Part shown: in pieces, positions 1 through 64,000 of the stretch | Numbering within the stretch: the stretch's first letter is position 1 | Layout: each line of letters begins with the position of its first letter | Sequence record: MT150133.1 | DNA length: 64,000 nucleotides | Origin: Enterobacteria phage vB_EcoM_IME540 | Reading direction: 5' to 3' (one strand) | The notes under the pieces: generated by a model | Told to the model about the DNA's origin: nothing | Database searches by the model: none | What the model saw: only the letters and a program-made list of their open reading frames with translations | Translations under genes and position numbers: made by a program

Positions 1-609
1 TACGGCCTGGCCAGTTTCCTTAGAAACATAAACTTCGCCAACTTTAGACTCAACCTTAGTATAAAGCTCGGCATCAATTTCAGGCATACCCTTAATATCT
101 TCAATATTAGTGCCACGACGTACTAAAAGAACATAGGTATGTTTTCCGGTGAATTGGTACATGGCATCAACAACTTTAAACTTACCACCAGTACGAGCCA
201 TAGCTAAACGAGCTAATACACGCTGAACAGTAGGACCCTTACCTTTCATTTTCTTGGTAGGGAACCGGAAAAGAACTGCATCCATTTTAAGTTTGTTTAC
301 TTGTTCGTATACAGTATCAAAAATGGTATTCAGCGTACCAAGTGGGTCAGAACCTAACCCACCTTTCAACTCGGCTGGGCTACCCTTAGCAGACAAACTC
401 ATCAAAATAACATGAACATATTTGTCTCCGGGCTTAACCATTTTAATAGCGTCTCCTTGAGACGCATAAGATACCATACGAGCAACCAGGTTATCATTAC
501 CTGGCGCTTTAATAGAGAAAATCTGTGGGATACCGGAACCTGGTTTAAGATTTATTACTGGATAGTTTTTATCGGAATCACTATCAAAAACCTCGTTTAA
601 ATTTTCCAT
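1..609 (-). CDS. Alt-family ADP-ribosyltransferase paralog, N-terminal 203 codons; gene continues beyond window start
   Basis: ATG at 609 on minus strand, in frame to position 1; my translation (MENLNEVFDSD...KMKGKGP...YQFTGKHTY...) is clearly homologous to the N-terminus of the adjacent 694-aa Alt-like ORF; nucleotide similarity of 1-200 to 2100-2300. Confidence 0.7.
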   Translation of the reverse strand, partial: MENLNEVFDSDSDKNYPVINLKPGSGIPQIFSIKAPGNDNLVARMVSYASQGDAIKMVKPGDKYVHVILMSLSAKGSPAELKGGLGSDPLGTLNTIFDTVYEQVNKLKMDAVLFRFPTKKMKGKGPTVQRVLARLAMARTGGKFKVVDAMYQFTGKHTYVLLVRRGTNIEDIKGMPEIDAELYTKVESKVGEVYVSKETGQAV

Positions 610-612
610 TAT

Positions 613-2697
613 TTACCCTTGGATGAATTTTTCTGGGATGTCATAGAGGTCTATGCATGAAGCCAAAAGAGGCAGTACATCAAACCGTGTAGATTTAACA
701 AATGAATCAAAAGATACGGGGCTTTCGGAAGTATCGAAGTCATCTTGATATACGACCAACTCGCCGGTTTCCATTAGTACGTCACCATCATATACCACAG
801 ATTCTTGAAGCTCATCTGTTGTCATAACTTCAGCTTGGATGAGTTTTGTATTACTAGATGTTGTTCCATCATTATTAGAAGCATCTGTTATTTTATTAAC
901 TTTGACCATTAATCCACGCGGTAGAATAACTTCGGCTTCAGTTGCTATTCCGAGATTTCCTGGATATACGACATTAACTTTATGAGCCCCATCAATGGCC
1001 CATCCTATTTGAACCTTAACGTAATCGGGATTTTCCTTATACGCTCTTATTTCATTAGGATTAATAGTTATTCCTTCTTCATTTTTATCAACTGTCAATT
1101 CGTTGCGAACTTCCGGTTCTAAAAGACCAATACCAGCGTGCGTAACACCAAAACGTCCGAAAATTATAGGAGTTAAAGAAGTAGATACAAAATTTCTAAA
1201 ATAAAACACTTTATTTTTAACTAGTGCTTCGTATATAGGAGCAGTCATACTCTGGGCACGATAAACTGTAATGCCTTCCGGTATACGGTCACCATTTTCA
1301 AAAGCTGAATCTAAATTATTTACAGCGGATTCGATATCTTTTTCGCTCATAACCTCATAGTTCTGAGGATTATAACGTCCTAAAAGAAGATTATTTATGT
1401 CTGTATATCCTGAACCACAATATTCTCTGATGCCGCGCTTTTGTGATGGGGTATATTTAGAGCCCTCACGAGCAATAGTAATATCGACCATAATACCACC
1501 ACCTACACCAGCAAAACTATACACACGTTTTTTAATGAACTTAGTCTTGGCTGCTTTCCACTTGGACTCGGTTAATTCATTCCAGACGTCGTCAGGTTGG
1601 CCTTTACGAGTTCTGTTATGGATAGCCAGCCACTCGCCTTTATATTCTTCGAAAATGGTATTAATGGTAGAGGCATATTTTTCCAGGGCTTTAACAGATG
1701 TCAAAGGTTCATTTTTGATAGCTGTAAGAATTTTCTCTTTAATTTTCTCTTGGATTTCACCAATACCGTGAAGTGGGAACAATTTATAGTCGTAATGCAA
1801 TTCTTCAGCAGTGCCTTCAGCTACTATATTAGCAACCTTATTTTTAGCCGCAGGAGAATTGTTATTAGTGACCATTTCCTGGGCCTCAGGGATTAATGGA
1901 ACTGTTGCCGGTTTATTAAAATCTACTGCAGTAGCTTCATATTTCTTAAACAGCTCACTTTCATTACGATAAGATTCTAACGATTGACTTGCCGCAATAG
2001 CACGTCGAGAAATCTTAGTCTTGGTTATAACCATTTTATCAGTGCGACGTTCTTCAACCTTAGCAATACTACCGGCGATAGCAGTTTCTTTAGTAACCTG
2101 CACGCCTTCTTTTTTAGAAATATAAACTTCACCGACATCAGAATCTACCTTAGTATACAATTCAGCATTAATTCCAGGCATACCTTTGATATCTTCTATA
2201 TCAGCTTGTTTACGAACTACCAGGATGTAAGTATGTTTACCGGTAAATTGGTACATAGCCGGAACTACTTTAAAACGTCCACCTGTTTTCTGTGCTACCA
2301 AACGTTGGATAATCCGTTGAACGATAGGGCCTTGACCTTTCATTTTCTTAGTAGGGAAACGGAACATCACGGCATCCATACGAAGCTTTTTAACTTGGTC
2401 ATAAACCACATCAAAAATAGTATTAATCGCATCTACGGGAGTAGGGCCTAGGCCACCTTTAAGTTCGGCAGGCGAACCTTTAGCTGAAAGGCTCATAAGG
2501 ATAACGTGGGCATATTTATCACCCATCTTAACCTGTTTAATAGCATCACCTTCAGAAGCGTAGGATACCATACGCGCCACTAATTGGGATTCTGCGTCAC
2601 CAATCTTCCAAATCTGGGGTACTTTAAGTTTTGGGTTCAAGTTTACTGTAGGCAGTGTGCCTTCGGACTCAAACACTTCATTTAATTGTTCGGTCAT
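613..2697 (-). CDS. alt: Alt-like ADP-ribosyltransferase (virion-packaged ART of T4)
   Basis: 694-aa ORF; length and position next to ligase match T4 Alt (682 aa); C-terminal region has ART-like motifs (YRAQS...FVSTSL); identification from memory of T4 Alt. Confidence 0.75.
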   Translation of the reverse strand: MTEQLNEVFESEGTLPTVNLNPKLKVPQIWKIGDAESQLVARMVSYASEGDAIKQVKMGDKYAHVILMSLSAKGSPAELKGGLGPTPVDAINTIFDVVYDQVKKLRMDAVMFRFPTKKMKGQGPIVQRIIQRLVAQKTGGRFKVVPAMYQFTGKHTYILVVRKQADIEDIKGMPGINAELYTKVDSDVGEVYISKKEGVQVTKETAIAGSIAKVEERRTDKMVITKTKISRRAIAASQSLESYRNESELFKKYEATAVDFNKPATVPLIPEAQEMVTNNNSPAAKNKVANIVAEGTAEELHYDYKLFPLHGIGEIQEKIKEKILTAIKNEPLTSVKALEKYASTINTIFEEYKGEWLAIHNRTRKGQPDDVWNELTESKWKAAKTKFIKKRVYSFAGVGGGIMVDITIAREGSKYTPSQKRGIREYCGSGYTDINNLLLGRYNPQNYEVMSEKDIESAVNNLDSAFENGDRIPEGITVYRAQSMTAPIYEALVKNKVFYFRNFVSTSLTPIIFGRFGVTHAGIGLLEPEVRNELTVDKNEEGITINPNEIRAYKENPDYVKVQIGWAIDGAHKVNVVYPGNLGIATEAEVILPRGLMVKVNKITDASNNDGTTSSNTKLIQAEVMTTDELQESVVYDGDVLMETGELVVYQDDFDTSESPVSFDSFVKSTRFDVLPLLASCIDLYDIPEKFIQG

Positions 2698-2719
2698 AAT
2701 AATTCCTCTTTAATAACCT

Positions 2720-2727
2720 TATTTATG
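2720..2727 (-). promoter_or_regulatory. possible late promoter variant for alt
   Basis: CATAAATA on minus strand ~25 nt upstream of alt ATG. Confidence 0.3.
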
Positions 2728-2733
2728 CCAGAA

Positions 2734-2749
2734 AAGGCCCGAAGGCCTT
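2734..2749 (-). terminator. UUCG tetraloop hairpin
   Basis: AAGGCC-UUCG-GGCCUU on minus strand between small ORF and alt; weak U tract. Confidence 0.45.
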
Positions 2750-2751
2750 TA

Positions 2752-2934
2752 TTAAAGTACTAACAGCGTACGGTACACTTCAAATTTAGGACCCTTTTCA
2801 TAGCGGTCGAAATTATCTTTAAAATCAGCGAACGCGATTTCATTTTCAAATTCAAGGACAATTTGGGACACTGCAGTGGAGACATCCCCACCTTCTTTAT
2901 ATCCAATAACCACGGTTTCTAAATAAGCTTTCAT
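2752..2934 (-). CDS. hypothetical small protein
   Basis: ORF track 2752..2976; start trimmed to ATG at 2934, directly after the ligase stop; start uncertain. Confidence 0.3.
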   Translation of the reverse strand: MKAYLETVVIGYKEGGDVSTAVSQIVLEFENEIAFADFKDNFDRYEKGPKFEVYRTLLVL

Positions 2935-2935
2935 A

Positions 2936-4459
2936 TTATAGACCAGTTTGAGACCAATCACCGAATACATCTTCAAATGTATCAGCTTCTGTTTTATCGA
3001 AACGCCAACCTTTAATGATTGGAAGGAAAATACCTACAGTATCAGTACGTCCTTTAGAATGAACCCAACCATTACATTCACAGTCAGCAATACGTCCAAT
3101 CAACTTACCTTCACGAGCTTGTTTCATAAGAAGTTCACGGTCTAAATCAGGACGGTCTTCCAATGGAATCAATACCTTTTTACCTGATTTATCTTTCTTA
3201 TGGGTAGTATCTTTAAAGCCTGAACCACAGTCACTTGTAATTCGACGACAACGTGATACTAACTCAACACCACCTAGTTTGTTAGGGTCCTTCGAGTGTT
3301 CATAATAACCTACCACTTCTAAAGCGATATCGATTACTTCTTTGAACTTGATAAGATTCTTAGAACGGCGGTTTTCCCAGTAGGAGTCCATGTTCTTAAG
3401 GATAATGCCTTCCAGACCTTGGTCGACATATTTCTTATAAACGACTTTAGCTTCTTCAAGATTATTAACCCACTGGTTTTCGATAGCTTCAACACGCGTT
3501 GTGCCATGCAATACGACATTATGAGCCACCATAAGTTCTAAGGCTGTAAAGCGTACATCATACTTATCGCCTTTAATTTTGCCTTCAGAATACACGACAT
3601 CCAGTGGGACATAATCCCATGCCTGTAATACCATACCAGCGGCTTCAGTAGCCGAAATAGTTCCTTGAAGAGCCTTATTAGCCAATCCATTTGACGTAGA
3701 ACGATCGGCGACAGTTTGGAATTCCTTAGCCTTACTTAATTCAGGAAGTTCCTCGTCAAACATACTAAACAAATCATTAGATGCTTTAGGTTCTACCTTA
3801 GGAGTATGGTAAACTAATTCGCCATCAATCATAACGCCATTAGGATGGCGTTGTCGAGCTTCTTCGGTCATGGCCATTAATTCAGCCGCCAAAAGATTAA
3901 GCCCTTGATATTCGTTACCACCACGAGTAAGGAATGTCACACCATCGTTACGAACTTCGGCAAAACAACGAGCACCATCAGCTTTTAATTGAGCAAACGC
4001 TGGCCATTTAATATTTTTCTTAATCAAAGCTTCATCATAAGAACTCGCCAACATCTGCGGTTGTTCAGGGATTAAACCTTTCCAAACCTTGTTAGCAATA
4101 GAAATCGATGCACCACATTCAAGGTCGCGCATCATTACACGACGTAATACCTCGGCATCCGGGGCCTTAGCATCAGCAATGATTTGAGCCAGTTCTTCAA
4201 TAGCCGCATTACCCGTAATCTTACGTGTGGCTAATGTGAATTCAGCGAAATCAAGAAGGTCTTCAAGAGTAATCATACCAAAGGATTGAGATGTAAATCC
4301 AGGTTCTGGCCACTTTTTAATACCGTAGTTCAGACGACGGGTATAAGCCATACGATAAACACGTTTCAGAAGCTCATTGTCCTTTTCACGAGCAATAATG
4401 GCTTCTTTAGCTTTAGTAGAATCAATAGCAGCAATTTCGTTTAAAATATCTAAAATCAT
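2936..4459 (-). CDS. 30: ATP-dependent DNA ligase
   Basis: Strong resemblance to T4 gp30 (MILDILNEIA..., KADGARC adenylation motif); start set at MILD ATG rather than the upstream ORF-track start. Confidence 0.92.
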   Translation of the reverse strand: MILDILNEIAAIDSTKAKEAIIAREKDNELLKRVYRMAYTRRLNYGIKKWPEPGFTSQSFGMITLEDLLDFAEFTLATRKITGNAAIEELAQIIADAKAPDAEVLRRVMMRDLECGASISIANKVWKGLIPEQPQMLASSYDEALIKKNIKWPAFAQLKADGARCFAEVRNDGVTFLTRGGNEYQGLNLLAAELMAMTEEARQRHPNGVMIDGELVYHTPKVEPKASNDLFSMFDEELPELSKAKEFQTVADRSTSNGLANKALQGTISATEAAGMVLQAWDYVPLDVVYSEGKIKGDKYDVRFTALELMVAHNVVLHGTTRVEAIENQWVNNLEEAKVVYKKYVDQGLEGIILKNMDSYWENRRSKNLIKFKEVIDIALEVVGYYEHSKDPNKLGGVELVSRCRRITSDCGSGFKDTTHKKDKSGKKVLIPLEDRPDLDRELLMKQAREGKLIGRIADCECNGWVHSKGRTDTVGIFLPIIKGWRFDKTEADTFEDVFGDWSQTGL

Positions 4460-4469
4460 AATCACCTCA

Positions 4470-4748
4470 TTAGTCATGGATTCTATTATAAGCCACATCA
4501 GCCAAAAGCAAGTCTAATCGCTTATGATAAGAGAACACAAATCTCATTCGCCCATCAGATTTGAACTTGGACATAAAGTGGACATAAATGAATCCCTGTT
4601 CGACGCATTCGCGCCAAACAGGATGGTCTTTAGCCGGATTTACATCAAATGAGTAATCATGATTCACATGACGAATAAACTGGTTTACATGACCATAATC
4701 CATTGTAGTGGTAGGACCATAGTCTGAAATTGTATGAACTACAAACAT
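4470..4748 (-). CDS. hypothetical protein
   Basis: ORF track; start set to ATG at 4748, one base after the stop of the upstream HAD-like gene. Confidence 0.4.
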   Translation of the reverse strand: MFVVHTISDYGPTTTMDYGHVNQFIRHVNHDYSFDVNPAKDHPVWRECVEQGFIYVHFMSKFKSDGRMRFVFSYHKRLDLLLADVAYNRIHD

Positions 4749-4749
4749 A

Positions 4750-5388
4750 TTAACCTCGAGCAATCCATTCAACTGCGGCATTATTACGAAGGGATTCGAT
4801 TGCTGCGATATCGTCCCATGAATTAACCTTTACGGCTAAATTAGGTTTAAAGTCACGTTCACCACGAGCTAACCAATAAACTTGGATATCCATGAGAACA
4901 TTAGATGCAGCATCACAGTGGTGAGCCAAATCATCAACATAAAACTTAATACGTTTACCGTACGTATTTTTAGCTCTTATGAAGAGGTCTTCTTTTGATT
5001 CTGAATGACCACACATCAGAATCTCCTTGAATGCGCCAGGGAACAAAGCATTCAAATTGAATTGTCTATTCAGCAGGGCATCAATTGAGTCGCCTAGCGC
5101 AGTCACGGCTACAAAATCGAAGTCTTTTTTGAGCCTGTTGATATGTTTTAATGCGTCCATGTAAGGAGACAGATAACGAATAAAATCTGACTGATTATAT
5201 TTCTCGATTAAACGAGCGCCTAATTCATTATCACAATTAAACAGCTCGCCTGGAGATAAGAAACGTTCGTCCTGAATCATATTCAAAATATGTTCTAAAG
5301 GCAAATTATATTTCTGTGCGAAATAAGGCAAGCCGGACTGCCAACTTAAACATACTCCATCGATATCTGTTAAGATAACTGGTTTCAT
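4750..5388 (-). CDS. HAD-superfamily hydrolase-like protein
   Basis: N-terminal ILTDIDGV motif typical of HAD motif I (DxDG); 212 aa. Confidence 0.5.
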   Translation of the reverse strand: MKPVILTDIDGVCLSWQSGLPYFAQKYNLPLEHILNMIQDERFLSPGELFNCDNELGARLIEKYNQSDFIRYLSPYMDALKHINRLKKDFDFVAVTALGDSIDALLNRQFNLNALFPGAFKEILMCGHSESKEDLFIRAKNTYGKRIKFYVDDLAHHCDAASNVLMDIQVYWLARGERDFKPNLAVKVNSWDDIAAIESLRNNAAVEWIARG

Positions 5389-5852
5389 AATAAATCTCTC
5401 AATTTGTTTAGGATGTCGATAAACTCTTTTTCAGTTAGTATTGTATCACATTCTGTAAGGTGGCTCGCCATCGAATGCTTTAAAACTTTGCCCTTTGTAG
5501 CTTGTAATGCGTCGCGGAATCCTTTGTTTTGGAGCGCTGCTTCAAAATAAGCATTTGTATACAACTCTTTCCATGATGCAGAGTATCTTGAAAAGGGAAT
5601 TCCAAGCCAGAACAGCGTCCCACGGTCCGCAGCTCTAGCATAAGCTCTTCCAGTTTGTTGTGCGGCCAGACCGGACATCCCAAATATACGTTTTTGTTGT
5701 TCATGATTTCTCACCTTACATCCTTGGAGGAATCCTTCGAGCCCACCAAATTGGATACCATCCATAACGAAAGGCCATTTAGCAAAGTTACTTAATGCAC
5801 ACGATGGCCATGGAAAATTGCTTCTTATTTCTAACTCAGACATCTTTGACAC
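5385..5852 (-). CDS. NADAR (YbiA/DUF1768)-like protein
   Basis: LSNFAKWPFVMDG segment resembles the conserved SNFAAWP..DG core of E. coli YbiA; 155 aa, typical NADAR size. Confidence 0.55.
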   Translation of the reverse strand: MSKMSELEIRSNFPWPSCALSNFAKWPFVMDGIQFGGLEGFLQGCKVRNHEQQKRIFGMSGLAAQQTGRAYARAADRGTLFWLGIPFSRYSASWKELYTNAYFEAALQNKGFRDALQATKGKVLKHSMASHLTECDTILTEKEFIDILNKLRDLL

Positions 5853-6048
5853 TTATAATTTCGACATCAGCCCAATGACCATAACCAGGTAGACGGTCTT
5901 CAATAGATAATCCGCCATCAGATTTCAGCATTTTAATTGTTTTAGTATATGGTTCATCTTGCGGATGCACAGGAGATAAATCAGTTACACGATAAGTCAC
6001 TTCGACCATTTCCGTACCTAATAATTTCTGAATCAATTTCTTAAACAT
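5836..6048 (-). CDS. hypothetical protein
   Basis: ORF track, compact minus-strand operon context. Confidence 0.4.
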   Translation of the reverse strand: MFKKLIQKLLGTEMVEVTYRVTDLSPVHPQDEPYTKTIKMLKSDGGLSIEDRLPGYGHWADVEIISVKDV

Positions 6049-6049
6049 A

Positions 6050-6244
6050 TTATCCTCGCTTTAAACATTTGATTACAGACAGTTCACCGCCCATGCGAAC
6101 GTCTTCAGTTCCATCGACCCATAGGACGGTGTAGGCTTCTTTAATAGTAACATTACCTAATTTAAAAGCAGGTAGAACCTTTGAAATCATTCCAGGAATA
6201 CCTACGCCTTTTAACTGGACTGTTTGCGATAAAAATAGTTGCAT
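6050..6244 (-). CDS. hypothetical protein
   Basis: ORF track, abuts neighbours. Confidence 0.4.
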   Translation of the reverse strand: MQLFLSQTVQLKGVGIPGMISKVLPAFKLGNVTIKEAYTVLWVDGTEDVRMGGELSVIKCLKRG

Positions 6245-6531
6245 TAGAACCTCATCTGAAAGCCGTGTGATTTAACATTACCGCCGTAGATGTCAGAGGT
6301 GTTGACTTCACGGGCGGCACTAGGGTCGATATTGATATCACGGTTGAGCTTAGTGATTGCTAAGGTATCACGACCATTAACAGTACGGAATTCTACTGGA
6401 CATACAACATCAGCATAGGCCTTAATAGATTCACGAGTAGGTTGTTTGTCGGCAGGAACGTCTTTACCTGCTTTAGAGAAAACAACTTCACAGAAATTTT
6501 TACGAGTATCGAAATAAGTGGTCATAAACAT
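6244..6531 (-). CDS. hypothetical protein
   Basis: ORF track 6244..6564; start moved to ATG at 6531, preceded by GAGGAAA and a UUCG hairpin. Confidence 0.45.
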   Translation of the reverse strand: MFMTTYFDTRKNFCEVVFSKAGKDVPADKQPTRESIKAYADVVCPVEFRTVNGRDTLAITKLNRDINIDPSAAREVNTSDIYGGNVKSHGFQMRF

Positions 6532-6546
6532 AATATTTTCCTCAAA

Positions 6547-6562
6547 GGAGGCCGAAGCCTCC
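6547..6562 (-). promoter_or_regulatory. UUCG tetraloop hairpin in an intercistronic leader
   Basis: GGAGGC-UUCG-GCCUCC followed by GAGGAAA and ATG; identical 16-mer at 45308..45323. Confidence 0.45.
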
Positions 6563-6572
6563 ATTTTTAAGA

Positions 6573-6938
6573 TTAGATGTCGAATTCGTTCAGAACTACA
6601 TCAAAGATTGCTTCCAGGTGTTCAGGTTTAGCTCGGTTGCTCAGGATGTGACGAATCCAAGTTTTAACCAGAAGCTTACGATTAACACCGTTCCAGCAAG
6701 GATGGGTACCTAAATCACGTTGACGGAAATCATCATCTAAAGCGATTTTAAAAGTAGAACCTTCCATTGTGATTGAAACCGTAATACCATTTTCAAAGCG
6801 CATATAAACGTAGTTAGGAGTCATGCACTGTTCGATTTCGCACACCGCGCCGTTGTTGTGTTTCCACAGGCAAATAACTTCAGAAGAACCAGCGATACCG
6901 TTAGAAACATATTTACGTTCGAAGTTGATGTAGTTCAT
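6573..6938 (-). CDS. hypothetical protein
   Basis: ORF track; own early promoter and GGAGAA Shine-Dalgarno upstream. Confidence 0.5.
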   Translation of the reverse strand: MNYINFERKYVSNGIAGSSEVICLWKHNNGAVCEIEQCMTPNYVYMRFENGITVSITMEGSTFKIALDDDFRQRDLGTHPCWNGVNRKLLVKTWIRHILSNRAKPEHLEAIFDVVLNEFDI

Positions 6939-6974
6939 TTTATTCTCCAGTTTGTTTTCGTATTATTTGGTACA

Positions 6975-7010
6975 GGTCTATAATAACACAACCTGTACCA
7001 AAGTAAAACA
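6975..7010 (-). promoter_or_regulatory. early promoter (T4 early type)
   Basis: TTTTAC, 17 bp, TG-extended TATTAT on minus strand; ~35-nt leader with GGAGAA to ATG at 6938. Confidence 0.45.
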
Positions 7011-7011
7011 T

Positions 7012-7344
7012 TTATTTCACAACATTCCAATTTTTCATATCAAGTTTACCAACTTTTTTCATCTGAGCAATCAGACGTTCAGCACGTGTACGGGCATTAA
7101 CATAATAGAATTCACCATTTTTGTTTTCTTCAATACGACCAGTAATTACAGTTTTCAGTTCATAAATCCAACCTGTAAAGAAGTTGTGAAGCTCGATGGT
7201 GAATGTAAAATCAGTACCCATACCTTCAGTTGTTTCAACTTCGATGATATCACCTTCAACTGCAGTCAGGACCCACATGGTTTCTTGATATTCACCGTTG
7301 AAACATTTAGCTTTAACAGATGCATTCAGATTTACAGTTTTCAT
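7012..7344 (-). CDS. hypothetical protein
   Basis: ORF track; own early promoter; 5' leader duplicated with that of 6573..6938. Confidence 0.5.
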   Translation of the reverse strand: MKTVNLNASVKAKCFNGEYQETMWVLTAVEGDIIEVETTEGMGTDFTFTIELHNFFTGWIYELKTVITGRIEENKNGEFYYVNARTRAERLIAQMKKVGKLDMKNWNVVK

Positions 7345-7382
7345 TTTATTCTCCAGTTTGTTTTAGTATTATTTGGTACATG

Positions 7383-7416
7383 TCTATAGTATCATGCCTA
7401 CCGGAGATGTACACCC
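7383..7416 (-). promoter_or_regulatory. early promoter
   Basis: GTGTAC, 17 bp, TG-extended TACTAT; directly downstream of the 7443..7460 terminator. Confidence 0.5.
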
Positions 7417-7442
7417 TTTTTTAAAGATTTAGAAACAAAAAT

Positions 7443-7460
7443 GGGACTCCGAAGAGTCCC
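7443..7460 (-). terminator. rho-independent terminator
   Basis: GGGACUC-UUCG-GAGUCCC followed by AUUUUUGUUUC, directly after the 53-aa ORF stop. Confidence 0.7.
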
Positions 7461-7465
7461 ATAAC

Positions 7466-7627
7466 TTATGCCTGAGGCTTACCAAAGCAAGCAGCATCTG
7501 CACGCAATACTGCACGAGCACGAGCTTGAAGCTTATCAACTACCTGATTGATACGCTTGTTGGACGCACGCTTGTAACCAGCGCGTTTAGAGGTACCGTC
7601 AACTACTTTAACTTCTTTCTTAGCCAT
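7466..7627 (-). CDS. small basic protein (53 aa)
   Basis: Hand-translated MAKKEVKVVDGTSKRAGYKRASNKRINQVVDKLQARARAVLRADAACFGKPQA; below ORF-track size cut-off; followed immediately by a UUCG terminator hairpin. Confidence 0.45.
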   Translation of the reverse strand: MAKKEVKVVDGTSKRAGYKRASNKRINQVVDKLQARARAVLRADAACFGKPQA

Positions 7628-7779
7628 TTTAAATCTCTTAAATTAGGATGCAGGACTTATTGGCGTTGCCTGCGCAAGCCCTCAAGGGGAACATAGGTTT
7701 CGGATATTTAACGACAGGATAACCATAAACCTCGTCATCATACCAACCACGACTTAGACAGATAACCTTTTTCTGACGC

Positions 7780-7813
7780 GTGATAGTACAAAATACATTC
7801 AAGAGGTACACCG
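7780..7813 (-). promoter_or_regulatory. possible early promoter
   Basis: GTGTAC, 17 bp, TACTAT within the 250-bp intergenic region. Confidence 0.3.
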
Positions 7814-7889
7814 TAAAACTGTTGGGGTCTTAAAACTATAATGATTCGCAAATCATTAATCAAACAGTTCGACGGCTCCTCGATTTAAC

Positions 7890-8138
7890 TTACTTCAGGG
7901 TAATAATAAAATGACGTACTGCTTTACGAGCTGCTGAAGCCAAAGGCTTAGCAAATTTCAGTTCATCTTTAGCTTCCAGTTCAGCAGCCAGAGTAGCCTG
8001 AGCAGGATTCAGATGTTTGAAATAACGCAGGATTTCCAGTGCTTCGGCCTCAACATCAATAGATGCGCCGTAGTTTTCGTGACCGTTGTTCCAAGCGTTG
8101 CGTTGCAGTTCAAGAGCGTGATTCAATTGTTTGTTCAT
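7890..8138 (-). CDS. rIII: rIII-like lysis inhibition accessory protein (by position and size)
   Basis: 82 aa, next to gene 31 as in T4; assignment by synteny and length only. Confidence 0.5.
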   Translation of the reverse strand: MNKQLNHALELQRNAWNNGHENYGASIDVEAEALEILRYFKHLNPAQATLAAELEAKDELKFAKPLASAARKAVRHFIITLK

Positions 8139-8276
8139 TTTAGTTTCTCAATTCGAGATAAAGATTGGTGGACACGTTCTTCTGAATTTCACTTCCTTTC
8201 GGCAAGTCTCTCAGTTGTAGTCCACCGCTTAGGATTCTCCGGTTAACTAACTAGTCAGGCAGCCAATCCATATTAT

Positions 8277-8284
8277 TATTTATA
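8277..8284 (-). promoter_or_regulatory. late promoter upstream of rIII-like gene
   Basis: Exact TATAAATA on minus strand directly after gene 31 stop. Confidence 0.45.
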
Positions 8285-8608
8285 TCACTTATAAAGGCAA
8301 GGAATAGCTTTATAGTGACAGGTAACGAATTTTTGTTTAATTTCTTTAGGTTGTTTAATACCCAATGCAACCAACGGATGAGGCACGTTAGCAATCTTAC
8401 CAACAGGAAGTGGAGTCAAATCGCCTACTTCACAAAAATCTTCAGGGACATCAGGTCCTACAGAATAAATTTCACAAAGTTCAGGGATTTCACCTTGATG
8501 AAGTTTGCCAATAACGATACCAGATGCAGTAGTTTCTTCATCACCAGCTTGTTTTGGTTCGGAAACGAGAATAACATATTCTCCGACCGCTTTAATAGGA
8601 AGTTCCAT
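8285..8608 (-). CDS. 31: co-chaperonin for GroEL (GroES-like)
   Basis: Near-colinear with T4 gp31 ([12 protein letters not shown]...VGPDVPE...[16 protein letters not shown]). Confidence 0.9.
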
Positions 8609-8629
8609 ATTTAATCCATATTGTTTTGT

Positions 8630-8667
8630 TGATAGATTAATAATAACACGCTATTCTTAAAGCATAT
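8630..8667 (-). promoter_or_regulatory. possible middle promoter for gene 31
   Basis: MotA-box-like ATGCTTTAA followed ~12 bp later by TTATTA/TATTAT. Confidence 0.35.
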
Positions 8668-8966
8668 TACAGGACAAGCAGAGTTTCAGTCTGAAGGCCG
8701 TTAATAGAAATCAGCTTATCGAAACGGAATGAGCGCCAATCATTAACCTTGGTATCAAATACTCTGATATAATTAACAGGTTCTTTATTGGCTTCTGGCC
8801 CAGGGGCCTGGACTTCTTTATACGGCAGCAGGTCTAAGTCGCGAGTACAAGTCATACGACGGGCACTACCATCAGCTTTTTCAAACAGGACTTCGTGAAA
8901 ACCAACAGACAAAATAGTCTTGACTTTTTCACGGAGACGAATAGTTTCTTGTTCGGTTAAAATCAT
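8667..8966 (-). CDS. hypothetical protein
   Basis: ORF track. Confidence 0.45.
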   Translation of the reverse strand: MILTEQETIRLREKVKTILSVGFHEVLFEKADGSARRMTCTRDLDLLPYKEVQAPGPEANKEPVNYIRVFDTKVNDWRSFRFDKLISINGLQTETLLVL

Positions 8967-8968
8967 AA

Positions 8969-9202
8969 TTATTCCAGAATAGTTTTGATAGTGGTTGCAT
9001 TACGCTCTTTTAGAGCTCTTAATAGGCTATGGCAATTATCAAGAATAGGCACCGTTTTATATTTCATTTCAGCGCGAACCCACTCGGATTTATAGTACGA
9101 TTTCCAACGAGAGAAAAAGTACTTTTTATATTCTACTGAATAAGCTATCAGGTTTTCACCTTTTGAGTTCAGACCTGAAAACTTAACTAAACGAAATTTC
9201 AT
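8969..9202 (-). CDS. hypothetical protein
   Basis: ORF track. Confidence 0.4.
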   Translation of the reverse strand: MKFRLVKFSGLNSKGENLIAYSVEYKKYFFSRWKSYYKSEWVRAEMKYKTVPILDNCHSLLRALKERNATTIKTILE

Positions 9203-9225
9203 TTTGTTTCCTTCAATTAGGATGC

Positions 9226-9531
9226 TTAGCCTTCGATTTTTATATAATCAATGCGGACAATATACTTGGTTTCGCCGCCACGAGTTTCTTTACGAACTTC
9301 ACGGACTAATACCAATTCTGGGTTTACATTTACCAATTGGTCAATAACATATTCGATATCACTAGTAGAATGAGTCGAAATTTCGCCAGTAGAATTGCCT
9401 TTAAGCTGTTCAATAACATAAAGTGGACCTACTTTAATAGATTTGATACCTTTTTGGAGAAGAGCATCAATAAATGTATCTGTGTAATCAACAGTAACCA
9501 CTTGTTTAGGTTTTTCAAATAAAATATTCAT
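9226..9531 (-). CDS. hypothetical protein
   Basis: ORF track. Confidence 0.45.
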   Translation of the reverse strand: MNILFEKPKQVVTVDYTDTFIDALLQKGIKSIKVGPLYVIEQLKGNSTGEISTHSTSDIEYVIDQLVNVNPELVLVREVRKETRGGETKYIVRIDYIKIEG

Positions 9532-10076
9532 TATTCACCGCAATAGTTTTGAATTGATTCCCAGTTCAAAGAACGGAGACCTGTACGATTATACTGGATA
9601 ACTTCGATGCCTGATTCACGGAGGATATCGTCCCAACCTTCAGGATTTCGGTCATAGAGCTCAGCATAAACCAATGTTTTAATTCCGGACTGCGCAATAG
9701 ACTTAGCACAATCAGCGCACGGAGATAACGTCACGTACATCGTAGCGCCATCAATAGAACTTCCGGTACGAGCTGCAAACAAAATAGCATTCAGTTCGGC
9801 ATGGATTTCATTTTTAGATGACCATGCAGCGTGAGCCATGCGGTGTTCTTTAAGAAGAACAGATTTATGCGACATCCGCGCTGGGTCATACACAACACGG
9901 GTCCAGTCTTGTTCCACAGCGTGGTCACAACAGTTAACACCGCCGGACGGTGAACCGTTATAGCCTGTAGAGATAATGCGACCGTTCTTTTCGATAACCG
10001 CACCCACTTTCCATGAACAACATTTTGATTCTTGAGAAATCAGATATGCAATCTGAAGGTATGTGCTTGCTTTCAT
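9531..10076 (-). CDS. cd: dCMP deaminase
   Basis: Cytidine/dCMP deaminase zinc motifs HAELNAI and PCADC; position as in T4. Confidence 0.85.
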   Translation of the reverse strand: MKASTYLQIAYLISQESKCCSWKVGAVIEKNGRIISTGYNGSPSGGVNCCDHAVEQDWTRVVYDPARMSHKSVLLKEHRMAHAAWSSKNEIHAELNAILFAARTGSSIDGATMYVTLSPCADCAKSIAQSGIKTLVYAELYDRNPEGWDDILRESGIEVIQYNRTGLRSLNWESIQNYCGE

Positions 10077-10306
10077 TCTATGAACACTCGCTGCGCTTCG
10101 ACCAGACCATCAGAACCAAGTTTCAACTGGGTAATCTGGCCGCCATTTTTAGGATTAACGATAACCAATACCGCACGTGGTGATTCCTGAATTACTCGCA
10201 GAGTTGCGTCAGGAAAACGTACAGAAACCTTATTAATCAGGGCCTGAGCAAATTCTTTAACTTTAACTTGGAACTGCTCTACAGTAATAGGTTGTTCGCT
10301 CAGCAT
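10073..10306 (-). CDS. hypothetical protein
   Basis: ORF track; 4-nt overlap with cd. Confidence 0.4.
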   Translation of the reverse strand: MLSEQPITVEQFQVKVKEFAQALINKVSVRFPDATLRVIQESPRAVLVIVNPKNGGQITQLKLGSDGLVEAQRVFIE

Positions 10307-10860
10307 TAGATGGTCTCCAACTTAAGTTGTTTGGTAGTGGTAGCTTGGGTAACGTCGCCTTTAACAATATAACACACTTGTTGGAACGACTTAGTCAAAA
10401 GCTCTTCAGCCTGACGATCGGCTTGTTCCTTTGTGTTATGGCGAGAATGAACTTCAATCTTACCATTTTTAACAATAAGCACTTTCCAATCGGCCGTAGC
10501 TTTTACTGGCTTAGGTTCTGGCTTTACAGCAATACTCGTAGTAGCCAGTGGACGTACTACTTCAATAAAGTATTCGAATTCATGGGCAAAGGCGCCTACT
10601 GAATTAAAAAGAACACTAGTTGCATCATCGGGATTACCTGTGATTTTGCTCAGGTCAACAAACATCAACTCATCGTATACACGAATTCGGCTTACACGTG
10701 GCTTCCCGTTATGGTAATCAATTTCAACTTCAAACGGGTTCATACCTACATACTTGGCAAAAGCTGTATTGAGGCCGTAAGCGCCGTTATTAGTGAATTT
10801 GTTTTTAGTGTATTCACCAACGAACTTATAAAACTTACGCTCTTCAAAGAACTGGCTCAT
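10306..10860 (-). CDS. hypothetical protein
   Basis: ORF track 10306..10971; start moved to ATG at 10860 (MSQFFEE), preceded by GAGGAAA. Confidence 0.45.
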   Translation of the reverse strand: MSQFFEERKFYKFVGEYTKNKFTNNGAYGLNTAFAKYVGMNPFEVEIDYHNGKPRVSRIRVYDELMFVDLSKITGNPDDATSVLFNSVGAFAHEFEYFIEVVRPLATTSIAVKPEPKPVKATADWKVLIVKNGKIEVHSRHNTKEQADRQAEELLTKSFQQVCYIVKGDVTQATTTKQLKLETI

Positions 10861-10922
10861 TTCGATTTCCTCATTTGTTTCGGTAGGACTACTATACCAC
10901 AGTCCTACCATAGTGTAAACAC

Positions 10923-11201
10923 TTAAATTGCTTCGACAACTACCGTTTGTTTCTGGAAGTCCATTTTGCATGAAATAGCCAAAATGTGGTTATCAATTTT
11001 AAATGGAACAATTGCAAATGCTGCACCAGGCGTGAGTTGAACAGTGATTGCATCAACTGCATCTGGGAACATGATTTCCAGAATAGCAGACAAACGACCG
11101 TGCACTTTTAGTTCAGTCGACACGTCGACGCTTTCGTATAGATAATCAGATACAATCTGGCTAAAAACGGTTTTAACAATTTGAGAATAAGTAGGGAACA
11201 T
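10923..11201 (-). CDS. hypothetical protein
   Basis: ORF track. Confidence 0.4.
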   Translation of the reverse strand: MFPTYSQIVKTVFSQIVSDYLYESVDVSTELKVHGRLSAILEIMFPDAVDAITVQLTPGAAFAIVPFKIDNHILAISCKMDFQKQTVVVEAI

Positions 11202-11208
11202 AATTACC

Positions 11209-11424
11209 TCAGTGTACTGTATGGACCTTCACGTTAACAATAAACCGGTCAACGACTTCAGTCAGAGGAACGAACTCAACATAGTACTCGCCTTTGTAAC
11301 GTTCATTGAGGTCATTACGAAGGGCCGCTAGTGAGTTAATGAGGGTAGGAGACATATTCTGCCCTACCAGTTTCTGAAGCTCTTTATAAGCTTCTTCTTC
11401 AACTTCATGGTGTTTGTTATACAT
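11209..11424 (-). CDS. hypothetical protein
   Basis: ORF track 11209..11493 trimmed to internal Met to reduce overlap with upstream ORF; uncertain. Confidence 0.3.
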   Translation of the reverse strand: MYNKHHEVEEEAYKELQKLVGQNMSPTLINSLAALRNDLNERYKGEYYVEFVPLTEVVDRFIVNVKVHTVH

Positions 11425-11613
11425 AATGTTCTTCCAAGAAGGCAAGGAGTTCAGGAGCGGATTTAAAAATATCACCATCAACCTTGTCTTCATCTTTATA
11501 GTCCATCACATCCAGGCCAATACGTCCGTCAGTTAAAGGCCATACGCCGAAGAAAAAGCATTTACGTTTTTCAATTTCTTCGATTGTACGAAAAATCTTT
11601 TCGATATTATTCA

Positions 11614-11614
<1 letters not shown>
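11417..11614 (-). CDS. hypothetical protein
   Basis: ORF track. Confidence 0.35.
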
Positions 11615-12818
<1,204 letters not shown>

Positions 12819-12849
12819 AATAATTTCCTCAATTTTTATAATCCGTAGG

Positions 12850-12885
12850 AGCATTATACTCTGCTCCCAAGAGTTTGTAAACTAC
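12850..12885 (-). promoter_or_regulatory. early promoter
   Basis: GTTTAC, 18 bp, TATAAT. Confidence 0.5.
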
Positions 12886-12985
12886 TTTCCGAAAAGACCA
12901 TGCATACACATGCTGAACACAATCCCAAAACAAAAGAATGCAGCGCCAAATCTAACGGCATCCCAACCGCAAACGCATGTCTCAA

Positions 12986-13276
12986 TCATTTGCACTTCCC
13001 CTCTTTTAGTCCAGAACGATAATAACATAACATAGATTTCTGGTCTTGTACATATCTTTTTACGTCATTCAACCAAATACGATGTTCTTGGGAGTCTTCG
13101 AAAGGCATTCCAACCCAGGCCTTACCGTCGATTACCTTAACCTGCCATTTAACATTATGTTCGGCGATAGGTTGTGGCCATGAAGGATGCAGTTGTTGCT
13201 TAGGCACTACAGGGATGTCCTGGGCACATCCAACTAACAAGCCAATAGATAATACTACCGCAGATAATTTAATCAT
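12986..13276 (-). CDS. o-spanin (outer-membrane lipoprotein, Rz1-like)
   Basis: Signal peptide with lipobox LVGC, proline-rich mature region; 4-nt overlap with upstream i-spanin; position as T4 pseT.2/pseT.3. Confidence 0.7.
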   Translation of the reverse strand: MIKLSAVVLSIGLLVGCAQDIPVVPKQQLHPSWPQPIAEHNVKWQVKVIDGKAWVGMPFEDSQEHRIWLNDVKRYVQDQKSMLCYYRSGLKEGKCK

Positions 13277-13626
13277 TCTGTAATGCTCCTGAAGTCTTCT
13301 GTAAAGGAATCGAAGGACTTGTTGATTTGTTTTTCGACCAATCCTGGCTTACTTGCCACCACGTGCGCCTTCTTCGAATCTTTACGGAGCTTTTCATTTT
13401 CTACCTTAATTTTATCCATTCGGGCATTCATTTCAGTAGTACGGAATTCAATATCAGAGTATTGGCCACGTAGGTCCTCTACAGCTTCAGCGTTCTGTTT
13501 AGCCGTTTGCTGGGTAGTTTTCAGTTCTTCAGTAAGAGTATCAATACGGCTTGATTGATACGAAATAAAACCGTAAGCACCTACTGCAATGGCTCCAGCT
13601 AAAAGGTAAATACTTAATTTAGACAT
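13273..13626 (-). CDS. i-spanin (inner-membrane, Rz-like)
   Basis: N-terminal transmembrane segment (LSIYLLAGAIAVGAYGFI) followed by charged coiled-coil-like region; paired with downstream lipoprotein. Confidence 0.7.
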   Translation of the reverse strand: MSKLSIYLLAGAIAVGAYGFISYQSSRIDTLTEELKTTQQTAKQNAEAVEDLRGQYSDIEFRTTEMNARMDKIKVENEKLRKDSKKAHVVASKPGLVEKQINKSFDSFTEDFRSITE

Positions 13627-14114
13627 TTGGTAATAATCTCGATGATGTCATCACGTGACAGGGAATTAATAAGAACCGTTTTAGGATTTTCACACTGAAT
13701 TTTGTACGTTTCGAACATAAAACACAATTCTTCAGCGGTATGGTAAGGACTTGAAATGCCAAGGCGATTAAACTTGTCGCTTAATGGGTCACAAATCAAA
13801 TAGAAAGTGATGCCTGAGATTTTAACATTAGGTTGGCTAATATTAATGAATACCTCGGCATCGTACTTGGAAAGGTTATTTTGGAGAAACTCAACCATAG
13901 AGTTAACAGCTTCCGGCATGGCTTCACGCTTTTCTTCTGCATAACGGGTAGAGTATTCTTTTTGCTTGATTTTCTTTTTAGCATTTTTAGCTAAAGTAAC
14001 ACGAAGATCGGTCAGGTAACCTACTGCACGAGAACCTTTAAAAACTTGGATACCATCAGTAGAGTCACCAAAAGCTTTAACAACCATTTCGTTAGTAATC
14101 ATCTGCATATTCAT
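13614..14114 (-). CDS. hypothetical protein at the position of T4 alc
   Basis: 166 aa (T4 Alc is 167 aa) between spanins and RNA ligase 1; assignment by length and synteny only. Confidence 0.4.
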   Translation of the reverse strand: MNMQMITNEMVVKAFGDSTDGIQVFKGSRAVGYLTDLRVTLAKNAKKKIKQKEYSTRYAEEKREAMPEAVNSMVEFLQNNLSKYDAEVFINISQPNVKISGITFYLICDPLSDKFNRLGISSPYHTAEELCFMFETYKIQCENPKTVLINSLSRDDIIEIITKCLN

Positions 14115-14139
14115 TTTGTTTTCTCCTCATTAGTTGGTA

Positions 14140-14176
14140 AGTCTATACTAACACATTATGAGGAGATGTAAACTAC
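14140..14176 (-). promoter_or_regulatory. early promoter
   Basis: GTTTAC, 17 bp, TG-extended TAGTAT; -35 element overlaps rnlA stop codon. Confidence 0.5.
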
Positions 14177-15321
14177 TCTACCACAATTTCTTTCAAATAT
14201 TTTTCAGGGATTTTGGCCTTATGATTTTTCAAGAACACAGAGTTAATCTGGTCTACAACCGTATCATAATTAATACCGCCTACGTACGCCTGCATAAGAA
14301 TAGAGAACAAGCCTGGGAAGTCCTTAAGGATTAGCTGTCCAGTAACGGCGTAGTCTTTACGGTCGCGGCCCTTGAGTTGGGAATATGCTGCTTCCAACAA
14401 AGCCAATGATTGTTCTAAGTAATCTAAATGGATACGTTCGAAGGCATCGATTTTCTCAATAGCAAACGAATCTGTACTGAACAGACCACGGAGGTCATCG
14501 GTTCCACCTGCAACTACAACTTCAAATAAACGTTCGTTATTGTTAATGGAATCTTTGGTGTGATGCAGTGCACTGTACCAGGCGGTTTTGAGTTTAAAGA
14601 ACGTGCCGTCTTTCAGAACAAAGATGAAACCTTCAATACCCTCTTGTTTACGGATGTTTTCTACGAAATCGCCTTCAGTGAGGTCATAGCTTTCAACCAA
14701 ATGCTTACGCAGGGCCCCATCTTTAAACAGTTCAGCATACGGAATATACTCACCCGTTTCATTATTACGAACGTTCAACAGGATGAGGTTTGTTTCTTGG
14801 TAAGCCAGCACGATACGGTTGGTAGGTGCAACATATTCAAGGTTGCAGGTATACCCGGCTTTGGTGATTTCTTCTAGACGTGCGGCAAAAGCCTCGTTCT
14901 CAGGGCGACGAAGGAAACGTAAAGAATCATATACCATCGATGAATGGATAGAGCCTTTAGATTTAACAGAAAGATACTGTCGGTCCATAAAGGTAGAAAT
15001 CAGAGAACCATCTTCCTTAGCCATTACGAGGTCGATATTTTCTGGCGACAAATCCAGACCGATAGTCATAGGGTTTTCGTCGAGGTTAAAGAACTTTTGC
15101 ATAGGACGAGCAGCAATACGTACCGGACCGTTCTCGTCCATTTCAAACATAATGCCTCGGCACTCTAGTGCGCCGTCTTCCAACCAATCACTGTACGATG
15201 CATAGTTATAACTAAAGATGCGATAGTTGACTCCTAGCGCACTCTGAAAGTCTTTAAAGAAGAACTTAGATTTAGTCGAGTTTTTAACCAGGGCCATCAA
15301 GTTATCATATAATTCAATCAT
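14173..15321 (-). CDS. rnlA: RNA ligase 1 / tail-fibre attachment protein
   Basis: Strong resemblance to T4 gp63 (YRIFSYNYASYSDW...ECRGIMFE...KEDGSL...). Confidence 0.9.
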   Translation of the reverse strand: MIELYDNLMALVKNSTKSKFFFKDFQSALGVNYRIFSYNYASYSDWLEDGALECRGIMFEMDENGPVRIAARPMQKFFNLDENPMTIGLDLSPENIDLVMAKEDGSLISTFMDRQYLSVKSKGSIHSSMVYDSLRFLRRPENEAFAARLEEITKAGYTCNLEYVAPTNRIVLAYQETNLILLNVRNNETGEYIPYAELFKDGALRKHLVESYDLTEGDFVENIRKQEGIEGFIFVLKDGTFFKLKTAWYSALHHTKDSINNNERLFEVVVAGGTDDLRGLFSTDSFAIEKIDAFERIHLDYLEQSLALLEAAYSQLKGRDRKDYAVTGQLILKDFPGLFSILMQAYVGGINYDTVVDQINSVFLKNHKAKIPEKYLKEIVVE

Positions 15322-15968
15322 TACTTTACCTTAAAATTTTCAACCATTTGATAATAGGATACATCAGGATAATTTAAAGCTACCATCTTGCGTTTAAAGG
15401 TTCTATGACCGCATCGGCCCATTTTAACCCAATGTTCGAAAAGCTCCTTTTCGTAAAGCCAATGTTCCTTACGCTTGGAAGAAGGAACTCCTAGGGTTTT
15501 GGTATTAGAATTTGCTTTTAATCCTGAATTTTTTTCAAAGGCCGCTATAAGGCCTCCGTAATGCTCATTAGGATATCCTAATGAAACCGCCAAGCGCCCA
15601 AATCTTCCGTATCCTAATAGACCGTTATTTACCCATAATTCAAAAAGCTCATCATAAAAATACCATTGTGATAATTTATCACCAGTTTTATGACCCCTGC
15701 CTCCAAGAACAACATTTAAACAATATGGGTCCATTAAGGCCTCATAACATACCAATTCCTTTTCTTTATCATAAGCTTCCTGTTCATCTGAATGAAATGA
15801 TAAAATTTCCTTAATAAATCTAAAATTTCTTTTTATATAGGGTAGTTTTACACCACTACCACTATAAATGTCATTTTCAGGGTCCTCGTTAGACCTTTTA
15901 CCTATATAATAGTGGTCTTTAAATGGGCCTTCCATAACTGTAATTTTGTATATGTAATGTTTCTTCAT
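15321..15968 (-). CDS. GIY-YIG homing endonuclease-like protein (Seg-like)
   Basis: N-terminal YIYKIT...YYIGKRS GIY-YIG motifs; start ATG overlaps denA stop in an ATGA arrangement. Confidence 0.65.
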   Translation of the reverse strand: MKKHYIYKITVMEGPFKDHYYIGKRSNEDPENDIYSGSGVKLPYIKRNFRFIKEILSFHSDEQEAYDKEKELVCYEALMDPYCLNVVLGGRGHKTGDKLSQWYFYDELFELWVNNGLLGYGRFGRLAVSLGYPNEHYGGLIAAFEKNSGLKANSNTKTLGVPSSKRKEHWLYEKELFEHWVKMGRCGHRTFKRKMVALNYPDVSYYQMVENFKVK

Positions 15969-16375
15969 TTGGCACGGTGTTGGGTATTCCAAGGTGGATT
16001 AAATTTCTTTATGAACATTGGCTCTTCAAGAGACATGGTCTCAACTGACATAGTTCCAAGTTCGTTAGTCATCGACAGATTAAAGCACTGCCGTGCATAG
16101 AACTCTACCTTTTTACCAGCCATTAATGCTTCATGAATCAGAATGGACTTAGTCGAATCTGACGTTTGGTCCTTACGATTAATAGCGGTTCGGTAGTAGT
16201 TGATGCGCTTACGAAGATTTTTAGTCTTCCCGACGTAGACTAGTATATCATCAACCGCTATAGCATATATGACATTTTGTTTATTTGGTACTGTGAGTGG
16301 AGCTATGGTGGCGTCATCTTGGAGTTCTAGGGTGACGTACTTGATAAAGCTAAATTCGTCTGCGATTTCTTTCAT
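15965..16375 (-). CDS. denA: endonuclease II (GIY-YIG family)
   Basis: Resembles T4 DenA (VIYAIA...YVGKTKNLRKRINYYRTAINRKD...); start set at MKEIADE Met. Confidence 0.85.
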   Translation of the reverse strand: MKEIADEFSFIKYVTLELQDDATIAPLTVPNKQNVIYAIAVDDILVYVGKTKNLRKRINYYRTAINRKDQTSDSTKSILIHEALMAGKKVEFYARQCFNLSMTNELGTMSVETMSLEEPMFIKKFNPPWNTQHRAK

Positions 16376-16383
16376 AGCAATAA

Positions 16384-16397
16384 GGGGCCGAAGCCCC
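16384..16397 (-). promoter_or_regulatory. UUCG tetraloop hairpin between nrdB and denA
   Basis: GGGGC-UUCG-GCCCC; no U tract. Confidence 0.45.
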
Positions 16398-16402
16398 ATT
16401 CC

Positions 16403-17581
16403 TTAAAAATATTTCTTGTACGATGCCATTACTTTTTCATCAACATCGTTATCAATTTGTGCTACAAGGTAAGAACTGATTTCCACTTCCTGAGGAGCAG
16501 CCTGTACAGCATCAGAGTTCAGGTATTCACGAATCCAAGGATAAGGATGGCGAGTAGGGGCATCAGTAATAGGACATGGTAAGCCACATTGCTTCATACG
16601 AGAAACTGTCAGGTAATCGACAAAAGCACCCATGTTCTGAGTATTTAATCCAGGGCAAGTGCCATCTTTGAACAGGTGAGCGGCCCATTCTTTTTCTTGA
16701 CGGTTAACTTCCATGAAAATATCAACCGCTTCTTGTTCACACTCTTGAGCAATTTTAACCCATTCGTCGCCATCAGTACCAAGCTGAAGTTGACGAATAA
16801 TGTACTGGGTGCCTTTAAGGTGGAGCTGTTCATCACGTGCAATAAACTTCATAATCTTAGCATTACCTTCCATGATTTCCATATTTTTGTGGAAGTTAAA
16901 GGTACATGCAAAAGATACATAAAAACGAATAGCTTCCAATGCGTTGATTACATGGAGGCAGAGGTAAAGAGAACGCATTAGTTCACGTTTCCAATAAATC
17001 TCATGCTCTATGACATCTTCAATATCATCTTCGTCTGCGTTAATTTCTTTTTGGTACTCAATATCAGCTTTAGCATTCTGCCAATATCTAGTTTTCTTTA
17101 AAACATCGTCATAATAACGGCCAATAGATTCAGCACGTTTCATGATGGCATCATCTAACAGAATTTCATCAAATACCTTAGATGGGTCTGTATAGAGGTT
17201 ACGCATGATATGGGTATATGAACGAGAGTGAATAGTTTCACTAAAGGTCCATGTTGCCACCCAAGTATCAAGGCTAGGGTCTGAAATCAAGGCTTGGAGT
17301 GCAGCAGAAGGAGCCCGTCCTTGGATACTATCCAGAAGTGATTGATACTTCAGGTTATTGGTAAAAATATTTTGTTGGAACTGTGGAAGCTTATTAAATT
17401 GAGCAGCATCCATCATCAAGTTGACTTCTTCTGGGCGCCAGAAAAAACTCAACTGCTTTTCACAAAGCTCTTCGAATACTTTATGACGTTGGATATCGTA
17501 ACGGGCAATACCCAATCCTGAACCAAAGAACATCGGTTCGACTAAAACATCAACTGGGGTGGTATTAAAAACTGTAGACAT
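16403..17581 (-). CDS. nrdB: ribonucleotide reductase small subunit
   Basis: Near-colinear with T4 NrdB; single uninterrupted ORF; start set at MSTVFN. Confidence 0.9.
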   Translation of the reverse strand: MSTVFNTTPVDVLVEPMFFGSGLGIARYDIQRHKVFEELCEKQLSFFWRPEEVNLMMDAAQFNKLPQFQQNIFTNNLKYQSLLDSIQGRAPSAALQALISDPSLDTWVATWTFSETIHSRSYTHIMRNLYTDPSKVFDEILLDDAIMKRAESIGRYYDDVLKKTRYWQNAKADIEYQKEINADEDDIEDVIEHEIYWKRELMRSLYLCLHVINALEAIRFYVSFACTFNFHKNMEIMEGNAKIMKFIARDEQLHLKGTQYIIRQLQLGTDGDEWVKIAQECEQEAVDIFMEVNRQEKEWAAHLFKDGTCPGLNTQNMGAFVDYLTVSRMKQCGLPCPITDAPTRHPYPWIREYLNSDAVQAAPQEVEISSYLVAQIDNDVDEKVMASYKKYF

Positions 17582-17634
17582 ATTATTCTCATTTGTTAGT
17601 GACTCATCCATGAGTCAATTATAATCAGATTTTA

Positions 17635-19890
17635 TTAAAGCTTACATGCTGCACAATCGTCGGCTTTAGGAGTTTCGATTTCGTAGTCATCAGTACCAGA
17701 GCCATCTCGGGTATTATGATAGTAAAGGTTCTTACCGCCGTAGTACCAGAAATACAGCAGGTCATCAAGCATTACCGACATCGGAACTTTTCCTTTTGGG
17801 AAAATCTGTGGGTCGTAATATGTATTCGCTGATGCTGATTGACACACCCATTTCAACGCTATTGCCACTTGGGTAAGATAAGGTTTATTACCTTTCTTAG
17901 CAAGGGTCCAAGCGTAATCGTAGAGTCCTTGGTTATGTTCTACATTAGGAACTACCTGACGGAAGTTACCTTCTTTAGATTCTTTAATACTTACCGGACC
18001 ACGTGGAGGTTCGATACCGTTTGTAGAGTTGGAAACCTGGCTGCTTGATTCACACGGCATAAGTGCTGATAATGTGCTATTACGGATGCCATGTTTAGCC
18101 AAGTCTTCCCGCAACGACGCCCAGTCACAAACATAGTTAGGGGCTGCGATTTGGTCAATCTTTTTATTGTACCAGTCGATAGGTAATTCGCCTCGAGACC
18201 ATTTAGTGTCTGAATAATACTCGCAAGGTCCTTTTTCTTCGGCCAACCTGATTGATGCTCGGATAAGTCCATATTGTAATCTCTCAAACAGTTCATGAGT
18301 TAAATCGTTTGCGTCTTCATAAGAAGCAAAGTTGCTTGCTAACCAAGCGGCATAGTTCGTAACACCAACACCCAGGTTGCGACGTTTCTTGGCCTTCAGA
18401 GCTTCAGGAACAGGATAATCTTGATAGTCCAACAGGTTATCAAGTGCACGTACTTGTACTTCAGCCAGCTCGTTGATTTTGTCTTGGTCCTGCCAATCGA
18501 AGTTATCCAATACGAATGCAGACAACGTACACAAACCAATTTCAGCGTCAGGACTATTCACGTCAGTAGTCGGGATAGCAATTTCACAACACAAGTTGCT
18601 CTGACGAATAGGAGCTTTTTCACGAATAAATGGTGTGAAGTTGTTAGTGTTATCAACGAACTGAGGATAAATTCGTGCAGTGCCTGAACGTTCAGTCATG
18701 AACAATTCGAAAAGGTCGCGTGCCTTAATACGTTTCTTACGAATACTAGGGTCTTTTTCTGCGGCTTCATACAATTCACGGAAACGGTCTTGGTCTTCGA
18801 AATAAGAATAGTAAAGCTCACCACCCATTTCATGAGGACTAAACAACGTGATGTAATCATTTTTACCGAAACGTTCCATCATAAGGTCGTTCATCTGGAT
18901 TCCGTAGTCCATATGGCGAATACGGTTCTCATCGACACCTTTGTTGTTTTTCAGAACGAGCAGATTTTCAACTTCCAAATGCCAAATAGGATAATAAGCA
19001 GTAGCAGCGCCGCCACGGATTCCACCTTGTGAACATGATTTAACAGCAGTCTGGAAATGTTTCCAGAATGGAATAACACCGGTATGCTTGACTTCGCCCA
19101 TGCCAATACGAGAACCTTCAGCACGAATCATACCAACGTTGATACCAATACCGGCACGTTTAGAAATGTATTCAATTATTGAGTTAGCAGTTTTGTTAAT
19201 AGATTTCAGTGAGTCGCCTGCTTCAATAACCACACAAGAACTAAATTGACGGGTTGGTGTACGTGCTCCAGCCATAATAGGAGTTGGTAATGAAACCTGA
19301 CGGGTACTTACAGCATCATAAAAACGAATAATATGTGCTAAACGATTACCTGGCTCGTCTTGGTGTAAGGCCATACCAATACACATGATAGCGAACTGAG
19401 GGGTTTCGTAGATTTTACCGGTTGTTTTATCTTTAACCAGATATTTCTCTTTAAGCTGCATCGCACCAGCATAAGTCAATTCGAAATCGCGTTCATGCTT
19501 TATATGAGATTCTAAGAAAGTAATTTCTTCTGCAGAATATCGAGACAACAATTCAGGGTCATATTTACCTTCGTTAACACAATAGGAAATATGGTCGATA
19601 AAGCTACGTGGTTCGAACTGCCCATAAACTTCTTTACGCAGTGCAAACATCAATTCTTTTGCAGCAACATATTGGTAATCAGGCTCTTCAACCGAGATAA
19701 GGTTGGCTGCTACCTTAACAGTCAGATTTTGGATATCTTTGGTAGTCATACCGTCACGAAGATGGGATTTGATTTCTTCGTATAATTCATAGGGGTCGAT
19801 TTGGGTTCCTTCACAGCCCCAAGTCAGAACTTTAATAATTTTTTGTGCGTCAAAATCTTGGGATACACCACTACTTTTTTGTACTTGCAT
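17635..19890 (-). CDS. nrdA: ribonucleotide reductase large subunit
   Basis: 751 aa, near-colinear with T4 NrdA. Confidence 0.93.
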   Translation of the reverse strand: MQVQKSSGVSQDFDAQKIIKVLTWGCEGTQIDPYELYEEIKSHLRDGMTTKDIQNLTVKVAANLISVEEPDYQYVAAKELMFALRKEVYGQFEPRSFIDHISYCVNEGKYDPELLSRYSAEEITFLESHIKHERDFELTYAGAMQLKEKYLVKDKTTGKIYETPQFAIMCIGMALHQDEPGNRLAHIIRFYDAVSTRQVSLPTPIMAGARTPTRQFSSCVVIEAGDSLKSINKTANSIIEYISKRAGIGINVGMIRAEGSRIGMGEVKHTGVIPFWKHFQTAVKSCSQGGIRGGAATAYYPIWHLEVENLLVLKNNKGVDENRIRHMDYGIQMNDLMMERFGKNDYITLFSPHEMGGELYYSYFEDQDRFRELYEAAEKDPSIRKKRIKARDLFELFMTERSGTARIYPQFVDNTNNFTPFIREKAPIRQSNLCCEIAIPTTDVNSPDAEIGLCTLSAFVLDNFDWQDQDKINELAEVQVRALDNLLDYQDYPVPEALKAKKRRNLGVGVTNYAAWLASNFASYEDANDLTHELFERLQYGLIRASIRLAEEKGPCEYYSDTKWSRGELPIDWYNKKIDQIAAPNYVCDWASLREDLAKHGIRNSTLSALMPCESSSQVSNSTNGIEPPRGPVSIKESKEGNFRQVVPNVEHNQGLYDYAWTLAKKGNKPYLTQVAIALKWVCQSASANTYYDPQIFPKGKVPMSVMLDDLLYFWYYGGKNLYYHNTRDGSGTDDYEIETPKADDCAACKL

Positions 19891-19920
19891 AATTTCCTCA
19901 ATATGTTAGGTTCTATAATT

Positions 19921-19945
19921 ATTCTATCATAGAACCTGTTAAGCA
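19921..19945 (-). promoter_or_regulatory. MotA-dependent middle promoter for nrdA
   Basis: MotA-box-like TGCTTAA, 12 bp, TAGAAT. Confidence 0.4.
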
Positions 19946-19953
19946 TGGACTGA

Positions 19954-19961
19954 TATTTATA
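19954..19961 (-). promoter_or_regulatory. late-type promoter motif upstream of nrdA
   Basis: Exact TATAAATA on minus strand ~65 nt upstream of nrdA ATG. Confidence 0.4.
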
Positions 19962-20025
19962 GGTCTTCTAATGAGAACGTGTCTTTGAAAAGTTTGTTAA
20001 CAACCAGGGCTATCACATCCCCATG

Positions 20026-20250
20026 TCAGTCCTTAGGTTTACAGGTACACGCTATACGCATACCTCTAAGGGTTTCAAGATGTTCTCTTTTAATTTCGCC
20101 CGATTTTATTTTAGCAATAAAGTATTCTTTAAAGTTCTTGATGTTTTCCTCGCGGGTTCCATCTTTAAATGGATTACCCCACATAGTTCCACGTTGGATA
20201 TTGACATCAAAGTCTTCTTTATACTTGTTAACAACTCTGCAAACTCTCAT
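20026..20250 (-). CDS. hypothetical protein (GNPF...CxC motif)
   Basis: ORF track 20026..20376 trimmed to internal ATG to avoid 65-nt overlap with td. Confidence 0.4.
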   Translation of the reverse strand: MRVCRVVNKYKEDFDVNIQRGTMWGNPFKDGTREENIKNFKEYFIAKIKSGEIKREHLETLRGMRIACTCKPKD

Positions 20251-20311
20251 TATAGCACCAAATTCAGCCCAACCATAATAACCAAAAACAGAGTACAGAT
20301 TATTTGAATTT

Positions 20312-21997
<1,686 letters not shown>

Positions 21998-22017
21998 TTT
22001 ATTCTCCTTAGTTGATA

Positions 22018-22055
22018 AGGCTATAGTATCACTACCATAGCCTGGTGTAAACTTA
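22018..22055 (-). promoter_or_regulatory. early promoter
   Basis: GTTTAC, 18 bp, TG-extended TACTAT; -10 embedded in palindrome GGCTATAG..CATAGCC. Confidence 0.55.
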
Positions 22056-22298
22056 TTTTTGAATTAAGCCCATATAAAATTTAGCGTCTTCCGGGTGCAT
22101 ACCGTCACAATACTCGTCAGCCATAAAGCGGGTAAGGTCTTCAAGAGGACCTTGGACTTCAATTTGCATACTACAGAATTGAGTATCTTTAATATGGGTC
22201 ATAACTAAAGAAGGATAACGATTACGGATAACTTCGTAAGTGTATTCAAAATCAACGATATCAATATTAACCTTAGCCATTTTATTTTCCTCACTCAT
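22053..22298 (-). CDS. hypothetical protein
   Basis: ORF track; own early promoter. Confidence 0.45.
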
Positions 22299-22307
22299 TA
22301 GTTGATA

Positions 22308-22344
22308 GGTCTATAGTATCATGTTTAAAGGCGTTGTAAACATT
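22308..22344 (-). promoter_or_regulatory. early promoter
   Basis: GTTTAC, 17 bp, TG-extended TACTAT; ~45-bp cassette nearly identical to 23020..23056. Confidence 0.6.
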
Positions 22345-22604
22345 TATTTTTGAATTTTATCAAGCCATTTACCAAGTTTAATCATTTCTTTGGTAGCTTT
22401 TTCCATACTTCTAAATTTAACCAGTAAAGGTTGGGCATCAACACCCATAACTAAGGTGGTTACAAGACTATGTTCACCTACAAGCCATAATGAATAAGTT
22501 TGGATATCGAGCCCGTAATTTCGGTCTTTATGAACTCGTACACCCATCACTTCAAATTTCTCACTGGCTTTTTCTACTGCATCCAGGAAATCATCTTTAG
22601 TCAT
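22344..22604 (-). CDS. hypothetical protein
   Basis: ORF track trimmed to ATG at 22604, immediately after upstream stop. Confidence 0.4.
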   Translation of the reverse strand: MTKDDFLDAVEKASEKFEVMGVRVHKDRNYGLDIQTYSLWLVGEHSLVTTLVMGVDAQPLLVKFRSMEKATKEMIKLGKWLDKIQK

Positions 22605-22605
22605 A

Positions 22606-22995
22606 TTAGGCCTTAAAAGTTTTTTGCAAAAGTTCAATGATTTGGTCAACGTTCTGTTCGGTGACAATGCAATGGATTTGAGTCACACCGGCCTTAGCAA
22701 TAGGCTCATCGATTTCTTTATCTTCCACAACATATTCACGGAAGCAATAGAACTCGTCTTCATGCAACTCAAAATAATTTGGCACCAACCCAACTTCATT
22801 ATAAATCTCGCCGTTAGCGCATTCGATTTCAGTCACAAATTTGTCGCCATCCATAGTCACCATATCCTTTACTTCAAACCAACCGCCGTTGTCTTGGATA
22901 AGGCCGACCATGCTTTTATTATTTTCATATTCGTCCATTTCAATAAAGTCTTTAATGCATTCAGGACGAAGTTCATAAGTTTTACCGATTTCCAT
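22606..22995 (-). CDS. hypothetical protein
   Basis: ORF track; own early promoter. Confidence 0.45.
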   Translation of the reverse strand: MEIGKTYELRPECIKDFIEMDEYENNKSMVGLIQDNGGWFEVKDMVTMDGDKFVTEIECANGEIYNEVGLVPNYFELHEDEFYCFREYVVEDKEIDEPIAKAGVTQIHCIVTEQNVDQIIELLQKTFKA

Positions 22996-23019
22996 TTTTA
23001 TTTCCTCATGTAGTTGATA

Positions 23020-23056
23020 GGTCTATAGTATCATGTTTAAAGGCGTTGTAAACCAT
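23020..23056 (-). promoter_or_regulatory. early promoter
   Basis: GTTTAC, 17 bp, TG-extended TACTAT; repeat of the 22308 cassette. Confidence 0.6.
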
Positions 23057-23105
23057 TAAATGCCAAAAAGGGAAGACCGAAGTCTTCCCATTATAAATCA
23101 ATAAC

Positions 23106-24011
23106 TTATAGACCAGCTAACAGGTCGTCCAGACCATCGTCATCAGAAGGACTTACTGACGGCTCAGGAGTAGTGGAACGAGTCGGTGTAGATGGTTTAG
23201 AATCATATGCATCAAGGTCTGCACTGAATGCGTCCAGGTCATCACCAATCTTATCAGCGGCTGCAGAAGCTTTAGCGGCAGCACCACCAAGAGCAGCTGT
23301 ACCAACAACTTTCTTAAACTTGGCTTCGTTAGTTTCGAATGATTTGAAATCGAGCAGTTTAGAAAGGTCGTGCATTTCTTCCATCAATTTAGCTTGGTAA
23401 GCTTCATCATTGATGTTAGGAATTTCAGACTGACCCATGAATTTGGAATCGTCGTAGTTCTTGAAGTCGCCAACTTTCTTAGATTTCAGTACGAAGTTCG
23501 CACCATCAAACGGACATGTTACGTCAACCGGCACTTCACCAATATCAGTATCAACTTCAACCATCTGGTTGATTTTATCCATAATTTTCTGACCGAAACG
23601 GAATTTAAACACTTTACCTTCGTTAGCAGGTACTGCACTATCCTTAATAACAAGGATGTTAGCCCAGAAGGAAGTTTTACGTTTCATCAGTTTGTATTCG
23701 GCATTATTAGTATTAAAGGTATCATTCTGGTTCATGTATTTACATACAGGACATGAATCGAAATCACCATGAGTAGACGTACATGATTCGATATACCACT
23801 GACCATTTTTCTTAAAACCATGGTTAACAAGCTTAACGAATGGGGATGGATTAGCTTCGTTTTTCGAAGGAAGGAATCGAATAACTGCGGTTCCTACGCC
23901 ATTGTCATCTTTCAATTTCCATTCGGATTTGTCATCAGACGAGAAAGAAGAGCCACCTTTCATTGCAGACAGTTGAGCAGCAAGTTCAGCAGGATTACGG
24001 CGTTTAAACAT
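23106..24011 (-). CDS. 32: single-stranded DNA-binding protein
   Basis: Near-colinear with T4 gp32 (MFKRR...AVIRFLPSK...acidic C-terminus); start at MFKRR. Confidence 0.92.
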
Positions 24012-24060
24012 AGACATATTATTTACCTTATTTGATATATTTAATAAATTTATTAACAGT
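24012..24060 (-). promoter_or_regulatory. gene 32 5' leader, candidate autoregulatory translational operator
   Basis: A/U-rich unstructured leader (TTAATAAATTTATTAAATATATCAAATAAGGTAAATAAT before ATG) like the T4 gene 32 operator. Confidence 0.4.
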
Positions 24061-24115
24061 TGTTGTTATCACGTTTACCTTGATAACTAGGTTTTGAAGA
24101 TGAAGTAATTATATA

Positions 24116-24733
24116 TCACTTCGAATAAAGCATTTTTAACTTAATGAATTCAGGGTCATCATTAGGAACCCAACCCTCATTAAATTGTTTAATCATACTC
24201 TTTGATGTAGTTTCACTAACATTTATACCAGAGTTAATGAGACGCCTCCATCCACAAGCTCTTCCACTAGAATTAATTATACAATAATTAGTATAAGCAA
24301 TATCACTAAGCATCCAATCTAAAGGGTTTGCTCTAGAAGTTTTCCAAGGACGGTAATCGGGTTGATTCATATAGTTAGCAGCTTTCATATGGGCTCTAAC
24401 TTCAGGACGTTTGGCTGGGTGAGTGCATCCAAAGACTCCAAATCCGCCACCGGCATAAACCAAATTAAAATAATCATCATTATCTCTAGCTTGAACTTCC
24501 AATTGTTCTGAACGTTCAATATTAATAACAATATCAAATGGCGTTATAGCCAAAATTTCAACAATAGGTTTTTCTTCTTCGATGGCCTCTTTAAATCTTG
24601 ATTGCTCGCAAGAGGTCCAATACTCTTTACCTTTACAGTCAATAATCACGCCATTTTCAAAAGTACAATTAGTTTTAGAACCTATGTACGAAAACGGCTT
24701 AATATTATTAGCCTGACGATTAAGCCAAGTCAT
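24116..24733 (-). CDS. unassigned protein between genes 59 and 32
   Basis: ORF track 24116..24760 (track start is TTG); first ATG at 24733; no Shine-Dalgarno seen; no family recognised by eye. Confidence 0.5.
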   Translation of the reverse strand: MTWLNRQANNIKPFSYIGSKTNCTFENGVIIDCKGKEYWTSCEQSRFKEAIEEEKPIVEILAITPFDIVINIERSEQLEVQARDNDDYFNLVYAGGGFGVFGCTHPAKRPEVRAHMKAANYMNQPDYRPWKTSRANPLDWMLSDIAYTNYCIINSSGRACGWRRLINSGINVSETTSKSMIKQFNEGWVPNDDPEFIKLKMLYSK

Positions 24734-24747
24734 TTTATAAACTATAT

Positions 24748-25401
24748 TCAAAATTTGCAACCCTTAATTGTTTCGATGAACAATTTACGAGCTTCTAAAT
24801 TATCAATTATAAGAATTTTCTTATAAGCATTTAATTTAGTCGAATACTTAGACCACACTAAATCGTTGGTCTGTTCATCATGTTTATCAATTATATCCAT
24901 AAATGAATCAAGCAAAATAAACGTTTCGAATGAAATAACATTCGATTGAAGGAGCTTAAAAATATAGCTCGAGTTAACTTTTTTATTATAATCAAAAATT
25001 TCAGAAAGCGCTTGAACTTCCACTTTCTTACTAAAATAATAAATGTTTTTGATATCATCCTCAAAAACTTGTTTTATTCTTTTAAGTCTACCGATATATT
25101 CTCGGTAAAAGACTAAGGCGTCAGCATCACTGATGTCGCCAATCCATGCGTCTTGGTTAGCCACCAAGTTACTCATGAAGATAAGAGCAAGCTCTTTCAA
25201 AGTGTATTTATCACTCAATTTCTCAAAGAAATATTTGTCACGACGTTTTTGATAAGCCGTATCAGAGATTCGCATGACCCAGTTATATTTGATAACGTCG
25301 TATTTGGCGTTGAAGTGATGCTTAAGTTGCAAATATAAAGAATACACGCTCTTACCATTCACCATACGATTATTGTTTGGCGGCATACGAATCTTAATCA
25401 T
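24748..25401 (-). CDS. 59: helicase loader / gp59
   Basis: 217 aa, near-colinear with T4 gp59 (MIKIRMP...YDVIKYNW...ANQDAWIGDISDADALVFYREY). Confidence 0.9.
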   Translation of the reverse strand: MIKIRMPPNNNRMVNGKSVYSLYLQLKHHFNAKYDVIKYNWVMRISDTAYQKRRDKYFFEKLSDKYTLKELALIFMSNLVANQDAWIGDISDADALVFYREYIGRLKRIKQVFEDDIKNIYYFSKKVEVQALSEIFDYNKKVNSSYIFKLLQSNVISFETFILLDSFMDIIDKHDEQTNDLVWSKYSTKLNAYKKILIIDNLEARKLFIETIKGCKF

Positions 25402-26080
25402 GATATTTCCATCCAGTCCACTTATCGCTTTTTAATCTGTAACTAACCAAACTATTGGATATTCCGAATTTGGAAGCCACTTCAGAACATGAATCATAAC
25501 ATATTCCATCGATAAGCAATTTCTTTTTGTATAAGTCTTTAAAAGATTGTGGCCTAGGTCCTGTATTTGCCTTAAGAAGAGCAGCTCTTGTACTATCAGG
25601 CATTTTAGGTCCTTTCTTACCTGCTCTGGATTTACTTAGAGCTTTTCGATGTGCATCGGTAAGATTAATACCTTTATTTGGTGAAGGTATATTTCTAAGT
25701 CTTCTTGTTATAGAAACTTTTTTACAAACACTATCAGGTCGTGGAATACCTAATTTAGATTTACTTATAGCAAGTTTATGTTCTTCAGATATTTTCTTAC
25801 CAAGTCCACCTTTACCGCCAACAACCAAATTATAAGTATTCGGGTCTGAAACAAATTCTTCGTTAACGAGTTCTCGCTCTTTATCAAAGGCCTCCTCTTG
25901 GGAATCCATAACAAAGAGAATTTCTTTTTCAAAATTCTCTATACCATGTTTTAATATAGCCTTCTTAATTAACTTACCTGAACCCATATAATGGTCATGG
26001 CGTTTGGTTTCTTTATGCACACCGATATAAATTTTACCATTCAATTTATTGGTTACTTTATATACGGTGTGTTTAATCAT
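25394..26080 (-). CDS. GIY-YIG homing endonuclease (Seg/I-TevI-like)
   Basis: VYKVTN...GKIYIGV GIY-YIG core, NUMOD3-like repeats, C-terminal region resembling the I-TevI DNA-binding domain; ATGA overlap with gene 33 stop. Confidence 0.8.
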   Translation of the reverse strand: MIKHTVYKVTNKLNGKIYIGVHKETKRHDHYMGSGKLIKKAILKHGIENFEKEILFVMDSQEEAFDKERELVNEEFVSDPNTYNLVVGGKGGLGKKISEEHKLAISKSKLGIPRPDSVCKKVSITRRLRNIPSPNKGINLTDAHRKALSKSRAGKKGPKMPDSTRAALLKANTGPRPQSFKDLYKKKLLIDGICYDSCSEVASKFGISNSLVSYRLKSDKWTGWKYHD

Positions 26081-26379
26081 AACAAGAAATCCAGGGTATT
26101 AGTCTTTTGCGTTCGGGCCATTGAAGGTCGAAGCAAGTTATCATCAATGGCTTCGTTCATAATTTTATCAATAATTCCTGCAGGCAAATAACGAGCAAAG
26201 TTACCTTCAGGGATGCTGTTCTCTTCCAACCATGCGGTAGCCGCTTCGAGGTAACTACAACCTTCAGCCTCAACAAAGGCCTCAATATCAAGACCGTTCT
26301 GTTGTTTGTTTACGAGCACATGGACAGGTTCGGAAGCGGTATTAACCGCTCCATCAAAATCATTCAAAGATTGTGTCAT
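26077..26379 (-). CDS. 33: late transcription co-activator gp33
   Basis: 100 aa, resembles T4 gp33 (SYLEAATAWLEENSIPEG...LLRPS...KTNTLDFLL). Confidence 0.85.
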   Translation of the reverse strand: MTQSLNDFDGAVNTASEPVHVLVNKQQNGLDIEAFVEAEGCSYLEAATAWLEENSIPEGNFARYLPAGIIDKIMNEAIDDNLLRPSMARTQKTNTLDFLL

Positions 26380-26629
26380 ACAGTTCTACCACTTCAGTTT
26401 TTTCGTCTTCGAAACGTTCACGAGTGCCTTTATGATACAGGGAGAACAGCTGGTTAAACATTTTACCGTCTACACCAAGTTCAGTCTTAGCACGGTCTTT
26501 GATATCTTTAATTTCGTCGCCATAAGCTTCCATTTTTAATTTAGTATCGGAAGCAGACTTAATCAGTTGTGCCAATGTGTTACCGTGTTCTTCTTGATTG
26601 AATTCAACTTTCACTTTTTCTTTAGCCAT
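26360..26629 (-). CDS. dsbA: DsbA-like double-stranded DNA-binding protein
   Basis: 89 aa from MAKEK; position between 33 and rnh as in T4. Confidence 0.6.
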   Translation of the reverse strand: MAKEKVKVEFNQEEHGNTLAQLIKSASDTKLKMEAYGDEIKDIKDRAKTELGVDGKMFNQLFSLYHKGTRERFEDEKTEVVELYDTIFE

Positions 26630-26639
26630 TATATTCACC

Positions 26640-27587
26640 TTAATAAAAATCAGCTACTGTAGCGGTTAGTTTAGACAAACCAGATTTAACGAAATAAGGA
26701 TAGACTTTAGATTTCGAAGGTTTGTTATACGTATTATATCTTTCAGTAATTAAAGCAACAATATCATCTGGAATAAAGTCCATATCAATTAAGATTTGGT
26801 TTTCACAGAAACGTTCATATTGTTCTTCAGTAAGAAGTGTTTTAATTATATCATGGTCATAATAATTCAGAGCAATCGCTTCAAGTTCCTTGGCACGAGT
26901 GCTAGGAGTACGTTCGCCTTCAACCATTGTCAACCAGTAATCACCACGAACTTTAATACTCGCGACGTTATCTTTACGGTCACCTTTAACAACCTTAGTC
27001 ACGCAATCAAGCAATGCATCACCAGATTTTGTTTTGACGAATTTTTTCTGCATTGGGGACCATTGTTTTACACCAGGGAATTTATGAAGTTGGGTAAAGT
27101 CACCATCAGAAGAACCAATCATAACAGGGTGACCTAAAGCCGTAAGGATACGAGTCAATACAGCAATATGGTCATCAGCCTCGATTGTATCGATATTCAT
27201 AACAATATAAGGCATATTATGTTCCAATTCATCGACAATAATATGCATTGCTGTAAATAGGCCTTCCCAGTCAAATGGTGATTCGTCACGAGCCTTAGCA
27301 CGGTTTTTCTTATAATAAGAAGAATAACGACGACGCCAATAACCTGATTTGGAGTTATCAACACAAATAATTAATTGGTTGTAACCTTGTTTACGGAAGT
27401 CTTTAATGTTTTTCTTAATTGAATTCAACACGAGGTGTCGAAGCATTGCGGTAGTTACTTTAGGAAATCCAGCATTCTCACCAAACTCTTGGAAAGCCGC
27501 AGCCATAATGATTTGGCTGAAATCTAGGAGTAAAAATCCATCTTTTTGTTGGTCTTCTTCAGGAAGTAAAAAATCTAAATCGTTCAT
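26640..27587 (-). CDS. rnh: RNase H (5'-3' exonuclease, FEN family)
   Basis: Near-colinear with T4 RNase H. Confidence 0.88.
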   Translation of the reverse strand: MNDLDFLLPEEDQQKDGFLLLDFSQIIMAAAFQEFGENAGFPKVTTAMLRHLVLNSIKKNIKDFRKQGYNQLIICVDNSKSGYWRRRYSSYYKKNRAKARDESPFDWEGLFTAMHIIVDELEHNMPYIVMNIDTIEADDHIAVLTRILTALGHPVMIGSSDGDFTQLHKFPGVKQWSPMQKKFVKTKSGDALLDCVTKVVKGDRKDNVASIKVRGDYWLTMVEGERTPSTRAKELEAIALNYYDHDIIKTLLTEEQYERFCENQILIDMDFIPDDIVALITERYNTYNKPSKSKVYPYFVKSGLSKLTATVADFY

Positions 27588-27613
27588 ATGAACCTCTGTT
27601 CAAGTAGTTGAGA

Positions 27614-27650
27614 GGTCCATTATATCATGGGTTTTAAGGAAGTAAACATC
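27614..27650 (-). promoter_or_regulatory. early promoter for rnh
   Basis: GTTTAC, 17 bp, TG-extended TATAAT. Confidence 0.6.
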
Positions 27651-27654
27651 TTGC

Positions 27655-27662
27655 TATAAATA
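27655..27662 (+). promoter_or_regulatory. late promoter for gene 34
   Basis: Exact TATAAATA about 33 nt upstream of the gene 34 ATG. Confidence 0.7.
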
Positions 27663-27694
27663 GTTCTATACCCTGAAAACGAAAAGGAAATAAA

Positions 27695-30600
27695 ATGGCC
27701 GATATTTTAAAACCTGCCTTCCGTGCTACATCCGGACTCGATGCTGCAGGCGAGAAAGTTATCAATGTTGCCAAAGCCGATTACAATGTATTAGACGACG
27801 GCGTCAACGTTGAATTCTTTATAGATGAGAACACCATCCAGGCGTACGACGAGACGCGCGGATATAAGAAAGGGTTTGCCGTAATCCATGACCAACGTAT
27901 CTGGGTTGCTCAACGTGATATCAATGCTCCAGCAGGAACCTTTGTACCTGGTTATTGGACTGCTACCCGTACTGACCCTAAATGGATTACCGTAGCATCT
28001 CCTACACGCCAACTGGCTTCTGGTGAATATATTGCAGTGGATTCTGCTGCTAGCTTTACTACATTTACCCTGCCTCCGAACCCTACTGATGGTGATACCA
28101 TCGTAATCAAGGATATTGGTGGCCGTGTAGGTTATAATGAAATTAAGCTCCAGTCTAGTTCTGCTCCAGGTGGTGGTAATCAGAAAATTGTCCGTTTCGG
28201 TAACCAGTTCACTGAGACCTTAATTACGAAGCCTTTTTCCTATAATATGATTATCTTTGCCAACCGTTTATGGCATTTCTGGGAAGCAGCTAATGAAGAA
28301 CGTGGTATTCGTGTAGAACCGAACACCGCCCAGTTCCAATCACAAGCGGGTGATAACGTTTTACGTCGTTATACTTCGGGTGCAGTAATTAAGTTTACTC
28401 TTCCTAAGTATGCGAACCAAGGTGATATTATTAAAACCGTTGATATCGATGGTTTAGGAAGTAAATTCCACTTAATCGTTGAAACATTTGATGCGTCATC
28501 TTCATTAGGTAAGCCTGGCCAGCATAGCATGGAATTCCGTACTTCAGGTGATGGATTCTTTGTTTATAACTCTACCGAAAAATTATGGTATGTTTGGGAC
28601 GGCGACCGACAAACTCGTTTACGTGTAATTCGTGACGATGTTGAACTCTTGGCTAACGAAAGTGTTATTGTTTTTGGTCCTAATAACACGACACCCCAGA
28701 CAATTAATATCACATTACCTACCGGTGTGGCCCAGGGTGATGTCGTTAAGATTGCTCTGAACTATCTCCGTAAAGCTCAGACAGTAAATATTAAGGCTGC
28801 CGTAGGAGATAAGATTGCTTCATCCGTCCAGTTGCTTCAATTCCCTAAACGTTCAGAATATCCACCAGAAACCGAATGGGTATTGAATGACGTACTGACC
28901 TTTAATGGCAATATAAGTTATACTCCGGTTATTGAACTGAGTTATATCGAAGACACCACTACAGGTGGCAAATATTGGGTTGTTGCCCAGAACGTTCCTA
29001 CTATAGAACGTGTGGATTCTAAAGATGATTTAACTCGTGCTCGTTTAGGTGTTATTGCCCTTGCGTCCCAGACTCAAGCAAACGTTGACCATGAAAATAA
29101 TCCTGAAAAAGAACTGGCAATTACTCCGCAGACTTTAGCTAATCGTGTGGCGACTGAATCTCGTCGTGGTATTGCTCGTATTGCTACTACTGCTCAGGTG
29201 AACCAGGACACAACCTTCGCATTCCAGGACGATTTGATTATTTCTCCTAAGAAATTAAACGAACGTACTGCAACCGAAACTCGTCGTGGTGTTGCTGAAA
29301 TTGCTACGCAAGTTGAAACTGATGCTGGTATAGATGATACTACAATCATCACTCCTAAGAAGCTACAAGCGCGCCAGGGTTCGGAAAGTCTTTCAGGTAT
29401 TGTAACATATACCTCTACTGTAGGAACCACTCCTGCGACTGCTAGGGACACCGTAGGTACTAACGTTTATAATAAGAACGTAGGCAATTTGGTTATTTCT
29501 CCTAAAGCTCTTGACCAGTATAAAGCTACCCAAGTTCAACAGGGTACGGTATATCTTTCTAACCAATCTGAAGTTAACGCAGGTCAATCGGCAAGTGGAT
29601 TTGCCAACAGTGCTGTTTCTCCTGAAACATTACATGCTCGTGTGGCTCTTGATACTCGTACAGGGTTAATTGAAATTGCTACGCAAACAGAGACTGATAC
29701 TGGAACAGATTATACTCGTGCGGTAACGCCTAAGACGTTAAATGATAGGAAAGCTACGGAAGGATTGACTGGTATTGCTAGAATTGCAACACAGGTAGAA
29801 TTTGATGCAGGTGTATTAGATAATGTTATTTCAACTCCGTTGAAAATTAAAACAAGATTTAATGATACCGCTAGAACTTCTGTCTCAGCAGCCAGTGGTT
29901 TGGTTGAATCAGGAACCTTATGGAACCATTATACACTAGATATTAGAGAAGCAAATGAGACTCAACGTGGTACTGCTCGCCTGGCGACCCAGACCGAAGT
30001 CAACGTTGGTACTGATGACAAAACCATCATCACTCCTTTGAAATTACACTCTAAAAAATCTACTGAAAGTTCTGAAGGTATTATTCGTGTTGCAACCAAT
30101 ACCGAAACAACCGCAGGAACTTCTAAAGTTTTGGCTGTAAGCCCTTCTGGTTTAAAATATGTAGTACAGACCGAAACTACTTGGGAAGCTACTGCACTTC
30201 GTCGTGGATTTGTTAAATTAACCGAAGGTGCTTTAACCCATTCAGGAAATAAAGTTACTGGTTCTGGTGTTAAATTCAACTCAGGTACAGGCCTTTATGA
30301 GAACGATGATACTGTTCTGAACGCAGCGAACTATCCTAAAACGGGTTATGCGGTTTCATCTTACGAGATGAATAAAACTTTACAGAACTTTTTACCTATA
30401 AATGCTACGGCTGTGAACTCCGAGAAATTGGATGGCCTAGATTCACTCCAGTTCATTCGTAGAGACGTCGATCAAACGGTTAATGGTTCTTTAACCCTGA
30501 CCAAACAATTGAACCTGGCAGCTCCTCTAGTGTCTTCTAGTACTGCTAATATTACCGGCAATACTATTTTAGGTTCTCTGGAAGTAACAGGAAATTCTAC

Positions 30601-31747
30601 TTTTAAAAATGATGTATCTGTTAGCTCAGGTAAATCTATTAAATTTGTAGGACCCCAGTCTGGCGCAGGTTCTTGGGATTCTCAGGCAACTAATTTTGCA
30701 CCTATTTTCTCTGAGATAAATTCTACTGTTGATGCTAGTTATCACCCTATTGTTAAGCAACGATTAGGGCAGGGTACTTTCTCTTTAGGTACTTTAAATG
30801 ACGGTTCCGGCGATTTTAAAATCCATCATATTAGCAGTGCTTCTGGTGCTTTAAAATCTTCCTACTGGACCTTTAATACGACCGGTGATTTTGCTGTTAA
30901 TAGTGGTTCTATTAGTATTTCTAAGAATGCTAATATCACAGGTATAACCACTTCTAACGGTGTTTCTACAACCACACTAAATGCTTCTGCTCTGTCTTCG
31001 TTGCAAAACGTAACTACTTCAGGTACTATCGTTTCCACCGGACAGGTATCGGCAAATAATGGTTTGGTTGCTCAAAAATACGTCCGTTCTGTTGGTGTTA
31101 AACCTACATTAGCATCCCAGGCCCCTACTGCAGAAACAGTTGGCTTCTGGTCTGTTGATATCAATGATTCGGCCACATTTAACCTGTTCCCTGGTTATTG
31201 GACGATGAAAACGAAACGCCAGGTTAATATCGATACGGTCCAAACTAAACCTGCCGGTGTTTCTGATGAGATATGGAATGCTTCTGGTTGGTTGACAGAA
31301 ACAGGTGCATTTAGTTCTCCGGCTATTCGTTATCGTAACGAAGACGGTAGTTTTGGTGACGAAGTTCTCGGTACGTCAGGTCAGAAATTACGTGGTACTT
31401 GGTTTGATTATTCTGTTCGTGATAAGGAAGTTAAATATCCTGGTACGTTAACCCAGTTTGGTAATACATTGGATTCATGTTATCAGGATTGGGTGTGCTA
31501 TCCTACAGGATTGAATGGTGGTACTATTCGTTATACACGTACCTGGCAGAAAAATAAAAACGCATGGACTACGTTCTCTATGGTCTATACGGCAGATAAC
31601 CCTCCTTCTGCGGAAGAGGTTGGTGCATTGCCTGCTGATAACGCTACAATGGGTAACATTACAATCCTTGATTGGTTACGTATTGGTAACGTTCGTATTA
31701 TTCCTGACCCGGTCACTAAATCCGTTAAGTTTGAGTGGATTGAATAA
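27695..31747 (+). CDS. 34: long tail fibre proximal subunit
   Basis: 1350 aa; colinear with T4 gp34 including conserved N- and C-termini. Confidence 0.95.
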   Translation: MADILKPAFRATSGLDAAGEKVINVAKADYNVLDDGVNVEFFIDENTIQAYDETRGYKKGFAVIHDQRIWVAQRDINAPAGTFVPGYWTATRTDPKWITVASPTRQLASGEYIAVDSAASFTTFTLPPNPTDGDTIVIKDIGGRVGYNEIKLQSSSAPGGGNQKIVRFGNQFTETLITKPFSYNMIIFANRLWHFWEAANEERGIRVEPNTAQFQSQAGDNVLRRYTSGAVIKFTLPKYANQGDIIKTVDIDGLGSKFHLIVETFDASSSLGKPGQHSMEFRTSGDGFFVYNSTEKLWYVWDGDRQTRLRVIRDDVELLANESVIVFGPNNTTPQTINITLPTGVAQGDVVKIALNYLRKAQTVNIKAAVGDKIASSVQLLQFPKRSEYPPETEWVLNDVLTFNGNISYTPVIELSYIEDTTTGGKYWVVAQNVPTIERVDSKDDLTRARLGVIALASQTQANVDHENNPEKELAITPQTLANRVATESRRGIARIATTAQVNQDTTFAFQDDLIISPKKLNERTATETRRGVAEIATQVETDAGIDDTTIITPKKLQARQGSESLSGIVTYTSTVGTTPATARDTVGTNVYNKNVGNLVISPKALDQYKATQVQQGTVYLSNQSEVNAGQSASGFANSAVSPETLHARVALDTRTGLIEIATQTETDTGTDYTRAVTPKTLNDRKATEGLTGIARIATQVEFDAGVLDNVISTPLKIKTRFNDTARTSVSAASGLVESGTLWNHYTLDIREANETQRGTARLATQTEVNVGTDDKTIITPLKLHSKKSTESSEGIIRVATNTETTAGTSKVLAVSPSGLKYVVQTETTWEATALRRGFVKLTEGALTHSGNKVTGSGVKFNSGTGLYENDDTVLNAANYPKTGYAVSSYEMNKTLQNFLPINATAVNSEKLDGLDSLQFIRRDVDQTVNGSLTLTKQLNLAAPLVSSSTANITGNTILGSLEVTGNSTFKNDVSVSSGKSIKFVGPQSGAGSWDSQATNFAPIFSEINSTVDASYHPIVKQRLGQGTFSLGTLNDGSGDFKIHHISSASGALKSSYWTFNTTGDFAVNSGSISISKNANITGITTSNGVSTTTLNASALSSLQNVTTSGTIVSTGQVSANNGLVAQKYVRSVGVKPTLASQAPTAETVGFWSVDINDSATFNLFPGYWTMKTKRQVNIDTVQTKPAGVSDEIWNASGWLTETGAFSSPAIRYRNEDGSFGDEVLGTSGQKLRGTWFDYSVRDKEVKYPGTLTQFGNTLDSCYQDWVCYPTGLNGGTIRYTRTWQKNKNAWTTFSMVYTADNPPSAEEVGALPADNATMGNITILDWLRIGNVRIIPDPVTKSVKFEWIE

Positions 31748-31755
31748 GAGGTATT

Positions 31756-32877
31756 ATGGAAAGATTTATGGCAGAATTTGGACAAGGATATGTCCAGGTT
31801 CCTACATTATCTGAAAACAATGCTGTAAGGTATAAACTTAGTATAGCGGGTAGTTGTACTAAGTCTACCACAAAAGCATATGTTAAATTTCAAGATGGGA
31901 ACTTCGGTTCCCAGAATTTTCAAAATGGATTAAACCTTATAGAAATTGATGTTAGTGCTGAACCTAAAATAGTGGCTAACAAAACTTATAGTTTTACAAA
32001 AGATTTTGATGTTATTTCTGAAGCTTTTATAACGTATATAAATTCTATACCGGCCAATAGAATAGTTTGTTTAGTATCTTCTGGTAGATTAAATGCTTCA
32101 CAAAAACTTATCGATTGGTTCCGTGCAGCAGGAAGTACCGCATTCCCGACTAAATGGTTAATAGACCGGTTTGAGCCATCTTATTCTGCATTTTATGTTT
32201 CAGGAAGGAATGCTATAGTAATGGAACATGTGCTTTATAATGATGGGGTGCTTGTCGAAGATGTTTCTACTCCATTAGAAGTGGTATTTGATGATATCAG
32301 CGACGTCGGTGGTACAGGATATCCTGTCAGAATTGTTGAAGACGAAAGCACTTATCTAAGCAATGAGGGAGATGAAATTAAGCGATTTCCTACCGAATCT
32401 CCTACCACCCCATTAACAGATTATAACATGAAGCCAGGTGAATTCTTTTACCTTAAGTTTCAATTAATGTGTGACCAAGCTTTAAAAGACGTCGGGACCT
32501 CTCAGATGTCTGTTAGATTTTTTAATGCCTCAGGTGCTTTAACCGGGACAGTTAATATGGACGTTCCTTCCAACGTTCCTGCTGGTGCATGGATGACATT
32601 TGAACGGGTAGTAATGGTTCCTGAAGGTACTACAGACTTTACCCTTTATGCCAGAAAAACAGCTTCGGCCGGACAAGGTGGAGTTCGAAATGTTATGTTC
32701 GGTGAGATATCTGAATCAGAACCTCAGCCAAAACCCGCTGAATTTGGTGTTAACGGTATTCGTATGAACTTTGGTACGGAAACTAAAAATATGGGTACTA
32801 CCATAGCCCAGCTATATGATAAAACAGGCACTAAACCCGGTCAGGTTTGGGTCGCTGAATTTAGAGAAAAATATTAA
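31756..32877 (+). CDS. 35: long tail fibre hinge protein
   Basis: 373 aa, position and size of T4 gp35. Confidence 0.8.
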   Translation: MERFMAEFGQGYVQVPTLSENNAVRYKLSIAGSCTKSTTKAYVKFQDGNFGSQNFQNGLNLIEIDVSAEPKIVANKTYSFTKDFDVISEAFITYINSIPANRIVCLVSSGRLNASQKLIDWFRAAGSTAFPTKWLIDRFEPSYSAFYVSGRNAIVMEHVLYNDGVLVEDVSTPLEVVFDDISDVGGTGYPVRIVEDESTYLSNEGDEIKRFPTESPTTPLTDYNMKPGEFFYLKFQLMCDQALKDVGTSQMSVRFFNASGALTGTVNMDVPSNVPAGAWMTFERVVMVPEGTTDFTLYARKTASAGQGGVRNVMFGEISESEPQPKPAEFGVNGIRMNFGTETKNMGTTIAQLYDKTGTKPGQVWVAEFREKY

Positions 32878-32905
32878 GGAACCTTCGGGTTCCTTTTTCG
32901 TTTTT
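32878..32905 (+). terminator. rho-independent terminator after gene 35
   Basis: GGAACC-UUCG-GGUUCC followed by UUUUUCGUUUUU. Confidence 0.75.
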
Positions 32906-32910
32906 ACGGC

Positions 32911-32924
32911 CATAAATATATAAA
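32911..32924 (+). promoter_or_regulatory. possible late promoter variant for genes 36-37-38
   Basis: CATAAATATATAAA between gene 35 terminator and gene 36; not an exact TATAAATA. Confidence 0.3.
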
Positions 32925-32951
32925 AGGCTATAACTCCCAAAGGAAACTCAA

Positions 32952-33599
32952 ATGGCAGATTTAAAATTAGGTTCTACAGCAGGAGGTTCGGTATTATGGC
33001 ACCAAGGTAATTTTCCCTTAACGCCTGTATCAAACGACCTTCTTTACAAAACATATAAAGTTTACACTGAATATAATAAACCACAAGCCGCTGATAACGA
33101 CTTTGTTTCAAAAGCAAACGGCGGCAATTATAAGAATAACGTGTATTTTGAAAAAGGTTTGACCTTTAATGATACCAATGGATATGGTATTAAATTAGGA
33201 GCAAGAACTGGCGGAGCCCCGTTCACAGCTTCTTTCCGTATTAAAGGTGCTTTTGGATATGAAACGGAAGATGGTACACCGTTCGTTATATTTGACCCAA
33301 GTACAGTAGTGGGTGCTAAACGCCTCACAGTAATGGGTGATTCATTATTCCGCCAAGTATATGACGAATCAGGTCGTGTATTCAGCCCAGGCAACACCCC
33401 TACTAAAGCCCAAGTAGGATTATCGTTAGTAGATAACGCAAAACAGGTCCAAATAAATAATACTAACATGCAAACAATGACCGGAGTACTTGCTGCTCCT
33501 AACTTTATTTCGCTGAATCCGGCCTCTGACGCAGGACACGTTCCTCGTTTTGACCAGATTGTTATTAAAGATTCTATTCAAGATTTTGGTTATTATTAA
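32952..33599 (+). CDS. 36: long tail fibre distal connector
   Basis: 215 aa; conserved N-terminus and C-terminus (HVPRFDQIVIKDS.QDFGYY) as in T4 gp36. Confidence 0.9.
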   Translation: MADLKLGSTAGGSVLWHQGNFPLTPVSNDLLYKTYKVYTEYNKPQAADNDFVSKANGGNYKNNVYFEKGLTFNDTNGYGIKLGARTGGAPFTASFRIKGAFGYETEDGTPFVIFDPSTVVGAKRLTVMGDSLFRQVYDESGRVFSPGNTPTKAQVGLSLVDNAKQVQINNTNMQTMTGVLAAPNFISLNPASDAGHVPRFDQIVIKDSIQDFGYY

Positions 33600-33607
33600 G
33601 AGGCATT

Positions 33608-36600
33608 ATGGCTACTTTAAAGCAAATCCAATTTAAAAGAAGTAAAGTAGCCGGTGTACGTCCGACACCGGCCCAGTTGGCTGAAGGCGAACTGGCTATT
33701 AACTTAAAGGACCGATTACTTTTTACTAAAGACGATACCGGAGCGATTATCGACCTTGGCTTTGCTAAAGGTGGTAATATTGACGGCAATGTTATTCATA
33801 CCGGTAACTACAATCAAACCGGTGATTATACCCTAAATGGTACCTTTACCCAAACAGGTGATTTTAATTTAACCGGTATTGCTCGCGTAACTCGTGATAT
33901 TATTGCTGCAGGTCAGATAATGACTGAAGGCGGAGAACTTATTTCTAAGAGTGCTTCAACTTCTCATTTGAGATTCTTTGACGGTGCATCACGTGAACGT
34001 GGTATTATCTTTTCTCCTAATAATGCAGGGTTGACAACTCAGGTAGTTAATATCCGTGTTCAAGATTATGCCGCTGGTAGCGAAAGCACTTATGCATTTT
34101 CAGGCAATGGTCAATTTACTTCACCTGAAGTATCGGCATGGAAATCTATTTCATCCCCACAAATTCTGACCGATAAAGTTATTACAAATGGTAAGAAAGC
34201 TGGCGATTATGATATATCTTCATTAGCAAATAATAATTCTGCCACGGATAAAAACTATTTGCGCGTTGTACGTACCGACCCGGCGTCTGCAATGCTCCAT
34301 GAAATTTGTGAAAATAACGGTATCAGTTGGTATTCTGGTTCAACCCCTACTGATTATATGTTGTCTTTTGCTTATTCTGGCGGTTTTCAAGCTGGACATT
34401 CGATTGCAGTAGGTATGGAATCAGGGCCTATGACATATTCAGCCTTAGGTAAAGGTTCTATTGCTTTGGGTGATAATGATACCGGATTAAAATGGCATCA
34501 AGATGGATATTATTTCAGCGTTAATAACGGCACAAGAACTTTACTGTACGGCCCTGCAGAAACAACTAGCCTAAGAAAATTTGTGGCCGGTTATTCTGTA
34601 AACGGTACCGATTTAACCACTCCTCCGTCGGAAAACTATGCATTAGCCACTGTTGTTACTTACCATGATAATAACGCGTATGGTGATGGCCAAACTCTTT
34701 TAGGTTATTATCAAGGTGGTAATTATCACCACTATTTCCGTGGTAAGGGTACTACAAACGTTAACACTGCAGGTGGTCTGTTAGTTACTCCTGGTAATAT
34801 TGATGTTGTTGGTGGTTCGGTTAATATTGACGGCCGCAACAATGCTTCTACTCTGTTTTTCAGAGGAAATACTACAGGAAATAGTTCAGTTGATAACATG
34901 TCTATCAACGTTTGGGGTAACACCTTTAGTACAGTAGATGGCTTTCGTAAAAACGTGATGGAAATATCTGATGATATTAGTTGGATGCATTATATCCAGC
35001 GCAATAAAGATAATACCATTGAGGCTGTATTAAATGGGCAACAAACTATTAACGAAAATCTTGTTGTTAAAAAAGATATTTTGGTTGATAGAGCGGTCCA
35101 CACCGCTGGTGAAATTACTACAAATGCTGTTAACGGGCTCCGCATCTGGAACAACGATTACGGGGTCATTTTTAGACGTTCAGAAGGAAGTCTTCACATT
35201 ATTCCTACTGCATTTGGTGAAGGTAAAAATGGTGATATCGGACCACTTCGTCCATTTAGTTTGGCTTTAGATACCGGTAAGGTTGTTATTCCTGACTTGG
35301 ATTTGAGTTATGCTTCTTTTGCAGCAAACGGCTATATTAAATTCGGTGGACATGGTGCAGGTGCAGGCGGTTACGATATTCAATATGCACAAGCAGCTCC
35401 TGTTTTCCAAGAAATTGATGATGATGCTATAAACAAATATTATCCTATTGTTAAACAGAAGTTTTTAAACAGCAAAGCTGTTTGGTCTTTAGGTACTGAA
35501 ATTAATTCAGGTACATTTGTTTTACACCATATCAAAGAAGATGGTTCACAAGGCCATACATCAAGATTTAACGCTGATGGTACAGTTAACTTTCCGGATA
35601 ACGTTCTGGTCGATGGTGGTATTAACATGAAAGGCGTGATGACTTTTGACGCCGGACATTTAGGATCACAAGATTATTTTAAATTTAACCATTTGGGTGA
35701 TAGTAATAATGCTCGTGATAACATCATCCAGTTAGAAGATAGTCAAGGCGCTCATTTTTCCACTGAACGTACTTTAGCGACAGGTGCAATTAAAACTCGT
35801 TTCTTTGGCGAAACATCCACTGATGGTACATTATACCTAAATCAGATGAATAATAGCTCTGAACGATTCTCTATTAATAATTGGGGAAATTCAGAAGTTG
35901 GTCGCGCGGCAGTGATGGAAGTCAAAGATTCCAAAGGTTATCACTTCTATACTGAACGCAGGACAGATAACAGTTTGAATTTTGATGTTGGTGGCAATTT
36001 TACTGCGCATGGACCTTCCGGAATAACCATCAAAAACTCTGCTGGCGCTCGCCACATCTGGTTTAAAGATGATAGCGAATCGGAAAAGGCTGTTATCTGG
36101 GCTACAGATGAGGGTATTTTACATATACGAAATAATTATGGGGGTTCATTTAGTCATCACTTCCGGGGTGCAATGATTCTAGCGGAAGAGCGTGTTCCAT
36201 ATAATAGTGAATACGCTCTTATCCGTGGTAATATTTCCGGTGGTGCATGGGTAGACTGGCGAGATCGTCCGGCTGGATTGTTGGTAGACTGTCAGGACTC
36301 ACGAAATCAAGCATATAACATTTGGAAAGCTACTCATTGGGGCGAACAGCACATTGCGGCGATGGGTGTTCATGCCGGCGGTGGTAATCCTCATGTTGTA
36401 TTGCATGTGGGTGGGAGTGATTACGCATTTGGATTTAACGGTGATTTTACTGCTGGTGCTGCTGTATATTGTAACGACGTTTATATTCGTTCTGACCGTC
36501 GTCTGAAAATTAATGTTGAAGACTACGAAGAGAATGCGGTGGATAAGGTAAATAAACTCAAAGTTAAAACCTATGATAAAGTTAAATCTCTTTCTGACCG

Positions 36601-36844
36601 CGAAGTTATCGGCCATGAGATTGGTATTATCGCACAGGATTTGCAAGAAGTATTACCGGAAGCTGTTAGCACTTCTAGTGTCGGATCTCAGGATAACCCA
36701 GAAGAAATTTTAACAATTTCTAACTCCGCTGTGAATGCTCTTTTAATTAGGGCCATTCAGGAAATGAGTGAAGAAATTAAAGAATTGAAAACGCCTTTCT
36801 TCACTAAAATTGCTCGCAAAATTGGTAAATACTTTAAATTCTAA
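33608..36844 (+). CDS. 37: long tail fibre distal subunit with C-terminal intramolecular-chaperone-like domain
   Basis: 1078 aa; conserved gp37 N-terminus; C-terminal ~120 aa beginning SDRRLKINVEDY resembles self-cleaving chaperone domains of phage fibres. Confidence 0.9.
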   Translation: MATLKQIQFKRSKVAGVRPTPAQLAEGELAINLKDRLLFTKDDTGAIIDLGFAKGGNIDGNVIHTGNYNQTGDYTLNGTFTQTGDFNLTGIARVTRDIIAAGQIMTEGGELISKSASTSHLRFFDGASRERGIIFSPNNAGLTTQVVNIRVQDYAAGSESTYAFSGNGQFTSPEVSAWKSISSPQILTDKVITNGKKAGDYDISSLANNNSATDKNYLRVVRTDPASAMLHEICENNGISWYSGSTPTDYMLSFAYSGGFQAGHSIAVGMESGPMTYSALGKGSIALGDNDTGLKWHQDGYYFSVNNGTRTLLYGPAETTSLRKFVAGYSVNGTDLTTPPSENYALATVVTYHDNNAYGDGQTLLGYYQGGNYHHYFRGKGTTNVNTAGGLLVTPGNIDVVGGSVNIDGRNNASTLFFRGNTTGNSSVDNMSINVWGNTFSTVDGFRKNVMEISDDISWMHYIQRNKDNTIEAVLNGQQTINENLVVKKDILVDRAVHTAGEITTNAVNGLRIWNNDYGVIFRRSEGSLHIIPTAFGEGKNGDIGPLRPFSLALDTGKVVIPDLDLSYASFAANGYIKFGGHGAGAGGYDIQYAQAAPVFQEIDDDAINKYYPIVKQKFLNSKAVWSLGTEINSGTFVLHHIKEDGSQGHTSRFNADGTVNFPDNVLVDGGINMKGVMTFDAGHLGSQDYFKFNHLGDSNNARDNIIQLEDSQGAHFSTERTLATGAIKTRFFGETSTDGTLYLNQMNNSSERFSINNWGNSEVGRAAVMEVKDSKGYHFYTERRTDNSLNFDVGGNFTAHGPSGITIKNSAGARHIWFKDDSESEKAVIWATDEGILHIRNNYGGSFSHHFRGAMILAEERVPYNSEYALIRGNISGGAWVDWRDRPAGLLVDCQDSRNQAYNIWKATHWGEQHIAAMGVHAGGGNPHVVLHVGGSDYAFGFNGDFTAGAAVYCNDVYIRSDRRLKINVEDYEENAVDKVNKLKVKTYDKVKSLSDREVIGHEIGIIAQDLQEVLPEAVSTSSVGSQDNPEEILTISNSAVNALLIRAIQEMSEEIKELKTPFFTKIARKIGKYFKF

Positions 36845-36848
36845 TAAC

Positions 36849-36865
36849 AAGGGGCAATGCCCCTT
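36849..36865 (+). promoter_or_regulatory. hairpin between genes 37 and 38
   Basis: AAGGGG-CAAUG-CCCCUU followed by GGAG and gene 38 ATG. Confidence 0.4.
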
Positions 36866-36877
36866 TGGAGATAAATT

Positions 36878-37681
36878 ATGGCAGTAGTTGGTGTTCCTGG
36901 TTGGATTGGAAGTTCAGCCGTAAATGAAACGGGCCAGCGCTGGATGAGTCAAGCGGCTGGTCAATTAAGATTAGGTGTTCCTTGCTGGATGAGTCAATTT
37001 GCAGGTCGCTCAAGAGAAATTATTCATACACTTGGAGCGGACCACAACTTTAACGGACAATGGTTTAGAGACCGTTGTTTTGAAGCCGGTGCTGCACCTA
37101 TTGTGTTTAATATTGTAGGCGATATAGTATCTTACGACCGTAACGTTCCGCTGTTCTTTATGAATGGTGATACTCCTAATGAATATGTTACTTTGAATAT
37201 TCATGGTGGGGTTCATATGTGGGGACGTGGTGGTCATGGCGGTTGGACCCACTCAGGTGGAGACGGTAACGGTCAATGGGGTGGCGATTGTATAGTCAAC
37301 CATATAGGTCATAGACTACGTATTTGGAACTATGGGGTTATCTGTGGCGGTGGCGGTGGTGGTGGTGGCATTGCGTATCGTCCTCACTCAGGTGCTAACT
37401 GGCAAGATATCGGTGGTGGTGGTGGACGTCCATTTGGTCCTGGTGGCGGTGGTGGATACTCCGGTGGTGGTGCTTCTTATGAAAGCCCTGGTGGTGGATA
37501 CGATTATGGTAATGCCCACTCAGGTCGTGGCGGTGATGCTGGCGGCGCTGGCGGCAACGCATGGAATGATGGTGGTAAAGTTCTTAAAGTTGGGGCTGGG
37601 GGCGGTTCTGGAGCTGCTGTTGCCATTTCTGCTCCTGCATGGGGCGCGACAGGTACGATTTACGGTCCTTGGCTTAGTTAA
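36878..37681 (+). CDS. 38: tail-fibre adhesin gp38 (T2 type, glycine-rich motifs)
   Basis: 267 aa; conserved N-terminus [71 protein letters not shown] and several poly-Gly motifs. Confidence 0.85.
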
Positions 37682-37686
37682 GAAAT

Positions 37687-37694
37687 TATAAATA
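37687..37694 (+). promoter_or_regulatory. late promoter for holin t
   Basis: Exact TATAAATA 19 nt upstream of ATG at 37713. Confidence 0.7.
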
Positions 37695-37712
37695 TCTTTA
37701 AAGGAGAAAAGT

Positions 37713-38366
37713 ATGGAACCAAAAGTAGGAATATCATTATCAGACCTACTTTTTGGACTTCTTGATAGAATTTTTAAAGATACTTCTTCCGGGAAAGTAG
37801 TTTTTTCCCGGGTCCTAGTCGTGATATTATTGTTCTTTATGGCATTGGTTTGGTATAAAGGCGAGTATATTCTAAACTTTTATAAAGAGACAACTTATGC
37901 CTCTTATACTGAAATGATTAGACAAGACCAGGACAATAGATTTAAAATTGCGGCTATCGAGCAGCTCCGAATAGTGCATTCTTCTTCAGGCGCAGACTTC
38001 ACAGCAATATATTCTTTTAGACCAACCAACATGAATTATTTTGTGGATATGGTGGCTTACGAGGGTAAATTACCGGAAACGGTAGACGCAAAAAATACGG
38101 GAGGGTTTCCAATTGACAAAACGTCAGTAGAATATATGGTGGGAGTTAACGGGAACTATTTTGAATCAAGTACCGAAACTGTATTCCTTCCTACAAAGAA
38201 GAAAACACAATTCACGTATATGTTTTCGTGCCCGTTTTTTAATTTGGATAACGTCTACGCCGGCTCGATATCGTTGTACTGGTATGATATCAAACCGGAT
38301 TTAGGATTTCCTAGACTTTCGTCTATGTGCGGTCAGGCTGGGAGGACATTAGGTCGAACACGTTAG
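37713..38366 (+). CDS. t: holin
   Basis: 217 aa; resembles T4 holin T; single N-terminal transmembrane region. Confidence 0.9.
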   Translation: MEPKVGISLSDLLFGLLDRIFKDTSSGKVVFSRVLVVILLFFMALVWYKGEYILNFYKETTYASYTEMIRQDQDNRFKIAAIEQLRIVHSSSGADFTAIYSFRPTNMNYFVDMVAYEGKLPETVDAKNTGGFPIDKTSVEYMVGVNGNYFESSTETVFLPTKKKTQFTYMFSCPFFNLDNVYAGSISLYWYDIKPDLGFPRLSSMCGQAGRTLGRTR

Positions 38367-38638
38367 AAATTGGAGGTATACATCATTAAGTAACGGTGTA
38401 TATCTTCATACCCTTCATTAAATTGCTCAATAAGAGTGTCACGTTCATCTTCAGTTAATGACTTAAATAATTTGTTATAAGACAAACCATTAAGTTCCTT
38501 TCCATGTTCATTACGAATACCCAACTCATTCAAAAAGGCAATAAACTCATCACGACGTTGCATGATGTCTTCACAATCCGTTTTAATCAAAATGGAAACA
38601 ATAGTAGCAATTTCGGAAACAATTTCAATTTTAGTCAT
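38363..38638 (-). CDS. asiA: anti-sigma70 factor AsiA
   Basis: 91 aa; resembles T4 AsiA (IAFLNE...LIEQFNEGYEDIHRYLMMY). Confidence 0.85.
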   Translation of the reverse strand: MTKIEIVSEIATIVSILIKTDCEDIMQRRDEFIAFLNELGIRNEHGKELNGLSYNKLFKSLTEDERDTLIEQFNEGYEDIHRYLMMYTSNF

Positions 38639-38676
38639 AATATTCTCTTCAATTCAGTACGTGTCATTATCTGATA

Positions 38677-38713
38677 GGGCTATACTAACATATCCTTAGG
38701 GATTGTAAACATG
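38677..38713 (-). promoter_or_regulatory. early promoter for asiA
   Basis: GTTTAC, 17 bp, TG-extended TAGTAT. Confidence 0.55.
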
Positions 38714-38854
38714 TCCTTCGTTCTTTTTAACATATTCCTGATACATCTCTTCTATTGGTTCCTGGAACTTAAAATCAGCTCCCAGGAATTCCTCAAAGCA
38801 CTCCTGATCACGCGTACGCATGCCTGTTACGGTATTCTCTAAGTTATGACTCAT
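38696..38854 (-). CDS. small hypothetical protein (52 aa)
   Basis: Hand-translated ORF below track cut-off; overlaps the asiA promoter; weak. Confidence 0.3.
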   Translation of the reverse strand: MSHNLENTVTGMRTRDQECFEEFLGADFKFQEPIEEMYQEYVKKNEGHVYNP

Positions 38855-38943
38855 AGCCTTTACCCTTATGTTTCTGTTTACGTTTAGACTCTTTAAAGTT
38901 TTTCTTCTTATCCTTATGGACAGAAGCCTTATTGAAATCGTGC

Positions 38944-39225
38944 TTAGCTACCAGATTGTTCACGTAATTTCCTTAATTGATATTCAAGAGAGCTGATAAT
39001 TTCTTTATTAGTTGCAATATACATATCACGTAGGAACGGCTTCAACCCTTCCATATTCCCATGGATTGTCTTGGAACTAATATTCTTTATATATTCATGG
39101 TCCAATGCATCCCAAGCTGGTTGGTTGACATAAGTTCCCCAGTTGTCTTCCACCATAACATTAAGACGTTTAATATGGTTAATATGGGCTTCGATTGCAT
39201 CAATCTGGAGTTGTTTAAGATTCAT
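38944..39225 (-). CDS. hypothetical protein at the position of T4 arn
   Basis: 93 aa (T4 Arn is 92 aa) between asiA and motA; assignment by position and size only. Confidence 0.35.
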   Translation of the reverse strand: MNLKQLQIDAIEAHINHIKRLNVMVEDNWGTYVNQPAWDALDHEYIKNISSKTIHGNMEGLKPFLRDMYIATNKEIISSLEYQLRKLREQSGS

Positions 39226-39722
39226 TAGTAAAGGTCCTCAGAGTAAAGTTCTTTTTCACTACCACCACGTTCAATACGTACTTGTCCGGCGTAAGTTGCA
39301 ATAATCATTGCTTCTTCACGGGTCCAATAGTTTGAATATTGGTCAATAAAGCCTTGGTCATCACCACAAACATGGTCTGATACAAGTTTATCACTTACCT
39401 GGTCAAGAACTTCAGCCATATCTTTAGAATAATGACGAGCGCCAGGAATAACCAGAGTCCCACCATCTTTTAACTTAAAGCGGTTGGCTGCACACACAAT
39501 TCGACGTTGATATTTTTCATTATTGTTCCAATAGGCAATCTGCCAACAGATTTCAGGAACCTCTTCTAAAACATCCTCTTCCGTATATTTGGTGTAGTCG
39601 CCATAGGCCTGTAATTTAGCTGCTAGACTTTCGGGCGTCTCACGAGAAAGAGCTTTATCTAATAAGGCCATTCGGTCTTTAAAGGATAATTCTTTACCTT
39701 TTAATGGATTCATTTGAACCAA
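39225..39722 (-). CDS. hypothetical protein
   Basis: ORF track; 165 aa. Confidence 0.45.
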
Positions 39723-40039
39723 CCTTTAACACGTTGCCACAGACTTTTCTGTTGAGCTTTATTAACACCAATTGAACGAATGACAGGTTGTGATTCCTGG
39801 TATTCTTTATAGTCTGCTTTATAAACTTCGTAAGCTGCGTCAACAAAGGAAGAAATAGCTGCCATATAATTTTTACGAATACCGAGTGGTGCTTTTCCAT
39901 CGTCACGATGAATAAAGTATGAACCGGCTTTAATCTTCACAATACTTCCGAGATAAGCACCATGATACCAAATGTCCCAACCTTCTTGAGTAGGTTCTGC
40001 ACAACGACGAAGTTCATTAACAATATTCAGCTTGTTCAT
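39710..40039 (-). CDS. hypothetical protein
   Basis: ORF track. Confidence 0.4.
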
Positions 40040-40049
40040 AATAATTTCC

Positions 40050-40682
40050 TCAGATTGCGTTAGTTACGGTTTTGATAACTTCAGATGATACATTTTGGAA
40101 GTCGATATAAGTATTCTTACCACCAGTCTTAATCTTAACATCAAGATTCAAGGAAGTAAACACTTGTTTTTCTTTATCAGTCATATTATAACCGAAGATA
40201 CGCATCATTCCGTCGCGACGGACTTCGATTTGACGAATACCATTGGTGCGTTTAGCGAATCGAACTTCAAGGTTGCTACGGTTTTCAGCAATTTCACGAA
40301 TCTCGATACGGTCTTCTAATAAAGCTTTAACTTCATCAGCCAGAGTTACCATTTCAGGAGTAACACCACGTGAACTGCGTGTTTTACGTTTTTCCAACAT
40401 CTCTGGAGCATTTTCAGAAGCGAACAGGTCGGCAGCTTTTTGAACTAGGTCCATTGCTTCACCTGTAGCCACTAAACCATCACCAGATTTTTCGATGAAT
40501 CCTTTCTTAATCAATACACCGATGTTAGAGTTAACTACCGCAGCACTAAATTGCTCACTCAGGGCTTCACGGACTTCGCCTGAAGTGATGAAGTTATGCT
40601 TGATGATATGTACTAAGATCGAAGCAGTTTTTTCATTCAGGACGTCTTCAGAAGCTTTGATGATATAAGTAATTTTAGACAT
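40050..40682 (-). CDS. motA: middle-transcription activator MotA
   Basis: Resembles T4 MotA (MSKITYIIKAS.DVLNEKTA...VVNSNIGVLIKKG..EKSGDGL); start at MSKITY. Confidence 0.9.
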   Translation of the reverse strand: MSKITYIIKASEDVLNEKTASILVHIIKHNFITSGEVREALSEQFSAAVVNSNIGVLIKKGFIEKSGDGLVATGEAMDLVQKAADLFASENAPEMLEKRKTRSSRGVTPEMVTLADEVKALLEDRIEIREIAENRSNLEVRFAKRTNGIRQIEVRRDGMMRIFGYNMTDKEKQVFTSLNLDVKIKTGGKNTYIDFQNVSSEVIKTVTNAI

Positions 40683-40715
40683 TTTGTATCTCCATTTCAC
40701 TCTATTGTTTTGATA

Positions 40716-40751
40716 GGTCTATAGTATCATGTTTAAAGCAGAAGTAAACAC
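40716..40751 (-). promoter_or_regulatory. early promoter for motA
   Basis: GTTTAC, 17 bp, TG-extended TACTAT (gataggtctatagtatcatg cassette). Confidence 0.6.
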
Positions 40752-40772
40752 TTTTTTCACTAAACCCAAAAA

Positions 40773-40789
40773 AGAACCCGAAGGTTCCT
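40773..40789 (-). terminator. rho-independent terminator
   Basis: GGAACC-UUCG-GGUUC followed by UUUUUUGGGUUU on minus strand. Confidence 0.6.
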
Positions 40790-40893
40790 TACTTTTTAAA
40801 GTGGGCCGCTATTAAACCTATAGCTAAGCCTGTCGCCAGGCCTAGAATAACAGCAAAGATACAGAGTAACAAGAACTCGACTCCAAGGCTCAT
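40789..40893 (-). CDS. small hydrophobic peptide (34 aa)
   Basis: Hand-translated MSLGVEFLLLCIFAVILGLATGLAIGLIAAHFKK; ATGA overlap with gene 52 stop; followed by terminator hairpin. Confidence 0.35.
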   Translation of the reverse strand: MSLGVEFLLLCIFAVILGLATGLAIGLIAAHFKK

Positions 40894-42218
40894 AGAGCCT
40901 CCAAATCTTTAACATACTCAGTTACCACATCAGTGGTTTTCCAGTATTGATGCTCTTCTTTCTTAGCCTTGGCTTCGAGGGCCAGTTTCTTGGCTTCATC
41001 GGATGTGATATGGAAAATGTTCATGGCCACTAGTTTATCGGCATATTCGCCATAGACTTTATTACCAGCCAATTCCTCAGTTAAAACCTTACGGGTCTTA
41101 CCTTGGATAACTACAGTCCCATCAATAACATCTTTGATAAATGTAGCTTTAGCCAATGCTAGTTTAAAAGCTTCTTCGGTTTCGATGATTTTACCATCAA
41201 TACGTTTTTGTACAAAGGTCTTACGGACCTCAACGAAATCACGAATCAGTTCAACTGCATCTTCGTAAACCTTAAGCTTACCTTTTTCATTAATGACGGT
41301 CAGGTTTTGTGAACGACGTTCGATTAACCCGAAGTCCTTCATGAGTTTTTCGTGTTTCTTATCTTCATCAGTAGGCAATTCGTATTCTTTACGAATCTTA
41401 ACCTTGAAGCCAAAACCGTTCTCATCACAGTCATCATCATATGTGATATACCCTTTGTCTTCCAGAGGGTCTAATATCTTAGCCACATATGTTTCACGGT
41501 CATATTTGTACGGGATTTCCGTGATATGCATTTGGGTTCGGGATGTGAACTTATACGTTCCACGAATCTCATAACTACCAGGTTCAATCTCAACAACATC
41601 ACCGCGGAATTCAGGATAAGCCACTTTGGGTTTGGTTACTCGTTTTTCCTGAAGAATTTGCAGTACAGCTTTCTTAACAGAATCAAAACTATGAGGAAGA
41701 ATATTAGTTGCATAACCAGTTGCAATACCGGAAACGCCATTAAGAAGAACAGTAGGAATAATAGGCAGATAAAAAGCCGGTGGCTTATGTTCAACATCCG
41801 CATGAACCGGAGCATATTCTGTGTCCTTATAAACTTTTGCAAAGTTACTTCCAATACGAGCAAAAATATAACGAGAGGCTGCAGCTTTTTGAACCAATCG
41901 GGAACCAAAGTTACCTTGACCGTCTAACAATGGATAGTTGTTGTTCCATGTGTTAGCCATCAAAGCCCCTGCTTCCTGAGCAGAACCTTCACCGTGGTGA
42001 TATCCGAGGTCGGCTACACCACCAGCGATAGAAGCCAGTTTGTGGAATTTTTCTTTATTACCACGAGCCATATCAAGACAACGAGCCACTACAAAACGTT
42101 GTACAGGTTTAAAGCCATCAATCATATTTGGAATGGCTCGGTTTTCGACAGTATACATTGCATAAGCCAATGCTTCGTTGTCGATAATACTTTTTAAACC
42201 ACGAGATGTTAATTCCAT
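40890..42218 (-). CDS. 52: DNA topoisomerase II medium subunit (GyrA-like)
   Basis: 442 aa; resembles T4 gp52. Confidence 0.92.
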   Translation of the reverse strand: MELTSRGLKSIIDNEALAYAMYTVENRAIPNMIDGFKPVQRFVVARCLDMARGNKEKFHKLASIAGGVADLGYHHGEGSAQEAGALMANTWNNNYPLLDGQGNFGSRLVQKAAASRYIFARIGSNFAKVYKDTEYAPVHADVEHKPPAFYLPIIPTVLLNGVSGIATGYATNILPHSFDSVKKAVLQILQEKRVTKPKVAYPEFRGDVVEIEPGSYEIRGTYKFTSRTQMHITEIPYKYDRETYVAKILDPLEDKGYITYDDDCDENGFGFKVKIRKEYELPTDEDKKHEKLMKDFGLIERRSQNLTVINEKGKLKVYEDAVELIRDFVEVRKTFVQKRIDGKIIETEEAFKLALAKATFIKDVIDGTVVIQGKTRKVLTEELAGNKVYGEYADKLVAMNIFHITSDEAKKLALEAKAKKEEHQYWKTTDVVTEYVKDLEAL

Positions 42219-42222
42219 AATT

Positions 42223-42363
42223 TTACCATACTAGTGAATGAATAGCCATAATAACATCGGAAATAAAAAGCACAACTTGGATAAGTCCGAACATTACTCC
42301 GTAATACAGCGCTACTAATAAAGCAGCAAGGGCTAACGAGTAGCCCAGGATTTTATTAATCAT
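42223..42363 (-). CDS. small membrane peptide (46 aa)
   Basis: ORF track 42223..42411 trimmed to ATG at 42363, which lies within the last codons of the upstream small ORF. Confidence 0.35.
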   Translation of the reverse strand: MINKILGYSLALAALLVALYYGVMFGLIQVVLFISDVIMAIHSLVW

Positions 42364-42517
42364 TTTTAATCGTCTTAAGTAAACCGACAAAAGTAGAAAG
42401 AACCCAACCAATAAGCAGAAAACTTAAGAATATCGGACCAGGGGTCCACACACCTAAAAAGAAGCAAACCGAACAGACTATAGCCGTAATAAGTTCAATA
42501 AAAACTACGATAATCAT
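42356..42517 (-). CDS. small membrane peptide (53 aa)
   Basis: Hand-translated MIIVVFIELITAIVCSVCFFLGVW...; below track cut-off; GAGGAAA upstream. Confidence 0.35.
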   Translation of the reverse strand: MIIVVFIELITAIVCSVCFFLGVWTPGPIFLSFLLIGWVLSTFVGLLKTIKND

Positions 42518-42604
42518 ATTTTCCTCATTAGCGTCCGAAGACGCCTTTAGTTTTAAGATTGTTACGATAGAACTGCATCACATGTTCGTTATGGAAATTA
42601 CTCA

Positions 42605-43054
42605 TTAGTAAGCCTGAAGGATGAATTTAAAGTTATCAGCCAACATACGGTTCATTTCTTCCAGTGTCTGGAGGTCGGAACTATGATTGCGAGTGAAAGC
42701 CATTGCAATTTGACCCTTACCAAAACCAGTAGTCAGAGGTTTCATCTTAGAAGCCGGTACATAAAGAACTTCATACACAACACCGTTCACTGCCATAGTG
42801 CGAGCTGATTGAGAACGTTTCTTACGAATGTTAGCCACGATACCATCGAGACCTTGAGCAGAACGTTGATTACCGACATAAAAACGAGCAGCTACGACAC
42901 GAGAATCAGCACCACCTTTAACAAAGAAGTAGAAGCCTGGTTGAGCAGAGATTTCTTTAGAAGGTTTACCATTTTGGTATTCACCGTTCTTAACATAAGC
43001 AACAGTAGTAGCACCAGCAGACAGAACGTTACGGCGAGTCATATAAGTATTCAT
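42605..43054 (-). CDS. ndd: hypothetical protein at the position of T4 ndd
   Basis: 149 aa (T4 Ndd about 151 aa) downstream of gene 52; assignment by position and size. Confidence 0.5.
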
Positions 43055-43131
43055 ATCAATTTCCTCAGTAGATTAATGTTTTGTTATCCGGTCAACGAGA
43101 ACCATTATAACATGATTCTCGAGGTTGTAAA

Positions 43132-43476
43132 CTATTTTTGTAGCTGTTCTAAAATAAATCCGCTGGTGTAAAGGCTTGCATTATACAGGCGGTCAAGAGA
43201 TAACGAATCCAATCCATAAGCTTCACGAATTGCATTGATAGCACTCTCATAACTTGTATAATAAACATCGCGATAATCGCGGTCCATAGTCATGCGGAAC
43301 TTAATAAATTTGTAGAAACCAGTTTCAGGGTCCTGATAGAATGCAAATTCTGCAGACGCTAAATTTTTAAGGTTAACAGCTTTTGTGTCGCCTGAATAAC
43401 TTAAATCAAATGTTTCTGACATGCTAATCTGTTTAAAGAACATAATGTTGCGATTACCAAAAAATAATTTAGACAT
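43132..43476 (-). CDS. hypothetical protein
   Basis: ORF track trimmed to MSKLFFG ATG with AAGGAAA Shine-Dalgarno. Confidence 0.45.
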   Translation of the reverse strand: MSKLFFGNRNIMFFKQISMSETFDLSYSGDTKAVNLKNLASAEFAFYQDPETGFYKFIKFRMTMDRDYRDVYYTSYESAINAIREAYGLDSLSLDRLYNASLYTSGFILEQLQK

Positions 43477-43486
43477 AATATTTTCC

Positions 43487-43699
43487 TTATTCAGCGTCAA
43501 CAGAAATAGCCATCAGTTCATCAACAGTAAGGCATTGCACACTAGGGCCTACACAAAAACGCTTAGTTGAATCATAAAGGTCTGTAGCATTAACAGGTTG
43601 TAATTCAGTCCCAACTTGCAAAGGAGAAATGCGAATCAGTTGTTGGCCATTATGCAATACAAAGCTCTCGCCGACTACCACATCTTTAAAAAGTTTCAT
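43487..43699 (-). CDS. hypothetical protein
   Basis: ORF track trimmed to MKLFKD ATG with GAGGAAA Shine-Dalgarno. Confidence 0.4.
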   Translation of the reverse strand: MKLFKDVVVGESFVLHNGQQLIRISPLQVGTELQPVNATDLYDSTKRFCVGPSVQCLTVDELMAISVDAE

Positions 43700-43709
43700 A
43701 ATATTTTCC

Positions 43710-43826
43710 TCAGAAGTTAAAGAATACACGTACATGGTCAATCATAAAAACGATTGGGAAAATGCTCAATACCATTAACAACACAAACATGTTCCAAATT
43801 GCTTTAAGTAAGTTTTTCATAATCAT
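43710..43826 (-). CDS. small membrane peptide (38 aa)
   Basis: Hand-translated MIMKNLLKAIWNMFVLLMVLSIFPIVFMIDHVRVFFNF; GGAG upstream; own early promoter. Confidence 0.3.
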   Translation of the reverse strand: MIMKNLLKAIWNMFVLLMVLSIFPIVFMIDHVRVFFNF

Positions 43827-43841
43827 CTCCATTAGTTGATA

Positions 43842-43877
43842 GGTCTATAATATCATGATTAATGGAGATGTATACTG
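43842..43877 (-). promoter_or_regulatory. early promoter
   Basis: GTATAC, 17 bp, TG-extended TATTAT. Confidence 0.45.
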
Positions 43878-43965
43878 ATTTATGCCAATTTCCACAACAA
43901 TAAACTAAAACATACGCAAATCACTGGGATACAGGCCATCCAAATAAGGCACCACATTTTGCTAC

Positions 43966-44232
43966 TCAAAACACCACCTCTTTTATCTCAATTAATCCCC
44001 TGTGCAATGCAGTACGAAGGTCATAAAGAATATCTATGCCGTCAACATTATCCAGTTTTCCATCAATAAGCTTTTCTAAATCTTCCTTGGATGCGATTAA
44101 GGGGCGGAGAAATTTACATTCAGAAAGAGATAACTCTGTAGTAACATCATCACCTTCACCTGATGCATCATACATAGCGGCAACAACCATACCTGTAACT
44201 TTGTGTTTAGCGTAATATAATTTGATATCCAT
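43966..44232 (-). CDS. hypothetical protein
   Basis: ORF track trimmed to MDIKLYY ATG; GAGGAG Shine-Dalgarno; early promoter overlaps the longer ORF-track start. Confidence 0.45.
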   Translation of the reverse strand: MDIKLYYAKHKVTGMVVAAMYDASGEGDDVTTELSLSECKFLRPLIASKEDLEKLIDGKLDNVDGIDILYDLRTALHRGLIEIKEVVF

Positions 44233-44255
44233 TTTGTTCTCCTCATTAGTTGATA

Positions 44256-44292
44256 GGAAGATAGTAACACCATCCATGGCGTATGTAAACAC
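44256..44292 (-). promoter_or_regulatory. early promoter
   Basis: GTTTAC, 18 bp, TG-extended TACTAT. Confidence 0.5.
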
Positions 44293-44306
44293 CTATTTTA
44301 AAAAAA

Positions 44307-44864
44307 TTATAAGGCGAGATACCAGCCGTTGTAATTGCTCTTACGGACTAGCTTTGTGATGGCTTCTCTGTCACCAGAGAACTTAGGAGTGAACAGGACA
44401 TCGCCTGCCTCATTTACCGAAGTGTCGAATATAATTATACAATCTGCAACTTTATGATTCAAGAGCGGGCCCAGGTTAATCCCTGTTCCATAAGGGAAGT
44501 CACCGGAGTATCCTGTAGTGCAGGAAATCCACTTAGAATCCGACTGATGGGTCTTGACCTCTACGCGTAGTCCACAGTACATAGGATGAGCTAAAACATC
44601 CCATGCATAGGTATAAGGGTCGTCATGGTCTTCCAGACCACTGTTAACATATCCTTTCAACCAATCGGCAACCATGTACTCGGCGTACGTTGCAATGACA
44701 CACCGAGTCAATACTTCTTTCTTATCTTGGGACGGGTCTTGACTTAAGGAATACAATACGGTATCCTTAATCTTGACCTTCATTTCGCCTGTTAAATCAG
44801 ATGTCTTCAGGGTAAATGTCGGCATCGCTGCCAATCGGAGTAGTCCCGGGTTCGTCTTCACCAT
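44307..44864 (-). CDS. hypothetical protein at the position of T4 denB
   Basis: 185 aa from MVKTNPG (T4 DenB is 185 aa), between ndd-like gene and rIIB; by position and size only. Confidence 0.4.
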   Translation of the reverse strand: MVKTNPGLLRLAAMPTFTLKTSDLTGEMKVKIKDTVLYSLSQDPSQDKKEVLTRCVIATYAEYMVADWLKGYVNSGLEDHDDPYTYAWDVLAHPMYCGLRVEVKTHQSDSKWISCTTGYSGDFPYGTGINLGPLLNHKVADCIIIFDTSVNEAGDVLFTPKFSGDREAITKLVRKSNYNGWYLAL

Positions 44865-45105
44865 AAATGCCTCGAATATGAAGTTCACCGTAATAAATTC
44901 GGTCGTCGGGTTCTAAAGTATCAGAATCTGCTAAAGGAAATTCGCCTTCGACCACCTCATCGCATTCTAGAAAAGCGTAATGAACATCACCCGGGTGTTT
45001 AACGAGCTTAGCACAATAAACAGTACCTGCTTTATGGAATCCACGCAAATTAGAAATCTTGATATCACGTTCACCGACATTCAGGTAATTAATCATTTTA
45101 CTCAC
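44797..45105 (-). CDS. hypothetical protein
   Basis: ORF track; overlaps downstream gene start. Confidence 0.35.
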   Translation of the reverse strand: MSKMINYLNVGERDIKISNLRGFHKAGTVYCAKLVKHPGDVHYAFLECDEVVEGEFPLADSDTLEPDDRIYYGELHIRGIYGEDEPGTTPIGSDADIYPEDI

Positions 45106-45295
45106 CGAAATAAGAAATACGAACCTCTAAACAATGAGCATAAGCGCCCATCGCATCCAGTTGTGCAATCAGTAACCCTTGTTGACGGATATCAAGAGTT
45201 TCAAAAACACCACCTTCAATAAAGGTTTCTAGTGCGTTAATTTTAAGAACCAACTGGTCGTATTCTTCAACTACACGTGCTTGGTAACCTAACAT
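45098..45295 (-). CDS. hypothetical protein
   Basis: ORF track; GAGGAA Shine-Dalgarno and UUCG hairpin upstream. Confidence 0.4.
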   Translation of the reverse strand: MLGYQARVVEEYDQLVLKINALETFIEGGVFETLDIRQQGLLIAQLDAMGAYAHCLEVRISYFGE

Positions 45296-45307
45296 AATTC
45301 CTCATTA

Positions 45308-45323
45308 GGAGGCCGAAGCCTCC
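45308..45323 (-). promoter_or_regulatory. UUCG tetraloop hairpin in an intercistronic leader
   Basis: GGAGGC-UUCG-GCCUCC then UAAUGAGGAAUU AUG; identical to 6547..6562. Confidence 0.45.
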
Positions 45324-45332
45324 GTTATTGAT

Positions 45333-46301
45333 TTAGTATTTGTATTCGTTTGCGAACTGTTCGGTGACGTCTTCTAGAACTTCATAATAACATACACGCA
45401 TTTTAGCATCACCGTAATCGACCGGAATACTAACAACATCACGTGGGTTAACTTTACATGAAACCACTTTACAGCTTGAGTTACCAAAATGACCGATATA
45501 ACTACGAGAGCAAACGTGCAGACCACTTGAACAGGTTACTTCATCATCGTCATTTACACGAGAACGAGGCATTTTAACCGGTTTGCCTGGTGAGTTATCA
45601 AACGTACCGGTACGGCAGTCGGTGTAATCGGAGTTAACCACCTTCCACGTAATAAAGTGACCATCTTCAGTAATTTTGATGTCGTTTGCCACCAAGAAGT
45701 CGAACAAACGTTGTACAGCTTTTTCGCTTGGGTTTTCTAACAGGTTCTCAAGGAACGGCAGGTAGAATTCGAAGTCTTCACCGTTTTCCATTGAAGTGAT
45801 AATACGGTCAATCAACCCTGAACGCAATTCAATGCCTTGGTAAACCAGACGTCCACCTTCAATACGAACGTTGCCTTTAACAAAGGCCTTAACGGCTTCT
45901 TTAATGGAAATCAGTTTAATCGCGTCATCGAAACGAGATTCTTTAAGAGCCTGTACGATGGCATCAAAATGTTTGTTCTTATTAGTGGTGTTCCATACTG
46001 TACGACCTTCAGTGATGGATACGAATTTAGAACTCGCGTTCCAGATAATTTCAGGGCGAGAGCCGCCAATAGTAACTTCAACGGGAACTTCACGAGGCTC
46101 GTTAGGAACTGTTACTTTGATATTTCCGGTAATAACTACCTGGGCCTGTCCAGCTCCTTTAGCATTTTTCAGGACTTTACGGATTGTATCAACTGATACA
46201 CCGTACCAGTCAGCCAACTCATTCTGAGTATAATTACCAGAAATATATAACTTAACGATTTCAACTTGCTCAGCGGAGGTCAAACACTTAATATTGTACA
46301 T
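45333..46301 (-). CDS. rIIB: rIIB protein
   Basis: 322 aa, near-colinear with T4 rIIB. Confidence 0.9.
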   Translation of the reverse strand: MYNIKCLTSAEQVEIVKLYISGNYTQNELADWYGVSVDTIRKVLKNAKGAGQAQVVITGNIKVTVPNEPREVPVEVTIGGSRPEIIWNASSKFVSITEGRTVWNTTNKNKHFDAIVQALKESRFDDAIKLISIKEAVKAFVKGNVRIEGGRLVYQGIELRSGLIDRIITSMENGEDFEFYLPFLENLLENPSEKAVQRLFDFLVANDIKITEDGHFITWKVVNSDYTDCRTGTFDNSPGKPVKMPRSRVNDDDEVTCSSGLHVCSRSYIGHFGNSSCKVVSCKVNPRDVVSIPVDYGDAKMRVCYYEVLEDVTEQFANEYKY

Positions 46302-46315
46302 AATATTTCCTTAGA

Positions 46316-48526
46316 TTAAGCCGCTTCCACGGCTTTCATGAATTTAACAATTTGAGCTACAGAAGCCTCGGTAATGGATGTTCCACGACGATACATGTAG
46401 TCCGAAACTAAATGGTAATCAGATTCAAACTGTACAGTCATTTTATCATTGTTGCTTGAAGCATTATCAGTCAACTTAAAAAAAGTATTGTTACAAATTT
46501 TCTTGATAACGGAAAGCTTATCATCAGTGATATAACCATGGAAATTCATATAACGGAATATATCATAGAAATTACTCAGACGAGTATATGCTTCAGTTAC
46601 CGGCTTATCACTGAAATACTTGGTCATGAAATTAAGCTGAGGGAACTTAGCAATGATTTCAAGGTAATACCTAGCTCGAGTATTGCTACCAAGGTAGTCA
46701 TCAACATCTACCGCGTCTAAGGCTTCAGCATAAGCTTCTAATGTAGCTTCCATCAAGCATTCGCATTGGCCTAACTTTTTAATCTTTTTGGCAATCTGAG
46801 GGCGAATGATATGGAATTCGGTAGAACCAATCAAATTAGCCATACGACACATGGTAGTGGTATTGATGTCAAAGATACCATAAGCTTCATCCATTCCCAT
46901 AATATCAGAACGACTGCCAAACAGAACATAACCTGTAATTTCTTCTGCTTCGGCAGCAGTCAAATACATGGTCTCTTGTTGCCAGCGCCCGTCTTTAATG
47001 AACCAACGATAAGCACTCGGTGTTTTAGGACGCGGTTCTGATGAACGGACAGTAACCGGAATCCATGGCTTAACAATTTTATTCAGTTCAGAGACTTTAT
47101 AAAAATGAATTGTGTCACCTTTAAAAAGTTCTTTAACCTTTTCAAGTTGTTGCATTTGCAACATTGAATTTGGGTCGACAAAAATAAGGTCAGTTCCGTA
47201 TTTAGGAATATTGTTCTCTTTAACAATTTTCTTAGCCGAAGCACTGTTGTCCATTGCCAGAGCCCAAAGACCTCGAACTAATGGCACACGACCTTTTTCA
47301 TCATCATAAACAACATGGATTTCTTTCTTATTAATGCCTAATAAATTACTAAGTCCTGCTACCGAAGAAGTATTACCACTTGACTTAATTCGTTTCAAAC
47401 GTGGGTCTGAAACGACTTCGTAAACCACACCTAAATTAATAAGGTCGTTTTGAAGGGTATAACGCTGGTATAATTTCTCATATGTCAATTTTTCTGTAGT
47501 AAACAGGCTAGTTCCACCTTTTTTGGTAAGATAGTCACGAGCACTGTAACCAAGGTTAGAAAGGTCACGATAAACATGGCGTGGATTATCAGATTCAACC
47601 CATTCCTGTGTATCGTTTTTAAAGACCACTGCATCCAGTGCTTCGATACGGGTTGCAATATTTTCCATCGTACGTTTATCAAGAGACAACACTTCACGAG
47701 AAGGAGCAATATCCAGTGAACCCATAGGGAACTTAATATAAACTACATCATGGCGAGTACGCATCCACGTGCCTTTATTATAGGCGGAATCCAATGGATA
47801 AACAATACCACCATAAACTGCATAAAGTCCTGAACGTTCGAAGCTGCCATAATTTGTAGTGGTTACAGGATGGTAATCGTCAAATTCAGGGAAATAATCA
47901 ACTTCAACACCGTCTACATCACCAAGACCAATGAAAGGCCGCATGATATAACGAACTTCAGTTTCAAACTTACGGAAATCTTCTTCATCAACAGGAACCG
48001 TGATTTCGATACCTGTTTTATCACCTGGCTGCATAGGTTCTACGAAAGTAGGTTTAATCTGCGGGCCATCACCATCCATATAAGCTACATAACCACGAAC
48101 TTCACCGTTATGCCATGAGGTGATATTAAACGTTTCGGTATAACTGAACGGAGATTTTGAACCAAGGCCAAAGCCACCGATGAAATCGTTAGAAGCCGTT
48201 TTGGATGATGCGAAATAAGAGTTGTACAAACCTGTTTCGTTTTCATCACCACGAATTTGGAAATCACTCATACCCGGACCGAAATCACGACATACAAAGC
48301 GAGGGTCTAGTTTACCAGGAACCTGTACTTTCCAACGTTCTTTATTACCATTTAGAATATGGGCATCAATCATGTTGGTAATTAGTTCACGAACTACGGC
48401 ACGTACTTTATTACTATAAAGGTCTGATGACAAAATTTTAAAGACCTTAGGCGATGCCTGAATAGTAAAGCCTGTGGACTTAGCACCATTACCAATGATT
48501 TGTTCTTTTTCGGTTTCAATAATCAT
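46316..48526 (-). CDS. rIIA: rIIA protein
   Basis: 736 aa; resembles T4 rIIA N-terminal ATPase-like region. Confidence 0.92.
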   Translation of the reverse strand: MIIETEKEQIIGNGAKSTGFTIQASPKVFKILSSDLYSNKVRAVVRELITNMIDAHILNGNKERWKVQVPGKLDPRFVCRDFGPGMSDFQIRGDENETGLYNSYFASSKTASNDFIGGFGLGSKSPFSYTETFNITSWHNGEVRGYVAYMDGDGPQIKPTFVEPMQPGDKTGIEITVPVDEEDFRKFETEVRYIMRPFIGLGDVDGVEVDYFPEFDDYHPVTTTNYGSFERSGLYAVYGGIVYPLDSAYNKGTWMRTRHDVVYIKFPMGSLDIAPSREVLSLDKRTMENIATRIEALDAVVFKNDTQEWVESDNPRHVYRDLSNLGYSARDYLTKKGGTSLFTTEKLTYEKLYQRYTLQNDLINLGVVYEVVSDPRLKRIKSSGNTSSVAGLSNLLGINKKEIHVVYDDEKGRVPLVRGLWALAMDNSASAKKIVKENNIPKYGTDLIFVDPNSMLQMQQLEKVKELFKGDTIHFYKVSELNKIVKPWIPVTVRSSEPRPKTPSAYRWFIKDGRWQQETMYLTAAEAEEITGYVLFGSRSDIMGMDEAYGIFDINTTTMCRMANLIGSTEFHIIRPQIAKKIKKLGQCECLMEATLEAYAEALDAVDVDDYLGSNTRARYYLEIIAKFPQLNFMTKYFSDKPVTEAYTRLSNFYDIFRYMNFHGYITDDKLSVIKKICNNTFFKLTDNASSNNDKMTVQFESDYHLVSDYMYRRGTSITEASVAQIVKFMKAVEAA

Positions 48527-48533
48527 ATTTTTC

Positions 48534-48737
48534 TCAATTCAGGTTACGTTTAAAAATGTCTGCCACTTCAAGGAGCTCGTCCTTAGTAGCGATGTCGTTG
48601 AGTATTTTATATCTGATTTCTTTAAAGCGTTCTTTAAAATCCTCAGCCGCATTGATATCAAAAAATCGTTGGATTAACCGGAATTCTTTATGGACGGCTT
48701 TATCGAACAAATCAATATTCACTTTAAAGTTTGTCAT
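48534..48737 (-). CDS. hypothetical protein
   Basis: ORF track; immediately upstream of rIIA. Confidence 0.45.
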   Translation of the reverse strand: MTNFKVNIDLFDKAVHKEFRLIQRFFDINAAEDFKERFKEIRYKILNDIATKDELLEVADIFKRNLN

Positions 48738-49047
48738 TTTTAACTACCTCATGTTGAACATATTCTCTGGTAGAACCTAGTTCAGCCAGAATTCTTCTCA
48801 TAGAACCCATTGTACTCTTGTGATCCCGATGGCGATACATTATCTCTAAAACCTTTTCCTGGACCACAGGAGAGAGCGCCTGGTTATCTTTAATCTTTAA
48901 GGCAATAGATTTTACAGCCTTAAGGTATTCAAGTCCCTTACCGCTTGTAGTCACTATTCCTTCGTCCTTACAATTTCGTATGGCTGTTTCCATAAAGGAT
49001 AGAGCCAGGTTGTCAGTGTTCACTATACTGTTATCTTGCATAATCAT
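48724..49047 (-). CDS. hypothetical protein
   Basis: ORF track trimmed to ATG at 49047 with GGTGAGAA Shine-Dalgarno. Confidence 0.45.
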   Translation of the reverse strand: MIMQDNSIVNTDNLALSFMETAIRNCKDEGIVTTSGKGLEYLKAVKSIALKIKDNQALSPVVQEKVLEIMYRHRDHKSTMGSMRRILAELGSTREYVQHEVVKNDKL

Positions 49048-49100
49048 ATTCTCACCTCTAGATAATCCTATCATAACCACGGGTCTTTGTAAACCCCGAA

Positions 49101-49118
49101 AAGGGCCCGAAGGCCCTT
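49101..49118 (-). terminator. UUCG tetraloop hairpin / terminator
   Basis: AAGGGCC-UUCG-GGCCCUU followed by UUCGGGGUUU. Confidence 0.5.
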
Positions 49119-49124
49119 ATTAGT

Positions 49125-49325
49125 TTAGTTACTTGAATCGACCTTATAGACTTGTCCGCGGGTTTGGTAAACTTCGCCGTCCCATGTCTCGACTGTAATA
49201 GTCACGTATTCTGCAAACTGAGGTCTAGTATCAGTCCAGATATAACCGTATTCACCGGTGACGAGCGTAACCCAGTACTTTCTCATAAAGTCTCCTTTTG
49301 TATGGCACCAATTAGTACCATACAT
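49125..49325 (-). CDS. hypothetical protein
   Basis: ORF track. Confidence 0.4.
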   Translation of the reverse strand: MYGTNWCHTKGDFMRKYWVTLVTGEYGYIWTDTRPQFAEYVTITVETWDGEVYQTRGQVYKVDSSN

Positions 49326-49330
49326 ATTTA

Positions 49331-51148
49331 TTACGACATCCAGGCCTTACGGAGTTGAGGGTCATTACCAAGGAGCATTTCGAACTGTTCTTTCCAATCT
49401 TCAGGTAATTGAACAACATCAAATTTAGGGTCTTGAATCATTCGGCGGTATTCAGCTTTCTCAAGAGAACCTAGTCCTTTGATATACCGAATAGAATGTT
49501 TTGGTAGAGAGTCCTTAGCTTTGGTATAACTAGGAACATCATAGAACCATTCCTGTTCTTTACCGACCTGGGCAATAATTACCGGAGTTTTACAGAAACG
49601 TACTCGGCCTTGTTCGAACAATTCAGGCCATTGACTAAAGAAGGCTAGCAATGATGGATAAATCGAACCAGTACCATCCACATCGGCATCGGTCATAATA
49701 GCAATATTACGATAGTTGGTTTTCTCTGCGGGTTCACCAATAACCAATCCAGTGATTGCACAGATATCAAATAGTTCCTTGTTCTTCATGATATCTGTTG
49801 CTGTCATTCCCCAGGTATTCATAACCTTACCACGTAATGGATAGCCACCTTGAAGGTCTTTATTACGGACTTCAATGAAAGGACCCATAGCGGAATCACC
49901 TTCGGTTAGGAACAGGGTTGTATCAGCATCTTTGCCGTATAAGTTAGCTTTAATATGCTTATGGACCTTGGCTTTAGAAGCTTTCTTAGCGGCTTTAGTT
50001 TCAGCGGCCTTTTCAGCTGCTAATTTACGTGCTAAAGCAGCTTCAACGATAGGCATAATCAACCCATCGACCTTAAGAATAGCTGTGGCAATTTTCTTAG
50101 CATCAATTTGGATATGATTGCGAATCTCACCAAAAGGAGAGGTCAAACGTTCTTTAGTCTGTGAATCAAAACGCATGTTGCTCATATCACGAATGAACAT
50201 CACCATCGTAAGGCATTCTTTAACACGAGCTTTAGTTACTTCAATTCCACGGTATTTCTTTTTAATGCCTGGCAGAAGGTGTTCACAAATATCATCGAAT
50301 ACACATTCAACGTGGTGGCCACCATTCTTGGTGTGGATATTGTTTACATAAGTCAGTTGACGGAATCCATCCGGAGAAGGAGTGAACGCCATCGAAACAT
50401 TATCGGTTTCTTGGATTACAAAGTCTTCACCAAATTGCTTAGCATACTTTTTAAAGTTGCCATCTACTTTTTTACCATTAAAAGTAAATTGAATATCAGG
50501 ATAAACTACGGCCAGAGTTTGCAATCGGTCTAATGTAATATCCAGATAAATTTGTGACAGGCTATTTTCTTCGAAATGATTAAAGTCTGGGGTGAATATA
50601 ACCGAAGTACCCTTACCTTTAGATTTCTTAGTAGACCAACCTTTGTTTTCCATTCCGTTTGAACAGTTAACAGTAATCTCATTCTCACCATCAGAGGTGA
50701 TGCCTGTGAACAAAACAGAGAAGATATTAGTTAAACTACTACCGACACCATTCATGCCGCCTGTCTTACGCTCAGCGTCATCTCCAAAGTTACCACCTGC
50801 CTTTGGAATAGTCCATGCAGCTACAGGACCTGGAATCTGTTCACCATTTTGGTCGGTGACCATTGCTTGTGGAATACCACGACCATTATCAGAAACTGAA
50901 ACCTGGTTATTCTTAATTTGAACATCAATTTTATTTGCGAATTTAAAATTGGTACGAATAGCTTCATCGACAGAGTTATCAATGATTTCATCAATTAATT
51001 TAACCAGTCCAGGAACATAGTTTACCTGTGTAAAATTACCAAACAGGAATCGACCGTGAGCTTCATTAGCACTTGAGCCAATATACATCCCACTACGTTT
51101 TTTGATATGTTCAATGTCGGACAGTACTTTAATTTCATTCTTAATCAT
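49331..51148 (-). CDS. 39: DNA topoisomerase II large subunit (GyrB-like), single fused ORF
   Basis: 605 aa continuous ORF with GHKL ATPase and TOPRIM regions. Confidence 0.92.
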   Translation of the reverse strand: MIKNEIKVLSDIEHIKKRSGMYIGSSANEAHGRFLFGNFTQVNYVPGLVKLIDEIIDNSVDEAIRTNFKFANKIDVQIKNNQVSVSDNGRGIPQAMVTDQNGEQIPGPVAAWTIPKAGGNFGDDAERKTGGMNGVGSSLTNIFSVLFTGITSDGENEITVNCSNGMENKGWSTKKSKGKGTSVIFTPDFNHFEENSLSQIYLDITLDRLQTLAVVYPDIQFTFNGKKVDGNFKKYAKQFGEDFVIQETDNVSMAFTPSPDGFRQLTYVNNIHTKNGGHHVECVFDDICEHLLPGIKKKYRGIEVTKARVKECLTMVMFIRDMSNMRFDSQTKERLTSPFGEIRNHIQIDAKKIATAILKVDGLIMPIVEAALARKLAAEKAAETKAAKKASKAKVHKHIKANLYGKDADTTLFLTEGDSAMGPFIEVRNKDLQGGYPLRGKVMNTWGMTATDIMKNKELFDICAITGLVIGEPAEKTNYRNIAIMTDADVDGTGSIYPSLLAFFSQWPELFEQGRVRFCKTPVIIAQVGKEQEWFYDVPSYTKAKDSLPKHSIRYIKGLGSLEKAEYRRMIQDPKFDVVQLPEDWKEQFEMLLGNDPQLRKAWMS

Positions 51149-51200
51149 GTTATTTCCTCATGTAGTAGGAGAATATTATCCCATTTCACTTAAAGCATAA

Positions 51201-51216
51201 AAGGGCCGAAGCCCTT
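51201..51216 (-). terminator. UUCG tetraloop hairpin
   Basis: AAGGGC-UUCG-GCCCUU immediately after lipoprotein stop, upstream of gene 39. Confidence 0.5.
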
Positions 51217-51475
51217 AATCAAATCGAATGGTCGACTTTTTAAAGAATAAACCAGAACAAACAGTCCCTTCAACCCTTTTACCTGTCGGACCCACAGCAA
51301 TAAAGCCTGTACGTTGGAAATCATCTTCAGAACAGCCAAATAGGTTGTATCCTGTGATTTGGATTTGTTCGTAGCCATTTGCATCCAATACACGGGTAGC
51401 ATTATCGCCATCAGTACATCCAACCAACGAAACCGCTAATACGAGAGCTGCAATAGAACGATTAATATATTTCAT
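51215..51475 (-). CDS. predicted lipoprotein
   Basis: Signal peptide ending in lipobox LVGC; 86 aa. Confidence 0.5.
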   Translation of the reverse strand: MKYINRSIAALVLAVSLVGCTDGDNATRVLDANGYEQIQITGYNLFGCSEDDFQRTGFIAVGPTGKRVEGTVCSGLFFKKSTIRFD

Positions 51476-51481
51476 AATTTC

Positions 51482-51658
51482 TCACTTAGTCAGCAGGTCG
51501 TAAAAACCGCCATTAACATGTTTAGGAGCCGAGACTAACCGAACAGCCAGCCGATGGCAATCAGGACAAACATCATTATCTCTTTCAGAGATTTTCTTGA
51601 TTTTTTCGTATTCTTTTGCACAGTCTTCAGATTGGCATTTGTAATCATAAAGTGGCAT
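51482..51658 (-). CDS. small zinc-ribbon protein
   Basis: CxxC...CPxC pattern (YDYKCQSEDC...VCPDCH); ORF track 51482..51751 trimmed to MPLYDYK ATG. Confidence 0.4.
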   Translation of the reverse strand: MPLYDYKCQSEDCAKEYEKIKKISERDNDVCPDCHRLAVRLVSAPKHVNGGFYDLLTK

Positions 51659-51869
51659 TATAAGTTTCCTTCCAGAAGTCGGTGCCTTCAGCAGTGATTT
51701 CACGGAACACCGCATAGATAGGGTTTTTATCACCTTGATTTTCGTATACATAAACCGATGATAAATGAGAAAACATATCAGAATGTTCCTTTTGGACCAC
51801 GATTAAATCAGGGTTGAACAGAACATCTTCAAATTCTTCACGAGTCGAGTTCATAGTAACTTTAGCCAT
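51645..51869 (-). CDS. hypothetical protein
   Basis: ORF track; own early promoter. Confidence 0.4.
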   Translation of the reverse strand: MAKVTMNSTREEFEDVLFNPDLIVVQKEHSDMFSHLSSVYVYENQGDKNPIYAVFREITAEGTDFWKETYNATL

Positions 51870-51894
51870 TTTATTTTCCTCTCATTTGTTGATA

Positions 51895-51931
51895 GGGTAA
51901 TCTTATCACTACCCTACCATATTGTATACTG
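51895..51931 (-). promoter_or_regulatory. early promoter (variant)
   Basis: GTATAC, 18 bp, TAAGAT with palindrome GGGTA..TACCC around -10. Confidence 0.4.
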
Positions 51932-51942
51932 TTTTTTAAACT

Positions 51943-52509
51943 TTATGCAAAATGAATATCAGCATACTCAACGATAAAGCTCTCAGGAACAACCTTAAAG
52001 GTTCCAAGGAATACGATGTTATAGAGCTTAACGCCTTCTTCAACCCATTGGTCTGTGATGTAACCGGACATACTAGTGGTTTCATAAGTCGGACCATACT
52101 TGCAATTGTATTCAAACGGTTTAGGTGAAACGAAAAAGACACCTTTACCCAATTTCCATTTGAAATCAACACCAACATGAGATTGGTCAATAGTTTCAAC
52201 GTCTTGAGCTACTACGCCACGGATATCATTGCTTTCACATACATACCTATCATGGGATTCAACTTCTTCAACTACAGGAGCGATGTATCCGGTAAATTCA
52301 GTCGATTCCAAGAATTTAGCACGCACATAAGCGAATTGAGTTTCAGTCTGGCCATTTTTAGGAATGATACGCACTTTTACTTCAGAATTTTCTACACTGA
52401 CACCTTCTTTAAGTTGGATGCTAACAACTTCAACTAAACGGCCTGCAGCTTTTGAACGAGACTTTTTGGATACACGAACGATACCGCCGATATCGGAAAT
52501 AGTAATCAT
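51943..52509 (-). CDS. hypothetical protein, paralog of 52583..53338 (shared C-terminal motif)
   Basis: C-terminus ITDQWVEEGVKLYNIVFLGTFKVVPESFIVEY aligns with VTDQWVEDGVELLNVVHAGDFSVVPRSAVVNVL. Confidence 0.5.
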   Translation of the reverse strand: MITISDIGGIVRVSKKSRSKAAGRLVEVVSIQLKEGVSVENSEVKVRIIPKNGQTETQFAYVRAKFLESTEFTGYIAPVVEEVESHDRYVCESNDIRGVVAQDVETIDQSHVGVDFKWKLGKGVFFVSPKPFEYNCKYGPTYETTSMSGYITDQWVEEGVKLYNIVFLGTFKVVPESFIVEYADIHFA

Positions 52510-52582
52510 AATTTTTCTCTCTTGGTTAAAGGTTTATAATCCATGAGAGCCATTATAACATGGCTCTCGATAAAGTAAACTA

Positions 52583-53338
52583 TTAATTCAATACATTAAC
52601 CACTGCACTACGAGGTACTACACTAAAATCACCAGCATGGACAACGTTCAGGAGCTCAACACCATCTTCAACCCACTGGTCTGTTACCCAACCACAGATA
52701 GGATTATCAAAAGGACGACGGATAGACACAGCAGCACACAACAGGTCGGTAGGGTCTTGTTCTTCAACTTCTTGGAACAGGATTAACTCTGCTTCATAAA
52801 CCAGGTTTTTCTCTACTTTGTTATTATCTAACCGGCGACCGTGGATGACATAAGATTTGGCAAACCAGTCACTTTTGGCAAATTCTTCAACAATAAATTC
52901 GCCTTCGCCAAAAACAGCAGTCAGAGTTTTATAACCAGAAATCAAGGCCTTAGTTTTAATTTCAGGTTCAACCAGTTTGTAGGTTTTGCCGATTTCGATA
53001 GTCTGAGTAGTCATAGGTGATTCCTTAATTTCCAGTGGTTTAACAGGGCATACATAAGTGCTTAAAACATCAAAATCAATTAGCTGGCTTGCCATTGGGG
53101 CCAAACGAATAAATGAATCAATTTCCCGTTGTGACAAGCGAATGGTGTGGATTTCCGGGACACCGCATTCTTGAACTGTTACAGATTTAATATTATCAAA
53201 CTCATCAGGTTCAATAGAAAGAATACGGAACTCGGTACCTTTAGTCATCTTTTTAAGGATGTCATAAGCTTGGTTGTGGAGCTTAAGGGCTGAAAACGGC
53301 GTAACAATATATTTGGCATTCGGATCAAAAGTGTTCAT
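52583..53338 (-). CDS. hypothetical protein, paralog of 51943..52509
   Basis: Shared C-terminal motif with neighbour; 251 aa. Confidence 0.5.
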   Translation of the reverse strand: MNTFDPNAKYIVTPFSALKLHNQAYDILKKMTKGTEFRILSIEPDEFDNIKSVTVQECGVPEIHTIRLSQREIDSFIRLAPMASQLIDFDVLSTYVCPVKPLEIKESPMTTQTIEIGKTYKLVEPEIKTKALISGYKTLTAVFGEGEFIVEEFAKSDWFAKSYVIHGRRLDNNKVEKNLVYEAELILFQEVEEQDPTDLLCAAVSIRRPFDNPICGWVTDQWVEDGVELLNVVHAGDFSVVPRSAVVNVLN

Positions 53339-53844
53339 AATTTTCTCATTTCAATAAAATCTACAAGTTCGGCATGGGATTTGCGGAACATTACTTGGCG
53401 GCCGCCGATGACAACCTCATCTTCTGGTATTTCGTAAACAGCGAGGTAAAATCCTTTAGAAGATAATTCTTCACGCTCTTCACGAGTGAACCAGCGCATC
53501 ATATCATACTCGCTGGCAAAAGCAAAATGGTAGAGGTTAACAAACCAACCTGGAATATAATCATCAGAGCCTTCATAATCAGACCGTTTCCACTTGGTTC
53601 TAATGGCTTTATTAGAATTTTCTACCAACAACTTATCTTGACCTGGTAGCGGAATATTTTTATTAATGCTATGATGATGCCTAAAATTAGGTCTGTTGAA
53701 ACCTACTTCCAATAACCAACCTTCACTCCACGGGTCCATTGTACTTCTATATGGAGTCATTTGGATACAGAGGTCTCGACGTATTGTTACAGCATCTTCA
53801 TAATCTAGGATACTGAACGATGACTCCACTCGATAAATTTTCAT
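53335..53844 (-). CDS. hypothetical protein
   Basis: ORF track; own early promoter. Confidence 0.45.
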   Translation of the reverse strand: MKIYRVESSFSILDYEDAVTIRRDLCIQMTPYRSTMDPWSEGWLLEVGFNRPNFRHHHSINKNIPLPGQDKLLVENSNKAIRTKWKRSDYEGSDDYIPGWFVNLYHFAFASEYDMMRWFTREEREELSSKGFYLAVYEIPEDEVVIGGRQVMFRKSHAELVDFIEMRKL

Positions 53845-53866
53845 TTTGTTCTCCTCATGTTGATAG

Positions 53867-53902
53867 GGTAGATAATATCATGTCATGAGGAGAAGTAAAC
53901 AT
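53867..53902 (-). promoter_or_regulatory. early promoter
   Basis: GTTTAC, 17 bp, TG-extended TATTAT. Confidence 0.55.
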
Positions 53903-53904
53903 TT

Positions 53905-54579
53905 TTATCGATTTTTTATACTTAATGGGTCAGGATTCTCAGGGACATCTTCCAGGCCCAAAGCGTATCGTTGGGCATATTTAAGCATCAGGATATCCTT
54001 AGCACAGTCATGGATGGAGTCATGGGCAACAAAGCCATTCAATGTTCCGTTAGGCAGAGGACACATGCTCAATCCACGAGTTAGTGAATATGCTTCAATA
54101 GCCGTACGGATATCGCGTTGGTTCCAGAATTTAACCGGTTCTAATTTACTGGTATCAATTTCATTCTCGGGAACACCTTCAGAACGATAAGCATCACGAA
54201 TAAGGTCGACTAAGATAGGAAAGTCAAATGACATTCCACGGCACCACATCTGTGATTTCCATTGGTCTACTTCGTTTTTACGGCAGTATTCCAGGAAATT
54301 GCCAAGGCCGATAGAAGTGGACACATCAATTTCGGATGGCGCCAGGTTTTTACGTGCTTCAGGCCCTTGCTCTTTCCACCACTGCAACGTGCTTTTAGAA
54401 AACAGTCGTCTATCACGTTGAGAAGCGAGGTCAAATTTAATACGAAGGCCTCGTTGAGTAAGCTCTTCAAACGTTTCTACAACCTCTGGATTAGGGTCAT
54501 AAGCAATTACCGCGAGGTCAATAACCGCCGCATTTTGGGTTGTGGCAAAGGTTTCGAAGTCGATAATTATATCTTTCAT
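53905..54579 (-). CDS. dexA: exonuclease A (DnaQ-like 3'-5' exonuclease)
   Basis: IIDFET Exo I motif, 224 aa, position next to dda as in T4. Confidence 0.85.
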   Translation of the reverse strand: MKDIIIDFETFATTQNAAVIDLAVIAYDPNPEVVETFEELTQRGLRIKFDLASQRDRRLFSKSTLQWWKEQGPEARKNLAPSEIDVSTSIGLGNFLEYCRKNEVDQWKSQMWCRGMSFDFPILVDLIRDAYRSEGVPENEIDTSKLEPVKFWNQRDIRTAIEAYSLTRGLSMCPLPNGTLNGFVAHDSIHDCAKDILMLKYAQRYALGLEDVPENPDPLSIKNR

Positions 54580-54815
54580 TTAACATACCTCATAAGGTCA
54601 CGGATTTGACCGACGGTGTAGTCTTCAATATAAACCGAAGAGATATTGTCGTCCATCAGTTTTTGTACAGCAATAAAATCACTTTCAATCTCTTTAAGAG
54701 AATGCAAGACCTTATGAGCCTTGCCACGAATATTTGTATCGTCTTGGTTGACCTTAATAATATATTCGGTTTCAAATTTCAACTTATAAAATTGGTCTTT
54801 AGTTACTTTAATCAT
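54576..54815 (-). CDS. hypothetical protein
   Basis: ORF track trimmed to MIKVTKD ATG with GAGGAAA Shine-Dalgarno. Confidence 0.4.
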   Translation of the reverse strand: MIKVTKDQFYKLKFETEYIIKVNQDDTNIRGKAHKVLHSLKEIESDFIAVQKLMDDNISSVYIEDYTVGQIRDLMRYVK

Positions 54816-54822
54816 ATTTTCC

Positions 54823-56154
54823 TCAAACGTAATAAGCGTCAGTACGAGCACGAGTAATACTAACATAAGCCAGCTGTGAAGCTAAATTCACATCAGCCAT
54901 GTGCATACACGGGGTATAGATGAAACTGTTCTGGACTGTGAGGCCTTGTGATTTATGGACCGTGCTTACAGGAAGAGCTCGAACCTTAGTAAACATTCTC
55001 TTAGCTTTCCAAAAATCAGCCCACTTAGGTTTCTTACCCGTTCCACGCATGGCTTTGTACTCAGTAGCAACCTTAGCCAAGAAATAATGAAACTTCTCAA
55101 CTGAAGCCTCATCGATAACCTTTAAATGCTCTACGTAATACTCATCATCTTCATCGACGGATTCTACTTGAAGGTCCCAGTAATTAATCATTTGACGGGT
55201 GCCTACATCCTTAGCAGACAAGAACAATGAGGTGTGGTTCACATCCAGAATACGAACCATTTGTCCGTTATTAAAAATGGTTTCAGAGAATTTCTTACCG
55301 TCGTATTCAAGTTCCTTCATAAAAGGCTCTTGCATCACTAGGATTTCGCCCTTGATATAAGGCGCATCGGTTTCATAAAGCTTTTTACGAATAATACTAT
55401 TCAGCTTTTCAACCGATTTATTTGTATAAGCAAACATCCTATTTTCAAATAAGGCATCCGCGTCTTTTACGATGGAAAAATAATTCATCATAAAATCTTT
55501 TAAAGCAGTTTGAGATTTAAAGCCATGGACACCATGTCCTTCGAATACACAATCTCTAAACCATCCGCCATTACGGATTTCGGTAGCCACCTCAATGATA
55601 GGAGCATTACTACGCATTACTTCAGTCAAATGCAATTGCTTGATTTTTGGATGAGTAAAGAACGGAGACAACTGTGGACTACCATCACTTCCAGGTTCCA
55701 CTGGCTGTAGCTGAGCTCTGTCGCCAATCCCTAATACAGTACACCATGGCGGCACAGAAGATTCGATAATCTTAAACAGCTTACCGTCAATCATCGAGCC
55801 TTCATCAACGACCAGCACATTACATTTGCTCAAGTCAGGAGCTTCGCGTTGTTCAAAGATGTCCTGGTCTTCGTATGTGGTAGGGTTAATCTTTAAGATT
55901 CTATGGATTGTTGATGCTTCTTGACCTGCGAGTTTCGACAACACCTTTTTGGCCGCATGAGTAGGTGCAGTCAAAATAACTCCGAGTTCACCATTCTTGA
56001 CTAGATGGTCAAGAATAAATTTGGTAAGGGTTGTTTTACCCGTACCGGCAGGGCCATTCAATGTAATCCATTCGCCCTTACGTCGTTTAATGGCTTCAAT
56101 GATTTCTTTAAAAGCCGTCCTCTGGCCGATATTCAAGTCTTCAAATGTAATCAT
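54823..56154 (-). CDS. dda: DNA helicase Dda (SF1B)
   Basis: 443 aa; near-colinear with T4 Dda including Walker A GPAGTGKTT. Confidence 0.92.
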   Translation of the reverse strand: MITFEDLNIGQRTAFKEIIEAIKRRKGEWITLNGPAGTGKTTLTKFILDHLVKNGELGVILTAPTHAAKKVLSKLAGQEASTIHRILKINPTTYEDQDIFEQREAPDLSKCNVLVVDEGSMIDGKLFKIIESSVPPWCTVLGIGDRAQLQPVEPGSDGSPQLSPFFTHPKIKQLHLTEVMRSNAPIIEVATEIRNGGWFRDCVFEGHGVHGFKSQTALKDFMMNYFSIVKDADALFENRMFAYTNKSVEKLNSIIRKKLYETDAPYIKGEILVMQEPFMKELEYDGKKFSETIFNNGQMVRILDVNHTSLFLSAKDVGTRQMINYWDLQVESVDEDDEYYVEHLKVIDEASVEKFHYFLAKVATEYKAMRGTGKKPKWADFWKAKRMFTKVRALPVSTVHKSQGLTVQNSFIYTPCMHMADVNLASQLAYVSITRARTDAYYV

Positions 56155-56447
56155 GCCAATTTTACTCGCTTAACATATAAAGTGTCTAAAACTAATTTAA
56201 GTTCTCGGGCCCGTTCTTCAGTAGGATATACGGTTTTAGTTTCCCGCTTATCAAACCACCATTTTCTAGGTGTGTACACTGTTTCAATGCGTCCCTTACT
56301 TAAATATAGTTTTGTAGTGTATGAATACCCAGCGCATTCTAAATCAGCAGCGGCTTTTGTGGAATATAAGGTCACCTTTCCTTCATATTCCAATGGAATT
56401 TCGTACCCATCTTTGTCCTTGTGAACTAATACGTATGCATAGTACAT
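56151..56447 (-). CDS. hypothetical protein
   Basis: ORF track (track start is GTG at 56450; ATG at 56447). Confidence 0.45.
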   Translation of the reverse strand: MYYAYVLVHKDKDGYEIPLEYEGKVTLYSTKAAADLECAGYSYTTKLYLSKGRIETVYTPRKWWFDKRETKTVYPTEERARELKLVLDTLYVKRVKLA

Positions 56448-56451
56448 CACG

Positions 56452-57198
56452 TTAACCTCTAATCAGTGAAAAAATTGAAGCATTCAGCGGAAGACCTTTT
56501 TTCAACTTCATTTTGTCAATAAAAGAAAGGTGTTCTAAACGCTCCAGACCTTGAATAATTTTATCATACATATCGTAACGCGTTTCTGCTTCAGACAATT
56601 TAAACTTGACACGCCAATCAGGCCCACCAATTAAAGATTTAAGACCCTTTTCCATAGTACCTATTGAAGCGTTAGAACCGTGGATACGAGCTTTAACCGC
56701 GATAACAGAAGGGGTCTTATCAGTAGCTCCTGATTTAATAAGGTCTTTAAGACGTTTTTCACGCTTTTTAAGACCTCTTTGGGTATCTTTAATATTTTTA
56801 ACGATTTTACGAATTTTATAATAATTATCGGGGGTAACTTTAAAACTATTAGGCATTTTAGAACTACCTGAAATACGGACCGCTAAACGGGTCTGGGCTC
56901 GTTTCAATTCATCTAGAGACAAATCGGCACGTAAACTGTTGTACTTAACTTTAACTGGGATTACATTACCTTCAATATAACCAATATCGTTATTAAAACG
57001 TTCAAATGAAATCTTATCATTAACTGAATTCTCATCAAAGCACTCGCCTGAATAAGCACACACTTTTTGTTCGAGAAGTCTACGAACATACTTACTAGAT
57101 AGGTTGAAGTCCTTACCGCGTTTATAAGCAGAAGCTTTGGTGTGTTTGCGGCGGTTGTAAACCTTTAACTCAAATTCAGTAGTCATGATTTTTCTCAT
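56452..57198 (-). CDS. hypothetical protein at the position of T4 srd
   Basis: 248 aa, adjacent to dda; own early promoter; assignment by position and size only. Confidence 0.4.
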   Translation of the reverse strand: MRKIMTTEFELKVYNRRKHTKASAYKRGKDFNLSSKYVRRLLEQKVCAYSGECFDENSVNDKISFERFNNDIGYIEGNVIPVKVKYNSLRADLSLDELKRAQTRLAVRISGSSKMPNSFKVTPDNYYKIRKIVKNIKDTQRGLKKREKRLKDLIKSGATDKTPSVIAVKARIHGSNASIGTMEKGLKSLIGGPDWRVKFKLSEAETRYDMYDKIIQGLERLEHLSFIDKMKLKKGLPLNASIFSLIRG

Positions 57199-57219
57199 CT
57201 TACGGACGATTAGTTGATA

Positions 57220-57255
57220 GGTCTATAGTATCATGTTGCTAGGTAAAGTAAACAC
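57220..57255 (-). promoter_or_regulatory. early promoter
   Basis: GTTTAC, 17 bp, TG-extended TACTAT. Confidence 0.6.
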
Positions 57256-57322
57256 TTTTTTGCTTTAAATTTTCGACGGTATAATGAATCAAGGACTTTG
57301 CCTTTCAATTAAACCGGGTGGT

Positions 57323-57937
57323 TCAGTAAGAAAGAACGGAAAGATTCCAAATGGTGTAATTATTCCATTTAGGATTTCTCTCAATAGAGTCTATGCGCAG
57401 CGTAGTTCCCGCAGGGAACATCATCTCATCTTCATCATTGATTAATTGTAAGTTTGCTACACGGGTAGATTCAGGAAATGCACCTGGGAACTCTTCAGGG
57501 GGCGCGGCACATAACATTTTAAAGATTTCTTCCTGATAATTGTACACAAATGGTGCATCATTAATACAAAAGATATTAAATGTGCCGTAGAAGTTATAAG
57601 ATGCGAAGTTACGAGCTACATTGAAATCTTTTGAGAAGCTCATTACTCGGTCGAATTCAATTACGGCACCTACACACATAGTAGATTCAAGATATGCCAT
57701 AGTCTTCTTAGAAATCCCACGGTACAACTTGTCAGGCACTGCAGAAGTCAGGTTCTTACGAATAATTTTGTTCAGAGTTTCCTGGATATTATCTGGTTTA
57801 TTTTCCATGCACTGCCAGAGGGTACTCTGTTCTAAATCAGAATACACCTCATCAATTTCTATCTGAGTATTCTCACGGAAATCATCGCATTTGGCATTGT
57901 TGATAAATTCTGCTAATTTATGGCTTGGATATAACAT
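57323..57937 (-). CDS. Mod-like ADP-ribosyltransferase (ModA/ModB family)
   Basis: R-S-ExE type pattern (LYRG, SFSKD, acidic EDEMMF) and position after srd/dda as in T4 modA/modB. Confidence 0.65.
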   Translation of the reverse strand: MLYPSHKLAEFINNAKCDDFRENTQIEIDEVYSDLEQSTLWQCMENKPDNIQETLNKIIRKNLTSAVPDKLYRGISKKTMAYLESTMCVGAVIEFDRVMSFSKDFNVARNFASYNFYGTFNIFCINDAPFVYNYQEEIFKMLCAAPPEEFPGAFPESTRVANLQLINDEDEMMFPAGTTLRIDSIERNPKWNNYTIWNLSVLSY

Positions 57938-57957
57938 ATTATTCTCCTCAGTTGGTA

Positions 57958-57994
57958 GAAAGATAGTACCACAAGCTTCCTTGCCTGTAAACTA
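57958..57994 (-). promoter_or_regulatory. early promoter for Mod-like gene
   Basis: GTTTAC/TTTACA, 17-18 bp, TACTAT. Confidence 0.5.
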
Positions 57995-58561
57995 AAAATC
58001 CAACATTTTTAAATGAATTGTTTTATACTCGATTTCGTACGGGTCTCTTTTGACGGTTTCGATTGCAACAATCTCAAATCGCGATTGGCTGGAGACCATG
58101 AACTCACATTCAGTTTCAACCATATCATAGAGGTCAATACGAGTTTCATCAATTTCAAGGTCGTCTACATTCCCTGCAAGAACAAGGTCGATAGCATGGT
58201 TGTAGTAGTCGAAAATGAACGGTGCATTCCTGAGACTTAAAATGGTTTTGGTTCCGTATTCCCATGCCCCTGCAAACTGACGAGCCTGAGAGTATTGTGT
58301 ACTAAAAGAAGTAACGCGACCAGGAGACCATTGACACCCAACAGAAAGAACTTCAAGTTGCTCAAGTTCTCTGGTGGTAATCCCACGATAAAGCTCTACC
58401 GGAACCGCTGAAGTAACATGCTTACGAACTAGCTTATCAAGGTCGTAATGTAAGTTAGGGTCTTTTTTGGCATCTAGACATTTTTCTAAAAGATTCTGTT
58501 CGTGTTTTGAGAATTTGGAATTGATTCGGTCTTGATAAAGACATTTTTGTTCGATGTTCAT
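57992..58561 (-). CDS. Mod-like ADP-ribosyltransferase (ModA/ModB family)
   Basis: LYRG, TSFSTQYSQAR, ECEFMVSS motifs; paralog of adjacent gene. Confidence 0.65.
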   Translation of the reverse strand: MNIEQKCLYQDRINSKFSKHEQNLLEKCLDAKKDPNLHYDLDKLVRKHVTSAVPVELYRGITTRELEQLEVLSVGCQWSPGRVTSFSTQYSQARQFAGAWEYGTKTILSLRNAPFIFDYYNHAIDLVLAGNVDDLEIDETRIDLYDMVETECEFMVSSQSRFEIVAIETVKRDPYEIEYKTIHLKMLDF

Positions 58562-58564
58562 ATG

Positions 58565-58585
58565 ACCTCCAGTGATTTAGAGGTC
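58565..58585 (-). promoter_or_regulatory. 5' leader hairpin sequestering the Shine-Dalgarno of the Mod-like gene
   Basis: Inverted repeat GACCTC/GAGGTC with 9-nt loop; 3' arm contains GGAGGU 5 nt before AUG at 58561. Confidence 0.4.
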
Positions 58586-58616
58586 ATTATAACATGAAGG
58601 GAGGAGGTGTAAAACT
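58586..58616 (-). promoter_or_regulatory. early promoter for upstream Mod-like gene
   Basis: TTTTAC, 17 bp, TG-extended TATAAT. Confidence 0.5.
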
Positions 58617-58805
58617 TTATTTTACCCAAGGAGCCCAGGGTGGAGGGTCTAAGTAATAAGAAGCTAGGTCACTAAGAACATCTTTAGGCAACTTAAAACC
58701 ATGCTTCTGTATAATCATATCAAGTTCGTTGACGAGGTCAACAGGCGGCTCCTGAGTTGTTTCAGGCTCAGGGTCCGGAATGACAAACATATCAAATAAG
58801 TCCAT
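58617..58805 (-). CDS. hypothetical protein
   Basis: ORF track. Confidence 0.35.
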   Translation of the reverse strand: MDLFDMFVIPDPEPETTQEPPVDLVNELDMIIQKHGFKLPKDVLSDLASYYLDPPPWAPWVK

Positions 58806-59296
58806 TAGTAACCACCGATAGGACCGTAGCCATACATACGAGCTCGCGCCTTAGCATCGCAAATAGCGTCTTCAGTCATGGTAAAGCGCAATCCAATATC
58901 AAAGTGTTTCCAAATCTGACGTTCGACTTCAGTAAGGTCTTCGGTGGTGGAAATCAAATATGTATGACCTTTAAGACGCTCATTTGCCATTTTATCTCTA
59001 TCTTTATAGAAAATGTCCATTGTTCCTTCAGCATAAGGGTCTGCCGGATAACGATAACCCTTGATATGTAATGCTTCGGCCAGGCTAAAAGGACAACCTT
59101 CAGCAACATCAACATTTTTATTATGATACGCCTTCATTAGAATATTTTCTGGCGGCTTAATATCTTTTAATCGTGTTTCTAACTGGGTTATAGAATTCGT
59201 GCCATTATCGACAAGGATAAGACATGCCGTAGCATCATAAGGTCGCGTTTGTCCGGCAGAATCACGTACATGGAATTCGAGTTCATAGACTTTCAT
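58805..59296 (-). CDS. hypothetical protein
   Basis: ORF track. Confidence 0.45.
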
Positions 59297-59450
59297 TATA
59301 TTTTCCTCTTTTTAGTTTACCTACTAAAGGACCATCCGGAATTTTATTTTCTTGGATGTATTTCTCGTTTTCTTCCATCATTTTACTACCAATTTTAAGA
59401 AGCAAATCCAGTGCCTCTTTAGCTTGTTTTTCGGCCTCTTCAGTAGTCAT
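59283..59450 (-). CDS. small hypothetical protein (55 aa)
   Basis: Hand-translated [23 protein letters not shown]...; ATGA overlap with upstream stop; below track cut-off. Confidence 0.3.
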
Positions 59451-59647
59451 GATTTATCCCCATAGATGTCACGCATAATTCTAAGAGCTTCGCGTTCTAA
59501 TTTCTTTTCGCGTTCTTCACGGATACCTTTAAGAATCCATTCTTCGGACTCGCGTTTCATTTCTGCATTAGCTTGGTCCAACCACCCGTCATCAAGATAA
59601 TCACCAGGACGGTCTAGCCAATCTTTAAGCCATGATAAAGGTTTCAT
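59447..59647 (-). CDS. hypothetical protein
   Basis: ORF track (track start is TTG; ATG at 59647). Confidence 0.4.
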
Positions 59648-59964
59648 CAATCACACGAGCCGGACGATGAGCCACAGCTTCCTGAGTCAGAATAAGACGA
59701 ATCGCCGGTCCATGAACTAACAGCAGCCGCAACCATAATAGGAGTACTATCAATATGGCTTGTGCGACGAGCTTCTAAATGTTCTTTAAACTTTTTAGAA
59801 TTCAAAGGAAGGGCACCCAGGCCCACATTACCTGCTTTTTCAGGTTGCCGTATAACTTCTTCCATCATACCATCGCCCACATAAACATATTCCTTCAGAC
59901 CTGAGATAGGAACCACCCCTTCACCAGGTTTGGTCTTGAAAAAATTCTTAAGCCAACGAATCAT
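59647..59964 (-). CDS. hypothetical protein
   Basis: ORF track; ATGA overlap with upstream stop. Confidence 0.4.
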   Translation of the reverse strand: MIRWLKNFFKTKPGEGVVPISGLKEYVYVGDGMMEEVIRQPEKAGNVGLGALPLNSKKFKEHLEARRTSHIDSTPIMVAAAVSSWTGDSSYSDSGSCGSSSGSCD

Positions 59965-60206
59965 AGGAAACCTCGTTTAAATTCAACTTTATCAATATCA
60001 TCAGTCTCGTGACGGATTTCGGCATTAAATTCGATAGAACCGTCTTCATGCATCATAAATGAATGGACAATAACTTCGGTATACCAAGGCGTATAGAAGT
60101 ACTTTTTCAATACATGATTAGCGATAATTTCATCTAAAGTTTTATTTGGTTTAATCCAACGATTTAACATAGCATTCTCCTCTATAAGATAAGACCATCT
60201 TAACAT
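59961..60206 (-). CDS. hypothetical protein
   Basis: ORF track. Confidence 0.4.
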   Translation of the reverse strand: MLRWSYLIEENAMLNRWIKPNKTLDEIIANHVLKKYFYTPWYTEVIVHSFMMHEDGSIEFNAEIRHETDDIDKVEFKRGFL

Positions 60207-60240
60207 AACCTTCTTAGAAAGTAAACCCTTAAAACCAAAA

Positions 60241-60258
60241 AAGGAACCCGAAGGTTCC
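60241..60258 (-). terminator. rho-independent terminator after soc
   Basis: AGGAACC-UUCG-GGUUCCU followed by UUUUUUGGUUUU. Confidence 0.65.
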
Positions 60259-60264
60259 TTATAA

Positions 60265-60498
60265 TTAAACTACTGGGGTAGGCGTAAACATCGCCGCGTT
60301 CTTAGTTCGCCAATCGGCTGCATCAGTTACTACAGTAGTGTATGCCGCCTTTTCAGAAGGAAATGTCTGATAGTGTGCATTCGCAATACGATGCTCGTTT
60401 GAATAGATTTCAAACGGAACAGATACTTCAACACCTTTAACTTCTTTACCTTCACCAGCCGGATGCGTAAAGGTTTTGATATTAACGAAACCACCCAT
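60265..60498 (-). CDS. soc: small outer capsid protein
   Basis: 77 aa; resembles T4 Soc (VNIKTF...AHYQTFPSEKAAY); TATAAATA late promoter upstream, UUCG terminator downstream. Confidence 0.8.
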   Translation of the reverse strand: MGGFVNIKTFTHPAGEGKEVKGVEVSVPFEIYSNEHRIANAHYQTFPSEKAAYTTVVTDAADWRTKNAAMFTPTPVV

Positions 60499-60529
60499 AA
60501 TTAACTCCTTTGTTGTTTAATTACAGGTG

Positions 60530-60537
60530 TATTTATA
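60530..60537 (-). promoter_or_regulatory. late promoter for soc
   Basis: Exact TATAAATA on minus strand ~30 nt upstream of soc ATG. Confidence 0.65.
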
Positions 60538-60539
60538 AC

Positions 60540-61061
60540 TTAATAACCTCGGTCCTGGCGAGCAAAGTTCTCGGCATTTTTCAGATAATACAGTTTAAAG
60601 ATTTCTTCAGCAGTCAGACCAAGACCTTGGAACATATTCAGAACGAAATGGAGAATATCGATCATTTCAAATTTAATTTCGAGCTGGTCTTCAGGAGACA
60701 AATCGTTAATCAAGGTTTCACGACGTTCAGCATGCTGAGCTTTCCAAGGCTTCCATACTGCTGATGCATCTTTTTCACCATTGCTCATACCACCAAGAGA
60801 AGTCAGAAGTTCACGGAATTCATCATCAATATAATCTTTCTGATTACGCAGCCAATCAACAACTTCACCTGCAGTAGCCAAATCATCAGGATGACGGTTG
60901 TATTCAGGTTTATCTTTAGATAAACGGACCTGTAATGATTTCTGCATATCAAGCATAACCTGCAGAGGGTCTTTATCTTCATGAATCAGAGCATTAAAAT
61001 AAGCTTCCTCAGCTTTATCAACACCAGCAATTAGGTTTGCGCATTCGTTAAAGTGTGCCAT
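60540..61061 (-). CDS. 56: dCTPase/dUTPase (MazG-like)
   Basis: Resembles T4 gp56 (MAHFNECA...DPLQVMLDMQ...IDDEFRELLTSLG...FARQDRGY); start at MAHFNE. Confidence 0.85.
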   Translation of the reverse strand: MAHFNECANLIAGVDKAEEAYFNALIHEDKDPLQVMLDMQKSLQVRLSKDKPEYNRHPDDLATAGEVVDWLRNQKDYIDDEFRELLTSLGGMSNGEKDASAVWKPWKAQHAERRETLINDLSPEDQLEIKFEMIDILHFVLNMFQGLGLTAEEIFKLYYLKNAENFARQDRGY

Positions 61062-61151
61062 TATATTTTTCCTTTTCAATTCATTAGTAAGTTAGATAAT
61101 TATAAACTGTTAGATTAAAGCGAATAAATATTAATTTAACAGGAGGATAAC

Positions 61152-61352
61152 ATGGGCAGTATTTTTTACCAAATCTGGAAATTGGCCGAAAAGAAAGACA
61201 AGAAAATGATGTTAGGTTTTCTTGCGCTAGACGTATTCCTTTGGAATCTTTTAGTAGTCCCTGTAGCCGCTAGCCAAGGGATAATTTTACCAGCGGTTAC
61301 AATGGAACACGTATTAAGCATAATTGGATTCTTTAGCGGAATTCCTGCCTAA
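61152..61352 (+). CDS. small membrane protein on the opposite strand
   Basis: AGGAGG about 5 nt upstream of ATG; 66 aa with two hydrophobic segments; 3' end overlaps gene 61 stop convergently. Confidence 0.45.
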   Translation: MGSIFYQIWKLAEKKDKKMMLGFLALDVFLWNLLVVPVAASQGIILPAVTMEHVLSIIGFFSGIPA

Positions 61353-62377
61353 ATTTTGGAATATTTCGAAAGTCTCATTTTAGCCATTAGACCTTGGGCT
61401 ATATTAGCTTTCATATATGCCAGTACATCATTTATATCAGCTTTATCTTTCATAATCATATCATTTATATCTTTAGAAGGCCATGGAGCCTTGTCCCAGA
61501 ATAGAACCCTTTCGCCGGCATCAACTAATCGTTGCATACGCTTAATTGTGTCAGGATGGCGGGGTTCATTGTCCATTACCCAGGCACGAGTTTCTTTACA
61601 TGGAACCATAGCCAAGTCCAACGACCCGCCAGTAATTGCTATTGCATTCGGTACGAATAATGAATCGATAGGACCTTCCATTACCCACACCAACTGACGT
61701 TCGTCGACAGTATCCATTCCATATATTTTTGTAGCTTGGTCATGAGCTTTTATTGTAATATATTTTTGTGGAGCATCTTTACGTAAGGCTCGACCCTGAA
61801 AACTTTCTATTTGTTTATCCTTATTGAAAATAGGAATAACCAAACGAGGCTCAGGCATTTCTTTAGAATAGGTCCCTGGATTGACAGAGTTCACCAATGC
61901 CGGCCATTCTTTAGTAAACCATAAGCGATTCCATTTGTTTTCAGGAATGCAACGTAGTGTTACATATTTGATAATAGGATGGTCCTTCGGCATTCTATCT
62001 AATCGTTCGCAGAAATTAAGCTTTTCGATAACGGGCATCTTAGCTTTAATTTTTTCAGATATCTCCACCTTAGGTGCAGCTTGTCTCCCGAACGATTGCT
62101 CTTTATGTTTCTCAAGAATATATTCTCGATATAAATCCGGCTCGTATTCGTATAGATACTTCTTAATTCCTGCCGAATAGTCGCAGTTAAAACAGTGCAG
62201 CATTACGGAGCCATCATTAGCCGGATAGGCCCAAAAACGAGCTTTGTTCTCATCTTTTTGGGAGTCGCCACATACACGACAACGACAGTTTAATTTAAAA
62301 TCACTACCAGTTACTTGTCTGAATTTAGGTTGGTAATTCAAGGCACGTACAGCAAATTCTCTATCGACATATGACAT
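61349..62377 (-). CDS. 61: DNA primase
   Basis: 342 aa; near-colinear with T4 gp61 (zinc ribbon CRCRVCGDS...HCFNC, TOPRIM). Confidence 0.92.
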   Translation of the reverse strand: MSYVDREFAVRALNYQPKFRQVTGSDFKLNCRCRVCGDSQKDENKARFWAYPANDGSVMLHCFNCDYSAGIKKYLYEYEPDLYREYILEKHKEQSFGRQAAPKVEISEKIKAKMPVIEKLNFCERLDRMPKDHPIIKYVTLRCIPENKWNRLWFTKEWPALVNSVNPGTYSKEMPEPRLVIPIFNKDKQIESFQGRALRKDAPQKYITIKAHDQATKIYGMDTVDERQLVWVMEGPIDSLFVPNAIAITGGSLDLAMVPCKETRAWVMDNEPRHPDTIKRMQRLVDAGERVLFWDKAPWPSKDINDMIMKDKADINDVLAYMKANIAQGLMAKMRLSKYSKI

Positions 62378-62415
62378 TATTTTTCCTTGGGCTCTAAATT
62401 AATAGAGCCATTATA

Positions 62416-62577
62416 TCATTCGTTTTCGGATTTTTCTTTACGCTTTTTAGATGGGATTTGTTCAGGCCCTTTGTTGACGACCGCGCCTGAGGTAGTTCCG
62501 GAGGCAATATTAGATGGGTTACCACCTGCATCGCCTGCGACCATATCTTCGTTCATAACTTCTTTAAAAGATTTCAT
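62416..62577 (-). CDS. small hypothetical protein (53 aa)
   Basis: Hand-translated MKSFKEVMNEDMVAGDAGGNPSNIASGTTSG...; AGGAG 5 nt upstream of ATG; below track cut-off. Confidence 0.4.
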   Translation of the reverse strand: MKSFKEVMNEDMVAGDAGGNPSNIASGTTSGAVVNKGPEQIPSKKRKEKSENE

Positions 62578-62593
62578 AGGCTCCTGGCCTTAT

Positions 62594-62785
62594 TTATATT
62601 ACGAAAATAGCTTTATCACCATTCGCATCAGTGACTTCATAGGTATCTTCATGATACAGTGGGATAATCCAAGTCACACCATCACCGGCAATAATATGGA
62701 TAGCTTCTTGGTCCTTTGATACGATTTCATACTCTTCGAATAATTCGAATACAGAAATCTTAGAGCCCGTACACATTGCACTCAT
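62594..62785 (-). CDS. hypothetical protein
   Basis: ORF track. Confidence 0.35.
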   Translation of the reverse strand: MSAMCTGSKISVFELFEEYEIVSKDQEAIHIIAGDGVTWIIPLYHEDTYEVTDANGDKAIFVI

Positions 62786-62981
62786 ATTGTTCCCTTCTTT
62801 TAATCAGTTTACGATGAGCCTTTTTAAGTTTACGAAGCTGGCGTTTAGTTGGTCGCGCAACATAAGCTTGAGTAGTTACTCGTCCAAAAACACCGTACTT
62901 AGGTGAAGGAGAATCGATAAAGACTTCCCACTGACAAGAGTAACTATACACTGCTTTAGAGAATTGGGTTAAGACAAACAT
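62760..62981 (-). CDS. small basic protein, paralog of 63769..63993
   Basis: Shared PTKRQ(L/I)R..K(K/R)..RK segment. Confidence 0.4.
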   Translation of the reverse strand: MFVLTQFSKAVYSYSCQWEVFIDSPSPKYGVFGRVTTQAYVARPTKRQLRKLKKAHRKLIKRREQYECNVYGL

Positions 62982-62982
62982 A

Positions 62983-63423
62983 TTAACCTCGATTCATAAA
63001 AGCATTAAAAATTTGGTCATCAATTGAATAAACCGGGGCTTCCAGAATTTTCAACAGACTATTTTTGATATACTTGCTAGGGATATCCATGTTAATGCCG
63101 TCATTCAATTCATTGTCCGGGAGGATATCTTTAAATTCAAACCCATCAAACTCAACCCTATCAGGAATACCATCAGCGAAAAAATAAACCAATTGGTGCA
63201 TTGCATTGCACGAAAATAATTTAGACTTGACCGCAATAAGTTCTTGCCAATGGTTTAATTCTCTGTTAAGGAGTTTACGAGCAAATATAATTCTATCATC
63301 ACTATCAACAAGAAAATAACCTAGGTATTGGTGGTCGTCGCTCCAATACATCCTGTATGCTTGCGCATTTGGATTTTTACAACGAAGTTTTTTGATAACT
63401 AAATTTCTGTTAATCTTATTCAC
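62983..63423 (-). CDS. hypothetical protein
   Basis: ORF track; apparent GTG start; 146 aa. Confidence 0.4.
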   Translation of the reverse strand: MNKINRNLVIKKLRCKNPNAQAYRMYWSDDHQYLGYFLVDSDDRIIFARKLLNRELNHWQELIAVKSKLFSCNAMHQLVYFFADGIPDRVEFDGFEFKDILPDNELNDGINMDIPSKYIKNSLLKILEAPVYSIDDQIFNAFMNRG

Positions 63424-63709
63424 CTGTCACCTCTTTAACGATATTTTTGTTATCGAAATTGGCATCGCAATACAAAACATAGTTATATTGCATAACACCG
63501 CCTGAAGCTAATTGGTCTGACACTTCTTTAGCCATATCAGGGCGGTCGCGTTTAGTGATGTTCATTATATCAGCATAAATCTGATGTTCGACTGATTCTT
63601 GGTCTGCAGTCATAGACCATTCACAAAGGTCTTTATCCAATCCAGCCGTAACTGGAGCGGTGCCACATGATGCTACTGTAAGGATTGCTGCGATTAATAA
63701 CTTTTTCAT
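63416..63709 (-). CDS. sp: secreted protein at the position of T4 spackle
   Basis: 97 aa from MKKLLIAAILTVASCG with signal peptide; GAGGAG Shine-Dalgarno; T4 Sp is 97 aa; start trimmed from ORF-track 63769. Confidence 0.55.
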   Translation of the reverse strand: MKKLLIAAILTVASCGTAPVTAGLDKDLCEWSMTADQESVEHQIYADIMNITKRDRPDMAKEVSDQLASGGVMQYNYVLYCDANFDNKNIVKEVTGE

Positions 63710-63732
63710 TTTTAACTCCTCGTTAGTTGATA

Positions 63733-63770
63733 GGTCTATAGTATCACTACCATAGACCGTTGTAAACACT
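63733..63770 (-). promoter_or_regulatory. early promoter for sp-like gene
   Basis: GTTTAC, ~19 bp, TACTAT within palindrome GGTCTATAG..CATAGACC. Confidence 0.45.
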
Positions 63771-63993
63771 ATTTCAACGAATCTTCCAAATAAATTTTAC
63801 GGAATTTACGTTTTGTCTGACGAATCTGACGCTTAGTAGGTTTCACAGGAAAATCGAAGAACTCTACGTATTCTTGTTCATAATCGTTGTGACCGACTGA
63901 AAGAACCAGTTCCCAGTTGCTTACGGTACGTTGGATAAACATGTTATGCTTACCAAAAGATTTATTCCAAAAAGAACTAGGAGTTGGTTTCAT
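63769..63993 (-). CDS. small basic protein, paralog of 62760..62981
   Basis: ORF track; shared basic PTKRQ motif; real start may be the internal Met near 63942. Confidence 0.4.
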   Translation of the reverse strand: MKPTPSSFWNKSFGKHNMFIQRTVSNWELVLSVGHNDYEQEYVEFFDFPVKPTKRQIRQTKRKFRKIYLEDSLK

Positions 63994-64000
63994 TAAGGTA

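Follow-up and report, generated by a model that had tools for sequence, protein, structure and literature searches.

Tandem Alt-family ADP-ribosyltransferase genes with T2-type and T4-type catalytic cores at the alt locus of a Dhakavirus

Introduction

Alt of phage T4 is a capsid-packaged, injected arginine mono-ADP-ribosyltransferase and the textbook case of a head-delivered enzyme that reprograms the host. Approximately 40 copies are present per head (PMC5694885), and the prohead-protease sites of the protein were mapped to ITE-6 and LTE-619, with 63 C-terminal residues being lost (Ali et al. 2017, PMC5694885). Host targets are known for T4 Alt alone and include R265 of the RNA polymerase alpha subunit, R84 of MazF, and EF-Tu (PMC8120803). 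Moreover, Alt was found in the particles of an RB69-like phage (PMC6563131). Biochemical knowledge of the family stems mostly from T4, a phage that lost its second alt copy.

Duplication of alt has been described previously. Nolan et al. 2006 (PMC1524935) reported ORF187c of phage 44RR as a full-length duplicate, together with T4 alt.-1/-2 and RB49 ORF183c, and a 2026 paper described two Alt paralogs in phage 6phi13, which were read as post-duplication divergence broadening the ADP-ribosylation targets (PMC13600099). Both studies concern the same duplication phenomenon as the present one, without the module-wise mosaic or the distinction between T2-type and T4-type cores. Tandem genes with the same locus, orientation, and 3-nt junction are annotated in other Dhakavirus genomes, namely, as alt/alt' in Bp7 and as alta/altb in JS98, JS10, and IME08, and phage T2 carries a tandem of the same kind (T2_203/T2_202). 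In the case of WG01, QL01, MX01, and AnYang, three alt copies are present, and the extra copy of the WG01 type lies upstream and is more divergent.

The window analyzed here is a stretch of 64,000 nucleotides from Enterobacteria phage vB_EcoM_IME540 (MT150133.1), with two adjacent alt genes, designated altA and altB, at its left end. Very probably, this end of the window holds two genes of a Dhakavirus, one of the T4-like coliphages, that form a late operon and encode two Alt-family mono-ADP-ribosyltransferases delivered with the virion. The pair is real and intact, yet it is an ordinary feature, as it is already annotated in the relatives and in T2 and such duplications were published in 2006; with respect to the tandem itself, the window adds no new biology. 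What is added is the assignment of a T2-type core to altA and a T4-type core to altB, the definition of the exchange junctions, and the prediction of the maturation sites.

Results

The gene altA (613..2697, minus strand) is complete and encodes 694 aa followed by a TAA stop; its assignment as an Alt-family ADP-ribosyltransferase gene with a T2-type catalytic core was based on the open reading frame list, Pfam, and sequence identities. The gene altB (1..609, minus strand) is represented by its first 203 codons, which were free of stops in translation and run off the left window edge. The junction between the genes (610..620, minus strand) was read directly from the sequence. A Shine-Dalgarno-like AAGGG (620..616) within the final altA codons is followed by the TAA (615..613), a 3-nt spacer (612..610), and the altB ATG (609..607). 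A first-pass annotation of this DNA had described a 694-aa Alt-like ORF beside a second copy with 203 codons in the window, the second start lying 3 nt past the first stop, and these lengths and coordinates proved exact. The homology that it had seen between the N-termini was also borne out, with 137/202 residues being identical in BLASTP (68%, E 2e-94), which is well beyond chance. The 3-nt spacing is found as well between alt and the second alt in T2 and between alt and alt.-1 in T4. The junctions between alt copies measured 3–8 nt, and no extra small ORFs were present there.

Upstream of altA on the same strand are a homolog of alt.1 (2752..2934, minus strand) and the DNA ligase gene (2936..4498, minus strand). 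This slot, downstream of the ligase (gene 30) and alt.1, matches the position of the Alt family, and the maps of FB, Bp7, T4, and T2 agree on it. The order of ligase, alt.1, alt genes, alt.-3, and gene 54 (baseplate) is shared with T4 and T2. Neither tRNA genes nor Rfam families were matched anywhere in the window.

The upstream signals of the operon (2720..2750, minus strand) consist of a hairpin, AAAGGCC-TTCG-GGCCTTT (2750..2733), and a late-promoter-like box, CATAAATA (2727..2720). Downstream of the box and ahead of altA is a GAGGA Shine-Dalgarno sequence (2708..2704, minus strand). The hairpin, with a folding energy of -12.3 kcal/mol (z -2.2), was invariant in the alignment with T4, Bp7, and WG01, and a conserved terminator upstream of alt was noted by Nolan et al. 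2006 (PMC1524935). The CATAAATA box is located at the position of TATAAATA in T4 and differs by one mismatch from this T4 late promoter consensus; no perfect TATAAATA octamer was found upstream of altA. Sigma-70 and terminator scans of the upstream region yielded fewer hits than in shuffled sequence and were uninformative. In this arrangement, both genes would be transcribed late from the one promoter-like box downstream of the conserved hairpin, and altB would be translated from the ATG 3 nt past the altA stop.

As the catalytic half of altB is outside the window, it was taken from Escherichia phage vB_EcoM_FB (Dhakavirus), and all statements on full-length altB rest on FB. The window is approximately 99.9% identical to FB, with a single mismatch over window bases 1–4000, and the 203-aa altB N-terminus is identical to that of FB_0198. 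The first-pass annotation had proposed extending the sequence leftward to recover the full paralog and had considered that the left copy might be a truncated pseudogene. The extension was done by proxy in FB, where the counterpart FB_0198 is an uninterrupted 683-aa ORF with a T4-type core; the second-position gene of Bp7 is likewise untruncated, with 684 aa. The left copy as a pseudogene was rejected on account of these intact ORFs.

A related reading is that altB is a decaying relic and altA the only functional gene. T4 carries exactly such a relic at the same position according to annotation notes, namely, alt.-1/alt.-2, a broken second alt that is 95–96% identical to the N-terminus of the T2 second alt, and only the N-terminal 203 codons of altB are visible in the window. 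However, these codons are stop-free and encode a protein 100% identical to that of FB, and FB, which is essentially identical here, has an unbroken ORF in which every catalytic and protease motif is present. Moreover, dN/dS of altB was 0.05–0.14 between FB and Bp7. A relic is thus scarcely credible at this locus. Among orthologues, dN/dS was 0.0–0.14 for both genes, and these ratios show purifying selection maintaining both altA and altB.

The type of the unseen core also had to be considered. In most Dhakaviruses (JS98, IME08, WG01, IME281), the core of the second-position gene is not of the T4 type and is related to the T2 second alt, and altB of the window could resemble these. In a megablast search with FB altB, full-length matches were obtained in 4 records only, while approximately 46 other Dhakavirus genomes matched nt 1–702 alone and had a different core beyond, and the in-window part of altB is exactly the portion common to both forms. 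In contrast, IME281, JS98, and similar phages are just 88–92% identical across the altB N-module segment, whereas window and FB show a single base difference in 4000, and the altB N-module that they encode is the same at the protein level. Accordingly, a core other than that of FB was considered very unlikely, and the T4-type core of FB is used for altB below.

Both genes carry the Alt N-terminal module (N-module; approximately 240 aa, PF26846 or the N-terminal part of phrog_802) and an ADP-ribosyltransferase (ART) domain. Positions 1–244 of phrog_802 match the Alt N-terminal module (E 7.7e-124), and Pfam ADPrib_exo_Tox matches altA at aa 379–627 (E 3.8e-36). PF26846 and PF03496 were both present in all 120 homologs among the matches listed, and the Alt proteins annotated in Bp7 and QL01 are 98–99% identical to altA. 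By Pfam, altA contained an ART domain only, with no MuF (Phage_Mu_F) or portal-associated domain. The ART domain of both genes belongs to the R-S-E (C3/VIP2) clade. In altA, the catalytic residues are R480 (1258..1260), S505 of the STS in VSTS (1183..1185), and E587-A-E589 of the E-x-E motif (931..939), all on the minus strand; R480, S505, and E577-M-E579 are their counterparts in altB (FB), and these align with R478, S503, and E574-M-E576 of T4. No solved Alt structure was among the PDB sequence matches, which comprised just weak hits to binary-toxin ART components.

Motifs of the prohead protease (gp21), (L/I)-x-E, were found at the T4-aligned columns in both proteins, namely, LNE7 and LQE632 in altA and LNE6 and LNE622 in altB. 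In altA, five segments are distinguished on the minus strand. The predicted N-terminal propeptide, MTEQLNE (aa 1–7, 2677..2697), ends at the predicted site LNE7|V, which aligns with ITE-6 of T4 Alt, and is followed by the N-module (aa 8–242, 1972..2676). The all-helical middle region (aa 243–404, 1486..1971), helical in the structural model, forms the 5' part of an exchangeable cassette. The ART catalytic domain (aa 405–632, 802..1485) ends at the predicted site LQE632|S, and the C-terminal propeptide beyond it (aa 633–694, 616..801) would be removed in the prohead. E7 of altA was found in all of 34 homologs, and its conservation was 92% among 67 family representatives. In the altA model, segments 1–11 and 631–672 were disordered, coinciding with the propeptides, with pLDDT <50 at 631–672. 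The initial classification of both genes as Alt-family ADP-ribosyltransferases is therefore upheld by the N-module with ADPrib_exo_Tox, the catalytic R / S-T-S / E-x-E residues, and both protease motifs in each.

The N-module, the region shared by altA and altB, is lineage-specific and presumably serves virion incorporation; its fold may be weakly GNAT-like. With the N-module as sole query, a word-indexed protein search gave just 2 hits, and the remaining relatives were found by full-length and exhaustive profile searches. The profile search returned Alt-like proteins only, with the module always N-terminal, in 70 clusters of which nearly all have an ART. Approximately 1200 phage genomes carry the module. 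At the sequence level, there is thus no support for the N-module as a general carrier joined to effectors other than ARTs. Remote Foldseek matches of the module were large uncharacterized proteins of other myoviruses.

Instead of a packaging module, or in addition to one, the shared N-module could be a second effector or a ligand-binding domain with a GNAT-like fold, which would make Alt proteins bifunctional injected effectors. In both Dhakavirus and T4, K118-x-x-G121-x-G123 fits the GNAT motif A loop (Q/R-x-x-G-x-G/A). However, position 123 was not conserved across the 67 family representatives, and no Pfam GNAT match to the module was obtained at E up to 10. The unconserved motif and the missing profile match weaken a catalytic GNAT reading, and a second function of this kind was considered distinctly improbable; the module is treated here as one for virion incorporation.

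Between altA and altB, pS was approximately 0.65–0.7 across all 30-codon windows, and the longest exact tract common to the two genes measured 18 nt. As synonymous sites are saturated, the two genes are not recent duplicates, and the same values rule out recent gene conversion behind the similar N-termini. Divergence differed by region. For the N-module, dN was 0.28 between altA and altB versus 0.53–0.58 to T4, while for the ART domain it was 0.15 between altB and T4 versus 0.33–0.34 for altA. The middle region (altA aa 243–404) was the most divergent part, with approximately 37% aa identity.

The ART region of altA is 94% identical in aa to T2 alt (T2-type core), and the ART domain of altB (FB) is approximately 80% identical to T4 Alt (T4-type core). 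Of the two copies, it is the left one, mostly beyond the window edge, that resembles T4 Alt, whereas altA, which is complete in the window, differs from it. T2 alt combines an ART domain that matches altA at 94% identity with flanks that match T4 Alt at 99% and 94%. The altA-type core was present in 316 phage records at 80–90% identity. The DNA breakpoints were sharp, with identity falling at nt ~700–720 and recovering at nt ~1816. At least four core types (A, B, C, D) were found behind N-modules that track lineage and position, and in the second position the core is of the T4 type in FB and Bp7 and of another type in JS98, WG01, and T2. These comparisons largely show that a lineage- and position-specific N-module and the C-propeptide frame an exchangeable middle-plus-ART cassette, which has been swapped between positions and phage genera by recombination. 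Of the first-pass view of duplicated, diverged Alt genes, paralogy and divergence were retained; a simple local event of duplication followed by divergence was not, as the cores represent old T2-type and T4-type lineages exchanged as cassettes.

Discussion

By homology to T4 Alt, the products of altA and altB would be present in the virion, cleaved, and active. The precursors (77.3 kDa for altA and 75.7 kDa for altB) would enter the prohead core via the N-terminal module of approximately 240 aa and/or the terminal propeptides, as suggested by T4 Alt. There, judging from the motifs and from mass spectrometry of the T4 protein, gp21 would trim 6–7 N-terminal residues (LNE|V) and approximately 61–62 C-terminal residues (LQE|S, LNE|A), giving mature enzymes of approximately 69.5 kDa (altA) and 68.3 kDa (altB). 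After injection with the DNA, the enzymes would ADP-ribosylate arginines of host proteins in an NAD+-dependent manner, consistent with the residues and fold of the C3/VIP2-type R / S-T-S / E-x-E site.

Differences between the two proteins are greatest in the helical middle region, the loop that follows STS, an insertion, and the loop that precedes E-x-E (ARTT region). The loops flanking the active site read NLGIATEAE versus GDLAPSNEME, and altA has a 12–15-residue insertion. In related toxins, the ARTT region sets substrate choice. As altA and altB differ in such specificity-associated regions, they would most likely modify partly different sets of host targets.

Alternatively, altA and altB might be redundant dosage copies that act on one common set of targets, with RNA polymerase alpha as the main one, and their pairing would simply increase the amount of injected enzyme. 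The catalytic residues and overall architecture are the same in both genes, and T4 Alt acts on at least 27 targets (PMC8120803), a promiscuity that makes some overlap likely. However, the divergence is old, with saturated synonymous sites, and is found in the middle region, in the active-site flanking loops, and in the altA insertion. Each core type is also separately conserved across genera (80–94%), which argues for distinct selected functions. Moreover, packaged protein uses up DNA capacity, and two packaged paralogs carry a cost because T4 alt- mutants package more DNA (PMC3012670). Pure dosage was therefore judged unlikely, and partly different target sets remain the preferred reading.

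A broader proposal can be put forward tentatively. The alt locus of T-even-type phages may be a polymorphic injected-effector locus, where at least four cassette types are swapped between positions and genera, each of which would be directed at its own set of host proteins, among them defence proteins like MazF, so that the combination present in a phage would influence its host range; the delivery module, GNAT-like in fold, may interact with a ligand or with a partner in the capsid. Two or three different Alt enzymes would be injected by many T4-like phages, with T2 and this Dhakavirus among them, which matters for host takeover and anti-defence activity and is relevant also to phage-therapy candidates of Dhakavirus. 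The core mapping, the junctions, and the predicted maturation sites provide a ready design for chimeras and target profiling.

Several known systems can be compared with this locus. T4 ModA/ModB are small, early-expressed, and unpackaged, and have no Alt N-module. Bacterial arginine ADP-ribosyltransferase toxins of the C3, VIP2, iota-like, and Vis kinds likewise have no Alt N-module and rely on secretion or binding components where Alt relies on the phage head. Alt-family ARTs are absent from genuine polyvalent proteins (PMC5512222). Polymorphic toxin systems resemble the alt locus in that a conserved delivery part is combined with one of several effector cores, which recombination at conserved junctions exchanges. 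Unlike them, the alt cassettes are all ARTs of one family, and the C-terminal propeptide belongs to the conserved frame. Neither immunity genes nor orphan cassette arrays were found beside alt, and the flanking alt.1 and alt.-3 are conserved whatever the core type.

Among annotated tandems, that of Bp7 is close to the window/FB pair, with 98% identity for alt and 95% for alt'. T4 Alt (gpAlt, P12726) shares the architecture of N-module and R-S-ExE ART, the slot between ligase/alt.1 and alt.-3/gene 54, the upstream hairpin and box position, and both prohead-protease motifs at aligned positions. The T4 Alt core is approximately 47–62% identical to the altA core, and the N-modules of both window genes are 44–47% identical to that of T4. 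Finally, T4 has one intact alt and the alt.-1/alt.-2 relic, whereas this phage has two intact genes.

Tandem alt genes and their relatives

The first-pass annotation described two tandem Alt genes with homologous N-termini, and all of its factual elements were correct. The first gene, altA, is a complete 694-aa ORF (613..2697, minus strand) ending in a TAA at 615..613(-). The ATG of the second, altB, follows 3 bases later at 609..607(-), and its first 203 codons (1..609, minus strand) contain no stop before the edge of the window. The two N-termini shared 68% identity across 202 residues (E 2e-94), and altA residues 379-627 matched the Pfam ADP-ribosyltransferase (ART) exoenzyme domain (E 3.8e-36), which supported reading the genes as Alt-family paralogs.

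Whether the left copy might be a truncated pseudogene was answered from a near-identical genome rather than from the window. The first 5 kb were 99.9% identical to vB_EcoM_FB (hereafter FB), 98.2% to IME281, and 96.7% to Bp7 (Dhakavirus, Tevenvirinae), and FB differed at a single, synonymous position in the first 4000 bases. The 203-aa altB fragment matched an FB protein at 100%; FB altB is a 683-aa ORF without interruption, and its Bp7 counterpart (684 aa, annotated alt') adjoins alt. As both counterparts were uninterrupted, the left copy was considered untruncated. Downstream of the second alt gene lie an alt.-3 homolog and then the baseplate genes, in exactly the T4 order.

Divergence, selection, and expression signals

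Evidently, altA and altB are not recent duplicates, because synonymous differences were saturated over the full alignment (pS ~0.65-0.7) and the longest exact tract in common was 18 nt. Recent gene conversion between them was ruled out by the same two observations. Among orthologues (FB vs Bp7 and WG01), dN/dS was 0.0-0.14 for both genes; therefore, each is under purifying selection.

The hairpin AAAGGCC-TTCG-GGCCTTT upstream of altA was unchanged between Dhakavirus and T4. The box upstream of altA reads CATAAATA in the window and TATAAATA in T4, and a GAGGA ribosome-binding site follows; an AAGGG inside the last altA codons could be used for altB. Together, these signals make late co-transcription and coupled translation of the pair plausible.

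Module mosaic

Judged by sequence, the trees of the ~240-aa N-terminal module (N-module) and the ART domain conflict. In the N-module, altA and altB were 70% identical (dN 0.28), and either was 44-47% identical to T4 Alt (dN 0.53-0.58). In the ART domain, altB grouped with T4 Alt (~80%, dN 0.15), and altA stood apart (~61%). Phage T2 resolves this conflict. The first T2 alt was 99% identical to T4 Alt in the N-module and 94% in the C-propeptide, but its ART domain was 94% identical to that of altA; the second T2 alt carries a third core type (middle region plus ART), related to WG01 gene 199 (ART domain 56%). At the DNA level, T4 and T2 alt were 95-100% identical over nt 1-720, only 27-80% between nt 720 and 1816, and mostly 98% from nt 1816 to the end (78% in one 60-nt window). 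The altA gene matched T2 alt at 77-97% (mostly 90-97%) only at nt ~1195-1855, the ART segment, with ~40-70% elsewhere, and identity between FB altB and WG01 gene 199 fell from 85-100% to 8-60% past nt ~700.

The altA-type core occurred at 80-90% identity in 316 phage records, mostly Tequatrovirus, and VR5 carries a T4-type core within an altA-type N-module and propeptide. In Dhakavirus, a complete FB-type altB was present in only 4 records; ~46 others matched nt 1-702 only. The picture that emerges is of an N-module and C-propeptide forming a frame tied to phage lineage and to position in the locus, around a middle-plus-ART cassette that exists in at least four types and is exchanged by recombination. 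Reading the altB core from FB, the phage of the window would carry T2-type (altA) and T4-type (altB) cores side by side.

T4 alt.-1/alt.-2 (T4 record L004, 3066..3451) is 95-96% identical to residues 1-116 of the second T2 alt (T2 record L005, 4869..5216) and 56-62% identical to T4 alt; the relic therefore goes back to a T2_202-type copy rather than to T4 alt itself. WG01-type Dhakaviruses have a third, shorter Alt paralog (WG01 record L003, 8703..10598, minus strand; 631 aa, 30-aa C-propeptide), with a core only 33-37% identical to other Alt cores. It is inserted between alt.1 and altA (at a point corresponding to window ~2698..2751) and is likewise preceded by that hairpin and the CATAAATA box.

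Shared N-terminal module

A model of the N-module by itself was confident (pLDDT 85.5, pTM 0.85). When 1.84 billion representatives were searched exhaustively with a profile, just 70 clusters were recovered, in which the module was always N-terminal and nearly always accompanied by an ART domain. Foldseek against viral models gave remote matches to the N-terminal portions of large, uncharacterized proteins encoded by other myoviruses (E 1e-4 to 1e-8). Since the module tracks phage lineage and not the effector core, our best guess is that it fits the protein into the prohead and serves ejection. An enzymatic GNAT role is unlikely: no GNAT profile matched the module, even at E 10, and a candidate CoA-binding motif was half conserved (G121 97%, position 123 variable).

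A few divergent proteins from the profile search, P0184 (1142 aa), P0187 (541 aa), and P0182 (485 aa), carry the N-module and long unknown C-terminal regions, with the ART domain undetectable or only weak and partial. They are possibly non-ART cargo on the Alt N-module.

Predicted maturation and likely substrate range

Mass spectrometry of T4 heads (Ali et al. 2017, PMC5694885) found ~40 copies of Alt, which the prohead protease cuts after ITE-6 and after LTE-619, taking 63 residues off the C-terminus. All paralogs have (L/I)-x-E motifs at the aligned columns, and alignment to T4 Alt predicted cleavage at LNE7 and LQE632 in altA and at LNE6 and LNE622 in altB, for predicted mature masses of 69.5 and 68.3 kDa, respectively. 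The only long low-confidence segments of the altA model (residues 1-11 and 631-672) coincided with the predicted propeptides. Among 67 family representatives, E7 was conserved in 92% and an N-terminal (L/I/V/M)-x-E was present in 64.

The helical middle region, ~37% identical between altA and altB, is among their four most different places. The paralogs also differ in the loop past S-T-S (TPIIFGRFG vs YPNIFGTW) and the loop ahead of E-x-E (NLGIATEAE vs GDLAPSNEME), and altA carries a 12-15-residue insertion. In C3- and iota-type ARTs, the region ahead of E-x-E governs substrate choice. Across genera, each core type has been conserved separately. The proteins modified by T4 Alt are RNA polymerase alpha (at R265), MazF (at R84), EF-Tu, and about two dozen more (PMC8120803). 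T4 alt- mutants package more DNA (PMC3012670), so packaged Alt comes at the expense of DNA capacity, which argues against pure redundancy of the two proteins. Most likely, altA and altB, once injected, would have overlapping yet distinct sets of host targets.

Flanking genes and remainder of the window

A 60-aa alt.1 homolog (2752..2934, minus strand) lies between ligase and altA and matched Pfam PF24647, 'Phage blade protein', at full length (E 4.5e-29). The alt.-3 homolog lies directly downstream of the pair, just left of the window (FB record L001, 4210..4500), and T4 Alt.-3 C-terminal extension mutants escape the CmdTAC defence system (PMC11618068). Host-interaction genes may be concentrated at the alt locus.

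The DNA ligase (2936..4498, minus strand) has an ambiguous start: the longest ORF (520 aa) overlaps the upstream 30.1 homolog, and FB and Bp7 are annotated with 507 and 513 aa. Near-identity to FB, with 18 mismatches up to that point, was lost past ~8600 in the 30.x gene region, where dense mismatches in the ungapped comparison suggest an indel or mosaic segment. A low-GC block (24000..26000, GC 0.33), suggestive of mobile or acquired DNA, overlaps a GIY-YIG/I-TevI-type (Seg-like) homing endonuclease ORF (25394..26080, minus strand) that lies upstream of gp59. No Pfam match was obtained for the 214-aa ORF located between gp32 and gp59 (24116..24760). The only plus-strand block (27695..38366; ORFs of 1350, 373, 215, 1078, 267, and 217 aa) shows positive GC skew and a GC peak of 0.44 at 36-38 kb, and its position would fit that of the long tail-fibre gene cluster on the T4 gene map. 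Scanning of the whole window found no tRNA or Rfam families.

Comparison with known alt loci

The tandem pair is real but already annotated and published. Relatives list it as alt/alt' (Bp7) or alta/altb (IME08, JS98, JS10), three copies occur in WG01, QL01, MX01, and AnYang, and T2 (RefSeq) has two full-length tandem genes (697 and 685 aa), also with a 3-nt junction. A tblastn census placed the N-module at 1822 sites in 1201 phage records; thus, second alt copies or relics are common. Full and partial duplications across T4-like phages, T4 alt.-1/alt.-2 included, were described by Nolan et al. 2006 (PMC1524935), and a 2026 paper on another T4-like phage gave the same interpretation, that diverged Alt paralogs broaden targets (PMC13600099). 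The module-wise mosaic, for which no description was found in the available literature, is a modest comparative addition: a single operon combines a T2-type with a T4-type core, and the junctions are defined.

Follow-up and report, generated by a model that had tools for sequence, protein, structure and literature searches.

The closest described counterpart of the NADAR gene considered here is gene 30.3 of phage T4, for which the function has been established experimentally and is already known. T4 gp30.3 strips ADP-ribose from modified guanine (G-ADPr) in DNA in vitro (PMC11125620), and it does not remove the cytidine-linked modification, C-ADPr (PMC12945103). The protein was renamed AdfN (anti-DarT factor NADAR) in 2025 after genetic mapping; it confers resistance to DarTG1 on T-even phages and is required for growth in the presence of that system (PMC11825919). 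In phage RB69, which is sensitive to DarTG1, the allele is frameshifted 15 residues before its end and lacks the C-terminal helix, and expression of T4 adfN suffices to rescue this phage (PMC11825919). Rescue is weaker with the E36A and K43A substitutions, the former of which also eliminates activity in vitro (PMC11825919). AdfN-T4 is fully effective only during infection by a T-even phage – a T-even protein has been suggested as a requirement – and it fails to detoxify DarT1 in uninfected cells (PMC11825919). A preprint on transposon sequencing of T4 confirms the role of 30.3 against DarTG1: insertions in the gene fell from 261.0 to 0.7 mean reads on a DarTG1 host (log2FC −7.25, q = 0); the T4 macrodomain protein AdfM (tk.4) counters DarTG2 (10.1101/2025.11.20.689424).

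The window analyzed here is a stretch of 64,000 nucleotides from Enterobacteria phage vB_EcoM_IME540 (MT150133.1). Megablast of bases 2900–6100 of the window gives an identity of 99.5% with Escherichia phage vB_EcoM_FB and of 98.8% with Dhakavirus WG01, and on the basis of its sequence the window is that of a Dhakavirus-type, T4-like coliphage. A NADAR gene and a HAD phosphatase gene lie side by side in it. In all probability these are neighbors in a block of early genes and not the two steps of a pathway: AdfN would remove ADP-ribose from DNA, and the HAD protein would be an independent, NT5C-like phosphatase.

The gene order of the block is the same as that of the 30.9-to-alt region of T4 (comparison with T4 and WG01). 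On the minus strand the genes run 30.4, 30.3, 30.2, 30.1, ligase (30), alt.1, Alt, and a second Alt. The ortholog of T4 gene 30.4 (5836..6048, 70 aa, PHROG 2042, E 3.6e-34) is followed by adfN, the ortholog of T4 gene 30.3, which encodes a stand-alone NADAR domain of 152 aa (5385..5843), and by the ortholog of T4 gene 30.2, which encodes a HAD phosphatase of 212 aa with a helical C1 cap (4750..5388). The 30.1 ortholog (DUF3045, Pfam PF11243, E 5.9e-16) is at 4470..4748 in an ORF that extends to 4781, and the ATP-dependent DNA ligase (DNA_ligase_A_M, E 1.5e-23) is at 2936..4459 in an ORF that extends to 4498. An Alt-like ADP-ribosyltransferase of 694 aa is encoded at 613..2697 (Pfam ADPrib_exo_Tox, E 3.8e-36; PHROG 802, E 2e-263). 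The second Alt paralog starts near 604 and is cut by the window start – it is recognized by a paralogous N-terminus in the translation of 1..640 – and WG01 also has a tandem pair of Alt genes. A previous sequence-only reading of this DNA had placed the NADAR-like and HAD-like genes immediately upstream of ligase and the Alt genes, and that order is approximately right, except that 30.1 and alt.1 lie in between.

The 155-aa ORF at 5385..5852 (−) includes LSNFAKWPFVMDG, and the 212-aa ORF at 4750..5388 (−) includes ILTDIDGVCLSW; both ORFs are real, and both contain the motifs quoted for them in that reading. The start of 30.3 was set by the T4 and WG01 annotations and an alignment of homologs: it is the ATG at 5843 and not the upstream GTG at 5852, giving a protein of 152 aa with the N-terminus MSELEIR. 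The 30.1 gene likely starts at the ATG at 4748, just past the 30.2 stop; counted from MFVVHTI on, gp30.1 is 43% identical to T4 gp30.1. The likely start of the ligase is the ATG at 4459 (MILDIL), with GAGGTG just ahead of it, and the WG01 ligase is annotated as a gene of 507 codons.

Genes in the block lie close together: from 30.7 to alt.1, the distance between neighbors is −41 to +8 nt. The stop codon of 30.4 and the start of adfN are in an 8-nt overlap (ATGTCTGA), 30.3 and 30.2 overlap by ATGA, and 30.2 and 30.1 are one base apart. The packing and the ATGA overlap fit co-transcription of these genes and translational coupling of 30.3 and 30.2. Upstream of 30.7, at 7007..6980 (−), there is a promoter-like site, TTTACT-16-TATTAT with TG, enclosed by a 12-nt perfect inverted repeat (6966–6977 and 6991–7002). 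This region (6934..7011, −) is likely an early promoter within a stem-loop, judging from the motif and the repeat, and could drive the block through alt.1. Co-transcription of the NADAR and HAD genes, which the sequence-only reading had stated as a fact, is plausible given the gaps, the overlaps and the promoter-like site. A late-promoter motif, TATAAATA, is no more frequent in the window than expected by chance, and none is found within the 30.x early block. An overlapping ORF, 30.3’, was considered as a possible coding region and rejected – outside the T-even-type alleles this frame is closed, and its identity is 61%, compared to 86% for the main frame. The ATGA overlap of 30.3 and 30.2 is also compatible with a functional link between them, which is a point against their independence.

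The window 30.3 gene is, from its sequence, the ortholog of T4 gp30.3/AdfN. Its product matches PF08010 (Phage_30_3) with an E-value of 3.8e-64 and 215.1 bits, far above the cut-off of 36, over positions 2–138 of the 138 in the profile. It aligns with T4 gp30.3 without gaps to the last residue, with 130 of 152 residues identical (86%), and none of the 22 substitutions is in an invariant column. E36, K43 and H123 are all present, and are invariant in an alignment of 11 sequences including T4; among 62 homologs, neither E36 nor H123 varies, and at least 90% have K43. An AlphaFold (AF2) model made from the homolog alignment has a pLDDT of 94.8 and a pTM of 0.89. Its top three matches in the PDB by Foldseek are YbiA (2b3w), PnNADAR (8bau, a Phytophthora NADAR with ADP-ribose bound), and the G. 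lovleyi NADAR (8bat), and nothing else in the PDB was matched with a probability above 0.06. The C-terminal helix is intact – it spans residues 138–151 in the model, and the alignment to T4 is unbroken to the end. A direct search of the sequence against the PDB was marginal (YbiA, E 1.2), profiles of close homologs added little, and NCBIfam yielded nothing useful, with only a weak match of the NADAR to TIGR02464 (E 0.1).

The NADAR-like assignment in the sequence-only reading is thus confirmed by family, fold and catalytic residues: the profile match is strong, the model has the NADAR fold, and the three residues are retained. Because the window gene is an intact ortholog of the T4 gene – 86% identical, full length, and with Glu36, Lys43 and His123 kept – we infer the same function for it. 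The obvious prediction is that the window AdfN is a guanine-ADP-ribose DNA glycohydrolase that would protect against DarTG1.

The product of 30.2 is a HAD-superfamily phosphatase with a C1 cap. The 212-aa ORF matches PHROG 420 with an E-value of 1.4e-70, and is 74% identical to T4 gp30.2 over the catalytic domain, with the same motifs and the same position in the genome. In 56 homologs, D8 and D10 of motif I, K132 of motif III and D152–D153 of motif IV are invariant, while at least 90% of them have T96 of motif II, and the protein has a Rossmannoid core with an inserted cap. T4 gp30.2 has 278 aa, with an extra C-terminal tail of low conservation, compared to the 212 aa of the window protein; the tail varies widely among homologs, which have lengths of about 196 to 347 aa. 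The sequence-only reading had called this protein a HAD-type hydrolase, and the four catalytic motifs agree with that assignment, which can be refined to NT5C-like.

The similarity to NT5C is found mostly at the level of profiles. The window gp30.2 does not reach the cut-off of the Pfam NT5C family, PF06941 (13.8 bits vs 24.8), and this family has only weak matches, in 10 of the 56 members of the gp30.2 family. Profiles of the gp30.2 family alone (A2, A3) reach deoxyribonucleotidases at E-values of 0.05–0.8, and a direct search of the gp30.2 sequence against the PDB was marginal (cdN, E 0.31). The gp30.2 family aligns with a HAD family of ca. 200 aa from environmental (marine) viral contigs (hhalign 99.9%, E 5.4e-34). 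About half of this intermediate family have precomputed PF06941 matches, and 3 of 10 that were tested pass the cut-off. Its profile has human mdN and cdN as the top matches, at full length, with an E-value of 1.6e-7. The link to NT5C became significant only by way of this viral family.

An invariant tryptophan, W16, is found eight residues after the nucleophile, and aligns with the Phe of the ‘DMDGVLADF’ motif in deoxyribonucleotidases. In mdN, this Phe stacks on the nucleobase. W16 hints at a nucleobase pocket in gp30.2 as well. From the transitive profile link, which is solid, and the alignment of W16, gp30.2 is read as an NT5C-like nucleoside-monophosphate phosphatase, and we assign nucleoside monophosphates as its probable substrate class with moderate confidence. 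A consideration against a dNMP phosphatase is that a phage that hoards dNMPs would have no obvious benefit from it. In T4, all 72 of 72 sites in 30.2 were hit by transposon insertions on K-12, making the gene non-essential, and insertions were neutral in minimal medium (log2FC −0.10; transposon sequencing, 10.1101/2025.11.20.689424). A literature search on ‘gp30.2’ found no paper.

The mechanism we propose has the two proteins acting separately. DarT1, the toxin component of the host's DarTG1 system, would ADP-ribosylate guanines in replicating phage DNA, and AdfN would cut ADP-ribose off the guanine at the N-glycosidic bond, restoring the base so that replication goes on. Independently of AdfN, gp30.2 would act as a Mg-dependent HAD phosphatase with D8 as the nucleophile and D10 (Asp+2) as the acid/base; as a divergent relative of the 5’(3’)-deoxyribonucleotidases (NT5C), it would most likely dephosphorylate a nucleoside monophosphate. 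The adjacency of 30.3 and 30.2 would be due to both lying in the same packed block of early genes upstream of ligase.

If AdfN has a partner in this block, the better candidate is gp30.4, although we consider it unlikely that gp30.4, and not the HAD protein, is the real partner of AdfN, a T-even-specific factor for the full activity of AdfN-T4. Only 30.3 and 30.4 were significant genome-wide among T4 genes on DarTG1, 30.4 being the second, with a log2FC of −1.79 and a q-value of 0.014 (10.1101/2025.11.20.689424). In the fetched loci, every homolog of gp30.4 (21 of 21) immediately precedes a T-even-type NADAR gene, and loci with a HAD gene but no NADAR gene keep 30.5, 30.6 and 30.1 yet do not have 30.4. 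There are 721 phage records with gp30.4, compared to 730 with a T-even-type AdfN (at least 60% identity). The window gp30.4 is 46% identical to that of T4, a fast-evolving protein of 70 aa, which limits the detection of its homologs. Help from gp30.4 would, if real, explain why AdfN-T4 is restricted to T-even infection. A simpler account is that polarity or a loss of translational coupling lowered the expression of adfN and produced the 30.4 signal.

A different substrate for the NADAR is very unlikely. It might mainly degrade soluble derivatives of ADP-ribose – immune signals, by-products of RNA repair, or riboflavin intermediates – and not act on DNA, as was proposed from comparative genomics before the biochemistry was done (PMC9503650). 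NADARs of the YbiA type are N-glycosidases acting on riboflavin intermediates, though the TIGR02464 match here is the weak one given above, and the inability of AdfN-T4 to counter DarT1 in uninfected cells would fit a soluble substrate (PMC11825919). However, T4 gp30.3 removes G-ADPr from DNA and a catalytic mutant is inactive (PMC11125620, PMC11825919), and loss of 30.3 specifically sensitizes T4 to DarTG1 (PMC11825919). The window copy, at 86% identity, has the same active-site residues.

The sequence-only reading had suggested that the pair could act as an anti-defense or repair module. We give little credence to such an idea, in which the NADAR and HAD proteins would form a two-step module for ADP-ribose processing or repair, one anti-defense unit alongside ligase and Alt. 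The HAD phosphatase would then process what AdfN sets free, be it ADP-ribose or an ADP-ribosylated nucleotide. ADP-ribose lacks a phosphomonoester group on which such a phosphatase could act, which counts against this scheme. The arrangement of the window, with the ATGA overlap in a single packed early-gene block, is in its favor.

The conservation of the linkage was examined by searching HMMs of both families against all ORFs of 160 loci fetched around homologs of either gene. A NADAR gene was found within 4 kb at 12 of 28 close gp30.2 loci, abutting at 6 of these and within about 1.5 kb at the other 6. Where the genes are close, the NADAR gene is always upstream and on the same strand, as a module would predict. 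However, the remaining 16 loci have no NADAR gene within 4 kb, and neither do any of the 52 distant HAD loci. About 19 of 80 NADAR loci have a HAD gene close by, while about 60 have no partner within 4 kb, and in several T4-like genomes the two genes are about 58 kb apart. Over the 160 fetched loci, adjacency is conserved only in the T-even phages and in a small number of other clades. Among 150 neighboring ORFs at ca. 30 distant HAD loci, the 25 commonest Pfam families do not include NADAR, Macro, Nudix or ART, which also argues against the module. The commonest families there – PhoH, clamp-loader ATPases, radical SAM, and MazG – are characteristic of marine T4-like phages.

The two genes have homologs in 1,437 and 1,509 phage records, and both are near-universal in T4-like phages. 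Their counts by genus are almost identical; co-occurrence in nearly the same genera could be taken as support for a module, but it is as expected from shared ancestry alone. The gp30.2 phosphatase is near-universal yet dispensable in T4-like phages.

The decisive evidence is genetic. Insertions in T4 30.2 were neutral on DarTG1 (71 sites, 271.5 vs 249.8, log2FC −0.12, p 0.61, q = 1), whereas those in 30.3 were lost (10.1101/2025.11.20.689424). This difference indicates that the two genes share a neighborhood and not a pathway, and, with the linkage at 12 of 28 close and 0 of 52 distant loci, the module is not sustained. The full activity of AdfN-T4 only in T-even infection had led to a phage cofactor being suspected (PMC11825919), which could have lent the module further support. 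gp30.2 was considered as this missing T-even cofactor, and was ruled out by the T4 transposon tables and by the unconserved linkage.

The sequence-only reading had also described the phage as carrying an unusually rich ADP-ribose toolkit, including two Mod-like ADP-ribosyltransferases. The ORFs at 57323..57937 and 57992..58561 both match PHROG 832, ‘RNA polymerase ADP-ribosylase’, and are therefore Mod-like, as it had said. The toolkit is not unusual – Alt, ModA, ModB and gp30.3 are the normal complement of T4, and the only addition is the second Alt paralog, which is also found in Dhakavirus WG01. Alt makes protein-arginine linkages, unlike the substrates of NADARs. That the NADAR has a housekeeping role, reversing off-target ADP-ribosylation by the phage’s own Alt, ModA and ModB, is hardly credible: it would explain the position near alt in early-gene blocks and the four ADP-ribosyltransferase genes within the window, but in many T4-like genomes the NADAR gene is far from alt and 30.2, T4 tolerates the loss of 30.3 on K-12 (27 of 28 sites hit), a host in which its Alt and Mod are active, insertions in alt have no effect on DarTG1 (10.1101/2025.11.20.689424), and the known substrates of NADARs are N-glycosides of guanine and cytosine (PMC11125620, PMC12945103).

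With AdfN read as a DNA glycohydrolase and gp30.2 as an independent phosphatase, both genes can be given names. For the phage studied here as well as its relatives in GenBank, 30.3 is labelled ‘hypothetical protein’, and can be named adfN (anti-DarTG1 NADAR ADP-ribosylglycohydrolase); 30.2, also labelled ‘hypothetical protein’, can be named an NT5C-like HAD phosphatase. The biological picture is unchanged, as T-even phages are already known for the layered anti-DarT factors AdfA, AdfN and AdfM.

Compared to the NT5C enzymes human mdN (1mh9) and cdN (2i7d), gp30.2 has the same HAD core, four-helix C1 cap, and ‘DxDGV’ motif with an aromatic residue at nucleophile+8. It differs in that identity in the structural alignments is about 17–18%, and the cap and the specificity residues are largely unlike those of NT5C.

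The window NADAR and the DarG1-type NADARs (8bat) and YbiA (2b3w) have a common core fold, with Foldseek TM-scores of 0.57–0.68, and a common Glu/Lys catalytic pair, at an identity of about 16–19%. The G-ADPr hydrolase chemistry of the DarG1-type NADARs is also shown by the T4 ortholog (PMC11125620). The phage NADAR is the bare core, whereas DarG1 has an added N-terminal extension (PMC12945103). The residue of the last strand is His in the phage NADAR, Asp in DarG1, and Glu in YbiA (PMC11125620). Unlike the DarG1 antitoxins, the phage NADAR has no linked DarT toxin gene, and the T4 protein, unlike DarG1, is no antitoxin in uninfected cells (PMC11825919). The nearest known counterpart of the window NADAR is AdfN of T4. 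The window copy comes from a Dhakavirus and not, like that of T4, from a Tequatrovirus, and has its 22 substitutions, but the two have in common the position between 30.4 and 30.2, the length of 152 aa, E36, K43 and His123, the C-terminal helix, and the predicted fold.

The adfN allele of the window, the T4 gene 30.3 orthologue encoding a NADAR protein (5385–5843, minus strand), is intact. Several truncated or frameshifted natural alleles occur in close relatives (database proteins P0133, P0135, P0136 and P0139). These alleles include a fusion with the 30.3’ frame and an allele from UGJNEcP4, a close relative whose 30.2 is 98% identical to that of the window. Loss of adfN seems to be recurrent, the frameshifted allele of RB69 being one case.

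The 30.3’ frame itself lies within adfN. The window has an ATG-initiated ORF of 74 codons in the +1 frame (5480–5704, minus strand), and the corresponding ORF in T4 is annotated as 30.3’. This frame is open solely among T-even-type alleles, and its identity to the T4 counterpart is 61%, compared to 86% for the main adfN frame. By these two measures, openness across alleles and identity to T4, the 30.3’ frame shows no evidence of being selected to code for a protein.

The start of adfN overlaps gene 30.4 by 8 nt. This gene (5836–6048, minus strand) encodes a protein of 70 amino acids of unknown function. In the published T4 transposon-sequencing tables, 30.4 was the sole gene besides 30.3 with significant depletion on the DarTG1 host – the cause may be either polarity or a functional partnership with adfN. 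The distribution of 30.4 follows that of T-even-type adfN among the fetched loci and phage records.

A different NADAR subtype, ca. 40% identical, is found in a number of T4-like genomes of the Klebsiella, Yersinia and Enterobacter types, where it is ca. 58 kb away from gene 30.2 (spacing from the same-contig locus pairs L009/L134, L017/L153, L014/L154 and L023/L112). This suggests relocation or independent acquisition. The homologues of gp30.2, a HAD phosphatase, differ widely in both the length and the sequence of their C-terminal tails, with total protein lengths of about 196 to 347 amino acids; some tails have a ‘TGIEYL..QPTA’ motif in common. The tail is almost absent from the window protein (4750–5388, minus strand; T4 30.2 for comparison, L002 6475–7311).

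Two copies of a 55-nt direct repeat, 93% identical, are upstream of 30.7 (6934–6988) and 30.8 (7340–7394). The copy preceding 30.7 includes a stem-loop (6966–7002), a perfect 12-bp inverted repeat around a -10-like TATTAT, and presumably resembles the ‘promoter-early stem-loop’ cassettes of T4-type genomes. Between 30.9 and 30.8 is a strong terminator-like hairpin (7441–7462, minus strand), a 9-bp GC-rich stem followed by TTTTTGTTT. Within the 3’ end of 30.1, shortly upstream of the ligase start, TGCTTTTGG-N-TATAAT (4485–4510, minus strand) resembles a MotA-dependent middle promoter, and this candidate could give ligase a separate transcript. Elsewhere in the window, GC content falls to 0.33 at about 24000–26000, and GC skew becomes positive between about 28000 and 38000, where the genes are presumably transcribed as a block from the opposite strand.

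The gene alt.1 (2752–2976, minus strand) matches the Pfam family PF24647, ‘Phage blade protein’ (E 9.1e-29). T4 has a single alt and the remnants alt.-1 and alt.-2. The window has two tandem Alt paralogues (1–604, interrupted by the window edge, and 613–2697, both minus strand); its Dhakavirus relative WG01 has two full Alt genes.

Follow-up and report, generated by a model that had tools for sequence, protein, structure and literature searches.

The 64,000-nt stretch of Enterobacteria phage vB_EcoM_IME540 (MT150133.1) that we analyzed, referred to below as the window, holds an open reading frame (ORF X) between the genes for endonuclease II (denA) and RNA ligase 1 (rnlA) that is, judged by its sequence, an intact Seg-type GIY-YIG nuclease gene with predicted activity. 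Quite probably, it is a free-standing and intact gene for a T-even Seg-type homing endonuclease, selfish and mobile, and predicted to home. The phage is a T-even-type coliphage and belongs to the genus Dhakavirus: the 3 kb around ORF X are 96-97% identical to IME281, 04086, IME08 and IME341, and every gene of the region is carried on the minus strand, in the following order.

17635-19890, minus strand: nrdA
16403-17611, minus strand: nrdB
15965..16375, minus strand: denA (endonuclease II), upstream of ORF X; the longest open reading frame begins at an ATG at 16399
15321..15968, minus strand: ORF X, probable free-standing GIY-YIG homing endonuclease gene of the Seg type, 215 aa plus stop
14173..15321, minus strand: rnlA (RNA ligase 1), downstream of ORF X, its start overlapping the ORF X stop
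13614-14114, minus strand: alc
11614-12522, minus strand: pseT

The ORF X protein is identical to QJA42490.1 of vB_EcoM_IME540, which is labelled "hypothetical protein". An initial annotation, made from the window alone, had placed the gene between denA and the RNA ligase 1 gene, and profile matches of both neighbors agreed with this: the denA product matched PHROG 1111 "endonuclease" (1e-63) and Pfam GIY-YIG (7.9e-5), and the rnlA product matched Pfam T4_Rnl1_C (1.4e-45). For denA, the ATG at 16375 is the likely start, giving 136 aa, as in the IME281 annotation. The fusion of the ORF X start with the denA stop, also proposed initially, is present as ATGA at 15965-15968, where the ORF X ATG (15968-15966) overlaps the denA TGA (15967-15965). 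At the other end lies an overlap absent from the initial annotation, TAATG at 15319-15323, in which the ORF X TAA (15323-15321) and the rnlA ATG (15321-15319) have one base in common. A TTG start at 15992, 24 nt further upstream and yielding 223 aa, was rejected in favor of the ATG, since all homologues begin M-x-x-HYIYKIT. As to what should occupy this position in T4, the initial annotation had expected "alc or nothing"; "nothing" is the right expectation, because only a 52-nt spacer without a gene separates denA and rnlA in T4, and alc is located beyond rnlA (13614-14114).

The protein was divided into a catalytic domain and a tandemly repeated C-terminal module as follows.

15693..15968, minus strand: N-terminal GIY-YIG catalytic domain (about aa 1-92), with Y7, Y21/G23, Y35-x-G37-S38-G39, E69 and N85
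15525..15671, minus strand: C-terminal module copy 1 (about aa 100-148), a predicted three-helix, HTH-like bundle
15324..15467, minus strand: C-terminal module copy 2 (about aa 168-215), 38% identical to copy 1 (E 3e-10)

The Seg-like GIY-YIG assignment, originally read from the motifs YIYKIT (residues 5-10) and YYIGK (residues 20-24), was borne out by profile searches, in which PHROG 314 "homing endonuclease" matched residues 1-99 (4.4e-16) and the PADLOC HEase model matched residues 3-94 (1e-15). A defence-system nuclease was also considered and rejected, the PADLOC matches being limited to "HEase" models. By BLASTP against the T4 proteins of NC_000866, ORF X showed 39% identity to SegD over 98 aa, 36% to SegB over 92 aa, 34% to SegC, and 27% to SegF over 191 aa; SegA was also 27% identical, collinear at full length (residues 1-213 against 1-215), and SegE was 30% identical to the catalytic domain. 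This kinship is accompanied by the two-domain layout of Seg proteins, with an N-terminal nuclease and a C-terminal region of putative DNA binding, and by the free-standing position of the gene between two genes that are adjacent in relatives, where its presence is sporadic. Pfam and NCBIfam scans at E <= 1 gave no match, and the PF01541 gathering score was not reached; this silence does not refute membership, because the characterized T4 SegF is likewise without a Pfam match, and SegD falls below threshold.

Sequence searches of the PDB were weak, a single-sequence search returning only noise and a profile search giving I-TevI at a non-significant E of 0.32, and the family question was decided by fold comparison. 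The AlphaFold (AF2) model, with a pLDDT of 80.5, predicts an N-terminal domain of beta-beta-alpha-beta-alpha topology and, after it, two three-helix bundles; in the model the N-terminal domain has the three-stranded antiparallel sheet flanked by helices of the GIY-YIG fold, and its matches include a GIY-YIG restriction enzyme, the UvrC N-domain, T4 endonuclease II, an SLX1 homologue and R.Eco29kI. Across 12-17 relatives, residues Y7, G23, Y35, G37, S38, G39, E69 and N85 are invariant and Y21 and K24 nearly so, with E69 aligned to the catalytic E75 of I-TevI. No alignable arginine was found by sequence alignment for R27 of I-TevI at the start of helix 1; the ORF X subfamily, active T4 Seg enzymes included, instead has K24-(R/H)25 together with Y35-x-GSG.

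At the C-terminus, a 45-aa three-helix module with the motif HW-YYDELY-LW--NGKP----F+KIAV--GYPD--Y--MV--F occurs twice in tandem. Pfam has no model for this module, and a word-indexed protein search with the C-terminal half of ORF X found no match. Among 1.8 billion representatives searched exhaustively with HMMER, it was found in only 28 clusters, in whose representatives it occurs in 1-3 copies per protein, nearly always at the C-terminus, behind GIY-YIG (Seg-like or SegF-like) or HNH N-termini and often with NUMOD3 repeats between. T4 SegA has one copy (aa 171-215, HMM E 5e-14). NUMOD families gave no match to ORF X in Pfam at E <= 1 (NUMOD2 has no Pfam model), while NUMOD3 is present in SegA, SegD, the homing endonuclease of phage Moon and several other module-bearing relatives. 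ORF X thus falls outside the "orthodox" class of GIY-YIG homing endonucleases, defined by C-terminal NUMOD1, NUMOD3 or NUMOD4 DNA-binding modules (PMC1564403). Both modules were modelled confidently as three-helix bundles resembling HTH DNA-binding domains, and this predicted fold together with the domain context suggests that they form the DNA-binding region.

Among characterized enzymes, I-TevI is encoded within the T4 td intron and binds DNA through a zinc finger, a minor-groove helix and an HTH; its ribosome-binding site is sequestered in a hairpin, a feature not seen at the ORF X start. SegA of T4 is a free-standing GIY-YIG homing endonuclease encoded between uvsX and beta-gt that cuts in uvsX. 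Like ORF X, it is co-oriented with tightly packed neighbors and ends in the 45-aa module, but NUMOD3 repeats precede its single module, whereas ORF X has two modules in tandem and no NUMOD. Their genomic sites differ, so their targets are presumably different. SegA also has promoter elements of its own (PMC2988022), of which none were found for ORF X. SegB, experimentally shown to be a homing endonuclease (PMC2330249), and SegD, SegC and SegE resemble ORF X over the nuclease domain, where identities are highest in SegD and SegB, but their C-terminal regions are unrelated (NUMOD3, other HTH) and their insertion sites are different. Beyond its own cluster, ORF X is closest over the full length to the "SegE-like" tk-adjacent enzymes of Citrobacter phage Moon and of Klebsiella phages (Roth series, pKp20), 26% identical over aa 1-212, which combine GIY-YIG with the 45-aa C-terminal module in single copy (E 1e-16). 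The 3′ end of their gene, as with ORF X, overlaps the start of the downstream gene, but they differ in their NUMOD3 repeats, single module and locus upstream of tk.

Alignment with relatives lacking the gene, the check proposed in the initial annotation, gave a 644-nt gap against IME08, and most relatives matched the ORF X region in two pieces with 78% coverage. The parts of the insertion and the two alleles (gene sense) are listed below.

15334..15977, minus strand: segment missing from Dhakavirus phages without the endonuclease gene, 644 nt in the MAFFT alignment with IME08, its edges ambiguous by a few bases
15965..15979, minus strand: new, recoded 3′ tail of denA, CAC CGT GCC AAA TGA (H R A K stop), by comparison with empty-site phages
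15319..15333, minus strand: old denA tail, now the last codons of ORF X, AAG GTA AAG TAA, with AAGG as the remnant of the rnlA ribosome site and the TAATG overlap
Type A allele: …ACCCAACA TAGGATAAAGCAATGATT…, DenA ending in HRIKQ-stop, its TGA fused to the rnlA ATG
Carrier allele: …ACCCAACA CCGTGCCAAATGAAG…[ORF X]…TTTTAAGGTAAAG(C/T)AATGATT…

In IME281, 04086 and 005, ORF X ends ...AAG CAA TGA, with one more residue and an ATGA overlap; a change of CAA to TAA leaves the copy in this phage one residue shorter than the others. Read from these alignments, the insertion is seamless: denA receives a replacement tail and stop (HRAK-stop), and the old denA codons, the rnlA ribosome site and the overlap are reused, so that both neighboring genes would stay functional.

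ORF X is found in few phages. Apart from IME540, the carriers in the phage collection were only IME281, 04086 and vB_EcoM_005 (at least 99.5% amino acid identity, all other proteins below 60%), and the cluster of ORF X contains 17 near-identical members; matches in IMG/VR scans were sequenced isolates only. For 50 Dhakavirus records, the denA/rnlA junction was empty and of type A in about 35, of type B, an 8-nt variant, in 10, and split by the insert in 5, these five being three phages with RefSeq duplicates counted. The gene is missing in IME08, IME341, UP19, dhaeg, ABTNLsp5, AnYang, Bp7 and T4; absent from T4 and from about 90% of Dhakavirus records, it is not universally conserved at this position, in keeping with the initial reading. 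In all three carriers it is annotated as hypothetical, the IME281 copy bearing the UniRef name "GIY-YIG domain-containing protein", and in the literature searched we found no mention of ORF X or of its insertion site.

Comparing five independent DNA copies (this phage, IME281, 04086, 005 and a Logan contig), we found 16 variable codons, 14 of them synonymous and 2 non-synonymous. ORF X is under purifying selection; this excess of synonymous differences indicates a functional rather than a decaying gene and, together with the existence of homologues, shows that it is no chance reading frame. Carriers were 7-9% apart in the 3′ part of rnlA, 0.5-1.1 kb from ORF X, and differed by 0.8-1.4% in ORF X itself. 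The nearest neighbors of carriers in both 3′ rnlA and denA were non-carriers, and carriers formed no clade in the flanks. Presence of the gene is therefore uncoupled from flank genealogy, a pattern that fits lateral spread of ORF X. A carrier-specific co-conversion tract, visible as reduced divergence near ORF X, was not demonstrable, because the low-divergence valley within about 200-400 nt (0.5-3%) is common to all main-clade phages, carriers or not. Over about 2.5 kb, carriers and type A non-carriers were set apart by fixed differences at the junction alone, with no fixed flank polymorphism besides it that would mark a distant cleavage site.

In a search with the empty site as query, we noted a 204-aa "homing endonuclease" between denA and rnlA in some Klebsiella phages of the genus Jiaodavirus, including UTI-K1, Boboto, 15882-6-2, K65_evo4 and KEN37. 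It occurs in 38 records at 99% identity or more and is missing from others such as Wolf_ER13. The protein is MobE-like, composed of an HNH domain, NUMOD3 and a Cys-rich end, and BLASTP against ORF X gave no significant match. Comparison of the empty site in Wolf_ER13 (…CAACATAAGGTAAAGAAATGTTAG) with UTI-K1 revealed that the insert lies directly after CAACAT, where a new denA tail (…ACTAACAAAGCTAAATGA) is fused to the endonuclease ATG; the endonuclease gene ends in the old denA tail (…CAT AAG GTA AAG AAA TGT TAG) and overlaps the rnlA ATG. Although it belongs to an unrelated protein family and another phage genus, the Jiaodavirus gene thus shares with ORF X the same insertion nucleotide, after the CAACAT/C His codon of the conserved PPWNTQH end of DenA, the ATGA fusion with a replacement denA tail ending A-K-stop, and the reuse of the old denA tail (KVK...) and of the overlap with the rnlA start. 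At its 3′ junction, ORF X reads AAGGTAAAG, in agreement with the Jiaodavirus tail rather than with AGGATAAAG of Dhakavirus; this may hint at the origin of the cassette, in a stretch too short to decide. There is about an even chance that the last codons of denA are a landing site shared by the GIY-YIG and HNH families, with the 45-aa module as an uncurated DNA-binding unit shuffled between both. If so, either the two families would have converged independently on the conserved sequence that codes for PPWNTQH, or one cassette would have replaced the other; for one endonuclease replacing another at a locus, work on SegH and Hef reportedly provides a precedent in T4-related phages.

For expression of ORF X, we found no Shine-Dalgarno-like sequence upstream of its ATG (…AATACCCAACACCGTGCCAAATG), no start-sequestering hairpin of the kind known from I-TevI and segB (RNA no more structured than shuffled sequences, z +1.25), and no T4 late promoter (TATAAATA) nearby. 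A promoter or terminator of its own was rejected, the sigma-70-like sites being at chance level (9 found, 10.5 expected from shuffling). Translational coupling to denA through the ATGA is plausible from the sequence: the nrdA-nrdB-denA transcript would probably yield small amounts of the ORF X protein through termination and reinitiation at the overlap. A similar arrangement is known for T4 mobE, an HNH gene at a different locus, which overlaps nrdA by UAAUGA and has no obvious initiation region, a combination proposed to limit its synthesis; the overlapping stop and start have been proposed to couple mobE to nrdA (PMC2988022), so that coupling is a proposal in both cases.

The predicted architecture is that of an N-terminal GIY-YIG nuclease tethered to two tandem SegA-type three-helix DNA-binding modules. 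During mixed infection with a Dhakavirus lacking ORF X, such an enzyme would bind and cut at or near the intact denA/rnlA junction of the recipient, while its own genome would be immune because 644 nt split the proposed target; recombinational repair from the carrier would then copy ORF X and some flanking DNA into the recipient. A target in the corresponding region of insert-free relatives, as we infer, fits the presence/absence polymorphism, and the junction, disrupted in carriers, would be the most economical candidate recognition site, being the sole fixed difference from type A phages. Many Seg enzymes cut hundreds of base pairs from their own gene, and several of those of T4 cut at a distance, so the target of ORF X need not be the junction itself.

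The same mosaic could also arise by general recombination between phages that infect a cell together, and ORF X might accordingly be an ordinary accessory gene, spread passively by homologous recombination through conserved flanks. Flanks that are only 0.5-3% divergent in all main-clade phages, and the lack of a carrier-specific co-conversion gradient, agree with this account, but it leaves aside that all alignable catalytic residues and both modules are kept under purifying selection and that an unrelated homing endonuclease gene occupies the same nucleotide in another genus, which points to nuclease-driven targeting; we judge it improbable. More improbable still is that ORF X is a remnant without catalytic activity, maintained for DNA binding or simply because its deletion would harm expression of denA and rnlA. 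The insert does contain the stop codon of denA, and likewise the ribosome site and overlap of rnlA, so that imprecise loss would be harmful and retention favored regardless of activity, and neither an arginine counterpart nor a Pfam match could be placed. Such structural retention, however, would not yield a 14:2 ratio of synonymous to non-synonymous changes over the whole reading frame, nuclease domain included, and active T4 Seg proteins share the Y-x-GSG variant, with SegF also lacking a Pfam match.

Somewhat better placed than these, yet still unlikely, is a domesticated Seg-type nuclease that is kept for a benefit to the phage and not for homing; that benefit might consist in excluding the markers of competitors, in recombination or amplification of the nrd-denA-rnlA region, or in countering host defence. 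The purifying selection is stronger than a locally fixed selfish element needs, and with a divergence of 0.8-1.4% ORF X is no brand-new invasion. Support comes from a 2026 paper reporting that phage T6 escapes a defence with the help of SegB, through amplification of anti-defence loci (PMC13096335). Against co-option, no known anti-defence locus is among the neighbors of ORF X, and since only some 10% of the Dhakavirus records include the gene, whatever benefit it may bring is not general. Co-option and homing are overlapping readings. A selfish, homing Seg-type endonuclease gene is the explanation that we favor.

ORF X is a further member of the Seg family, a well-known kind of mobile gene, and represents no new type of system; its modestly new details are the tandem SegA-type modules without NUMODs and an insertion point common to an HNH gene. 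It extends a well-described phenomenon and does not overturn current understanding. For annotation, all GenBank and RefSeq records with this gene list it as "hypothetical protein"; it can now be named a SegA-like homing endonuclease. The tandem module is a compact candidate DNA-recognition unit for the engineering of GIY-YIG nucleases, a field in which the I-TevI nuclease domain is already in use in chimeras. Natural recipients for the study of homing, target sites and resistance are at hand in the type A sites, the 8-nt variant type B sites, and the Jiaodavirus phages with the other endonuclease. Such recipients could show how free-standing endonucleases choose and share sites without harm to the flanking genes.

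At the denA/rnlA junction of Jiaodavirus phages, we found a homing endonuclease gene inserted at the same denA-tail nucleotide as ORF X, the GIY-YIG SegA-like gene of the window (window equivalent about 15333/15978); the two encoded enzymes belong to unrelated families. The two copies located are:

L026 (stretch of Klebsiella phage UTI-K1) 1057-1671: HNH/NUMOD3 (MobE-like) homing endonuclease gene, 204 aa
L027 (stretch of Klebsiella phage Boboto) 1057-1671: HNH/NUMOD3 (MobE-like) homing endonuclease gene, 204 aa

As with ORF X, an ATGA joins the Jiaodavirus gene to a replacement denA tail, and the gene puts the original tail to new use across the start of rnlA. The endonuclease occurs in 38 phage records with an identity of at least 99%, and relatives with an empty site also exist, such as Wolf_ER13 (L028). 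At the 3′ end of ORF X itself, the codon following K215 (window 15323) is TAA here and CAA followed by TGA in IME281, 04086, 005 and a Logan contig; because of this difference, the window protein is one residue shorter and overlaps rnlA as TAATG instead of ATGA.

The C-terminus of the ORF X protein carries a 45-aa three-helix module (motif HW-YYDELY-LW…F+KIAV-NGYPD-Y-MV-F), which occurs in one to three copies at the C-termini of phage GIY-YIG and HNH endonucleases:

Window 15324-15671, minus strand: three-helix module
T4 SegA residues 171-215 (T4 stretch L022, 23570-24235): three-helix module
Proteins P0011-P0037: three-helix module

Pfam contains no model of the module, and a search of 1.8 billion cluster representatives yielded only 28 with it. 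By eye, the C-terminus of T4 SegF resembles a divergent copy, but it gave no scoring match.

Upstream of the junction, two features were located in the denA and nrdB region:

Window 16384-16397, minus strand: perfect tetraloop hairpin GGGGC-UUCG-GCCCC
Window 16985-17075, minus strand: hypervariable cassette in nrdB

The hairpin falls in the gap from the nrdB stop (16403-16405) to the likely start of denA (16375), and the longest denA ORF (ATG at 16399) would start within it; the fold in its 61-nt context is not unusual (z -1.2). In IME341, the annotated denA covers only 162 nt (L008 1819-1980) although the DNA alignment spans the full gene; the short annotation may come from a frameshift, an error in sequencing or an artefact of annotation. 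The nrdB cassette has at least three haplotypes with a length difference of 39 nt (13 codons), one form being shared by the window, IME281, AnYang, Bp7 and ABTNLsp5, a second by IME08, 04086, IME341 and dhaeg, and a third found in UP19. About 80-170 nt from the cassette, after window position 16905, Bp7 nrdB is interrupted by a group I intron with I-TevIII.

Within Dhakavirus, a third denA/rnlA junction allele, type B, lacks an endonuclease gene and reads …CAACACCGATTAAAAGGATAAAGCAATG:

L007 (AnYang) about 1821-1835, and L009 (Bp7): type B junction, matching window junction 15333/15978

It is 8 nt longer than the empty type A junction, its DenA ends in HRLKG* 4 nt ahead of the rnlA ATG, and it has CACCG in common with the carrier allele. 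Found in 10 of the 50 junction records (Bp7, AnYang, PSD2002, LQ5, MX01, UGJNEcP3/4), type B may be a trace left by the loss of an endonuclease gene or a variant that resists cleavage.

Follow-up and report, generated by a model that had tools for sequence, protein, structure and literature searches.

The early promoters of phage T4 (Pe), which combine an UP element, a GTTTAC −35 hexamer, a TGn motif and a −10 hexamer (PMC2988021, PMC1524935), are the closest described relatives of the elements reported here, and promoters of the RB69 type are reported to have a C-rich consensus at −3 to −1 (PMC1524935). Promoter-early stem-loops (PeSLs) have been described in RB49/phi1, T4/PST and KVP40/nt-1. 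The PeSL passages of Arbiol et al. (2010; PMC2839356) place stem-loops with G-T pairs between −35 and −10 or overlapping −10 and describe both terminator and promoter activity in reporters, and those of Comeau et al. (2014; PMC4122927) extend PeSLs to T4/PST. Finally, T4 genes e, soc, 49 and I-TevI have an inhibitory helix over the Shine-Dalgarno sequence (SD) and AUG whose 5′ strand is encoded ahead of the start of the proximal promoter, and here long transcripts are closed and proximal transcripts open (PMC3014915, which also covers hairpins that block RegB cleavage).

The DNA analyzed here (the window) is a 64,000-nucleotide stretch of Enterobacteria phage vB_EcoM_IME540 (MT150133.1). Its identity to Dhakavirus phages, among them MX01 and vB_EcoM_FB, is 96–100%, and it belongs to a JS98/Dhakavirus-type T4-like coliphage. 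Its promoter and stem architecture is that of the PeSLs, and is thus a clean example of a known phage gene-control architecture and not a new system. As in PeSL cassettes, an AT-rich tract, early promoter, stem-loop, SD and ATG form one intergenic composite, near-identical copies of which precede unrelated ORFs; the stems are found between −35 and −10, across the −10 or, as terminators, upstream, and contain G-T pairs. The stems differ from those of RB49 in not being of the G-run/C-run type, and many of the cassettes precede conserved early genes and not ORFans. Unlike PeSL cassettes, those of the window show no cassette-to-cassette indel relative to the closest relative, and they include a subset that masks SD or AUG, which the PeSL passages of the two papers do not describe. 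We think it probable that T4-type early promoters are joined here to PeSL-type RNA stem-loops that can fold only in read-through RNA, where they would insulate transcription units or, in a subset, mask the SD.

Early promoters on the minus strand

At least 18 copies of a minus-strand early-promoter element had been claimed in the preliminary description. The pattern GTTTAC-N17-TACTAT, with at most one mismatch, has nine matches in the whole window, on the minus strand only (0.52 expected). A looser scorer (at most one mismatch in GTTTAC, spacer of 16–19, TAnnnT and a bonus for TG) finds 27 core matches on the minus strand and six on the plus strand, compared with 5.3 on average, and never more than 9, in first-order Markov resamples. 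Twenty-three of the 27 lie directly 5′ of an SD and ATG that open an ORF no shorter than 35 aa, and 17–49 nt separate the end of the −10 from the ATG (Table 1). The earlier observation is thereby confirmed, and the motif is strand-specific.

All 23 sites have a GTTTAC-like −35 hexamer separated by 17±1 bp from a TAnnnT −10, which is preceded by TG in 22 of them. Their consensus is aaaaAa..GTTTAC...caTGaTA.tATag.CCTatcaactaa, and the A fraction of the tract 5′ of the −35 is 0.40 (0.31 for the whole strand). The order of parts is A-rich tract, GTTTAC, 17–18 bp, TG, TAnnAT, CCTATCAAC, SD and ATG. The cassettes had been called near-identical; subsets of them do have common spacers, but the others are alike in the promoter consensus only. 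We placed +1 7 nt after the −10 by the sigma-70 rule and the C-rich −3 to −1 consensus. The promoter consists of an UP-like A-rich tract, the GTTTAC −35, a 17–18 bp spacer and a TG-extended TAnnAT −10, with CCT at −3 to −1 and a predicted A start in ATCAAC, followed by a short and probably unstructured leader with a strong SD.

The predicted promoters precede orthologs of the T4 early genes motA, asiA, motB, modA/B, alc, ndd, sp and frd.1/.2 (genes were assigned through MX01 and T4), and counterparts of these promoters occupy the corresponding positions in T4, RB69, VR7 and CC31. The match to the T4 early consensus, the early-gene orthologs and the equivalents in these four phages make the earlier reading of the elements as early promoters well supported; the repeated element is a sigma-70 early promoter class with one cassette per early gene, serving at least 23 genes. 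It resembles T4 early promoters in −35 hexamer, spacer, TG, A-rich tract and orientation, and serves the same genes (motB, motB.2, modB, mrh.2, sp, srd, motA, asiA and others); it differs in favoring TACTAT over TATAAT as the −10 and in its additional conserved CCTATCAAC start region. The TGCTTTA in the spacer of the motA promoter at 40749 was considered as a MotA box of a middle promoter and rejected, since it lies 7 nt from the −10 where 11–13 are required. We also note that MX01 has an extra ORF between its equivalent of the 12853..12882 promoter and the gene that follows.

Table 1. Predicted early promoters, associated hairpins and terminators in the window; ATG, position of the start codon served
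Feature	Position	Strand	Details
Promoter, 30.7-like gene (ATG 6938)	6980..7008	-	TTTTAC-17-TATTAT
Hairpin bracketing −10, 30.7	6966..7002	-	Arms TTTGGTACAGGT/ACCTGTACCAAA; dG −18.8, z −4.5; also in wV7
Promoter, 30.8-like gene (ATG 7344)	7386..7414	-	GTGTAC-17-TACTAT
Spacer–SD pairing, 30.8	7400..7407 with SD 7350..7357	-	TCTCCGGT/ACTGGAGA
Canonical terminator hairpin and T-run, 27 nt upstream of 7414 promoter	7441..7462	-	ATGGGACTCTTCGGAGTCCCAT TTTTGTTT
Promoter, cd-region ORF (ATG 10860)	10891..10920	-	
Hairpin around −10, cd-region ORF	10881..10910	-	GGTAGGACT/AGTCCTACC; dG −16.2, z −2.5
Promoter (ATG 12818)	12853..12882	-	Hairpin 12842..12872 around −10, GGGAGC/GCTCC(T), z −3.0
Promoter, alc (ATG 14114)	14145..14173	-	
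Spacer anti-SD with SD, alc	14158..14166 with SD 14122..14130	-	TCTCCTCAT/ATGAGGAGA
Promoter, frd.1 (ATG 21997)	22023..22052	-	
Hairpin, −10 in 3′ arm, frd.1	22018..22043	-	GGCTATGGTA-gtga-TACTATAGCC; one G·T; dG −15.6, z −3.1
Promoter cassette, ORF232-like gene (ATG 22280)	22299..22341	-	Copy 1 of 43-nt repeat; no embedded hairpin, z +0.6
Promoter cassette, frd.2 (ATG 22995)	23011..23053	-	Copy 2 of 43-nt repeat; independent sigma-70 scan match
Gene 32 terminator hairpin and T-run, 17 nt upstream of frd.2 promoter	23070..23089	-	GGGAAGACTTCGGTCTTCCC TTTTT
Promoter, rnh (ATG 27587)	27619..27647	-	
Hairpin, −10/discriminator with SD and start region, rnh	27588..27620	-	ATGGACCTC/GAGGTTCAT
Promoter, asiA (ATG 38638)	38682..38710	-	GTTTAC-17-TAGTAT; hairpin absent
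Promoter, motA (ATG 40682)	40710..40749	-	29 nt in common with frd cassettes
Terminator-like hairpin and T-run just upstream of motA promoter	about 40768..40788	-	
Promoter, ndd (ATG 43054)	43104..43132	-	Hairpin 43097..43120 around −10, GAGAATCAT/ATGGTTCTC, z −2.2
Early-type promoter, 36-aa ORF (ATG 43820)	43847..43875	-	GTATAC-17-TATTAT
Spacer pairing with SD region, 36-aa ORF	43847..43875 promoter	-	ATCTCCATTA/TAATGGAGAT, z −3.7
Promoter, ndd-region ORF (ATG 44232)	44261..44290	-	Weak discriminator–SD pairing
Promoter (ATG 49047)	49065..49094	-	
Terminator-like hairpin upstream of 49094 promoter	about 49099..49116	-	GGGCCTTCGGGCCC TTTT
Promoter, cef (ATG 51869)	51900..51929	-	Hairpin 51890..51919 around −10, GGTAGGGTA/TACCCTATC, z −4.5
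Promoter, motB (ATG 52509)	52552..52580	-	Hairpin 52540..52574 around −10, GAGAGCCAT/ATGGCTCTC, z −5.9
Promoter, motB.2 (ATG 53844)	53872..53900	-	
Hairpin, spacer anti-SD with SD, motB.2	53843..53900	-	TTCTCCTCATG/CATGAGGAGAA, z −4.9
Promoter, srd (ATG 57186)	57225..57253	-	Hairpin absent here and in T4
Promoter, modA (ATG 57937)	57963..57992	-	Small spacer-internal stem ACAGGC/GCTTGT
Promoter, modB (ATG 58561)	58586..58614	-	
Hairpin, 3′ end of −10 and discriminator with SD and AUG, modB	58562..58587	-	ATGACCTC/GAGGTCAT
Promoter, mrh.2 (ATG 60170)	60197..60226	-	
Terminator upstream of mrh.2 promoter	60241..60260	-	AAGGAACCTTCGGGTTCCTT TTTT
Promoter, sp (ATG 63709)	63738..63767	-	
Hairpin, −10 in 3′ arm, sp	63733..63758	-	GGTCTATGGTA-gtga-TACTATAGACC; one G·T; z −3.8

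Stem-loops embedded in the promoters

A stem-loop with z below −2 overlaps the spacer, −10 or leader at 13 of the 23 promoters; in these cassettes, about 13 in all, the spacer or the −10/discriminator region contributes the 5′ arm. Mean hairpin z is −2.0 over the first 21 promoters (p ~1e-4 relative to random windows). When upstream and downstream halves were exchanged among promoters, cognate halves folded to −12.7 and swapped halves to −9.5 (permutation p<5e-5), and the cognate half ranked first at 10 of the 23. An Rfam scan of the whole window gave no family at gathering score. Several of the −10 regions had been described as lying inside perfect inverted repeats, with two named; these two repeats are real (22018..22043 and 63733..63758), but as stems of 10–11 bp with one G·T each they are imperfect as DNA.

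The pairing has been retained while the arms have changed. Hairpins are kept in T4, RB69, VR7 and CC31 with different arm sequences, and orthologous hairpins with different arms were found for motB, motB.2, modB, sp, 30.7 and 30.8. The motB arms, for example, are GGGACC/GGTCCC at the same place in T4 and GGGGTC/GACCCC in a related locus (L012); motB.2 has TTCTCCTCTGGTT/AACCAGAGGAGAA in RB69 and a long two-part stem in T4; sp has GGGATAATA/TATTATCCC in VR7 and GGACTA/TAGTCC in RB69; and the 30.8 spacer of wV7 pairs with the SD in the same way through another sequence (TTCCTTTGT/ACAAAGGAG). The modB helix has the same architecture with different arms in T4, RB69, VR7 and CC31 (dG −20 to −28; per-sequence folds are reported, MAFFT having set the RB69 and VR7 arms one column out of register). 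Even the small stem inside the modA spacer has a counterpart, ACGAG/CTCGT, in a related locus (L015).

For cef an alignment query reached other genera, whereas single-protein queries (motB, dda) gave 7–9 close relatives. Among 14 phages, 87% of cells in the cef promoter hairpin pair, compared with 33–47% when the partners are slid, and compensatory change has altered both sides of 7 of the 11 pairs; none of 500 shuffles attained the observed covariation, a figure that is optimistic because related sequences are not independent. Stem mismatches are equally one-sided, with 24 G·T/T·G and 1 A·C/C·A (p=8e-7, optimistic for the same reason). Because compensatory changes occur across genera and G·U is tolerated where A·C is not, these comparisons show that the stems are selected as sense-strand RNA and not as a DNA or protein site.

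Repeated cassettes and alternative readings of the stems

Several cassettes share more than the consensus. The two copies that had been said to have about 45 bp in common contain an exact 43-nt run (22341..22299 and 23053..23011); they are 712 bp apart and flank frd.2 and one further ORF. The motA promoter, noted earlier as carrying the same core, has an exact 29-nt run (40738..40710) in common with these frd cassettes. Likewise, the duplicated leader of about 40 bp described for 6573..6938 and 7012..7344 (30.7/30.8) is borne out, with ~49/52 positions identical from −9 to ATG+5 and a longest exact run of 25, while the encoded proteins show no relationship to each other (BLASTP E=25). This duplication of about 50 nt is absent in the T4-like phage wV7. 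The presence of these 43-, 29- and ~50-nt segments before unrelated genes suggests recombination or gene conversion between cassettes.

The stems might accordingly be thought to act mainly as DNA, as recombination hot spots or cruciforms that shuffle cassettes with no role in RNA, and the PeSL papers do tie such motifs to indels and mini-circles; the exact segments before unrelated genes and the leader duplication missing from wV7 fit this idea as well. We nevertheless regard it as unlikely. The asymmetry between G·T and A·C indicates sense RNA, core early genes retain the stems at orthologous positions that have not been shuffled, and homology alone suffices for recombination between cassettes, making a stem unnecessary. 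Relative to MX01, moreover, the indels comprise two genes for GIY-YIG homing endonucleases, small inserted ORFs, a deletion in the dam region and, at an ATGA overlap, one ORF-precise deletion; none is a cassette-to-cassette event, and we rejected such recombination as the source of the MX01 differences. The order of the frd cassettes is identical in this phage, MX01, KIT01, C6 and PSD2002, five Dhakaviruses.

A protein-binding site had been proposed as one meaning of the palindromes, and a −10 inside or between two arms would suit a repressor well; the shut-off of T4 early promoters is described as incompletely understood (PMC3014915, PMC2988021). That a dimeric phage or host protein switches these promoters off or on at such operators seems very improbable, however, since the arms vary among promoters with no common motif, orthologous promoters retain the pairing and change the sequence, and the mismatch bias, which would not be expected from recognition of duplex DNA, is a signature of sense-RNA pairing. 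The arms of one group of stems (type B, below) are also 30–50 nt apart.

The other meaning proposed was an RNA hairpin at the transcript 5′ end. Such a hairpin, if it began the RNA made from the promoter itself and stabilized that RNA or tuned its translation, would have precedent in the 5′ stem-loops that stabilize some bacterial mRNAs, and a start unusually far upstream could include part of a stem. We give it just as little credence, because the 5′ arm, and mostly the whole stem, lies 5′ of the predicted +1 (5′ arms at −29 to −14 in the type A stems described below, and at −35 to −19 and −8 to +1 in type B) and the predicted own leaders are nearly unstructured (mean dG −0.8 kcal/mol, compared with −12.7 for the read-through form).

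That chance, or the composition of an AT-rich genome, produced the GTTTAC pattern has practically no probability: a generic TTGACA/TATAAT scan of 21500..24200 did show no excess (5 matches, 9.1 expected), but the GTTTAC-type motif is strand-specific, far more frequent than expected, placed 5′ of ORF starts and syntenic with T4 early promoters, and the hairpin z-scores and half-swap test exclude composition. The generic scan is uninformative in this DNA, for which the phage-specific motif is needed.

Read-through RNA, terminators and predicted masking of start sites

Given the predicted start, a cassette's own promoter would not transcribe the 5′ arm, which is located farther upstream, and the hairpin would therefore exist solely in RNA that reads through from a promoter before it. 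A literature search for 5′- and 3′-end mapping in T4 found nothing usable.

Most cassettes are of type A, with a stem that ends near −2 to +7 and leaves the SD free. The embedded stems differ from Rho-independent terminators and 3′ stabilizer stem-loops in that the U-tract is missing; what follows them is, for example, ATCAAC or ATGGATT, and so type A stems are not canonical intrinsic terminators. Five other cassettes have a canonical UUCG-loop terminator just upstream, and T-runs occur only on these five hairpins. Embedded stem and upstream terminator are mutually exclusive (0/5 with, 13/18 without a terminator; Fisher p=0.0075), and therefore most likely do the same job. Type A stems would most likely act on the 3′ side of the upstream unit, attenuating or capping it, and would insulate neighboring early units in very short intergenic spaces. 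The promoters at 22341, 38710, 44290, 57253 and 57992 are without a clear hairpin or terminator.

Type B stems, those of modB, motB.2, alc, 30.8, rnh and the 36-aa ORF, have the SD or AUG itself as their 3′ arm. At these six promoters (58614, 53900, 14173, 7414, 27647 and 43875) it pairs with a segment upstream of the predicted proximal start, and the probability that the SD is unpaired is 0.00–0.11 in read-through RNA and 0.63–0.85 in the promoter's own transcript (alc, 0.00 and 0.76; rnh, 0.00 and 0.71). The pairing is conserved in orthologs of modB, motB.2 and 30.8. We rejected the idea that the stems serve in general to mask the SD, because mean SD accessibility over the 23 promoters is 0.42 with cognate and 0.33 with swapped halves, no lower in the cognate form; masking applies to the subset only.

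Type B cassettes have exactly the geometry of the T4 e/soc/49/I-TevI hairpins. There the proximal promoter is late and expression is delayed, whereas here it is early, which by analogy would confine translation to the immediate-early window. Read-through RNA would be translationally silent, with its GGAG hidden, and RNA from the own promoter would be open. We advance only tentatively, at somewhat less than even confidence, the fuller proposal that at modB, motB.2, alc, 30.8 and rnh the promoter also supplies the 5′ strand of a helix that masks the SD/AUG, such that RNA from the own promoter alone is translated and the gene is silent and RegB-protected on read-through or middle-mode RNA. If true, this would be the early-promoter counterpart of the e/soc/49/I-TevI late-promoter switch, and immediate-early-only protein synthesis would be hard-wired in at least five Tevenvirinae genera.

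JS98/Dhakavirus phages are widely used therapy candidates, and their early transcription map, which matches the T4 plan gene for gene, can be read straight from the sequence. The elements belong to described classes, so the picture of phage gene regulation is unchanged. What the comparisons add to the PeSL concept is RNA-level selection on promoter-embedded stems at orthologous positions in five genera, the likely substitution of such stems for canonical terminators and, in a subset, a possible gating of translation by the promoter from which the RNA came. These points bear on the means by which T4-like phages keep dozens of tandem early units insulated from one another in intergenic spaces of 50–70 bp.

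Early promoters in a Dhakavirus genome

The 3-kb piece around the flagged interval 22018–23056 shares 99% identity with Escherichia phage MX01 and 93–98% with further T4-like phages of the Dhakavirus (JS98) group; a second piece of the window is 100% identical to vB_EcoM_FB. The window is collinear with MX01 throughout, from alt to sp, with few indels, and this collinearity gives the gene order alt, gene 30, cd, pseT, alc, nrd, td, frd, 32, rnh and tail-fibre genes 34–38, followed by asiA, motA, 52, ndd, rIIB/rIIA, 39, motB, dexA and dda, and then by srd, modA/B, mrh, soc, 56, 61 and sp. The flagged interval is made up of short intergenic gaps that lie between gene 32 and frd and precede frd.2, an ORF232-like gene and frd.1.

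Compared with MX01, the window has two additional GIY-YIG genes and small ORFs and carries two deletions, one in the dam region and one that is ORF-precise (see table). The 215- and 228-aa ORFs, whose N-termini are GIY-YIG/Seg-like, explain two of the indels; both are probably free-standing homing endonucleases. The dam-region deletion removes about 1.4 kb of MX01 with the dam methyltransferase and ORF28, and its junction falls in non-coding DNA that includes a TATAAT sequence. In MX01 (L001 13342..13824) a 161-aa ORF also separates the 12882-type promoter (promoters are named by their −35 coordinate) from the downstream gene; it is precisely missing from the window, where promoter and leader are intact and the junction is an ATG/ATGA overlap.

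Features of the window discussed in the text
Feature	Coordinates	Strand	Remarks
Small ORF, 101 aa	9226..9531	minus	adjoins cd; not in MX01
ORF-precise deletion junction	12815..12819
GIY-YIG/Seg-like ORF, 215 aa	15321..15968	minus	between rnlA and next gene; not in MX01
Small ORF, 116 aa	20026..20376	minus	adjoins td; not in MX01
Inverted repeat	22018..22043
43-nt repeat	22341..22299 = 23053..23011
GIY-YIG/Seg-like ORF, 228 aa	25394..26080	minus	between gene 59 and gene 33; not in MX01
29-nt run, motA cassette	40738..40710
motB promoter with overlapping plus-strand promoter-like site	52532..52580
srd leader	57190..57215	minus
modB spacer	58590..58608
dam-region deletion junction	61105..61124
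Inverted repeat	63733..63758

The preliminary description reported an array of early-promoter-like elements on the minus strand close to gene starts, and a motif search across the whole window bears this out. GTTTAC-N17-TACTAT with at most one mismatch occurs nine times, on the minus strand only, against 0.52 expected; a variation-tolerant scorer finds 27 core matches on the minus strand and 6 on the plus strand, with Markov resamples averaging 5.3 and reaching 9 at most. Twenty-three of the 27, among them the promoters of cef (51929) and of a 36-aa ORF (43875), lie upstream of a Shine-Dalgarno (SD) sequence and ATG that open an ORF, with 17–49 nt from the −10 end to the ATG. Their consensus, aaaaAa..GTTTAC-(17/18)-caTGaTA.tAT-ag.CCTatcaactaa, has the TG before the −10 in 22 of 23 promoters and equals that of T4 early promoters, namely a UP-like A-tract, GTTTAC, TGn and −10 (PMC2988021; PMC1524935). 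The CCT at −3..−1 is consistent with the C preferred at these positions by RB69-type early promoters (PMC1524935), and because CCT occupies them, +1 is predicted to be the A of ATCAAC, 7 nt past the −10. T4, scanned with the same rule, has promoters before the orthologues of dmd, sp, mrh.2, modB, srd, motB.2, motB and rIIA.1, and the same promoters are present in RB69, VR7 and CC31. With the T4 consensus matched, classic early genes served and equivalents in these relatives, the repeated elements are phage early promoters, as had been proposed.

The sequence sharing remarked on between cassettes is also real. The two frd-region copies contain an exact 43-nt repeat, the motA cassette has a 29-nt run in common with them, and about 50 nt are near-identical before the 30.7-like and 30.8-like genes, whose proteins are unrelated. 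This last duplication is lineage-specific, being absent from the T4-like phage wV7; the two frd cassettes have identical spacers in the window and in PSD2002 and different ones in MX01, KIT01 and C6.

Stem-loops embedded in the promoters

Compared with dinucleotide shuffles, folds of 60 nt from the −35 average z = −2.0 over the first 21 promoters, and z is below −2 in 13 of 23; the set folds more stably than random same-strand windows (p ~1e-4). The complementarity is cassette-specific: cognate upstream and downstream halves joined together give −12.7 kcal/mol and swapped halves −9.5 (permutation p<5e-5), with the cognate half ranking first of 23 in 10 of the 23 promoters. By arm positions, type A stems (30.7, the ORFs with ATG at 10860 and 12818, frd.1, ndd, cef, motB and sp) have arms that bracket or include the −10 and end at about −2 to +7, and type B stems (30.8, alc, rnh, the 36-aa ORF, motB.2 and modB) join the SD/AUG to a 5′ arm that lies either in the spacer or in the −10/discriminator region. 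The two inverted repeats previously called perfect hold one G·T apiece. The near-symmetry of the motB stem about TATAAT makes the plus strand there score as a promoter-like site (GTTTAT-18-TAACAT) that overlaps the minus-strand promoter; this is probably a palindrome artefact.

Inverted repeats were scored with all mismatches penalised equally in 127 distinct promoters from all loci. Among the 53 with a stem, 24 internal mismatches are G·T/T·G, 1 is A·C/C·A and 7 are of other kinds, and although the binomial p=8e-7 for this asymmetry is optimistic as the sequences are related, the 24 to 1 ratio is decisive despite that kinship: selection is on the sense-strand RNA, and this is evidence against both a protein operator and a cruciform. 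The protein-binding role suggested for the palindromes is thus unsupported. Nor does a hairpin at the transcript 5′ end fare better, since the 5′ arm lies upstream of the predicted +1 and the predicted own leader, from +1 to ATG, is nearly unstructured (mean −0.8 kcal/mol, against −12.7 for the read-through form begun at an upstream promoter). The selected RNA must therefore start at an upstream promoter, and the elements, as predicted from their sequences, are stems of the promoter-early stem-loop (PeSL) type, formed only in read-through RNA.

Orthologous promoters keep the stem while its arms change. The motB arms are GAGAGCCAT/ATGGCTCTC in the window, GGGACC/GGTCCC in T4, GGGGCC/GGTCCC in VR7-like phages and GGGGTC/GACCCC in a further related phage (L012); those of sp are GGTCTATGGTA/TACTATAGACC in the window, GGGATAATA/TATTATCCC in VR7 and GGACTA/TAGTCC in RB69. 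The spacer-to-SD helix of motB.2 is kept in Dhakavirus, Tequatrovirus and Mosigvirus, with covarying extensions (CATG/CATG vs CTGGTT/AACCAG), that of 30.8 recurs in wV7 with different arms, and the modB helix, which links the AUG to the 3′ part of the −10, is kept in five genera. For cef, 29 loci from an alignment query gave 14 distinct sequences, which were anchored on the −10 and their pairs counted: 87% of cells are paired, falling to 33–47% when the partner is slid, both sides have changed in 7 of 11 pairs, and the observed covariation was reached by 0 of 500 shuffles. The cef region of VR7-like phages (L021, L049/L050) has no recognisable GTTTAC −35/−10 and retains the stem (GATAGGGT-aatttt-GCCCTATC), which suggests a role independent of the promoter.

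Two cassettes have further elements. The modB spacers of the window, T4, RB69, VR7 and CC31 are all pyrimidine-rich and anti-SD-like (e.g., CCTCCTCCC, CCCTCCTCTC), a possible second SD partner besides the discriminator arm. No promoter hairpin is embedded in the srd leader, which carries, just upstream of a weak SD, CGTCCGTAAGATG; this element is almost unchanged in T4, RB69, VR7 and Dhakaviruses and might form a small stem (CGUC/GAUG) or serve as a translational operator.

Possible functions and relation to known PeSLs

Five promoters without an embedded stem (30.8, frd.2, motA, the ORF at 49047 and mrh.2) have a canonical terminator, a UUCG-loop hairpin with a T-run, 15–27 nt upstream. Embedded stems occur in 0 of these 5 and in 13 of the 18 others (Fisher p=0.0075), and this mutual exclusivity suggests that stems and terminators do the same job, handling the 3′ side of the upstream unit. 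As the embedded stems have no U-tract, they might attenuate transcription or might only block 3′ exonucleases after downstream cleavage; one PeSL stem was shown to attenuate transcription in a lacZ test (Arbiol et al. 2010).

The type B SD has a predicted unpaired probability of 0.00–0.11 on read-through RNA and 0.63–0.85 on its own RNA, and so would be closed on the former and open on the latter. The hairpins of T4 e, soc, 49 and I-TevI share this SD-closing geometry, with late promoters (PMC3014915). GGAG, which RegB targets, occurs in many of the SDs. Since RegB is known to be blocked by secondary structure (PMC3014915), the type B helix would also hide this site on the long RNA. SD masking as a property of the whole set is ruled out by the swapped-half comparison and holds for a subset only.

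The window elements have the structure by which Arbiol et al. (2010) defined the RB49/phi1 PeSL: AT-rich tract, σ70-like early promoter, stem-loop, SD and ATG. Those authors distinguished five subclasses according to where the stem lies (upstream, between −35 and −10, over either box, or immediately before the start) and marked G-T pairs in the stems. Their reporters showed that PeSLs can act as promoters and as terminators, and they had evidence that neighbouring cassettes recombine and form mini-circles. Of such recombination the window shows only part: exact or near-exact segments lie before unrelated genes, the 30.7/30.8 duplication is lineage-specific and the frd spacers vary among relatives, yet the indels relative to MX01 are of other kinds. 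PeSLs have been extended to T4/PST and KVP40/nt-1 (Comeau et al. 2014), and JS98 comes up only in connection with PeSL-like sequences close to gene 43. The result would not surprise a T4 specialist; covariation, the G·U bias, terminator exclusivity and a conserved SD/AUG-masking subset are useful refinements of the PeSL concept, and they give clear experiments.
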